A program made the translations under genes and the position numbers. The notes below the pieces were generated by a model that did not search any database, was not told the DNA's origin, and saw nothing but the letters and a program-made list of their open reading frames with translations. Of a stretch of 49,473 bases of DNA, positions 1 to 49,473 are shown piece by piece. The stretch's first letter is position 1, and every line of letters starts with the position of its first letter. The DNA comes from Nemertoderma westbladi (taxonomy: Eukaryota > Animalia > Xenacoelomorpha): the NCBI GenBank assembly GCA_032718475.1, contig JAUCBJ010007733.1, positions 1 to 49,473 of the forward strand. Reading direction: 5' to 3'.

Positions 1-164
1 TACTGTAAATATAACTGTAAATGTAATACGACGATATAATTAGATTTAATATTTACATTTTTATTTGGTGACTTTGTGTATTCGCCTATTGTGCTTTATA
101 TTATTCTGTATGTATTGGTATTGGTAGATTTTTAGATTTCGGTTCCCGAAAATCTAGAGGGGGC

Positions 165-531
165 TGTGGAAATAGCTCGCCCTCTAGCGGCTAGATTCCC
201 TCTTCCCTATATATAAGAATTTCTATACCATTATACATCAGTCAGGAGTCAGTAGTACGGTAGGACAGTCAGCAGTGTACCGTAACTCACTGCTGTGCCC
301 AATATTTTTCGTACCACATATCATTAACTGTCATATACTTCACACGTTTCAGTGTTTAGATATTATTATACATACTTCTGTTTTGTATTTTACTCTTTAT
401 CTGTTATTCTCTATAACATGCCGAGCGTGTGCAGACAGGCAGAGGTGCGTCAGCGATCAATATTACCATAACTCAGTCAATCACACGTTAACACCGTACT
501 TCCGGACTGGATAGCGCGTGTGATCGTCACA
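165..531 (+). mobile_element. 3' LTR of an LTR retrotransposon (probably BEL/Pao) whose body lies left of the window; inserted into the integrase of the adjacent BEL element
   Basis: Purine tract AGAGGGGGC (156-164) directly precedes TGTG (165). The segment ends in CACA (531) exactly where the neighbouring integrase (..GTNFIG) breaks off. TATA-like box at 208-216 and TCAGTC at 238-243. The end TGATCGTCACA resembles the sense end TGATCCCGTCACA of the 21423-29396 LTRs. The partner LTR is not visible. Confidence 0.7.
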
Positions 532-3500
532 GCCAATGAAGTTCGTTCCTTTGTCGGATCTCATCGATCGAAATATGCTGGTTCCAAAACAAGCGATCTG
601 TCGGCGTAAACTCAGTATGAAACTGTTGGTAGATAGATCGTTCACCATATCTAGATGGATCGCTCTACAAGTCATACACACAAAGATGACACACCATCGC
701 TTGACTATAATCCTAGCACGATATACTTCAATAGGGCCAAATAAATCCGCATCAGTATTAGTAAAGGGTGGTTCATAGAAGCTTACTCGTTCCCTAGGTA
801 ATTCTGCCTCTCGCTGTGTTAAAGGCCTACTGAATGCTTTCCTACAGGGATACAGTTCCTAAGAACTTGGTTCAGAGCTCTACGGGGCTTATGGAAATAA
901 TAGCGAGTTCGAATTTCGCTAAGAACTCGTTCTCTACCAGCATGGTAAAGCCTACTGTGAACATCTACAATTATCTTGATTTGTATTTCAAGATTTCTAA
1001 TGAGTATGAGAAACTTAGTGTCAAAGGACAATGGAGCATTAGTTAATCTTCCTCCGACACGTATTAACCCATCTATCATTGTGCTAGAGAAATTATCCCT
1101 TAAGCGCATCTGTGGGTTTCTCAACAACAGGAAATACTTATTGGAATCTTCATAGCATTGCAGGAGTCTCATTATCTGCTTATTGGTTTCTTCATGCTCT
1201 TGGTAACTGATCTTCTCAGTCAGAAACCTATCCGACACTTTATAAGCGGGAAGGTCTTTAATAGCATGGACCTTTTCGGATATTGTTGGAGCGGTATCAT
1301 TAGCGATCTTCATCCTGGAATAGTGATGATGGAAGCATCTTTTCAGATACACGACGGCCTTACAAAGCCGATTCCAGGAGCTATAATGATTTATTGCTCT
1401 CTGCAGGAGAGGGGAGAGTCCTTGCGAGACGTCTGGTGTTCCAGATTTCCAGTCTCTTTCTCTGATTTCTACAACAGATTTGTTTGTGGTGGGGGAGTTT
1501 AGATCTATAGCATCGTCCCTGGAGATGTGTAATACAGACAGATCTATCACGGGTTTAAATAACTTTGATTTACTCGTCCGGGTTTTAGGTTTGACTTTCG
1601 CCGCTCCCTTGGCTTGTCTAATCTCAGCCGTGGTGAGATGAGAAGGCCATTCATCCTCTTCTTTACTTAGGAAGTCGGGTCCACCTAACCAGTCTGGAGT
1701 ATCTATCAGTTCTTGAGGAGTTGCTCCTCTGGAGGCGATGTCGGCTGGATTAATCGTCCCAGGGCAATGTTTCCATTGATCTACATTAGAGCGACTGAGT
1801 ATAATGGCTACTCTGTTGGTAACGAAGACGCTGAACTGACAGACTTCATTTGTTATATACTCCAGAATGAGTAAAGCATCAGTCCAATAGACAGTTTTCT
1901 CCAGTGGATAGTCGATCTGTTCTGTTACATTCCGGCCGATGGCTGTAGCGTATAGAGCCGCCTTTAACTCCGCTCGAGGAACTCGTAATTTGTTGTTTAT
2001 CAAGGCCTTAGAAGTGACCAAGGCAACTTTAATTCCATCTGGAGTTTCAACTCTCAGGTAGGCTACTATACCTATTCCCATATCGCTGGTGTCTCCAAAC
2101 ACATGGAGTTGATAGGAATATGTGGGGAGAACGTGACCAAAATATGAACGGGAAATCGTAAAGTTCTCGATGGATGGTAGAGAATCTTCCCATTTCATCC
2201 ACTTCTTTAGTAGTTCTCCCTTAAGTGGATCATCCCACGAGTGGTTTTCAAGCCACATTTGTTGCACTAAGCTCCGAGCAACCAATATAACTGGGCTAAT
2301 AAATCCCAATGGATCGAAATAAGTGCTCAGGATACTTAGACAAATCCGTTTAGTTCTAACTGGATTATCTCGCTGTTTTAACTGGAAAAACAAGATATCT
2401 CTCTCCGTGTCCCATTTTAAACCAAGCGTCTTGGTTTCCGCAAGATCGTCCTTGATGAGGTCCAGATCTTTAACACCTCGGTCTTCTACCGGATCGATTC
2501 CAGAAACTCACGGGAGTTACTAGTGAATTTGGTTAGTCAAAATCCACCGCGTTGCAAGCACTCTAACGTTCCCTTGGCAACATCAATGGCTTCTTCCACC
2601 GATGGGAGGGACTTTAAATTGTCGTCCATGTATATATCCCGTTTGATGTTGTCAATAACCGCTTTAGAGAAGGCGTCTCGGTTGTCGTCGGCTGTTGTAC
2701 GCACTACCGAACAAGCGTTCGAGGGGCTCGAGATGATCCCGAAAGCCTGGATGGTCATCCAGTACTCCACCGGTTTTCGGTTGAGGTCTCCTTCAGGCCA
2801 CCACAGAAATCGTAGGCTGTCTCGATCCCTATCCAGCGCCTTGACTTGTAAGAACATGCCTTCTATGTCCAAAGCGAATGCGATAGAATATTGCCGCAGT
2901 CTTAATAATATTCCCAACAAGGATTGGAGTAAGTTGGGTCCCGGCAACAGTTCTGAGTTCAGGGATTGACCCATGTAAAGGGCGGAGCCGTCAAACACTA
3001 CCCGGACTTCGTTGGGTTTACCGGGCTTGGGAACGTAATGATGTGTTAAATAATACGTTCTCTCCGTTATGGGTGTTTTTTCCAGAACTCACTCCGCGTA
3101 TCCTTTATCGATAAATTTCTTCGGCTGAGTTTTATACATTTCCCTGGCTTGAACGTTGGTCGTAAGACGCTGATGTAGTTGCGCGATTCTCTTTTCCGCT
3201 AAAGGTGGGTTTGTTTATAAAGTTAGGTTCTCGCCGTTGGAACGGAAGACCAATCTCATAGCGACCTTCGTCCTTCAGATAACGGGTTGTCGTTTCCTGA
3301 ATCTGCTTGGCTCTCTCTTCCTCGACAGACAAGGCTTTGTCGTAGGAATTAGGCTCTACGGCTTCTTGAGTAAAGAATCAGACGGCGTGTTCATCACGAA
3401 TTTTGTTATTGTATCGATCTATCACTTCGTATAATTCGTCATTATATGTGAATTGTCTGCCATGTTGATCGATAAGATGGCACAAGTTCACTTGGTTTAT

Positions 3501-4014
3501 CCAAGTTTGATTTTCCATGAGGAGGTCAATTGTATTTTCCTCGTCATATAATTGGTTAATATCGTCATTGTCTGAGGAGTATGGTGTTCCCTCAGTTGTG
3601 GTTTCTCCCTCACTGATTTCTTCTTCCCATTCACTCACACACCTGATATATTCTCTCATTAGGGAGTCTTTCCATTAGAGTTCTACGGGAAGGTCCAGTG
3701 AAGTACTAACCTACTCTCGTTCTTCCCACGTACGTTTGTAATGGTTGCGGTCGAGCAGGCCGTTTTTCCAATGTCTCAAGTGCTTCGTGCGCATTTTGGC
3801 CGATTAATATCTGCACCCCTGGATAGTCAGTATTGAATCTAGGTATATTATGTTGCTGGGTAAAATGGTCTTCATCCCAGTTGTAAGGTTCCACTTGGCT
3901 AGTAGCAAAGTTCTTTATCGCCACCATTTTTACCGACCTTACGCTATGTTCTCCTAGTTCATCTTGGGGAGTGGACAACACACCCACGTAGTAATCTGTA
4001 GCTACTGTGGATTT
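532..4014 (-). pseudogene. BEL/Pao pol (RT, RNase H, integrase start), fragmented
   Basis: ORF pieces 2537-2998 (RT, YMDD), 819-2393 (RNase H and integrase Zn finger) and 532-681 (integrase core start), separated by frameshifts and stops. Confidence 0.9.
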
Positions 4015-7000
4015 TCAAACCTGCATAATTCCGGAAAGGTTCAACTTAGTTCGGAACTTGGGTTGTCCAGCAAAGATGTCTTCAGCTAGTTCTTTGTCAA
4101 TGAATGTACCTGTGCTGTCGGAGTCAAGGAGGGCGTTTACTATCAAGCTCTTCCCTGGCCCATGGACTCTCAGTTGCACCACAGGAAATTCCCGGATTCC
4201 GACGGAGGAAGTTGGCGCTTTCCAAGATGGTTGTCGGTCCGGAATAGTCAGTCGAAGATCTTCATTGTCGGTTTCAGTCTCGTACGTAAGTGCTCGATAC
4301 ACAGCGGTGTTTATCATATAGCAGGATTTATTTTCGTCGGAGAATTCGTCCGTGTAGAATCCTTCCATCTCAGAACTGTGGTCAGAGTCGTTCACATCAC
4401 TGAATTGGACATGTAGTTCGGGCTCACTTACCTGACTCGTGCAGGTTCTGTCAAATTCTGTGTGCAGCAAGATATGATGTTTCGCACCACACTTAGCACA
4501 CCTAGCATCTGAGTAACAGGTCCGTCGTTGGTTTCCTCGTCTGAGACAATTATAACACAACCGCTTATCCCACATGATATCACGTCTATCCTTTAGGGAT
4601 TTCTTCAAGAATTCATCACACCCACTCAAGCGATGTGGCCCGTCGCACAATGCACATTTGGGTTTGATGTTACTTACTTTAACCTGTGTTGTGTTGTGCA
4701 CACTTGTTCTTTCCTCAGGCTTTCTTCCATGAATTCTCTTAGGAGACTTAGGAGGAGTTGTTGTTACCTGTTCCCTCCTGTCACTGGTTCGAGACTTAGA
4801 TTTACTTACGTCTTTCCGAGTTTTATTGACATAATAAGATCTTTCAGTGTCTTTCCCGCTGTTCTCCTCGTATGAGGTTTGGCTTTTGCCGTTGTCTGTA
4901 TAACACACTGGTGTTACCTTTCTCCTAGAAATAGGTTTTTCACTCACCTTACTTTCCGGTGTCTTCTCTCTGGACTGCTTTAGGAGCTGTAATCTTACCT
5001 CTCCATTTAAGAATGACATGAGATCAGCCATGGTAGGGTCTCTTTGTTGCTGGTCCATCATATAGAGAACCTTTTTGTCCCAACGAGTACCTACTCCACC
5101 CTTTGGCAAAGTAGATGCTATGGCTCCAACAACCATAGAACTCTGGTATTCCTGAGACTTACCTAACCAATCTAGCTGTCTACAGATCTCCTGAATCTCA
5201 TCGGAAAACTCTATAATCCCGCTGCTAAGAAACTTTCGGGGCGCTACTAATTTCGCATATAAATACCTAGCTATGCTAGTCCTATTATCATACCTGATGC
5301 TTAGTGTATCCCAAACTTGTCTTAATCCGTCTGGATGTCCAATAAACTTTAATGCCATTAACTTGGGAGGTCCTTCCAAGCACTCGATGAGGAATCGAAG
5401 TTTCTCTCCGTTGGATAGTACAGAGTTCTGTATGTTATCTTTATAATATTCATTAAAAGGTAACCATTTCATCTCATCTCCATTGAACTTGACGACCTCT
5501 CCCACCTTTACCGCTTGACGGGTTTCGGTTCTAGCCATTTGACGCGTAAAACTTTCTTGAGCCATCGTATTATTTAATATCGAGTTATCGGTATATAAAT
5601 TTCTTGGATTATGATCAGATAGGTATGGGATATCATTATCAACAGGTTTATAATTACCCTTAATAGGGTTTACTATAGGAGTTTCTACTTCACTAGCAGT
5701 ATAGATGCATGTAGGCTCCACACCTTGCGCATGAAATACTTCAGACCTAACAGGTTGACACATTGTTACAGGGGGTGGTGGTATACCCATTTGTATATTT
5801 ACTAATTTATCGCGCTCTAAAGCAATACTCTGTTGTACTTCTTGTAACTCTAACCTACTCTCTCTTACTGTTCCCTTTAACTGCTGAACAGTCCCTTCCA
5901 ACTCTCGGACCTGCTGGGAAGAACGTTGTTTATGTTCTTCCAGCTGCCCGAGCAGACGATTCATCCCCCGCCGTCCCTCGTCCACCCACTCAACCGCTGC
6001 TGCGGGAGCCACCAACGTGGTAGCCGGGTGACACATGGGAACGACGGGAGACAAGTAATTTATGTCTTGCTCGGCATCCAGGATCGGGAATGACTCCGGA
6101 GCTTGTCTACTGGGCACAGTCATCCCAGGCATGGAAATCGATCAACTTGCTTACTGGTCGGAAAAGACAACCAACCACCAAGGTTAAGGCTGAATCACCA
6201 GCCGATCGCCTCAATGGTTGGAAGGCCCACTTTGAAAAGCTCCTCAATAATGACAGGGTTTTGTACTGTGCAAAGGGAATTTAGAGTTAGGTTCTAGAAG
6301 TACAGGGGTCTCTATCACTGGAGTGACTTCAATGACAGGCCTAATTATTTCGGGCTCATCTACTATAGTAGGGAGTCTTTCTACTCTAATAATTTGGTCT
6401 GTAGGCTCAGGATTACTTAAGTCTACACTAGCTAGTTGCCTTCTCACCGCAGGAGGTAAATTAGGTAACTTCTGACGGTGTGGCGTTCTTCTACGTCCAC
6501 TTGAACGAGATTTATTAACTCTTCCTTCAGGATCTGTTGTATCGCCTTCATCAGAGGATGTAAATCCCTGTCTTCTGGGAGTAGATCGACTCAGCAACTG
6601 CATCTGAGTAGTTGTTCTCTGTTTATTTAAGTAATCTTGCTTCGCTTGAAGATTTTCCAACTCTAGTTGGGTTGTCTCTTCAGATGCTCGTCTTTCTGCT
6701 TCGGCCACTGCCGCTTTTCTTTCAGCCTCTGCCGCTGCCACTTTCCTTTCAGATTCTGCCGCTGCTGCTGCCGCTTTTCTTTCAGCCTCTGCCACTGCCG
6801 CTTTCCTTTCAGATTCTGCCGCGACCGCTGCCGCCTTTCTTTCAGCCTCTGCCGCTGCCGCTTTCCTTTCAGATTCTGCCGCGGCCGCTGACCTTCAGTC
6901 TTCTATTTGCTTTTTCTTTATCTGCTCTTCTTGGTCCATAGCGATGAGGATGCTTTCATCAAATTTAGCCTGCTCAGCGGCTAATATTTCCGCATCTAAT

Positions 7001-7040
7001 GAGTCCAACACAAATTTGGCTCCCTCGCTATTGGGATGAA
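4015..7040 (-). pseudogene. BEL/Pao gag-protease, interrupted by a LINE fragment and cut by a microsatellite
   Basis: ORFs 4015-6132 and 6244-6795 are in the same frame. Contains FNGDEMKW..K..FL (typical BEL Gag), three Cys/His knuckles and a 60-bp-period Ala/Glu/Arg coiled-coil repeat at ~6705-6890. Confidence 0.88.
6120..6259 (+). mobile_element. Short internal fragment of the RTE-like LINE family
   Basis: 6177-6259 is near-identical to the reverse complement of 35352-35434 (TKVKAESPADRLNGWKAHFEKLLNNDRV). The frame continues 5' as AWKSINLLTGRK. The left boundary is approximate. Confidence 0.85.
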
Positions 7041-7041
7041 G

Positions 7042-7352
7042 TCAGATCAGATCAGATCAGATCAGATCAGATCAGATCAGATCAGATCAGATCAGATCAG
7101 ATCAGATCAGATCAGATCAGATCAGATCAGATCAGATCAGATCAGATCAGATCAGATCAGATCAGATCAGATCAGATCAGATCAGATCAGATCAGATCAG
7201 ATCAGATCAGATCAGATCAGATCAGATCAGATCAGATCAGATCAGATCAGATCAGATCAGATCAGATCAGATCAGATCAGATCAGATCAGATCAGATCAG
7301 ATCAGATCTGATCAGATCAGATCAGATCAGATCAGATCAGATCAGATCAGAT
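7042..7352. repeat. (ATCAG)n pentanucleotide microsatellite, about 62 units
   Basis: Directly visible; one ATCTG variant at 7306-7310. Confidence 0.99.
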
Positions 7353-8699
7353 AGGTTATGTTGTGATAAGATTATGTAGCACTAAAATCGATTTGGTATT
7401 TTGGTTTTTTGATGGGCCTTAGTGCCTGAGTACTAACAGTGGCCCAAGTGGCCCTAAATGCTAGGTACTATCTGAGGGAATAAGACCCCATGTCCTATTT
7501 TATTGTTTTCATATTAAGATCAGATTAGGACAGACGTTTTATTCTACCTCATCACTGTCTCCGGGTTTTATTTTATACGTTTGTCTGAGTGAAGGCGAAT
7601 TTTGTGGGCACTGCAACATCTGTTGTGTGTTTCCAAAATCATTAAATCTCTCCAGTCTGCCAGTATTGGTAGACGGTAGGCTATCATAATAATTGTGTAG
7701 TCCCGCTTTCCAGCCCCGCAGTCCACAGTCAGTACTGCAGTAGGTCAGAGGGTACCGGTATTGGTATTTAGTCCTGCAGTGACTGAGTGAATACCGGCTC
7801 AGCCGGTTGGTGAATGCGTATTTTTGTGGTCAAAAATTAGGCTATTCTGTAGTCGTTTTTTGTTTTTGGCCATATGTCGGTCAACAGGCCGGAAACTGTA
7901 TTACTGTATTTCAGCAGTTGCACTATTAGACTCAGTCTGTTCTTACTGACACTTTACAGGACCTGACCATAGGTTTGGAAGGACACTGGTCACTGACCAG
8001 CCTGCGTTTCTCAAGTCTGCTGTTAGGGGGCGAAATGTCTGAAAGAGAACATCATCTCCCATTATTATTACTGATTTACAACCCGCTTAGATTTGTTACT
8101 TGGTAGGTATCTACACATGAGAGTAAAAACCCAAGCAATCATTTTCTGAACATCCAATGATATTGCCTGTTTTATAAATGCTTTAAGTTGTTATGGGCTG
8201 TTCTGTTTGATGGGTTATTATGTGAGTGCTTGCTAATCTTGGCCAGTATTAAATGACTAAATCAACAACCCGGACACTATCGTCCAATCTCCTCGCCTCA
8301 CTAGTCCCATAGGACTCATCCTCCACTCTGCCTGCCCCCCACGCTTGGATCTCGCACTCTTCTCTTTCCCCCCAAACTCTCACACCTCCTCCCCATGCTC
8401 CTCTGATACTCAACCCTATTTCATTCCCACTCTCTACACTTCTGTCGGGTCTCACGCATGTGTGCACCATGTAAGTGAGTCCCGTTATTGTCTCGTCCTC
8501 CTGTTCTAGTCAATTAGTCCCCGCAGTCCCATTAGCTAATTGGAAAAGGTTACATCTGACTATGGTGTGTACATTATATGATGGTTATATATTATCGCAC
8601 TATGATTGATTATCTTATAAATATTATTTACATTATTTATAATTAGGGCGAGGATGTATTACGTTAGTCTACAATTCCGGCGTTGCCTTACAGGCACCC

Positions 8700-9430
8700 T
8701 GATGCATTCTTGTCAATAAATGACGTCAGCAAATAACATCCACAGCATCGGTCTAGAGCTTCCATCCCATCCTTTCCAATCTATCGTAGTTCTTGTCTTT
8801 TATCCTCATCCTGGCTTGGACGCTCCCTGCCATCCCATTTGTTCTTAGTCGTGGATGTACTTGCCGCCACGGCTTGAGTGGGGTTGTTACCATCTCTCAA
8901 TAACGCTTCGCTTGCGGTCCCATCAAGTGTCCCTCCTACCCATAACCCCGGTTGAACCCCTCGGGACGTTTCTTATCTCTCAGGATATGAGCTCTCACAA
9001 TAAATCCTAAACTCCACCCTGTTGTTCAATGACCACGCATCCAGGTGTTGCTGGGTATTGGTGATCCCTCCATGCGGCGTGGTTGTTGTTACCTCCCGGC
9101 AGCCTGGCGGGCGAACGGCAATTTCGTCCTGGCCAACCAAGGTTTTCCTTTATATGGAACATTCCACCTCTTTATGGCATAGTCATGGAGGAGCCTGCCG
9201 ATCGTTTTTTCCACCTTTATCCAGTGTCCCATGGATCCCCACTAGCCTTTACTTCTGTCACTGCTTCTCCGCCATCCCAATCTCTCATCAAACTGATGGT
9301 GCCTTGGTAAGGCTCAGTATGACAAAGAGACGACCAATTCTACCTGAATCAGTGTTAAAATCTGGGAAAGCCCACCCCTTTCTCCTCTCTCTCCTTGTGT
9401 GTTCCCCTAATTTTCCCATTACCCCTTAAT
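8700..9430 (-). pseudogene. Possible highly decayed BEL pol segment (RNase H end to integrase Zn finger)
   Basis: Manual translation gives scattered motif-like pieces in the expected order (W..PDF, GLWVGG.L resembling GLIRVGGRL, CCGC). There is no continuous ORF. Confidence 0.3.
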
Positions 9431-9448
9431 CATGACTCTAGGCTATAT

Positions 9449-9615
9449 ATGGTCCCATTGACCCAGCATTAATATATGTATATGGTCCCATTGACCCGGC
9501 ATTGGTACTTATTATGTATGTTGACACATTGTGTCCATCAGACGTACGCAATGTGTACCCTTCTAATTCTACTACAATACATATTTGTACTATCATTGGT
9601 CCCATTGACCCGGCG
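9449..9615. repeat. Three copies of GGTCCCATTGACCC(A/G)GC
   Basis: Copies near 9451, 9484 and 9598. Confidence 0.85.
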
Positions 9616-9759
9616 TTAGTGCGTATGTAAATTATGTACATTAGTACAAGTGTACAAGTATACATTGGTATGTTCATACCATACGTTTACGGTTATTGTA
9701 CATTTGTACCCATCGGACATACGTAATTATGTCTTTATTTTATAATTTTTTATATTTTA

Positions 9760-12320
9760 TTTTTTTGTGGGAAGGGTGTATTGCCCTCATTCCCACCCCC
9801 CTCAGTCCAATTTATTCGACGACTCATCAACCTAAGGGCGATTCTTCCAGCAGGCAACTCTCCCACTGCCCCCTGTAGATCCTCTTATTCTTTGCCCCAT
9901 TCTCCTTGTCAATCCCAACTCCCTCGGGTCTGACCTTCCCTTCTCCTCCACCCTAAGATCCGATCAGGTATTTAAGGCACTCCGCCTGTTTGAAATTCTT
10001 TGTGTGAATCTCGTTGCTATACATCCTCCGGAACTGTAGATATTCTTCCGGCCTGCTACCATCAAACTTAAAAGGCTCCACGGGTGGTAGCTCCATTCTA
10101 GTTTTTAGCGCGTCGATTAGTGTGCCATTCCCATCCCCTGAATTTCCAGTACGCTCGATGGTACGGATGCAGGCTCCTTTGGTGTTGACTGTGCTTCGCC
10201 TCTTGGGTTTGTCGATTTTCCCTGTGTGGGATATATCATTGGGGGCAATGGTCCCCTCCATATCTCGGTGTCGCACGACTTGTTTGGATCTGAGGGGGTT
10301 GCAATCTTTATTTTATTTTGTTACATGTATTGCAGATACAGTGATAGGGGAATGTCACCCTGCCCCCCCCCCTCCCCCCCCCCCACCGGTGTTATATTCT
10401 GCACTGGGGTAGATGTCATTATATTGGGGCCCATACACCTATCTGCAATACCCCCCTCCCCCCTGGGTATATGGTATATCCCTGCATATTATAGTCATAC
10501 TGGTGTGCAGTTACCGGTATGGCCCTAGCAGATTCCTGCCTACTCACCGGTATGTAAGCCGCAACCTCTGGGTCCAATCCCGGCATTCGCGTTACCCTAT
10601 CACCTACACTATCTCTACCAGCATGGCCTATAGTATGTGCAGTAAGACCTACAGTATGTAGTATGTCTTCTCGAGAACTCCGATATTCCGAGAACTCCCC
10701 CCCGCAACTACCATATCGTTGATCGGTAGCTATGTTCCGACAGGGAGTTTCCCTTCAATCCCTTCTTCTCTCGTCCTCCTCATCCCGGTGTACTCTATAC
10801 CCCTCTCCCGGTGTGTAATATATATCGCCAGGCTGTGTTTCTCCGGGGCGACGGCAGTCTCACGAAGTACAACCCCACCAGCCCTCTCTCCCTACTTCAA
10901 ATATCGACGGTTCACTGTCTGTCCTATCTCGACATCTCTGGTTGCCCATAGCAACATTTGCTCGTTTATCCCTTCCCCCATCTTCGCATCCTCCACTTCC
11001 GGCATTATAACCACGTTCATGAGGTCTCGTATCGACCTCCCGGATCAACTCTACTGTTCTCCTTCCGTCTTCTGAGTGGGCTTGACATTCTCTTGTTTGG
11101 CTGCTTAAGGCACAAACACCCCTCTCCCTACCTGGTTGTACGGCCTCGCGGATATTCGTTGCCTGTCTACTCTCTCCCGCGTTTCCCGCCGACGTCTGTT
11201 GCCCCCCCTTTCCCCCTGTCGTTGGGAGCCCCAGTTCACTTAATTAACCGCGTGCATTTCCCGCCGACATCTGTGGGACATTTATTGCCCCCCCCCCCCA
11301 CCCCTCTCGTCACTAACTGGTTGCGGTGGGGTGCCCGTAGCCCCCCCCCCCCCCCCCACTTATCACTTCTCGTCTTACCCCTTTCCCCACGCTCCCTTCC
11401 AGTTGACACATCGCTTCTGTTCTCCCTGGGTTTATTCGCCTGCGTTTCTCCTTGCGTTCCCGCGTGGCCTTGTAGGCCTCCGCCAGGTGAATTATTTGCT
11501 TCACTAACGTTTATATTAATTATACCATTATTATTTTCGCCACTGTTATTTATTATATTATTATTTAAATTATTTTGTTCACCATTATTATTTAAATTAT
11601 TCATCACACCACTATCAACATTATTATGATTTAAATAACTTGAATTATTTACTGTACCAGTTATATTATATTATTATTATTTAAATTATTTACCGAAATG
11701 TTATTTCCTGTAAGAAAATTGACCTCGTTATTGTTAGCATTATCAACTACAGTATTGTTCATATTATTAAGTTCTCACTCACTAAACATATTGTCATTAT
11801 CCCCCCCCCCCCCCCCCCATCGGTCCGGTCACACCAGTTTTGTGTTTGTCGTCCGGTACCTGTAAGTGGAGTATTGACAAAAGTTTCCATCACCCTTGGT
11901 TCCTCATAAATACTTCCCGAACCAGCTTTGCTCTCTGATAGGCCCAGTTTCGCCAGTTTTAACTGGCGTCTCTGTTTTGCCTGATACTGCATTAACCCCT
12001 TCAACCGGGTATGCATGTCATCCCGCATTCTCTTAACAGCTATTTCCCTTTCCCTCTCCTCTCCAACACCCTGATCGGCTAACTCTGCCTCACTTGCCTC
12101 CCGCTCTTTGCGCTCATTCACCTTTCTTTCCTCCTGTTCTCTATGCCCACTCACTTCCCTTTCCTCCCATTCTCTGCGCTCACTCACTTCCCTCTCAACC
12201 CTTTCTGCCTCCCTCGCCTCTCACTCTCTATAGTCCCTCGCCTCTTTCTTGGCCCTCTCTTTTACACTCTCTCACTAACTCCCTCTCCCTCTCTAACAAC
12301 TCAGTTCCCTCGTCTACAGG
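9760..12320 (-). mobile_element. Diverged, internally deleted relative of the 21423-29396 BEL element
   Basis: 9953-10276 encodes LIDALKTRMELPPVEPFKFDGSRPEEYLQFRRMYSNEI, matching the 23947-26571 Gag. 11900-12000 matches 27360-27462, and 9775-9880 matches 23040-23165. It has the same Asn-rich and Glu/Arg-rich tracts. Confidence 0.85.
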
Positions 12321-14099
12321 TTGCTTGGGTCGCTACACGATGGAGGAATGCGGGTTCTATGTACAAACACCTTTAAAGATAGCAAATCCAGCGCTAACCA
12401 GTTTCTCAGCAGCGGCATCCCGGAGACTGAGTTTGATCAATGTGGGATCTTTAAACTGACTATCAACGTTCCCAAACGGAGTCAGAAAGCGCCTAAAACA
12501 TTCAAACCGAATGAACTTATTGTGTTCTTATTACATTCGTATTTGGAAAGTTTAGTTCCCGGGATGAAGGGAAGAGAATTCATTGTTCGGCTGCATATAT
12601 CGGCTAACCATCCAGAAAGTGCGGTGTTCTCAAATATGGCGTAGATGGCCAAGTAAGGATAGAGGGGAATACTCGTGAAAGTATAAACTGCGCCAATCGC
12701 GATATGCTTCTCCTTGAACTGACTCTTCTTTTCTGTTGTCTGCGCTTTTTCCCTGCAAACTCTGGTAGAGAATACACACGTTCGAGGTCGATGTCATGAT
12801 CAATTCGTAGTTGTCTTTGCGCATAGGATCGAAATAAAGCTATCTCAGTTTCTGTGTCTAGATCATCCGTATCGTGTAGATCGATAGGGTGTCCCGTATT
12901 TAGGAAATCCATGTATGTATCATTTCGATGAATATAGCGCAAGGTGAATTATTGATAATCACGAATTCACGCTGGAGTTGTTCTTCGGTCATCGGTGGAT
13001 CGACTTATTGTTTATCATCCACTGTAGTCTATTTACTAATATCACCGCTTAATAGACTATCGAGGAACGCTTGTAGAGGTTGATTATATCTCACATTAAT
13101 ATCAAGATCCTTTTCTATCAAATCCATTATCGTATATATGTGAGAGTTTATCAATATATAAAGGTATAATAAGAAGGCCAGCGGGCGTCGCTGCCTCATC
13201 CCTCACTAACTCCCTCCAGACAGCCAGAGGTCCTCAGCGCGGGTGTACTGCTGTCGCTATGCTCTTCGTCAACATAGTAGCTACACAACGACAACAACAA
13301 CCAGCGCGAGTCACTCCAACTATCCGTTTCAAGGGCGCAATAGTAGAGGTAATTATTGCATGTACAGGATGACTTTCACAATTGTGGCTCGCTACTGTAA
13401 ATACACTTTAGTAGTATCATTCACCTATGAACATACAAATCTACATTCGCACTACAATTCATACATTTATGCCATAATTTCCATTAGTCAGTGCTTTCCA
13501 GAATGTCACGTTGTTATTGTGTATCCTTGGATACTATACACTGTGTTCTATTCAATGAGGCAAGCTTTTTATTGTTCTTTTACTGTATTTAATTCTAGCC
13601 TTGTTGTTGCTAAGGTGACATTATGAAAGCTAGCGGTAGAATTAGGGTATTTCTCATGCATACAGATCTGGGATGCTATTTAATAGCGACTCTCGGGTTA
13701 TTATTATTCCCTTTATATATGATGTTTATTAAATTTGTCGGCTATTTAAATGCACACTAGGAGATTTCCTCACTCTGTTGTAATAGGGTGATTCTCCGCT
13801 CCCGTGATCTATTAATTGACTAATTTTAGAGAATTTTTAATAAATTGTCCTAAATTGACAATTTTATTTAATTCGTGAGGGGACATGAATTTAAAATTTA
13901 TTCCCATAAATTTTATTATTTTAATTAGGATGGGCACCGATTTATTCCACTGATTCTAGAAATTTTGTCTTTTAAGTATATCGGTGGGTGCCACAATATA
14001 TTAATCGACTAGAATTACAGATGGTCAAATGGTTTAACAGATTTACTGTTAAATGGACATCTACTATACGTATTATTTCAGGACTACGGTATGAGAGCA

Positions 14100-14550
14100 A
14101 TATAGCAAGAAGAAATGTCAGTGAGATGAGGCAAGTCGTTTCCAAGGTCTATCCAGAGCTTGGTTTAGCCGAAACACAGTGATCTGAACTTTGCATTCCT
14201 AATACTCTACTTTTACCAAAGTAAACCAGAGTTAACACCTAAAGTACAGTAGAGCCAAGGTAGAATTTACTTTAATAAGAGATTTATCTTACTGTAATCA
14301 CGTATTTATAATAATATACGGACAGTAAGGAAAGGAGAAAAAATGAAATTATTTCCCATCGTTAACTAAAATATATGTATTATAACATTAATTAATATGG
14401 CATGCGTAGGATATTGCACCAATTTACTGAATAATTGCTTATATAATTATTTTATAAATAAAATTAAATAAAACGATTATAATAATATAAAATTATATAA
14501 TCAGGCATACTTAAATATAAAAATAAAGACAAATATAAAGGGTTGTCACA
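14100..14550 (-). repeat. Probable 3' LTR of the 14551-16712 element; distal end unresolved
   Basis: Begins with TGT right after the PPT and has a TATAAA-like box near 14305-14310. The left coordinate is a placeholder estimate. Confidence 0.45.
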
Positions 14551-16712
14551 CACCCGCTCCCATAAATAATGAGTTATTGAGTCCATAGATGTTTATTGGA
14601 TCTGGGAGGTAGTCGTCGGTAGAGTTTCCTGTTTACCATAGTTACCGGATAACTCTCGGTCTCACTCTAACAGACACAGACGACCAATTGGGCGATTGAG
14701 TTATTGAGTCTCGAAGACTATTCCTTTCTTCTTATGGTTATGCTTCATAACTACGAGTTCTACCAATCACACTAAACCGTCATCGGATATATGGGTCTCG
14801 ATGATACGACCTATCTGCCACCTCTTGCGGGGAAGATCCGAATCGACTATTAGGACAATGTCTACGACGCTGATATATTCTTGCTGCGCAAACCATTTAG
14901 TTTTGAGTTGCAGCATCAGAAGATAGTCAAAATGATCAGCGAAATGGCGGGATAACAACTGCATCAGTTGCCACGTCTGTTTGCAGTATTTGTCCCCGTC
15001 GTTAATCTCCAATATGGGAAGCATGGCCACTGGCTTCTTGAGCAGAAAATGCACGGGTGTTAATGCTTCTAGGGAATCTGGACTCGAGGAGACTGGCATA
15101 AATGGTCTCTCATTCTGGTAGGCGGCGATTTCTTCCATCAGTGTTCGCAGGAGTACGTTAGTGAGATACGCGTGGCGCAGCACTACAAAGTGGAATGCAG
15201 TCTTGACACTGCGTATAAGTCTCTCCCAACTTCCTCCCCACCAAGGAGCATCTGCGGTGTTGAAGGTCCAGCTGGATGCTGTCACTTTCAGCTGATCGTG
15301 TACCTGTCTTTGGTTCCAGTCGTTGACGTAAGCTTTAATCTCATTGTTGGCTCCGATGAATTTTTTACCTTTATCCGATCGCATAGTATTGCTAGTCCCA
15401 AAACGAGCGATTTGTCGACGTAAACTGAGTATGAAACTATTGGTAGATAAATCATTCACCATATCCAGATGAATCGCTCTACAAGTTATATCAAACAAAT
15501 ATAACGCACCATCGCTTGACTATAGTTCTAGAGCATTACACTTCAATAGGGCCAAATATATCCACACCAGTATTGGTAAAGGGTGGTTCATAACAGCTTA
15601 CTCTTTCCCTAGGTAAATCCCTAGGTTCTGTCTCTTGCTTGGTTAAAGGCCTAATAATTGCTTTCCTATATGCTATACAGTTTCTAAGAACTTGATTTAG
15701 CTCTTTGCCCCTTTTTGAAAATAATAGCGGGTTCTAATTTCGCTAAGAACTCGTTCCCTACCGGCATGATAAAGCCTACTGTGTACATCTACAATCATCT
15801 TGATTTGTATCTCAAGATTTCTAACTAGTATGGGAAACTTAGTATCAAAGGAAAGGGGTGCGTTGGTTAATCTCCCTCCAACACGTATTAGCCCATCAAA
15901 CATCATGCTAGAAAAGGAATCCCTTAAGCATATCTGTGGATTTCTCAACAACAGGATCCTCATGACATTGTAGAAGTCTCAGTAGTTGCTTGTTGGTATC
16001 ATCATGCTCCTGGTAACTGATCTTGTTAGCAAGAAAGTTGGTAGGTAACTGATAAGTGGGAAGGTCTTTAATGGTGTTGACCTCTTCGACTACTCCTGGG
16101 ATGGTGTCATTGGTTACCTTTGGCTTGGAATAGTGATGATGGAAACACCTTTTCAAGTAGGTTATGGCTTTACAAAGCCTATTCCAGGAACTATAATACG
16201 CCCTCACTCTCTGAATAATAGGAGAGAGTCCTTCAGAGACATTGGGTATACCAGTCTTCCAATCCCGGTCTCGAATATAAACAACTGCCTTACTTTGGAC
16301 TCATTTAGGATCTTTGGATCTTTCTTCATTAGGATCCTTATTATAATCACCGGCCGTATGCAGTACTGACAGATCTATCGCCGGCTTGAACAGTTTAGAT
16401 TTACTCGTCCGGGTTTTAGGTTTAATGGTTTCCGCTCCCTTGGCTTGTCTGATCTTAGCCGTAGTAAGATGGGGGGGGGGGGGCATTCCTCCTCCTGTTT
16501 ACTTAAGAAGTCAGGGCCACCTAACCAATCGGGAGTATCCGCATTCTGGTAGGTCCTCCTCTGGAGGCTATGTCGGCTGGATTAATGGTTCCAGGGCAAT
16601 GTCTCCATTGGTCTATATTAGTGCGACTAAGTATAACAGCTACTCGGTTAATGACAAAGACGCTGAACTGGCAGACTTTGTTAGTAAGATATTCTAGAAT
16701 GAGTAATGCATA
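14551..16712 (-). mobile_element. 3' fragment of a BEL/Pao element related to 532-7040 (RNase H end, integrase, PPT)
   Basis: Integrase ORF 14767-15498 (RAIHLD, SDKG, APWWGGSWERLIRSVK, LTPVHFL, WQIGRI). 15350-16712 aligns with 532-1878. The sense purine tract GGGAGCGGGTG (14561-14551) is followed by TGTGAC. Confidence 0.9.
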
Positions 16713-18387
16713 TCGGACAGCTATTTAGCCTACGAGTTACTTATACAATCGGAGCAGGATTATACACCTTCTGCTCAATACTATACTTGTAGATAAACAA
16801 AGCTGACAGAAATATGTAAACCATAAAAGAAATAAGGGGTGATCAATCCCAAATCTCCCTAACAGCCTACTGGTATATAAATATGTCACAATCGAATTAA
16901 TACTATTTAAATATCAGACAGCGTTATGACTTATACTAATTACAACTGAGGGTCATGAAACAGTACAGTGTTTACATTCTTTAGGAATGTATAATTATTC
17001 GCTAGCACTCACTTTACTGACAATTGGTGCCAAAACACGTTAATTTGGCGGATGTTACCAATTTTACTCATATATAAGGAGGATAAATTTAGCTCGCTTA
17101 TGTTGGGGTTATGAAATAGCATAAAATTCATACAGACCACTGTAATTTGAGCCAAGCAATTGTTACTAATGTTCCCTTCTGCTTACCTCAATAATAAAGA
17201 AAGTTAGGGGGAATTATCGATTATTCTTTAAGTATTCTCCTCCAAATATAAGCATCCCTTAAATATTTTACCAAACAACAATGAATAATAGTATAAAACA
17301 GTATAAAATATGCGGTGCCGGCATTTAATCAGCAGTCGGATGCTTGCCACATTTATTATGGCAGAAGTCAGAATTAATGATTTATAGATGGGTGCATAGA
17401 GAGTGTCTAGAGGTAATTGACTGTGCTTGATAATTCTCTGGTCGCTGATGGTTTTGGGCAGAAGTCAGAATGAATGATTTTGTCACACTACGGCATATTC
17501 ATTATGTAAACAAGGCCCCAAGAATTGGCAAAGTGAAAATTGCGCTGATTGGCCAGGAATTAACATAGAGGCTACGGGACAAAGAAAAAACACTGGCCAA
17601 TGGCTGGTGATTTCGTCACTACAGCTCTGTACCAAAATCAACGCTAGAGGGCGAAAGTTTTATACGTTTTCAAATCCCTCGTGATAATGCCAGTTTTAGA
17701 GTAGTTCGCGTACTGCACAAAAACGACACATTTTTGCCGCAAAAACTTTAATACTTTCAATTTATATAAGCCACGTGTGAAATGATTGAGATTAAAAAAA
17801 ATAAATCTAATATGTATATATTTAAAATCACCCTCCATATAAAACAATATAAGAAATTATCTGAGCACTGCGTAGTGACGTCAAATAACTAGCAACCAAT
17901 CACAGCCAATTTTCAAAATTGGCTTCCCGCGCTTACTTAAACCTGCACTTTCGACAATTTCCTCGTGTTTTTACAAAAAAACACACCCCCACCACCACTT
18001 TTACTCTCGTTTCTACAACTCTCGCTTCTTTCCTTCTCATGAAGCTGTAAGTCACTACATTTTTATGGACCATTTATTAAAAGTCTTGGAAAAGAATGAT
18101 GCAAGCCTTTTTCGGAACCCAAATATTGAATGTCTTCGCAATTAGAGTTATTACAAAGACGAGCTCTGGCGATAACATTTCATAGTTCCCAATTGAACAA
18201 CCTCCCTCCATCGACCGGAAATTTTCATATCGTGTATTAGTTCGCTAGGCCTATACAAGATTTATGGAACATTATGTAGGTCGTTGATTAAATACTGAAT
18301 AAATACATTGTGATAACATAAAATAATAGTTTACAGTAACAGTCATTTTATGTCGAAAATATATGTCATACAGAAAGAATAGAGTAT

Positions 18388-18969
18388 TTAAAGAACTCTA
18401 CACTTTCTACCATTATTGAACCGCCTTTTTTTAGGGAACGGCACAGCTCTGATAGCCTAGTCAAACACTTGCTTCACACCTTTTTGCGTTAACGCCGAAC
18501 ATTCTAAATACTTTTTAGCTTTGATACCCTTAGCCATGACCAATCCGTGTCGATAGGATATTGGAGACTGTTTCTTGTCCTGAAGCTTTTCAATCGTGTC
18601 TTTATCATCTCTCAGATCCAATTGGGTCCCGATTAGAATGATAGGTGTTTCTGGACAATGGTGGTACACCTCGGGGTACCACTTGGTGCGGACATTCTCG
18701 TAAGACGCGGGACTAATCAAGGAAAAACAGATGAGGAAAACATCAGTCTGGGGGTAGGCGAGGGTTCGTAATCGGTCGTAATCCTCTTGCCCTTCCGTAT
18801 CCAATAATCCAAACATGATTGGTCTACCGTCAACCATTACATTACCTGAGAAGTCGTTACACGTAGTCGGAATATATTTAACTGGAAAAGCATTCGTTAT
18901 GTAACTAATTACAAGGCATGTTTTACGAACCGCTCGGTCGCCAACTACCACACATTTAATTGCTTGCAT
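18388..18969 (-). pseudogene. rac: Rac-family GTPase pseudogene (copy 1)
   Basis: Near-identical to 46580-47158 but with P-loop GDRAVRKT (G12R, G15R) and GAG>TAG at 18457-18459. The stop removes the polybasic/CAAX tail, which is still readable to 18388. Confidence 0.93.
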
Positions 18970-20214
18970 TTTTTGGTAAATGATATATTTCTAATTGAGT
19001 AAATGAGATAAATTAATGATATATTTATCAGAGTAAATGATACGTTAACTAATCAAATTTACAGTATATATTCCTACTGTAGTTAAAAATCTGCAGTTGT
19101 ACAGCAACTTGGGGGTGGGGTTTAAGCACGGTACTAGAGGTACTACAGTACAGGTAGTACCAACAAACTGCGGTACTAAAATTTATTCAAATGTTTCTTC
19201 TAGAGTTACACAAGTACAATAGGAATAGTTTGTTAATTAAAAATAATCTCGCAAAATTACCCAGAAATAAGAATTACTAAGAATAAATAACACAAAAATT
19301 ATAACTCGTTTGAGACAAATTCACAAGTAAGCTTTGTTGTGCCCAATCTTCGTCTGCAGATAAAACTCCACCCTCATATTGAGATACTTTCGCCCGGGTG
19401 CCCAGAAGCCATCATCGGCCATTTAATAATTACAACTTTATTCAGTTATTGGGTTGCTGTTTATTACCAATATAGAAACTGTAACCTGCGCTATTGACTG
19501 CCGTTTAATATTTTGGTTAGAATAACATGCCACTGTAACCTGCCCGGGTTGGTTGGAACATCGACCGCTACTTATAATTACGAGGTAGGGGCTGCTTACA
19601 AAGGTATGTATTGATTATAACCAAAACAATACACGGAAGTCAGAGCACAGGTTACAATCATAATCAGCTACACAACTATTTAAATTATTGTAAATAATGC
19701 CCTTGATGCGTACCCTAATATATTATTAACAGAGGGGTTATTTTTAAATAAAATGGATTGTTCTTAAAATATACGTTTAATAGAAAAAGCAAATGACATA
19801 ATAGCCTAAAAAAGTTATGTTTTACACCTACTTTTTAGACAGTGTATTGTATAATTTAATTTAAATATAATATGCTGAATCCACCACTGAAGTAAATTAA
19901 TACTAAAACACACAGTACATAGGCCTACTACTACATGTCCGGTTTGAGTATTTATTATTATTACTGTATTATTATTGATTAATAATTATAGTTTATATGC
20001 AGATAAAATTGTGGTGGGAATGTTAAAAACGAACACTACACTGAAAACAATACCGTAGTGGCCATGGGATCCCCTTCTAAAACTCAACAATTTCGAAATT
20101 AGAACACAATGCAAAAATTTACTTTCTCGTCGGATTGGCATCGCATGAAGGTAGGACTACACTTTCCATTAGTAGGCCACGTGAACACATTGATGTACTG
20201 TAGTTATATCTAAG

Positions 20215-20900
20215 GCCTACTGTATGGGATAAACATCCTAGACAAGGAATTCAGACTCGTTGGTGTACTGGCTTGGGGTTTGCATTGTTTCAGAACCTTC
20301 CCCGGTCTCCCTTCCCCACCTGCTCCACCCCTGCTGACCCATTTGGGGATCACCACGTTGGCTGTGGCGGCGAGCTGGCGAGGGAGACCGGATTAGCGGT
20401 CATGATTCTCTCCGGAATGATATCTTCCAATCAGCCCAATAGGCTGCTCTAGCGCCCCGGAGTGAAGTCTGATGAGCCTGCTGATGTGTACTGTACCTCC
20501 CAAATTGGAAGAGGGGTCATCCCATGGGCCTGGACGTCATCGTTATCTCGCCAACACCCCCCCCCCCCCCCCCCCCCTCTCCAATCCCGAACCATTTCAC
20601 CAGCCGCCACCACACCTGGATATACACTCTCCATTGCACCGGAGCGAAAACTCGCAGCCCACTTTGAGGAGTGCCACAACTCAGGTGTGGGATTCACCTC
20701 CCTTGTGGTGGAAGCTCTGGGAAGATGGGATCCCCCCTCCACTCCCATCCTTCAGGAAATCGCGCGTCTGCAGAGCCTGCTAGCTCATTCCCGTGTCCGA
20801 CTCAGTCAAGCACTTATACAGTATTTCAACGCTTGTCTGTTCTGAAGCCTAGTTTTCCCTCCCTCTGTGGCACGGAATCCAGTTAGGTGAGACATCTAAC
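20215..20900 (+). mobile_element. Decayed 3' part of a restriction-like-endonuclease non-LTR retrotransposon (CRE-like)
   Basis: Across frameshifts it reads D.EFRL, CSTPADPFGDHHVGC (Zn knuckle), GDRISGHDSLR, PADV..PNW..G..LDV..ISP, RK..H..C..G.GF..LVVEALG.W and FQRLSV. Clade assignment is from motif recall only. Confidence 0.75.
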
Positions 20901-21159
20901 CATTGGCATACCTACTGGGATCCATCCGCATAGCAATCTAAGTAGGCCTAAAGTATATTTATTTTATCTAAGGTGCATGCCAATACTTTGTTAACCATCT
21001 GTTGTAACCATCAGTTAATAATTTTGTTGATTTTCTTTTATATGATATATATATGATATGATATATATATATAGGATTCATGTAAAAAAGTTACATCATG
21101 AGTTTTTGGAAGGAAAGTCTGTCGGACTCGGAAGGCTGCGTTTGCTTACTCCGTCGGCC

Positions 21160-21300
21160 GTCGCCATTGTCCCGTTTACTGGTTGTAATAGACTCCACCA
21201 CCATCGCCCCGGGTTTAGTAGACTCTGTCGCCATCGTCCCGGGTTTAATAGACTCAGAGACTCCATCGCCATTGTCCCGGGCAGCCGGGTTAAATAGACT
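21160..21300. repeat. Imperfect tandem repeat of ~30-40 bp (CCATCGTCCCGGGTTTAATAGACTC core)
   Basis: Four to five degenerate units visible. Confidence 0.75.
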
Positions 21301-21422
21301 GACAGCGTAACAGCCCCTATAGGCCTAGTCAGATAGTACTCTGGCCGGTTACATCGCGTTTCGGCAACTGTCACGTTTAGGCAACTCATATTCGCGTTTC
21401 GGCAACTGAACAATTATGTTTC

Positions 21423-22015
21423 TGTGACGGGATCAGGGGATCCCGACCAGTTGGGTTTATGTACGCGTCAGCTGCACCGTGTGATGGAAAAGATGAGAGT
21501 TTGTTGTTCCAATGTTGTTAATAAACTCGGTAATATATATGGTTATAGTGTACAACGATAGCAGATAGCACAGTTGACATTGACCGGTAATATGGTATAT
21601 GGTTGGTGACGGCGGTGACGGTCTTAAAGTGTCACCGTTCTGCCCTAAGTGACTGAGCAAACTACTGAGTAAACTGAATGTTATGGGCACCGACCGGTAA
21701 TATATATCTAATCACCCTACATTACCTTGGCCCTATTACTCAGCGGATGCCTTTCCTGTCCCCCCATTGGTTGGTAACCTACTTCTCGCCTTCACCTCTA
21801 TGGGAGTGCTTCCCCCCCCACTGCTGTTACTCTCTCTCCTTGAGGTAGCTTGACCTCTAACTTCTATTGTGTGGCTCTTTGGGGCTGTGTATTGTGCCCG
21901 TTATTGGGGGTGATACGAGGTTGATTGGTAATCAACCTCGTACTTCCCAATATTGCTTAAAGGCGCCCTTTCCAACTTTATGGGGGTTGGTGAGGCGGAA
22001 TTGAATCCGCTCACA
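21423..22015 (-). repeat. 3' LTR (593 bp)
   Basis: Direct repeat of 28793-29396 with about 12 substitutions and a poly-C length difference. Confidence 0.97.
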
Positions 22016-22439
22016 CACCCCCATGCTATCTTCACGGTGAGAAGATAGCATCAACCTCTAAGCGCGCTTCAATTCCGCTGCAAACCCGATCTACTATCGG
22101 GTGTGGGGTGGAGTTATTTTTTATTTTATTTTTCTCAGAGCCGGCTTTCCAGGCCGCTCCCTATGGGTATGATATCGCTACCCTGTCTTGGTGCAACTTC
22201 ATCTATCTTGCACCAAGACATCTGGCGTCCCGTGTCGGGCCAATTGTGGGTTTCTCTCACACAATTTTTGTTTCCCCAACACTCTCTCCACTCTAACTTC
22301 TCCACTCTACCTTACTCTCTACTCTAACACTCTCACTCTCTCCCCACACCTGAATCGCACTTGTCTGCACTCTCTCTCGCATCCTGTCTCCTCTCCAGAC
22401 TTCTCTCATACTCCTGTATTCTCTAAGGCCCTAATCTCT

Positions 22440-23000
22440 TATACTATCATACTGTGCTATCATACTATCTACCTTATCTAAAGTCTAACTTACTACTTAC
22501 TCTACTAACTCTAACTCTACTGATTCTAACTCTAACTCTATTAGCTTTCTAACTCTCTACTAACTCTCTACTTAACTCTCTACCTCTACTAACTCTAACT
22601 CTACTAACTCCTAACTCTACTGCTACCTCTAACTCTGCTACCACCTCTATCTACGTGGCGCTTGCGGTGCCCACAACCACTCTGCTTACTACCTCCATCT
22701 ATGTGGCGCTTGCGGTGCCCACAACCACTCTACTACTACTTCCAACTCTGCTACTACCTCTATCTACGTGGCGCTTGCGGTGCCCGCAACCCCTCTACTA
22801 CTCGTGGCATGTGAATATACCACACTCCCTTATACCCGCCGACTTCTAACGGTACCTTACTTACTATCTTCTAACTACTACTTACTATCTTCTAACTTTC
22901 TACTTACTATCTAGCTTCTACTAACTATCTGACTGCTAACTTCTTACTATCTTCTAACTACTACTTACTATCTTCTACTAACTTTTCTTACTTAATTATT
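22440..23000. repeat. Low-complexity CTA/CTCTAA tract with three copies of CTA(C/T)GTGGCGCTTGCGGTGCCC
   Basis: Directly visible in the 3' untranslated part of the BEL element. Confidence 0.85.
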
Positions 23001-23231
23001 TATTATTTTTCTTATTATTTTATTTTAAATAATTATTTTTGTGTGGGAAGGGCGTCTCGCCCTCATTCCCACCCCCTCAGTCCAAAATATTGGATGACTA
23101 AACCTCATCTAAACTTCGAGGGCGATTCTTCCAACAGGCACTCTCCCACTGCTCCCCTTGTAGGTCCTGTAGGATTCGCCACACTCTCCTCGCCAATTCC
23201 AACTCACCAGGAATTGGTTCCCCCTCTCCTG

Positions 23232-23912
23232 TCACCCTAAAAACGGGTCTCTCCGCCGCCTCTTCTTAATTCCCTCGTCTCTTGGCATCAAAATGCCACC
23301 TCCCACCTTGTTGTCTCCCGGCGGCAGAATGAAAAGAAAGTGAAAGAACAGGCCAAACAGAAGGTACAATAGTAATCCTATCCCTTTCCATCCTGTCTTC
23401 TTACTCGAGCTCCCCTTTGTCGGTATGCCTCTCAACCGGCCCGGCGTCTCTTCCGGACACTCCTCTGGACACTCCTCTAGACACTCCTTCCAACACTCCT
23501 CCAGACACTCCTCCGGAGTGTTGTCCTCCGGACATCTCGCCGTCCGCTCCTTCCCATCCCCATACCGATACTTGCTGGGAACCTTGTTCCATCCCATTGC
23601 CTCTAAGTCTTCCGCGTCAAATCCATTCTCCTCCGCCCACTCTCCTACTGTTACTTCCCCGTCTGGCTCGTCTACCATCTCCGGTTTATTATCTTCGTCC
23701 TCTGTGTCTACGGTGCCTGGTAACATGCACCCTGATGTCTCCGTCACTCTGGATGGAATCTTGGTTTTAACTGGGCCGCTAAGCGTCCATCCGAACGGCA
23801 TGAGGATCGCCGTCGGATCCCGCTGTCTGTCTTCGCCGAAGACCATCTGTATTCTCTCGTGGGCCGTCGGGCAGTCCATTCCTACTATAATGGATACCTT
23901 CCTAACGTCCAC
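23232..23912 (-). pseudogene. Frameshifted continuation of the BEL polyprotein after the protease
   Basis: IIVGMD..P.A...PFGWTLSGP is the typical BEL post-protease motif. It is followed by an acidic region, a (CxEE)n repeat and a hydrophobic stretch. Confidence 0.75.
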
Positions 23913-23946
23913 CTCTGGTATTGAGAAATCGATACCGTCCAGGAAT

Positions 23947-26571
23947 CTATATTGTTCGACTTCGATGTTGGTTGGTTGGTCGCCTGGCGTTGATATTTAT
24001 CGATTCTATCAAGTGGATGGGGTCGATCGTCGCCCCATAATCGCATCCTGGTGCTATCGCAGCTATCTTGCACCGCCCCGTCCTCATCTCCAGGACCTCA
24101 TCCTTACTTGAGACGGTAGTTACCGCCATCCTATTCGGCCTCGTCTTTAGCCCTATCTCTTCGGCCACCCAATTCTCCACCAGCGTGAAGGCTGCTCCGC
24201 TGTCGACCAGCATTAATGTCGTGACTGATCGACCACCCTCTCCTGATATCTTCTCTGGTACTACCCCAAGTAGTACTTTCCTCTTTCTTCTTACTGCTGT
24301 CATGCTTGTAGCCATGGTTTGGCCTCCAGTCTCACTCTCTCCTATTGCTGTTTCTCTACACTCTCCGGATCTGTGTCCTTCTACCATGCATCGATGACAT
24401 AGTCCGTTTGTGTCTGTGTAGGCTATATGATCTTGTTTGGGCAACGCTTGCCAGTGCTTACAACTCATGGTCTTATGGGTTCCGTCCCGATGTAATTGAC
24501 ATTCGAATCCTGGATTATTGCGTTCCCTGTATAGTCCCTCACGTATCGCGCGTAGGTTTATATCCACCAATTTAGTGTTTTGGTTGTCTGTACTCGGCCT
24601 ACTGGGTATATTGGGATTATGTTTATTTGTGTTGTTATTTTCTTTCTGTCCCTGCCATGGTGTGGCCCTACTCCCAGCTAACTGTGGGCTTGTAGCCCCC
24701 TGTGTGGCCGCGTGTGGTAGCGACTGTCTTACTCTCGGGAATGGATCTGCAGGATTGTGTTCGGGTTTAGGCCTGTTGTATTCGGTCTTTGGCGCCTTCC
24801 CCAAACTATCCTCACTATAGACTGGGTCTGTAATCAACTCGGCTTCGTTGTTGAGGAAGTTTGACATTTCCTCTAGCCCTGGCTCCGCACCTATCTTCTC
24901 CCGAGTGGAGAAGGCGATCTTCCTCCACTTGCTCCGCAGGCAGATCGGCAGTGCCTGCGCTATCGTGGTGATGTTATTAGATGCATTGAGTTCGTTTGGC
25001 GTGTCTAGCGTCTTCAGTATGATTAACGCCTTCTCGACTTTGTTCGCAAAAGTCTTTATGCTAACGGGGTTATCCTGTAGGCCACCCGATGTTATACCCC
25101 TCAGGGTTTGCCGGATGATCTTGGCTGGGTGCCCGTACTCCCTGTCTAGCGCCCGCCATGCTGTCGTGAAGCCGCCCTCGATGCCCTGGTACTGCCTCAC
25201 GATGTCGTATGCTGGGCCTCCTGTATACACTTGTAGATATTTTAGGCACTCCGCCTGCGTCAAGTTCTTACTTAATATCTCGTTGCTGTACATGCGCCGA
25301 AATTGCAGGAATTCTTCCGGCCTACTTCCCTCGAATTTAAATGGCTCGTCTGGTGGTAACTCGATCCTGGTCTTTAGTGCATCGATTAGCGTCGCCATTC
25401 CCATTGCCTGTGCTTCCAATGGGTTCGAGGGATGTTGTACAGATTCTCCTGTTGGTTGTGGTCCGCCCGTCCTGTCTGTTGACCTAACTTGTGTCGGATA
25501 TATCATTGGGGGTAACGGCCCCCTCCATATTTCCGTGTCACACGACCTGTTCTCGTCCAGGGGGTTCGATGTTCTCATTGATGTTCGAGTATATTGTTGA
25601 TATTGTAATGGGGGAATGTCACATGTCACCCTGCCCCCCCCCCCCCCCCCCACCGGTATTATATTTGGTACTGGGGTTGATGTTAATATATTGGGGCCCA
25701 TACACCTATCTGCAATAACTCTCCCCTCCCCTGGATATATGTTATGTCCCTGGATATTATAGTCATGCTGCTGTGCTGGTACCGATATAGGCCTATCCAC
25801 TTCTTGCCTACCTACTGGCATGTACTCCGCGACTTCCGGATCTAATCCCGTCGTTCGCGCTATCCTATCGCCTACACTATCTCTCCCAGCATGGCCTATA
25901 ATAGTATGTTCAGTAAGGCCTACAGTATGTCCTGCAGTCTGCATGTGCCCTTCCGAACCGAAGTTTATTCTTCTTGAATCTCGAATCTCCCCGCGACTAC
26001 CGTACTCTCGATCGGCAGCTATATCCCGTCGGGAAGTTTCTCTTCGATCCCCTCTCCTGTTCTCGTCTTCGTATCGGTACATCCTGTACCCCTCTCCTGG
26101 CGTGTGGTGCGTTTCTCCGGGGCGACGGCAATCTCCCGAAGTTCGACCCCACTGACTCCCTAACTCCATCTCTACTACCGACGGCTCGCTATCCGTCCTT
26201 GCTCTCCGGTTGCTCCCAGCAACGATTCTTCTATTATTATCTTCACTTCTTCTCTCTTCGACCTCCCAGTTAAACTCTACTACTCTTCTTCTCTCTTCGA
26301 CCTCTCGGTTAAACTCTACTAATCTTCCTCTCTCCTCCGACTGACATTTTCTCGCTCGCCCACTCTCGGCGCTAACATCTGACTCTACTCTGTCCGGCTG
26401 GACCCTCCTGGGGATACTCGCCATCCCCCTACTATTCTCCGCCATCGGGTGCCGTGGTTCACCTAACTTGCCCCGCGCATTATCTGTCGACGCCTGTGGG
26501 ACATTCTCTACCCCCCCCCCCCCTCTCTCGCCACTAATCTTCCGTGGTGGGGCGCCTGTAGCCCCCCCCAC
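23947..26571 (-). CDS. BEL/Pao Gag-protease (874 aa open segment; N-terminal parts frameshifted up to ~28616)
   Basis: F.G...F..F motif, YL..YT.GPA, YG.P, LP..LR.KW, Cys/His knuckles (CQLHRDGTHKTMSC, CHRCMVEGHRSGEC) and aspartic protease LVDSGA. Confidence 0.88.
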   Translation of the reverse strand: MGGATGAPPRKISGERGGGGVENVPQASTDNARGKLGEPRHPMAENSRGMASIPRRVQPDRVESDVSAESGRARKCQSEERGRLVEFNREVEERRRVVEFNWEVEERRSEDNNRRIVAGSNRRARTDSEPSVVEMELGSQWGRTSGDCRRPGETHHTPGEGYRMYRYEDENRRGDRRETSRRDIAADREYGSRGEIRDSRRINFGSEGHMQTAGHTVGLTEHTIIGHAGRDSVGDRIARTTGLDPEVAEYMPVGRQEVDRPISVPAQQHDYNIQGHNIYPGEGRVIADRCMGPNILTSTPVPNIIPVGGGGGGRVTCDIPPLQYQQYTRTSMRTSNPLDENRSCDTEIWRGPLPPMIYPTQVRSTDRTGGPQPTGESVQHPSNPLEAQAMGMATLIDALKTRIELPPDEPFKFEGSRPEEFLQFRRMYSNEILSKNLTQAECLKYLQVYTGGPAYDIVRQYQGIEGGFTTAWRALDREYGHPAKIIRQTLRGITSGGLQDNPVSIKTFANKVEKALIILKTLDTPNELNASNNITTIAQALPICLRSKWRKIAFSTREKIGAEPGLEEMSNFLNNEAELITDPVYSEDSLGKAPKTEYNRPKPEHNPADPFPRVRQSLPHAATQGATSPQLAGSRATPWQGQKENNNTNKHNPNIPSRPSTDNQNTKLVDINLRAIREGLYRERNNPGFECQLHRDGTHKTMSCKHWQALPKQDHIAYTDTNGLCHRCMVEGHRSGECRETAIGESETGGQTMATSMTAVRRKRKVLLGVVPEKISGEGGRSVTTLMLVDSGAAFTLVENWVAEEIGLKTRPNRMAVTTVSSKDEVLEMRTGRCKIAAIAPGCDYGATIDPIHLIESININARRPTNQHRSRTI

Positions 26572-28792
26572 CCGCTACTTCTAACTTCACTATCTCTTAC
26601 TTCACTTCTATGCCCCCCTTGTGGGGCATTCTCTGCCCCCCCCCCCCCTCTCTCGCCACTAATCTTCCGTGGTGGGGCGCCCATAGCCCCCCCCCCCCCC
26701 ACTCGCCACTTCTAACTTCACTACCTCTTACTTCGCTTCTACGCCCCTCTCTAGTCGATGCACTGTCTCTACTGCAGCTGGGTCTACTCACCCCCGCCTC
26801 TCCCTGTGCAACTGCGTGGCCTGGCAGGCTCCCGTCTGGTTGACTCACCCCCGCTACTCCCTGCCTACAAACTACGTGGCCTACCAGGCCCCCATCGGGG
26901 TCTCTCACCCCCGCTACTCCCTGCGCACTAACTGCGTTGCCTTGCAGGCTCTCGTTGGCCGGACTACCTGTGTCTACATTAGTATTAATAGCGCCGTTTC
27001 AATATTATTGTTTAAGTTATTTAAATTAGAATTATTATTATTTTCTAAATTTAAATTATTATTCGAATTATTTTCTATATTTGAATTTAAATTATTATTC
27101 GAATTATTTTCTATATTTGAATTTAAATTATTATTTAGATTATTTTGAATATTTGAATTAGAATTATTCGGATTATTTAAATTAGTATTATTATTTGAAT
27201 TATTTGTATTTAAATTTAAATTACTACTACTAGGTAAAATATATCCTGCAATAAAAGTTTGATTAGGGTTATCTACTATGGTACTATTAATATTAATATC
27301 TTCTAACGTATTATTATTACCCCCCCCCCCCCCCCACCCGCACGGCTACACCACTTCTGGCTCCTCGTAAACACTACCCGAGCCAGCCTCAATCTCTGAT
27401 AGTCCCAACTGCGCCAGTTCTAGTCGGCGCTTCTGCTTGGCCTGATACTGCATAAGCCCCCTTAGCCGGGCATGCATATCATCCCGCATACGCTTTCGGC
27501 CAACTCTGCCTCCCTTGCAATCCTCTCAAGCCGCCTCGCGGCCGTGTGGCCTCGCTCCGCCTCACGCTCTTTACGCTCACTCGCCTCTCTCACCTCTCGC
27601 TCTCTACGCTCGTTCTCTATTTCCTCTGCCCTCGCTGCCTCTCTCACTTCTCGCTCTTTACACTCATTCTCTATCCTCGTCTCCCGCTCTTTACGCTCAT
27701 TATCTGCTCTCGTTTCTCACTCTTTATGCTCATTCTCTGTTCTCGTGTCTCGCACTTTACACTCATTCTCTATTTCTGCCTCCCGTTCCTCGCATTCCTC
27801 TGCCTCTCTCGCCACTCTCTCGGCCCTCTCTCTACATTCCCTGGCTAGCTCTCTCTCTCTTTCTAACAATGCGGCTCCCTCGCTCAATTGTCTCTCTAGT
27901 TCTTTCTGATCTAGCGCCGCAATGCTCAGCTAACATGCCAGATCTATCTCTAACACCCTTCTTTCTTTCGCCGAGGATGTAGCGGACTTATCGGTCACGA
28001 CGGACTCCCGTCGCCTCTCTGTCCTGCTAACTTTCCCCCGCTCTCCGGGGTTTTTGTTGACCGACGAGACCGGGGTTAACCTCGGATTCGCCCTCCTGCG
28101 GTCCCCTCCAACCCACTAACTTAATTCCCCGGGCATCGACTAAGTATGGCCCTATGTACACTACACCAGGCTCCATACCCCTACATTCCCACAGTTCGAA
28201 CAGTTCGGTGGCGACCCCTCTCGCTCTCTCATTGGCTAGTTCTCCCTGCCCAAAGTGCACTAGATAATCAAAATGTTTATTCGACTCACCTAGCCGCTTC
28301 TCTAACTTCACCTGGTCCATCTTCGCCCCTTCTTTGGCTTCCCTCAGCTGTTTTCTGGTTGCGTTGTAGGCTCGTCGGAGCCGATCGCTGACTCTGACGT
28401 CCTCGTCGCCAACATCCCCTCTTTCTCTCCGTGTTTGGCGTCGTACCGGCAGCCCCACCGTCGCCGTTCCGGTGGGCCGTCCGTCGCCTTCGGCCTGTGG
28501 CCGGCCGGCGACATCGGTACGTCGTCCGCCATCGTGCGTCGACTCGTCCCTCCCTTCTCTCGACTCGCTCGTCCCTCATTGTAGACGGCCCCCCTCCGCT
28601 TGGATTGCCGGATCATCTGTAGTCGACAGATCCAGCGTCGTGGGTCGATACCGTCGCGCCGCAGCCTCGCGGATCGTTAGGTTGTCGTCCGGGGTCCGCA
28701 GCGGTGTCGTCTCTCCCTCTAGATCTTGGGCTTCGCTCATCCTTTAACTTTCTTCTTATCTTTAACACTAGGCCAGCAGGTGACTTTAAGAC

Positions 28793-29396
28793 TGTGACGG
28801 GATCAGGGGATCCCGACCAGTCGGGTTTATGTACGCATCAGCCGCACCGTATGATGGAAAAGATGAAAGTTTGTTGTTCCAATGTTGTTAATAAACTCGG
28901 TAATATATATGGTTATAGTATACAACGATAGCAGATAGCACAGTTGACATTGACCGGTAATATGGTATATGGTTGGTGACGGCGGTGACGGTCTTAAAGT
29001 GTCACCGTTCTGCCCTAAGTGACTGAGCAAACTACTGAGTAAACTGAATGTTATGGGCACTGACCGGTAATATATATCTAATCACCCTACATTACCTTGG
29101 CCCTATTACTCAGCGGATGCCTTTCCTGTCCCCCCATTGGTTGGTAACCTACTTCTCGCCTTCACCTCTGTGGGAGTGCCCCCCCCCCCCCCCCCCCCCC
29201 GCTGCTGTTACTCTCTCTCCTTGAGGTAGCTTGACCTCTAACTTCTATTGTGTGGCTCTTTGGGGCTGTGTATTGTGCCCGTTATTGGGGGTGATACGAG
29301 GTTGATTGGTAATCAACCTCGTACTTCCCAATATTGCTTAAAGGCGCCCTTTCCAACTTTATGGGGGTTGGTGAGGCAGAATTGAATCCGCTCACA
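28793..29396 (-). repeat. 5' LTR (604 bp)
   Basis: Direct repeat of 21423-22015, with sense TATATA near 29077-29069 and an initiator-like TCAGTT near 29047-29042. Confidence 0.97.
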
Positions 29397-29544
29397 GTTT
29401 CACCAACTGCTATAGTTGTGTTTCGGCAACTCATAGTTGCATTTCGGCGAACTGAAGTCGCGTTTCGGCAACTAGGTCACAAACCCTTGTATGTAATGTA
29501 ACTTGTAAAATCTACCTAAAGGGAACAACTTTACCAACTGTTAG

Positions 29545-30474
29545 GTGAATCAGTCTCGGACGCGTTGTTACAACCCGAAGAGGAAGAATAACTATATTGT
29601 CTGGATGGGAAGTTAGAAGCGCTTACTGACTTTCTCCGTAGTTGCGGCGTACCGATCGACGAACCAGAGTTCGTACCGGGAGAAACGGCAGGAGTTATTG
29701 CTACGGAAGGCTCGCGAGCCTACCAAAATCCTCATATGGTTAGATCGTTTGTCAGCAACCAACTGTGCGCTCTCAACCCTTTAGTGATGTCGAAAGAGGG
29801 ATACGTATCCGCGATGCCTCAATACGACGAGTTGTTGGAGGTTCTTCACATATTGCCTCTAGATAGCGGATTTAAAGTCGTGAGGGATTATTTTCTCCAG
29901 ATACACCCGGATAATAAGAACACCTGGAACTTCCAAACCGTGGTGAATCGCATTACCGCTGGAGAGTTCGACAAATTACGAGTCGAACAACGCAACCAAG
30001 GAGCATGGCATACTATCGCTTGGGCTTATCGAAGTGCGTTTTATAACAAGCGAATGACGTCCGGTATACTCGACGCTGAGGCAAGAAACCAAGTTTAAAG
30101 CGACTCCGTTGTCGGATTCGATGCACCATCCTCGAGAGGACGCCCAACACAGTATACTTCGATCCCAGAAGGTGGGACAAGACGTGAAGCGGATAATTAA
30201 TGTGGCGGAGAGGACAACACCCGAATCACAGATCCGGATTACCCGAGATACCGTTGCCCTTCCTAGAGAACCGCGAGGAGGGACAGGATATCCTTTGCCC
30301 GAACCCATGAGGGTTCAGACGACGTCTGAGAGTGAGGTGTCGGCGGATAGTTCGATTCCGCTCCCCGAACTTCCTCAGAGCGTTATAGAAACTCCATGTG
30401 AACCGATTAGACGAATGGACATCTGTGTTATATTATTTGAGATATTATGTTTCGTCTTATTTGAGTTGGTTTAA
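29545..30474 (+). pseudogene. Unrecognised decayed coding-like region
   Basis: The frame of ORF 29736-30098 stays open back to a stop near 29587 and reads as protein-like; ORF 30109-30474 follows. Balanced composition against AT-rich flanks. No family recognised. Confidence 0.35.
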
Positions 30475-31839
30475 TTTGGTGAATTTATTATGTAATTAAA
30501 TGATTATTATGTACATTCTAAGAATATTTGCCTTGATTGTTTATATTATGTGATGTATGATTATGTGATATTATGTGTTGTATTTTATGCACCAAGATTT
30601 GATATTAATTAGATAGTAAAGTTTGTATTTTGTCATATGTATGTAATGAAAGTTTTATATTTACGTATTATTTAGCAATATTTTGATATGCAATACGTTA
30701 TGCAGTAATATTTTATATTTTTTGTCACTATACAGTAGTAGTTATGTTCGTTTTTGAATTGATTAGTATTATTTTCGATTGGTGAATACAGTCCTGTTTT
30801 TACTGTTTTCATGGAGCGGTGTGAAATTATTTCATTTAGATAGCTATTTGTACATTTAATTTGTTTTAAGTAAAAAATTTAAAAATTTCGATATATTTGC
30901 CTTGCTTCTCCGATTTATTTAAAAAACTGTATATTTGCAATATCTAACATATTTTGACATACTTACATCGACTGGTCCAATAGCTCAGTAGGTTAGTCCG
31001 TAATATAAAAATTAAATTAATAAACTTAAAATGTTAGAATATTGGAATAAAACATTTGAATTTGGGCGGTGCGGTCTGTATCGATTTACGTTTAAACTGT
31101 AGCTGTGTGTTAAACTTATATAGTATCGTATCTGCAGCATGCTTCCATAATATATAAAATAACTGAATTTCATCACCATTTTGGTGTAATTTTGTTGTGC
31201 TTAGGTTAGGAGGTAAAGGTCTTTTTTTCTGTTCAATTAATGTGGTTCTGAGCTTGGCTGGCTGCTACATATAAGAGTATGTATGCCAAGGTGCTTGCTA
31301 CCAATGTAGTGCTGAAGACACGGTGAACTTCAAAGAATTCCCTCCCGTAGCTACGTAGCTACTGTAGTAGTTCACAAAGATAATTGGTTTAGCTGCATAG
31401 ACCCGACCCACCTAATATACCAGCAATATACTTTACAAATAGCACCATGGTTGATGCTTTACCGTAACATATAGGTTGGTAGTGGTCTTTCAGTTCAGTT
31501 CAGGTAAAGCAAGGCCATGCATACTGTTCCTACTGTTCCTACAATGTATAGCCAGCCCATAACTCCATACTGCTGATCTACAGTATAATGCCAAGGTGAT
31601 TCGACTGATTCCCCTTCCCGCCTACATGGAGCGCGCCCTTGGGAAGGTTTACAGCGACTTCTTTATCTAGGGAAGATGGTATGGAGATAGAAGGTGTGAA
31701 TGTAGATTCCGTTTGGGGTTAGCGAGTGATGACGGCCTTTGTATGTTTTATCGTACTATCGTAAATAAAAAAAATAAAAAATGTATTTTTATACATTTTT
31801 TTTAAATTTTACTCTTTTTATTTTCACTCTCAAAAAAAA

Positions 31840-31885
31840 TCTATGGTGCGCGGCGCCACGCGCCCCTATTGTGGATCCGCGCCTG
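31840..31885. mobile_element. Single hAT-like terminus (..TGGATCCGCGCCTG)
   Basis: Reverse complement CAGGCGCGGATCCA resembles common hAT/MITE termini and sits exactly at the point where homology to 49241 onward resumes. No partner end was found. Confidence 0.6.
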
Positions 31886-32094
31886 TTTGCTTGGTACTCG
31901 TACGAACCGGTACTATAGCGGTACCGAAAACGAAAATTGTCTTGCCAATACAGAACATTGATTCATAGCCAAGCCCTCATTGGTCTACGCAACCAGCAAC
32001 CAATTAGCACGTACGGTATCGGATAATAAATTACTTTTGGGACGTAAATTGTGTGAAATTATCGGATAGTATTAATTAACCCCGATCAGACGAT

Positions 32095-32245
32095 TGTTAG
32101 GATCTACTATTAACAGGTAAAGCCATGCTACACAGAATATAGGCCATGCCAGTTTATGTAGGCCTGTTACCGTATACTAAGCGTGTTGGAAGTAACTCAT
32201 AACTGATTAGTTTTACATTGCTACATCGGACAGGGATATCCAACA
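32095..32245 (+). repeat. Gypsy 5' LTR
   Basis: TGTT..AACA, identical by eye to 38791-38941. Confidence 0.97.
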
Positions 32246-32772
32246 ATTGGCGCTGCGATGGAAAATATTGAACACATACACGCGGTTACACAAGCAGACA
32301 GGTTTTGAAGTACCTATGCTTACCTACAGCTTCATGTAGGCCTACAACGTAGATTACAGCATTCAGTAATTACAGAAGTTCAGCATTAGGCCTACATGCC
32401 TACAGCCTACGCCGAACTACTAATGCACATACAAATGTCTACAACATACCAGTACCGGTATTTCAGAAATTACGTTTAAATTGAACACGTTATACGCCGT
32501 TGTTCTATAATTCGGACGCCAACCTACCAGGTAAGCAGATTACACTGCAGGTACGGTTACCTACGGGAGTGAAAGGACTGCATTACAGCACTTACAGCAG
32601 TCAATCCGCGAGTTTTAACGATTGCCTACACACTAGGATAAGGCAGTTATCTACAATCTACAATTCTGCAGTAAAGTAGTCAATCTGCGAATTAACTGAA
32701 TACTAAACTGCATACGCCTCTACATACTACCGGTACGTGTTCAATTTCAAAATTCAACTTACACTACAAACT

Positions 32773-33704
32773 ATGGCAGTTTCTACAAAGTATGCCAAAC
32801 TATTCAAGCCTTTTAAAATGTCTACAGACAAATGGCCAGTTTATAAAACCATGCTAGCGGTAATAATTGATTCGACAACTTTCAATAATGACGCAAATTT
32901 AGAAGCTGAAAAGCGTAAATTATTCCTTGCGAATTGTGGCACAGACCTACTCGAAATTGCTATGGATCTAATCTACCCTACAGACATACTTACAGCAAAT
33001 TACACAGATATTATTACAGCAGTGGATACATACTTCAATCATAAAATAAATAAAGAAGCTGAAATACGTAAATTCATCAGATTGCAGCAGAAACAACATG
33101 AAAGCATAGCCGAATTTTCTAAATCAATCAAAGCAGCTTCACGTTACTGTGAATTCGGAGCTACCCTTGATGGTAGACTAAAAGAGCAATTTTTAGCAGG
33201 GGTCAAGGATGAATACATAGCCACAGAGTTAATGAGACAGAAACCAGACACTTTTATTGCAGCTGTTGACATAGCAACAAACTATGAAGAGGCACGAGAA
33301 AATGCAAAGCGTGAGGTGGATGGTATATCAGTAGAGACCCACAAACTACAGTTACAGTCCAGGTACCGCATAAAAGCTAAAGATACAAATACAACGCATA
33401 TTGTGTGTTACCGTTGTAATAGGAATGGACACAAAATTACCACATGCAAATTACCAGATACAGTAAAATGTAATTCCTGTGGGGCTTCAGGGCATATACA
33501 AGCCGCTTGCATGAAAGCAAACAAAAAAACCCCAAATAACATAGGACATTCGCGTCTCAATAAATCGGGTACTACAAACCCATATAAATCTGGAACTACA
33601 AGCCAGAAAATGAAACAATTACAGGTTACAGAAGACAGCGATGTTGATGGGGAAGAGTATGATGACGATTTCATACATTACATGAATCTGGTAACTACAA
33701 TTAC
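32773..33704 (+). pseudogene. Gypsy gag, interrupted at its 3' end by the LINE
   Basis: ATG at 32773; CYRCNRNGHKITTC and CNSCGASGHIQAAC. Removing the LINE and one TSD copy joins it in frame to TVNPINLL..LDSGA. Confidence 0.92.
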
Positions 33705-35437
33705 TACTAGGATCGGCATGCTGCATTGCAGCTGCATTTTTAAGAATGCTGTGCCGGCTTGTCAACAAAATTGCACCGCCACAACTCCCTATCACCCATG
33801 ACATTTGCTAGATCATCCGCATCTTTAAGGCCAGTGTCCTTTAAGATGCGTCTCAAGAAAGTCATGGGCTGTCCACCATGCTTATTCACTCCATGAGGCT
33901 GCCAAAGTACAAGATTATGCACAGGCTGGTCCTCACGGCGAAAGCAATGTCCTGCAAAGCGGAGGCGATTTTGTTCTAGTGTCAAGCTTGGGGGAACCAA
34001 TGAGACACCTCCAATGTTATATAGTGTCTGGTTGGAGATGTGTGCATTGTACTTGACACAATGTACCCGGCGTAGCATTCTTGTGAATGTGCCATCCAGA
34101 GATTTGGTGTCCTCAGCAGTTAGAGCCCAGCATGGACTCCCGTAGAGGAGTACTGGAACTACTGCTGCTCTAAATAATCGGACCTTAAGTTTCCGATTAA
34201 TTCTAGGTGACTTCCAAATCCTGGAAAGCCTATTCAAGGCTGCCCATGCCTTTCCCTTACGTATTCGAAGGTCCTCACCTGACTTCCGGATCCATGATCC
34301 CAGGTAACAGAAGTCGTCCACATGCTCAAGCATACCATCCTTTGAGCTTATGCTCATCCGATCAGAGACTTGCTGAGGACTTTCAAAGTTAACTGTCAGA
34401 ATTTTGGTCTTTCTGGAGTTAATAAAAAGACCAACACTAGAAGCAGCATGTTCTAATGAGCTGAGGAGCCGCTGGGCTCCCTCTAATGATTCTGAGAGTA
34501 CTCCTAAGTCATCAGCAAAGTCTAGATCAGTTAGGTACTTGGCAGGATTTCCTCGACTTCTGGAGCCAGTAGGTGGAGTTATCATCACCCCATCTTCATT
34601 ATGATGATCTAAGGACATGCGTAGAACATAGTCAACCACAATAATGAACAAGAATGGTGCAAGTGTGTCTCCTTGGAGGACGCCCCATAACACTTCAAAT
34701 GGTTCTGTGTCACCGTCAACAGTAGACACAAATGTTGTCGAACCATCGTATACTGATCTGATTGCTGCAATAATTTCATCAGGAATCCCATATAATGAAA
34801 GTATGCTGAACATACGTGAGCGAGAGACTGAATCAAAGGCCTTGAAGAAGTCAACAAAGATAACAGCCAGATGCCTGTCTTTCTTTTTTGATAACTCTTC
34901 AATTATCCTTCTAAGTGCCAAAATGGGCTCCATGGTCCCACGACCTTTACGGAACCCATTCTGATTTCCACGTAGCAGTCTCTCAATGGGATCCCTGATG
35001 CGATTTAATAGAATTCTATTGTATAGTTTTGCAGCAATCGAGATCAATGAGATTCCCCGAAAAGAACCATAGAGTGTTAGGTTGCCCTTCTTGGGAACTG
35101 GCACCAACTTATTTGTTTTCATTTCTTGTGGGACTCTTGTTGTACGGTACATGTCTACTATGATGGGATAGATGAGCTTTAAACACTCAGGTATTTTAAA
35201 GACCTCAGGGGGAACACCATCTACTCCACTGGCACGATTGGTCTTAATGCTCTTTGCAGCAGCCTTCACTTCTGCAAAGGAGATATCGCCAATGGGAATA
35301 TCTGGGAGTACAGACTCAGACACTTTTACTTCTATAAAGTTATCAGGCAATACCCTGTCATTATTGAGGAGCTTTTCAAAGTGGGCTTTCCAACCATTGA
35401 GGCGATCGGCTGGTGATTCAGCCTTAACCTTGGTTAG
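33705..35437 (-). mobile_element. 5'-truncated RTE-like LINE nested in the Gypsy
   Basis: 12-bp TSD AACTACAATTAC (33693-33704, 35438-35449), very short 3' UTR and a (TAG)n-type tail instead of poly(A). Confidence 0.95.
33740..35434 (-). CDS. Non-LTR reverse transcriptase domain (no start codon; endonuclease missing)
   Basis: Uninterrupted frame with PKKG, RGISL, QNGFR, FVDF.KAFDSV, GVLQGD.LAP.LF, FADD and YLGS. Confidence 0.93.
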   Translation of the reverse strand, partial: TKVKAESPADRLNGWKAHFEKLLNNDRVLPDNFIEVKVSESVLPDIPIGDISFAEVKAAAKSIKTNRASGVDGVPPEVFKIPECLKLIYPIIVDMYRTTRVPQEMKTNKLVPVPKKGNLTLYGSFRGISLISIAAKLYNRILLNRIRDPIERLLRGNQNGFRKGRGTMEPILALRRIIEELSKKKDRHLAVIFVDFFKAFDSVSRSRMFSILSLYGIPDEIIAAIRSVYDGSTTFVSTVDGDTEPFEVLWGVLQGDTLAPFLFIIVVDYVLRMSLDHHNEDGVMITPPTGSRSRGNPAKYLTDLDFADDLGVLSESLEGAQRLLSSLEHAASSVGLFINSRKTKILTVNFESPQQVSDRMSISSKDGMLEHVDDFCYLGSWIRKSGEDLRIRKGKAWAALNRLSRIWKSPRINRKLKVRLFRAAVVPVLLYGSPCWALTAEDTKSLDGTFTRMLRRVHCVKYNAHISNQTLYNIGGVSLVPPSLTLEQNRLRFAGHCFRREDQPVHNLVLWQPHGVNKHGGQPMTFLRRILKDTGLKDADDLANVMGDRELWRCNFVDKPAQHS

Positions 35438-35449
35438 AACTACAATTAC

Positions 35450-38400
35450 AGTAAACCCAATAAATTTGCTGGAAAAAGTTGCTCCAATGACTTGCACACC
35501 AGAAATAAATGGTAAGATTGTTAAATGCGAACTAGATTCAGGAGCTAGACACTCAGTAATATCTTTTAAGCAATTCCAGGAACTATTCCCATGTGAAAGC
35601 TTAGAAGAAACAGATACAATATTAAAAGGATTTTGTGATGGAATACAGAATGTAAAGGGTATTAGTAAAGTAACAGTTAATATACCCAAATTAGGCATCA
35701 CTGAACATACAGTAGTTTGCCTTTGCTCATAATTGACAAAGCATTACAAGGTCTTCCACTTTTCGGAAAATACTGGATAGACAGGTTAAACTGCGGAGTT
35801 GATTGCCTCCGTGACAATTTTACAGGTACAAGTGATAAAAAAACAATGGTACACATTGGAAACAATGTACAATTCAGTGATACAGTGAATAACTTGAAAT
35901 TAGAATTCAAGGATGTCTTTACGGGTCTTGGGAAATTCAAGGGACAGCCTGCAACATTAGCATTGTCAGATGAAGCCAAACCAAGATTCCTAAGTTGCCG
36001 TCAAATAGCATTTGGGTACAAAGACGAAGTCATTCAGATTCTGGAAAACGACCTGAAACGTGGTATTCTACGCAAACCTGAACCCAATGAGGAAATAAAA
36101 TGGGCAACCCCATTGGTTGTTTCATTGCGAAACAATAAAATTCGTGTGTGTGGTGATTACAAATCCACAATAAATCCATTTCTCATTGAAGATACTTTCC
36201 AGTTGTCAACCTTAGATGAAATCACAAACAAAATTTCTGGAGGACAGGAATTTACGATCCTTGACTTGAAGGAAGCATACCACCAGTTCCCATTAGTTAA
36301 AGAAGCTGAGCTAATTACTACGCTAAACACACCATTAGGACTACTAATTCCGACTAGAGTTCCATATGGAGTAAAAAGTTCAGGAACTAAATGTCTCAGG
36401 GGAATATACGAAGCCTTGCATAACACTAAAAGCGCCACGTACATGGATGAATGTGTTATTACTGGGAAGAACAAAGCAGAGCATATTGAAAACCTCAAGT
36501 CTGTTTTATCTGCCCTTCGCCACTTTGGGTTGACATTGCGTATGGAGAAATGTAAGTTTTTTCAAAATACAGTCGAGTTCTGCGGACATCTAATTTCTAA
36601 AGATGGTATTCGCCCAGACCCCAAAAAGATAGATACAATTGCTGCTCTTCAACCACCGGAGAACGTCAAAGAACTCCAATCAGTACTTGGATTATTCAAC
36701 TACTTGCATAAATTTGTCCCATCATTTGCTGAGATAGCACAACCAATGTACAGTCTACTTTCAAAGGATGCAGAATTCATATGGAACGATACAACAAACC
36801 AAGCATTCAACAGAATCAAAGCTGAAATAGCAAAGTCAACACTACTGACATTTTTTGATACAAAAAAGGAAACCACGATAATCACTGACGCATCACCGAC
36901 CGCCGTGTCTGCTGTACTACTCCAAAAACAGGATGACAACTGTTTAACCCCAGTGTCTTTCACATCTGCATCGCTAAATAAATTTCAGCGTAATTACTCT
37001 CAAATCGACCGGGAAGCCCTCGGAATTATATTTGCTGTTCGGAAATTCTGGGAAGACATTTTATTTTAATAACTGACAACTTACCATTGAAACATATCCT
37101 AGCACCTTCTGCGAAATTACCATCAATGGCACTATCCAGACTACAGCACTGGTCTGTTGAAATGTCAAATTACAATTTCACACCAAAATTCATTAAATCA
37201 GAAGACAACCCTGTTGACTGTTTCACAAGGCTTTCTAAGCCAAAAGAAGAGATCGATGGTACGGTTGATATTAAGATTACAGACATACATATGGAGCAAG
37301 CTACAGCGGAATTGTTTAAGTTCAACCGCATAGGCATCAAAGATGCTACTGAGAAGGATGTTATTCTTCAAAAGTTAGTTCTCGAACTAGCATCAGGAAA
37401 TACCTCTAACTCACCTGAACTACGTCCGTATAAACACATCCGGAATGAATTAACTGTCCATAATGGGACAATTTTCCGTGGAATGGCTGTACTGATTCCA
37501 GAGCACCTTCAAAATAATGTTCTCGAAATTCTGCATGAAGGGCATATTGGGAAACAAAGGATGACTGGTTTAGCAAAAGATACAGTTTGGTGGTTGAACA
37601 TTGCTAAAGACATCGACTTATACACCAAATCCTGTGAACAATGCCAGCAGTATTCTAAGGAAGTCCATGTTCCTCTGAAACCAATGCCCGAACCAACCGA
37701 GCCTTTCGAGCGAATCCACCTCGATTTCGGCGAATACGAGGGACAAACATTGTTAGGATTAATATGTGCGAAAACTAAATGGTCTCGTGTTGAACTGGTG
37801 ACAAAGAATCCCACTGCAGAGACTGTTATACAATCTTGCCGACAGTTTTTTGCTGATTTTTCTGTTCCAAAAATTGTTACAGCAGACAATGGACCACAGT
37901 TTCGAGCAGCTGAACTATCACGTTTCTGCAAGGAAAATGGAGTTGCTTTATGGCCCTCTGCTCCATATAAACCAAACAGTAACGGCGCTGCTGAGCGATT
38001 AGTGCAATCCTTTAAAACAACTTTTAAGAAACTGTCCAATTCAAAGATACCTCTGAAAGAAAAGATTGCCATATTTCTCTTAGCTGACCACAGCACCATT
38101 AAAGAAAACGGTCAGACTCCAGCTGAAATGGTTTTTGGAGGTCGAAACATTAAAACACGTTTACATCGCCTACTGAAATTCCCTGAAGATCCAAAGATAA
38201 TCACTACCAGTGGAAACTATATCAAAGGGGAAGCGATCTGGGTACGAAACTTTTCTCGTCGTAAACCTACTGAAAAATGGTTACCCGCGATATATCAAGG
38301 ACTTTTTGGTTCAAGAGTCGCTACAGTGGAAATATGTGGAACCATATTCAGACGCCATCTTGATCACCTGAGGAAACGATTCAGCCCTTTTGTAGGCCAA

Positions 38401-38706
38401 GGGGGAGAGAGTAACAAAGACATTTTTCAGCCAAAACGAGTTGATAACAAAAATGGAGGTACCAAGACAATTGAAACCTCGGCTGATGTGAACATGGGAG
38501 CAAGAGAGGTTACGGCGGAAAACCACTTGGGTGCAAGAGACGATACAGTGGAAACCCAAGAACGAGGACAAATGAGACATACTGTCGAACCTAGTTCGGA
38601 GTCGAGGTCGGATCAAACTCAAAGTGTCGCTGGAACACGATACCCAAAACGGATCCGCAAGAAAACTGATTACTATGGTTTTGACTCGAAAACTAATATG
38701 GACTAA
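35450..38706 (+). pseudogene. Gypsy pol (protease, RT, RNase H, integrase) with two frameshifts
   Basis: LDSGA; WATP, RVCGDY, LDL..AY.Q, YMDE; TDAS, YSQIDRE.LG; LHEGH..C..C, RIHLDF, DNGPQF, SNG.AER.V. Frame changes near 35715 and 37050. Confidence 0.94.
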
Positions 38707-38790
38707 AATGAGGATTAAGACCATATAACGTAGACCATATAATAAACATATATTTGTTCTTTTGAACTGAATATTTCCCAGGGGGAGTAT

Positions 38791-38941
38791 TGTTAGGATC
38801 TACTATTAACAGGTAAAGCCATGCTACACAGAATATAGGCCATGCCAGTTTATGTAGGCCTGTTACCGTATACTAAGCGTGTTGGAAGTAACTCATAACT
38901 GATTAGTTTTACATTGCTACATCGGACAGGGATATCCAACA
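38791..38941 (+). repeat. Gypsy 3' LTR
   Basis: Follows the PPT; identical by eye to the 5' LTR. Confidence 0.97.
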
Positions 38942-39131
38942 ACGATGAGACTGGAACTTATTTCCCATATTGTATTACATTTTCGAGAGTTTTTCGGGAT
39001 AAGAACTATCCGTATCCGCGATTTACAGTACATTCAATACGTCGCTGAATAAATATAGTTTACAGAAATTGCGACCACAAAAAATAATTAGCAATTTATA
39101 TCGAAAATAAATGTCATATAAATTAGAATAT

Positions 39132-39489
39132 CTAAAGAACTCTACATTTTCTCTCATTCTCTCGCCGTTTTTGAGGGAAGAGCACGGCTCTGATGGACTC
39201 GTCAAACACTTGCTTCACACCTTTTTGCGATAATGCCGAACATTCTAAATACTTTGTAGCTTTGATATCCTTAGCCATCGCCAATCCCTGTGGATAAGAT
39301 ATTGGAGACTGTTTCTTGTCCTGAAGCTTTTCAATCATTTCTTTATCGTCTCTCAGATCCAACTTGGTCCCGACTAGAACGATAGGTGTTACTGGACAGT
39401 GGTGGGACACTTCGGGGTACCACTTGGCGCGGACATTCTCGTAAGATGCGGGACTAATCAAAGAAAAACAGATGAGGAAGACATCAGTC
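39132..39489 (-). pseudogene. rac: 5'-truncated Rac-family GTPase (copy 2), residues ~75-192
   Basis: [41 protein letters not shown]. Homology to the other copies stops at 39489. Confidence 0.9.
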
Positions 39490-39700
39490 CGGAAAATAAC
39501 ACAGGGCGTACGAGATAAAGAGAAATTACTGACCAATAGCGGGTGATTTCATCATCAGAGCAGCTGTTTTTGTTTGGAGTTGCTGACCAGAGCTCTATAC
39601 CAAAATAAACGCTAGAGGGCATAAGTTTTTAAATTCTACAATTGCCCGCATAATGCTGGCCTTTTAGAGTATATCGCGAATTGCACAAAAATGACAAAAC
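39490..39700 (+). repeat. Diverged dispersed repeat related to 17560-17735 and 45760-45935
   Basis: Shared blocks such as ACCAAAAT..ACGCTAGAGGGC, TTTTAGAGTA and TGCACAAAAA. Confidence 0.65.
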
Positions 39701-40304
39701 GATGAAGGACTACAGTATGTCCAAGTATTTGGGTATTTGGGTTGTATTGTATTAACTAAAATATTAATCCCCACCTCCTCCGCCTGTTCCATTTTAATAC
39801 CCAACTAATCACTTCCAAAGATACTTAACCAAGTTATGTCAAATTATTTACATTTAAAGAAGTACAGTTTTACTGGCAGATAGGATGGGGTCTCTTGTCT
39901 CTTGACGAATACAAATTCAACCACCTGCAGGGACACCTGTATCTATCTATTAAGGACGGGGTATGATGATTTTTAGAGAAAACAATTGTAATATTTTCAA
40001 ATATAGGTCAGAGTTAATTCAACAGTCTAGACAATAATTTTTTAACAACATTACAGTCGGTAATCAAAATCAAATAATTTACCGCTCAGACACCGATCAT
40101 ATACCGCGGGGTGGTTCAAACTCAGCGGTGTACCGCTGGCTCTGCGGTACCGCGCCGTGTACCGTTCCGTTTCGATGTGAACGGGCCTTGCTTGCCTTAA
40201 GGCTCATGGAAAATTTCATAACAATCGCCAGGCAGGAAGTAAAGCTACAGTAGATGATCTCTATAAATTCTGTATATCCCTTAACTGAGTACATGGGTAT
40301 TTTG

Positions 40305-41600
40305 GGGTGTAAACGTTAAGCAGACACTGGTGCAGACAGTGGTGCAGACAGTGGTGCAGACAGTGGTGCAGACAGTGGTGCAGACCCCTGGTGCAGACAG
40401 TGGTGCAGACAGTGGTGAAGACAGTGGTGCAGACAGTGGTGCAGACACTGGTGCAGACACTGGTGCAGACACTGGTGCAGATACTGGTGCAGACAGTGGT
40501 GCAGACACTGGTGCAGACACTGGTGCAGACAGTGGTGCAGAGAGTAAAGGAGCAGGTTAGTAATGGAGCAGGTTTCAGAGTAGTATTGGGGGAACCAAAA
40601 CAATAAACGTTATTGTTTTTCGGGGTAGAATACTCGCGGGCTAAGAATACTCGCGGGCTACGAATTCCTGAGACCTTACTGTAGTTAGTGAATGTATATC
40701 CCCAGCATGAGACAATAACTTAATTAGCTCGTTTTATTATAATAAGCAGTGGCTCCAGTAAAGGTAAACAAATTAAACATACTCTGTATAAAGTACGTCA
40801 TGTATAAACAATCAAACAGTGTTGCTTAAGCCTCATTCCTTGGAGACGTTGCTGCTTACAATTTATAGACATTATTGTTTATATATATGAAAACGGGAAT
40901 ACCGATTAATTACTTTCGTACACACCACTTGTAATTATTTATAATCAGGGCACATTCACCCCCACGCACCCCGACTTGAACAGTACTACATACTTAATCC
41001 CTACTTCATGTAGAACCAGTCAGTAGTTACTCGCATATTTGTAGATAATAAAGTCTATGATAAAATATAATATAATAGTGCCTGCTGGTATTGTGTTTTG
41101 TGGTACTCTTGTATTTCAGTATTTTCACCAGGTGTCTGCACCACTGTCTGCACCACTGTCTGCACCAGTGTCTGCACCACTGTCTGCACCAGTGTCTGCA
41201 CTACTGTCCTGCACCAATGTCTGCACCACTGTCTGCACCGTGTCTGCACCACTGTCTGCACCACTGTCTGCACCAGTGTCTGCACCACTGTCTGCACCAG
41301 TGTCTGCACCAGTGTCTGCACCAGGTGTCTGCACCACTGTCTGCACCACTGTCTGCACCAGTGTCTGCACCACTGTCTGGACCACTGTCTGCACCAGTGT
41401 CTGCACCACTGTCTGCACCACTGTCTGCACCACTGTCTGCACCACTGTCTGCACCACTGTCTGCACCACTGTCTGCACCACTGTCTGCACCACTGTCTGC
41501 ACTACTGTCTGCACCACTGTCTGTACCACTGTCTGCACCAGTGTCTGCACCACAGTCTGCACCAGGTGTCTGCACCACTGTCTACTTAACGTTTACACCC
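40305..41600. mobile_element. Foldback-type non-autonomous DNA transposon with minisatellite arms
   Basis: Terminal inverted repeat GGGTGTAAACGTTAAG / CTTAACGTTTACACCC, 9-bp TSD GGTATTTTG (40296-40304, 41601-41609), inverted arrays of a 12-bp unit GTGCAGACAGTG (40321-40540 and 41125-41584). Confidence 0.92.
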
Positions 41601-42630
41601 GGTATTTTGTTATACATAGTGTCACCTGCAAAGTCAAATAAATCAATTATAATAAGTAATATAACAATACTTATGCCGTACTACCACTTCGGTGAGGTGG
41701 TAAGTACGAAATTAAATTATACTGTAAGTGTATCCAACCCACGTATAAACAACCACAATCAATCATGGTTGCTAATTACCTCTAAATTTTTTTCATTCAT
41801 TCATTTGCACGGCTTACGCCCCGGCAGGCTATAATTATTAATAAAACCACGAAAGTAAAAATAAATCAAATCATTACAAACAATTAATAAAAGATGTAAA
41901 AAGTAGCCAAGGGGTTGTCATATTTGCTGATGAGTTCGTGTGTGGTGGTTACCATGGTGATAGTTAGCTCTGTGTGTACCTAGTCATGAGTTTATTATTG
42001 TGTGGTTGATTTTTCGATGCCATAATATAATTACCGTCAATATACAGGTCATTTGTAGACATAATAACTTAGCGATTTCTGGCATTGCGTTTAGAACTAC
42101 TGACGCTCTGATTAGAACAACTGACGTTTGCTTTATAACTAAAGTACCTTTTCATTTAGAACTAAAGTCCATTGGAAAAGTACTTTAGAACTAATGACGG
42201 GATACCTTCCTCACCACCTGACAACTCATGCTAGCGGATAAATCCTGGTAATACAGTGTAGCACTAATACCAATATCATTAATATCAATATTGTAAAGAA
42301 GTAGAGATACAGGTCAACAACCAATCAGCACATATTATCTTATTATAAATTACTTTTGAGTCGAAAATGGCGTGAAATTATGATATATATAATTAATTAA
42401 TTAAAAAATGGTAAAGTGTACTGTACTCCATATGAGACTCAGATTCGATCGGAAATTTTCATATCGTGTTTTAGATCACTATTCAAGATTTATGGAACAT
42501 TATGTAATTTATGTAGGTCGTTGATTAAATACTGTATAAATACTTTGGTGAAATTGCGATAACATCAAATAATTAGTATACAGTAACAGTAATTTTATCT
42601 CGAAAATATTTGTCATACAGAATAGAGTAT

Positions 42631-43215
42631 TTAAAGAACTCTACATTTTCTGCCATTAAAACGCCGTTTTTTAGGGTAGAGCACAGCTCTGATAGCCTCG
42701 TCAAACACTTGCTCCACACCTCTTGGCGTTAACGCCGAACATTCTAAATACTTTGTAGCTTTGATATCTTTAGCCATCGCCAATCCCTGTGAATAAGATA
42801 TTGGAGACTCTTTCTTGTCCAGAAACTTTTCAATCGTTTCTTTATCGTCTCTCAGATCTAACTTGGTCCCGACTAGAACGATAGGTGTTACTGGACAGTG
42901 GTGGGACACTTCGGGGTACCACTTGTCGCGGACATTCTCGTAAGATTTGGGACTAATCAAAGAAAAACAGATGAGGAAAACATCAGTCTGGGGGTAGGAG
43001 AGCGGTCGTAATCGGTCGTAATCCTCTTGTCCCGCCGTGTCCCACAATCCAAACATGATTGGTCTACCGTCAACCATTACATTAGCTGAGAAGTCGTCAC
43101 ACGTATTCGGAATATATCTAAATTCAACTGGAAAAGCATTCGTTGTGTATCTAATTATAAGGCATGATTTACCAACCGCTGGGTCGCCAACTACCACACA
43201 TTTAATTGCTTGCAT
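42631..43215 (-). CDS. rac: Intronless Rac-family small GTPase (copy 3), 194 aa, atypical P-loop and switch I
   Basis: [11 protein letters not shown].., [35 protein letters not shown], polybasic tail and CAAX (CRVL). Intact ORF. Confidence 0.93.
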
Positions 43216-43371
43216 TTTTTTGTAAATGATATATTTCTAAATGAGTAAATGAGATAAATTAATGAGATATTTATTAGAGTAAATTATACGTTAAGTAATC
43301 AAATTTACAGTATATATTCCTACTGTAGTTAAAAATCTGCAGTTGTACAGCAACTTGGGGGTGGGGTTTAA

Positions 43372-44300
43372 CCCTATTAGTACCGGGCTATAAAATGCTG
43401 TACAAATACCGGGGGGGGGGGGGGGGGGGGTCATAATGACCCATCCCTCTAAAATCTACAAATACTGTATTAACGAAAACGTCTGATTTTTTGTTTGTAC
43501 GTTGGTATCACTAGTCTGGATCCGACCGAAAAAAAACATTTTCGAAAAAATGTACTGGGGTGGTAATATTGCAGCACCAAAATTACAAGTAGTGCACAAT
43601 TTTCACAAAATTTGAAAGTTACATTTTTCGGCTAATTGTTTTTCAATACAGGTTTTCTGGGGCGCAAAATACATTGGAAAACATTTAAAAATGATATGAT
43701 TACCATAAATGGCTGTTTAGTCCTCTATGCGTAGGAAAAAAATGAAAAAAACAAGTAACCAGCACTTTTCAGTTAGAACACAAAATTTTTAATTCACTTA
43801 TACGATGCTATAAATTCACATTTTTAGGTTTTCTAGGGCGCTGATTCTAATGGAATACATTTCTGATATGCCAGATCATTGCTACTTGTATTTTTCGGCG
43901 TAATTTGGCAAATTTTGGTGCTTGCACCAAATTTCGTACCCATCACCAAAAAGTACAAGTTTGCGATGTCCAGTGCTGTTTTTATTGTTTCCATCGGATT
44001 CAGGACCCTCATAAACCCGTATAACGCAAGAAACAAGATGATACTATCTACTGATCAATTTACTCATTTTCCAAAATTTGGTGCAAAACAACAATTTTCA
44101 CCCACCGGCGAAAAATACAAGTTTGAAAACTCTTATGAAATTTTTACTGATTCCATTGAATTCAGAACCCTAACAAACCCGTATAACGCAAGAAACAAGA
44201 TGACGCAATCAATTGATATATTTGATGGTTTTCAAAATTTGGTGCTAGCACCAAATTTTGCACCCACTTCCGAAAAATACAAGTTTGAGATGTCTACAGT
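43372..44300. mobile_element. piggyBac-like left end with internal repeats; right end not found
   Basis: Homology with the other Rac upstream regions breaks at TTAA (43368-43371), followed by CCCT. Palindrome GGGTCATAATGACCC near 43428-43442; ~165-bp imperfect repeats at 43905-44300. Confidence 0.6.
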
Positions 44301-44479
44301 CGGGGTCTCAAAGTGCATCTGTTCTTTGAGATTTTCTCAAAGAACTAAAAGTGTCTCAAATTTCTAAAAGTGGTCCAAGAAAATGACAAAGTGTCCTCAA
44401 AGATTTCAAAGTAGTACTGTCAGTCATTTCATACAGTCCTGCCTGAAGCTGGCTATGGTATGGGGTATATTGACATTGA

Positions 44480-44965
44480 CTATAGGGTAAAATATAAGAA
44501 ATAAAAACCTCTATGAAACAATAAAGATGCCTCCAAAAAATACTGCAGTAATAAATATTTGTTACTGAAAGTAAGAATTAAACTTACTGCAGTAATAAAA
44601 AATTGTCTTTTTCTACAATAATAAAAAATTGTCTTTTTCTACAGTAATAAAAAATTGTCTTTTTCTGCAGTAACAAATAATTTGTTACTGCAGAATAAAT
44701 TTTTATTCAATTATTTATTAATTTATTAATATTGATTATTATTGCAGTAATAAATATTTGTTACTGCAGTAATAAATATTTGTTACTGCAGTAATAAATA
44801 TTTGTTACTGCAGTAATAAATATTTATTACTGCAGTAATAAATATTTGTTACTGCAGTAATTGTTATATGTTACTGCAGTAACTAATATTTAATACAGCA
44901 GTATTTTTTGTAGGTATTTTTATTGTTTCAGAGAGGTTTTATTAATTTATATTTTGACTCTTTAG
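44480..44965. mobile_element. Palindromic MITE-like element with internal ~22-bp repeats
   Basis: About 65 bp imperfect inverted arms (..AAAATATAA..AAAACCTCT.TGAAACAATAAA..AAAAAATACTGC and its reverse complement) around TACTGCAGTAATAAATATTTGT units. TSD not identified. Confidence 0.75.
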
Positions 44966-46579
44966 AGACGCCATAATTGCGGGCTATCGGAATGTGTTGG
45001 TATTTGTGTCATAGACAGTTTGTCTGTTGCCCTATCTATATTAATGTATAGTGCTAAAACTGTACTGTTTAAATTTGTTTAGCCCACGTGAACGCCGAAT
45101 ACCTTTACCACCAATGAATTTCAATGGTCAACCAGCCATTCTTTGCCGCACTGTAAATTGTGTTATACAAAGTAAAGAATAACGATAGAGGCAGGAATAA
45201 AGATAAATGATTCAAGCGCACTAATTCTAATTGGCTGTTCCCATAGATGTTTTAGGCATTGTTGGTGCGTAATGCATATGGTCAGAGCGACCGCCCAGTC
45301 TGCCAAAATCTATTATGTAATCAAATGGTACCACAAGCCAAGCAAAGCATGTGACAGTTCTTTCCGGCTCTGCACCTGTTTGTTTGAAGGTCACCGTCCG
45401 TAGATCCTTACTTGCTAGCTGTGGTTGATAGTTTAAACTGGGTGCCGCTTTGCCAGAAGGCGGTACACATCAATTGAATATGAGGCAAACATTTAAAATA
45501 ATGCTCAAATATAAACGCCAGCGGCAGGGGATATTTTAATATCTCTATTAAGCTAAAACAACACAAGATTGTAGCCGTTCTATCGTACTGGGTGCATAGA
45601 GAGTGTCTAGAGGTAATTGACTGTGCTTGATAATTCTCTGGTCGCTGATGGTTTTGGGCAGAAGTCAGAATGAATGATTTTGTCACACTACGGCATATTC
45701 ATATGTAAACAACGCCCCAAGAATTGGCAAAGTGAAAATTGTGCTGATTGGCCAGGAATTAACATAGAGGCTACGGGACAAAGAAAAAACACTGGCCAAT
45801 GGCTGGTGATTTCGTCACTACAGCTCTGTACCAAAATCAACGCTAGAGGACGAAAGTTTTATACGTTTTCAAATCCCTCGTGATAATGCCAGTTTTAGAG
45901 TAGTTCGCGTACTGCACAAAAACGACACATTTTTGCCGCAAAAACTTTAATACTTTCAATTTATATAAGCAACGTGTGAAATGATTGAGATTAAAAAAAA
46001 AAATCTAATATGTATATATTTAAAATCACCCTCCATATAAAACAATATAAGAAATTATCTGAGCACTGCGTAGTGACGTCAAATAACTAGCAACCAATCA
46101 CAGCCAATTTTCAAAATTGGCTTCCCGCGCTTACTTAAACCTGCAATTTCGACCATTTCCTCGTGTTTTTACAAAAAAACACACCCCACCACCACTTTTA
46201 CTCTCGTTTCTACAACTCTCGCTTCTTTCCTTCTCATGAAGCTGTAAGTCACTACATTTTTATGGACCATTTATTAAAAGTCTTGGAAAAGAATGATGCA
46301 AGCCTTTTTTGGAACCCAAATATTGAATGTCTTCGCAATTAGAGTTATTACAAGACGAGCTCTGGTGATAACATTTCATAGTTCCCAATGGAACAACCTC
46401 CCCCCATCGACCGGAAATTTTCATATCGTGTATTAGATCGCTATGCCTATACAAGATTTATGGAACATTATGTAGGTCGTTGATTAAATACTGAATAAAT
46501 ACATTGTGATAACATAAAATAATAGTTTACAGTAACAGTCATTTTATGTCGAAAATATATGTCATACAGAATAGAGTAT

Positions 46580-47158
46580 TTAAAGAACTCTACACTTTCT
46601 ACCATTGAACCGCCGTTTTTTAGGGAACGGCACAGCTCTGATAGCCTCGTCAAACACTTGCTTCACACCTTTTTGCGTTAACGCTGAACATTCTAAATAC
46701 TTTTTAGCTTTGATACCCTTAGCCATGACCAATCCGTGTCGATAGGATATTGGAGACTGTTTCTTGTCCTGAAGCTTTTCAATCGTTTCTTTATCATCTC
46801 TCAGATCCAATTGGGTCCCGATTAGAATGATAGGTGTTTCTGGACAATGGTGGTACACCTCGGGGTACCACTTGGTGCGGACATTCTCGTAAGACGCGGG
46901 ACTAATCAAGGAAAAACAGATGAGGAAAACATCAGTCTGGGGGTAGGCGAGGGGTCGTAATCGGTCGTAATCCTCTTGCCCTTCCGTATCCAATAATCCA
47001 AACATGATTGGTCTACCGTCAACCATTACATTACCTGAGAAGTCGTTACACGTAGTCGGAATATATTTAACTGGAAAAGCATTCGTTATGTAACTAATTA
47101 CAAGGCATGTTTTACCAACCGCTCCGTCGCCAACTACCACACATTTAATTGCTTGCAT
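46580..47158 (-). CDS. rac: Intronless Rac-family small GTPase (copy 4), 192 aa, atypical switch I, G3 and G4
   Basis: [35 protein letters not shown], polybasic tail and CRVL. Intact ORF of canonical length. Confidence 0.93.
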
Positions 47159-48414
47159 TTTTTGGTAAATGATATATTTCTAATTGAGTAAATGAGATAA
47201 ATTAATGATATATTTATCAGAGTAAATGATACGTTAACTAATCAAATTTACAGTATATATTCCTACTGTAGTTAAAAATCTGCAGTTGTACAGCAACTTG
47301 GGGGTGGGGTTTAAGCACGGTACTAGAGGTACTACAAGTACAGGTAGTACCAACAAACTGCGGTACTAAAATTTATTCAAATGTTTCTTCTAGAGTTACA
47401 CAAGTACAATAGGAATAGTTTGTTAATTAAAAATAATCTCGCAAAATTACCCAGAAATAAGAATTAATAAGAATAAATAACACAAAAATTATAACTCGTT
47501 TGAGACCAATTCACAAGTAAGCTTTGTTCTGCCCAATCTTCGTCTGCAGATAAAACTCCACCCTCATATTGAGATACTTTCGCCCGGGTGCCCAGAAGCC
47601 ATCATCGGCCATTTAATAATTACAACTTTATTCAGTTATTGGGTTGCTGTTTATTACCAATATAGAAACTGTAACCTGCGCTATTGACTGCCGTTTAATA
47701 TTTTGGTTAGAATAACATGCCACTGTAACCTGCCCGGGTTGGTTGGATCATCGACCGCTACTTATAATTACGAGGTAGGGGCTGGTTACAAAGGTATGTA
47801 TTGATTATAACCAAAACAATACACGGAAGTCAGAGCACAGGTTACAATCATAATCAGCTACACAACTATTTAAATTATTGTAAATAATGCCCTTGATGCG
47901 TACCCTAATATATTATTAACAGAGGGGTTATTTTTAAATAAAATGGATTGTTCTTAAAATATACGTTTAATAGAAAAAGCAAATGACATAATAGCCTAAA
48001 AACGTTATGTTTTACACCTACTTTTTAGACAGTGTATTGTATAATTTAATTTAAATATAATATGCTGAATCCACCACTGAAGTAAATTAATACTTATACT
48101 AAAACACACAGTACATAGGCCTACTACTAAATGTCCGGTTTGAGTATTTATTATTATTACTGTATTATTATTGATTAATAATTATAGTTTATATGCAAAG
48201 AATATTGTGGTGGGAATGTTAAAAACGAACACTACACTGAAAACAATACCGTAGTGGCCATGGGATCCCCTTCTAAAACTCAATAATTTCGAAATTATAA
48301 CACAATGCAAAAATTTACTTTCTCGTCGGATTGGCATCGCATGAAGGGAAGGTGGGCCTACACTTTCCATTAATAGGCCAGGTGAACGCATTGATGTACT
48401 GTAGTTATATCAAA

Positions 48415-48990
48415 GGCCTACTGTATGGGCATAAACATCCTAGACAAGGAATTCAGACTCCTTGGTGTACTGGCTTGGGGTTCACATTGCTTCAGGACCT
48501 TCTCCGGTCTCCCTTCCCCACCTGCTCCACCCCTGCTGACCCATTTGGGACCACCACGTTGGCTGTGGCGGCGAGCTGGCGAGGGAGACAGGATTAGCGG
48601 TCATGATTCCCTCCGGAATGATATCTTCCAGTCAGCCCAATAGGCTGCTCTAGCGCCCCGGAGTGAAGTCGCCCTGCCGACGTGTACTGTACCTCCCAAA
48701 TAGGAAGAGGGGTCAGCCCATGGGCCTGGACGTCATCGTTATCTCGCCAATCCCCCCCCCCCCCCCCCCCCCCAATCCAATCCAATCCAATGGGATTCCC
48801 ATTCCAATGCCATGCTTCAGGAAATCGCGCATCTGCAGAGCCTGCTGGCTCATTCCCGTGTCCGACTCAGTCAAGCACTTATATTGCAACGCTTGTCTGT
48901 GTCCTTGTGGCGTGGGAATGCCGCAATGTCGCTCCGCAGAAGCTCCCTCTGTGGCACGGAATCCAGTTAGGTGAGACATCCAACCATTGG
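48415..48990 (+). mobile_element. Duplicate of the CRE-like non-LTR remnant, with an internal deletion
   Basis: Matches 20215-20900 but lacks most of 20590-20745 and retains a short stretch (LWRGNA-like) missing from the first copy. Confidence 0.75.
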
Positions 48991-49473
48991 GATACCTACT
49001 GGGATCCATCCGCATAGCAATCTAACTAGGCCTAAAGTATATTTATTTTATCTAAGGTGCATGCCAATACTTTGTTAACCATCTATCAGTTACTAATTTT
49101 GTTGATTTTCTTTATATATGATATATACAGATACAGTATATCATATCATATGATATACAGTATATACTGTATATGATTCATGTAAAAAAGTTACATCATG
49201 AGTTTTTGGAAGGAAATTCTGTCGGCCTCGGAAGGCTGCGTTTGCTTGGTACCGGTTCGAACCGGTACTATAGCGGTACCGAAAACGAAAATTGTCTTGC
49301 CAGTACAGAACATTGATTCATAGCCAAGCCCTCATTGGTCTACCCAACCAGCCACCAATTAGCACGTAAGATATCGGATAATAAATTACTTTTGGGACGT
49401 AAATTGTGTGAAATTATCGGATAGTATTAATTAACCCCGATCAGACGATGCGACTGGAACTTATTTCCCATAT

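Follow-up and report, generated by a model that had tools for sequence, protein, structure and literature searches.

A probable self-primer inside the leader RNA of a non-autonomous BEL/Pao element from Nemertoderma westbladi

Introduction

In the retrotransposon Tf1, the transcript's initial 11 bases are described as the primer for reverse transcription, cut by RNase H (PMC7175516, in its available text), and the leader is described as a three-duplex 'pretzel' (PMC10085805, available text). Self-priming similar to that of Tf1 is described for Tj1 (PMC4600332, available text), and has been predicted for two plant lineages, Tcn1 (Gypsy) and TAR (Houba, Osr-1; Copia) (PMC6317226, available text). 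For BEL/Pao, the ICTV gives an 18-base primer-binding site (PBS) for tRNA-Arg or tRNA-Gly with priming by host tRNA, and describes replication as poorly understood and assumed from the Metaviridae (PMC8742986). Term look-ups in the available text of the Sinbad paper (PMC554778), a BEL/Pao survey (PMC3118150) and a polychaete survey (PMC8556966) found no discussion of PBS or tRNA, and a literature search, with subscription papers, Repbase reports and supplements mostly outside its scope, returned no report of self-priming or spliced primers in BEL/Pao.

Here, we describe a BEL/Pao element in a contig of Nemertoderma westbladi (JAUCBJ010007733.1; the window hereafter, 49,473 nt in full) in which the first 10 bases after the 5' long terminal repeat (LTR) are the exact complement of bases in a predicted hairpin loop within that same LTR. 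The anatomy of the element and this complementarity are established below; that the element primes its own reverse transcription at this site we consider quite probable.

Results and Discussion

A young, non-autonomous BEL/Pao insertion

The element lies on the minus strand and consists of the following parts:

28793..29396, minus strand: 5' LTR of 604 bp, TGTGA..TCACA, delimited by alignment to the 3' LTR and by the target duplication
21423..22015, minus strand: 3' LTR of 593 bp, TGTGA..TCACA, with the same hairpin and a primer copy at 21621-21630
29397..29401, minus strand: target-site duplication GAAAC, second copy at 21418-21422
23947..26574, minus strand: reading frame for Gag (DUF1759) and aspartic protease, from Pfam
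22016..22024, minus strand: likely polypurine tract, a short G-rich stretch preceding the 3' LTR

The insertion is young, because its LTRs differ at just 12 of 593 aligned bases in addition to an 11-base poly-G expansion (98% alike), and the 5-bp GAAAC target duplication is intact at both ends. The BEL/Pao identity given in the initial annotation is borne out by a TG..CA LTR pair with a target duplication within the 4-6 bp of this superfamily, and by a DUF1759-type Gag domain (PF03564, E 8e-11) followed by an aspartic protease (PF13650, E 4e-5). The Pfam search found no reverse transcriptase (RT), RNase H or integrase inside the element, and tblastn with the pol of a neighbouring BEL copy gave no match in 21400-28800. 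The element therefore is a non-autonomous (defective) BEL/Pao derivative; it lacks the RT, RNase H and integrase of an autonomous BEL/Pao element, and also the 18-base site for a tRNA 3' end in the ICTV description. No close relative of its Gag-protease was found by word search (0 of 6451 candidates) and none of the element in the viral contigs searched, the exact 23-base LTR/PBS pattern had no match in metagenomes, and a HMMER search returned matches only at 23-35% identity. No Rfam families were found in 21000-29600, and a bacterial promoter scan, not applicable here, gave no match.

Other features lie within and around the element. An inverted repeat, GCTATCTTC..GAAGATAGC, lies at 22030-22056, immediately ahead of the 3' LTR and of the G-rich tract that precedes it, and the U3 of the LTR holds a perfect 13-bp hairpin (29295-29323) whose bin topped the summed depths of every host DNA run considered below except one. 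Three more broken BEL/Pao copies occupy the minus strand at 1-7400, 8000-12300 and 14500-16700. No 3' LTR is visible for the copy at 0-7 kb, which bears an RT. The related Gag element (about 8-12.3 kb; DNA identity to the element studied about 72%) has neither an LTR pair within the window nor a matching PBS. A Gypsy element (32093-38942) carries 154-bp identical terminal repeats, a TGG primer site and, inside it, a LINE-type RT frame (33740-35743, minus strand). Four further stretches are related to one another (18457-18990, about 39095-39492, 42631-43236 and 46580-47179), two of them confirmed as single-frame Ras-family genes, and a 3.2-kb duplication, 97% identical, contains two of the four. 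Long tandem arrays of 10-base and 12-base units are found at 6955-7450 and 40290-41600, the 12-base array in both orientations.

The primer site and its complement in the LTR

The internal region of the element begins at 28792 with GTCTTAAAGTCACC. Three features bear on its priming:

28783..28792, minus strand: PBS core, the first 10 internal bases, without TGG
28991..29000, minus strand: putative self-primer, its presumed 3' end at 28991 opposite the first base after the LTR, proposed from the exact complement, the shuffles and the layout of relatives
28779..28782, minus strand: four-base PBS extension, pairing with the hairpin 5' arm after a 2-base bulge and repeating 3'-arm sequence

As the initial annotation had noted, there is no tRNA-type TGG site right after the 5' LTR: TGG is absent from the first 12 internal bases, and the nearest lies at 28775. 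The sequence at this TGG is presumably not tRNA-like, and we rejected it as a displaced tRNA site; other copies cover the region poorly. In the Gypsy element of this window, TGG lies 2 bases after the LTR.

Within the window, the exact complement of 28792-28783 is found only at 29000-28991, about 200 nt inside the LTR, and at the equivalent 3' LTR position. The exactness of this 10-base match, and its stopping precisely at the LTR boundary, had both been claimed before and both stand, the complement starting at offset 0. When the LTR was dinucleotide-shuffled 20,000 times, 12 shuffles reached a complement of at least 10 bases at offset 0 and 31 did so at offsets 0-5, and no internal control position of the 200 scored equalled the PBS of the element; the loop/PBS complementarity is confirmed as real and far beyond chance. 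The further extension to 14 bp with a 2-nt bulge is indeed present, with a predicted pair probability of 0.77-0.78 for the four bases at 28779-28782, but it does not exceed chance by itself, being matched by 140 of 500 shuffles when 8 upstream bases were considered and by 21 of 500 with 25 upstream bases. An intron splitting the element's own primer was rejected, as no YAG acceptor gives a match; the primer scores 10 as a contiguous complement and 0 as a spliced one, and is thus not of the GT..YAG-interrupted kind.

Instead of the LTR complement, a host tRNA half or fragment might prime this non-TGG site, as in some Copia elements, the LTR match then being a by-product. We count in favour of such priming a partial resemblance of the loop to what we take to be the anticodon arm of animal tRNA-Leu(UAA). 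Half-tRNA priming is known in Copia (PMC6317226, available text), and tRNA priming is what the ICTV gives for the BEL/Pao family (PMC8742986). Yet a tRNA primer offers no reason for an exact copy of the complement inside the LTR, and taken with the relatives described below we regard it as very improbable. No tRNAs were found in the 49,473-nt window or in the 38 loci scanned.

A hairpin and a primer duplex as predicted alternative folds

The complement sits in a hairpin, and the folding of the leader involves the following features:

28983..29007, minus strand: 7-bp perfect stem with an 11-base loop holding the primer, -9.5 kcal/mol
28975..28990, minus strand: segment freed on hairpin opening, predicted in a constrained fold to pair with 28848-28836
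28798..28815, minus strand: U5 hairpin with a 7-bp perfect stem just before the PBS, pair probability 0.98-0.99
29043..29076, minus strand: predicted core promoter with a TATA-like motif (29076-29071), an initiator-like TCAGT (29047-29043) and a start at about 29045

The primer takes up the first 10 of the 11 loop bases of the 29007-28983 stem. The earlier description of a 7-bp stem displaying the complement in its loop proved accurate; the stem is perfect, and stems of at least 7 bp enclosing a 10-mer occurred at only 19 of 44,800 shuffled positions and at 2 of 552 other real LTR positions. Folding of 29045-28740 yielded a state at -72.9 kcal/mol in which the 5' arm lies on the leader and the primer is partly paired, a second at -72.5 kcal/mol with the hairpin closed, and a third at -70.2 kcal/mol with the full primer duplex, which is hence not the minimum-energy fold of the element leader. 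Pair probabilities in this fold were 0.22 for the hairpin and 0.44 for the middle of the duplex. When the RNA was started at 29012 or 29007, the hairpin dominated (0.98-0.99), and from starts at 29012 or later the primer duplex vanished (p 0.00-0.05). In the predicted open state, the freed 3' arm lies on U5 and the U5 hairpin adjoins the PBS; the sequence that follows the PBS is a repeat of the 3' arm, so that it competes with the latter for the 5' arm. The models have hairpin and primer duplex as mutually exclusive alternatives and, because of this predicted exclusion, the stem is likely a lock that opens rather than a loop that pairs while the stem stands. A standing kissing pair between loop and PBS with the stem closed, which nested folding cannot represent, was rejected, since 10 paired bases in an 11-base loop would be sterically unlikely. 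That the hairpin acts as a lock on priming is our tentative suggestion from these models, and we give it somewhat less than even weight.

The predicted transcript start lies about 45 bases upstream of the primer. Together with the splice-spanning primers of relatives, this position is in line with the proposal in the initial annotation that the primer is internal and not 5'-terminal. An ordinary Tf1-type element would instead start its transcript at or next to 29000, so that the primer is the RNA 5' end, the 5' copy forms no hairpin, and any role of the stem would be confined to DNA or to the 3' LTR copy. Such a start finds some room in the promoter evidence, the start site being a prediction and its motifs being repeated (within the LTR there are three recurrences of the TATA-like motif and four of TCAGT), and a 10-base primer at offset 0 fits the 11-base geometry of Tf1 (PMC7175516, available text). 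We nonetheless judge it quite unlikely, as no TATA-like motif lies about 30 bases upstream of 29000 and an RNA starting at 29000 gives a primer duplex probability of only 0.05.

Copies of the element in host DNA

Family data came from four DNA runs of one organism, representing at most three samples, with 132, 223, 149 and 7 contigs per run on 28755-29035. Depth peaks were rejected as proof of conservation, given that overlapping short contigs inflate depth, and conservation was judged instead from loose contig ends and variants. Divergent contigs in every one of the four runs end loosely near 28973 and at 29014. Because these loose ends bound the stretch between them, a 42-base island (28973-29014), hairpin included, is common to otherwise unlike copies, and the presence of the hairpin 5' arm inside this island again speaks against an RNA that begins at 29000. 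The hairpin 3' arm carries no substitution among the variants listed, and 28956-28972 is highly variable. In U5, one frequent variant, 28807, is located in the U5 hairpin loop and another, rare one, 28798, at the stem base of that hairpin. The family-majority base at 28837 turns one G-U pair into G-C in a helix that folding predicts for the open state only. Visual inspection of a single contig, whose leader departs after 28782, showed that it still has complements to two LTR segments immediately upstream of the hairpin.

Possible splicing signals were also seen in the LTR. A good splice donor (AAG/GTAATG) is found at 29095, upstream of several YAG sites (29047-29012) that precede the hairpin, and the loose ends of divergent copies show pyrimidine-rich runs ahead of TCAG. 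The TCAG sites in the predicted promoter region could be splice acceptors, and the LTR may hold an intron upstream of the primer, which would shift the start site.

The loop variant 28994 T>A, at 5-8% of depth in three runs and 52% in the fourth, has no partner change at 28789 among the variants listed for the host runs; likewise, none at 28993 is listed for the variants 28790 G>C and G>T, which may stem from the flanks of 3' or solo LTRs, divergent copies possibly being missing. Across the four runs, no compensatory loop/PBS change within the host family appears among the variants listed. This would be expected if the loop/PBS pairing were a structural or regulatory contact (dimerisation, packaging or translation control), or the relic of an inverted template switch, and priming were achieved otherwise; consistent with such an origin, the hairpin is absent from relatives and the primer duplex is not the minimum-energy fold. 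It is hard to reconcile with a pairing that ends exactly at the LTR boundary and with relatives that share the geometry at offsets 0-3. Moreover, in a young element with an intact target duplication some primer has worked, and no other site is visible. A contact or relic therefore seems to us improbable.

Probable splice-assembled primers in distant relatives

Relatives were gathered by alignment seeded with the RT of the neighbouring BEL copy, giving 79 metagenome and 11 MAG-record loci, with Gag tblastn matches in 41 of the 90 BEL RT loci and Gag identities to the element of 21-28%. Twenty-one of the 90 were kept, their 5' LTR end being fixed by an LTR pair; loci without a pair, with a truncated pair or with tandem repeats were left out. 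TGG occurs within 12 bases of the LTR in only two of the 21 (L077 and L078), and a contiguous 10-base complement in one. In 11 of the 21, a complement of 10-15 bases is found only across a GT..YAG intron inside the LTR, with 0-1 of 200 internal control positions as good in each case (two of the 11 represent one family) and with the donor GTAAG in eight of the 11, though these were selected on GT alone. The expectation that the same PBS-to-LTR match would recur in different letters across many distant BEL/Pao families is upheld by these spliced complements.

At first scoring, nine of the 21 loci had no significant complement. L034 was recovered with one G-U pair and L087 with a reset LTR end, L011 carries a truncated LTR, and neither TGG nor a primer spliced at GTRAG is present in L080 and L029. 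The latter may be another intron-less case, with a contiguous 10-base complement of low complexity that 2 of 200 controls equalled. A blind LTR-end scan of 16 loci gave spliced matches of 10-14 bases in eight; these loci are weaker support, because their controls reached 7-12 (24 once). In the final set of 21 loci, 14 with fixed ends and seven from the blind scan, 16 have a GTRAG..YAG intron spanned by at least 10 Watson-Crick pairs (with 0 of 100 controls as good in each case), one needs a G-U pair, three are without a spliced primer and one has TGG.

The 17 spliced primers correspond to 15 distinct PBS cores; the first base is G in 13 and the second T in 15, and the G-then-T start of most spliced relatives is also that of the element studied. 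PBS-LTR pairing offsets in relatives are 0-3. In the sibling pair L081 and L082, two differences at the exon end are each matched by a compensatory change in the PBS. A host tRNA primer fits poorly with 15 PBS cores in 17 relatives each matching their own LTR splice junction, and with the compensatory changes of these siblings, and a primer that spans a splice junction cannot be the bare unspliced 5' end of an ordinary Tf1-type RNA. The relatives are the strongest support for self-priming by the element, though an indirect one, given Gag identities of only 21-28%. Predicted folds follow the splicing: the primer duplex has a mean pair probability of at least 0.73 in nine of 12 whole spliced leaders (0.63, 0.01 and 0.00 in the other three), and of at most 0.21 in 11 of the 12 unspliced leaders.

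The initial annotation had further supposed a loop-derived primer to be a trait of the lineage. This found no support, for in none of the 17 relatives is the primer free in the loop of a hairpin; one shows an enclosing pair, but with the primer half paired. Their primers would instead be built across an intron. The bulged extension was likewise rejected as a clade-wide trait, being equalled by 13 or fewer of 200 shuffles in only three of 17 relatives.

Placement by RT is impossible for the element itself; the RT-bearing BEL copy of the window (1-7400) appears to group with the TGG-bearing L077, and tRNA-primed and self-primed BEL lineages may be neighbours. Eleven of the BEL/Pao RT matches (L080-L090) are in bacterial MAG records, several with LTR pairs, and are likely host contamination.

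A model of internal, conditional self-priming

Priming by an internal self-primer is the best reading of these data because of the spliced complements in relatives and the compensatory changes between siblings. As the overall explanation we propose, as likely, that the primer comes from within the element's own leader RNA and is held back by the predicted hairpin until the PBS pairs. In this model, the RNA would begin near 29045 and the 7-bp hairpin would fold first. The PBS would then pair with the loop and displace the stem, as folding predicts, giving an open state in which 29000-28991 and part of the 5' arm lie on 28792-28779 at an energy near that of the closed state. By analogy with Tf1, RT supplied in trans would cut once with its RNase H after 28991, leaving a capped fragment about 55 bases long whose 3'-OH points at the last LTR base, from which the borrowed RT would extend. 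Sequence upstream of the cut would be regained from the 3' LTR copy after strand transfer; such recovery would explain how relatives keep their LTR intron, which would be lost if the 3' copy were spliced.

Compared with its relatives, the family of the element is likely an intron-less derivative of a clade with a splice-assembled primer, in which a hairpin may have replaced splicing as the gate. More speculatively, and with some doubt on our part, much of BEL/Pao could be tRNA-free, with an internal conditional primer that is mostly gated by splicing, the intron having been lost here and a hairpin opened by the PBS serving as a strand-displacement switch.

If the model is true, self-priming would extend to a third LTR superfamily and in a form other than that of Tf1: internal, splice-made in relatives and enclosed by a hairpin here. 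A self-primer inside the leader would account for BEL elements without a TGG site, and elements so primed might neither depend on the host's tRNA supply nor be open to control through tRNA fragments. The model makes a one-base prediction, an RNA 3' end at 28991.

Comparison with known systems

Among described families, Belpaoviridae (Semotivirus) share with the element a DUF1759 gag, an aspartic protease, TG..CA LTRs and a 5-bp target duplication, whereas their PBS for tRNA-Arg or tRNA-Gly, RT, RNase H and integrase are absent from it (PMC8742986). The element has the complement of at least 10 bases in its 5' LTR, with a site 0-5 bases after the LTR, by which the TAR and Tcn1 lineages were predicted to self-prime; those lineages belong to other superfamilies and hosts, and neither a hairpin gate nor a spliced primer is described for them in the available text (PMC6317226). 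A PBS complementary to at least 10 bases of its own 5' LTR also links the element to the Tf1/sushi group, but Tf1, Tf2 and Tj1 are Ty3/gypsy chromoviruses and the element, with its BEL-type Gag, is of another superfamily. The primer of Tf1 is at the RNA 5' end, whereas that of the element is predicted about 45 bases inside the RNA and, unlike that of Tf1, is enclosed by a competing hairpin; in relatives, again unlike Tf1, it spans a splice junction. The post-PBS bases of the element are predicted to pair upstream of the primer and those of Tf1 pair downstream. Where Tf1 forms its 'pretzel', three helices are predicted for the open state of the element, 2.7 kcal/mol above the minimum, and their partners differ. 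The element is probably Tf1-like in its priming, yet stands outside the Tf1/sushi group.
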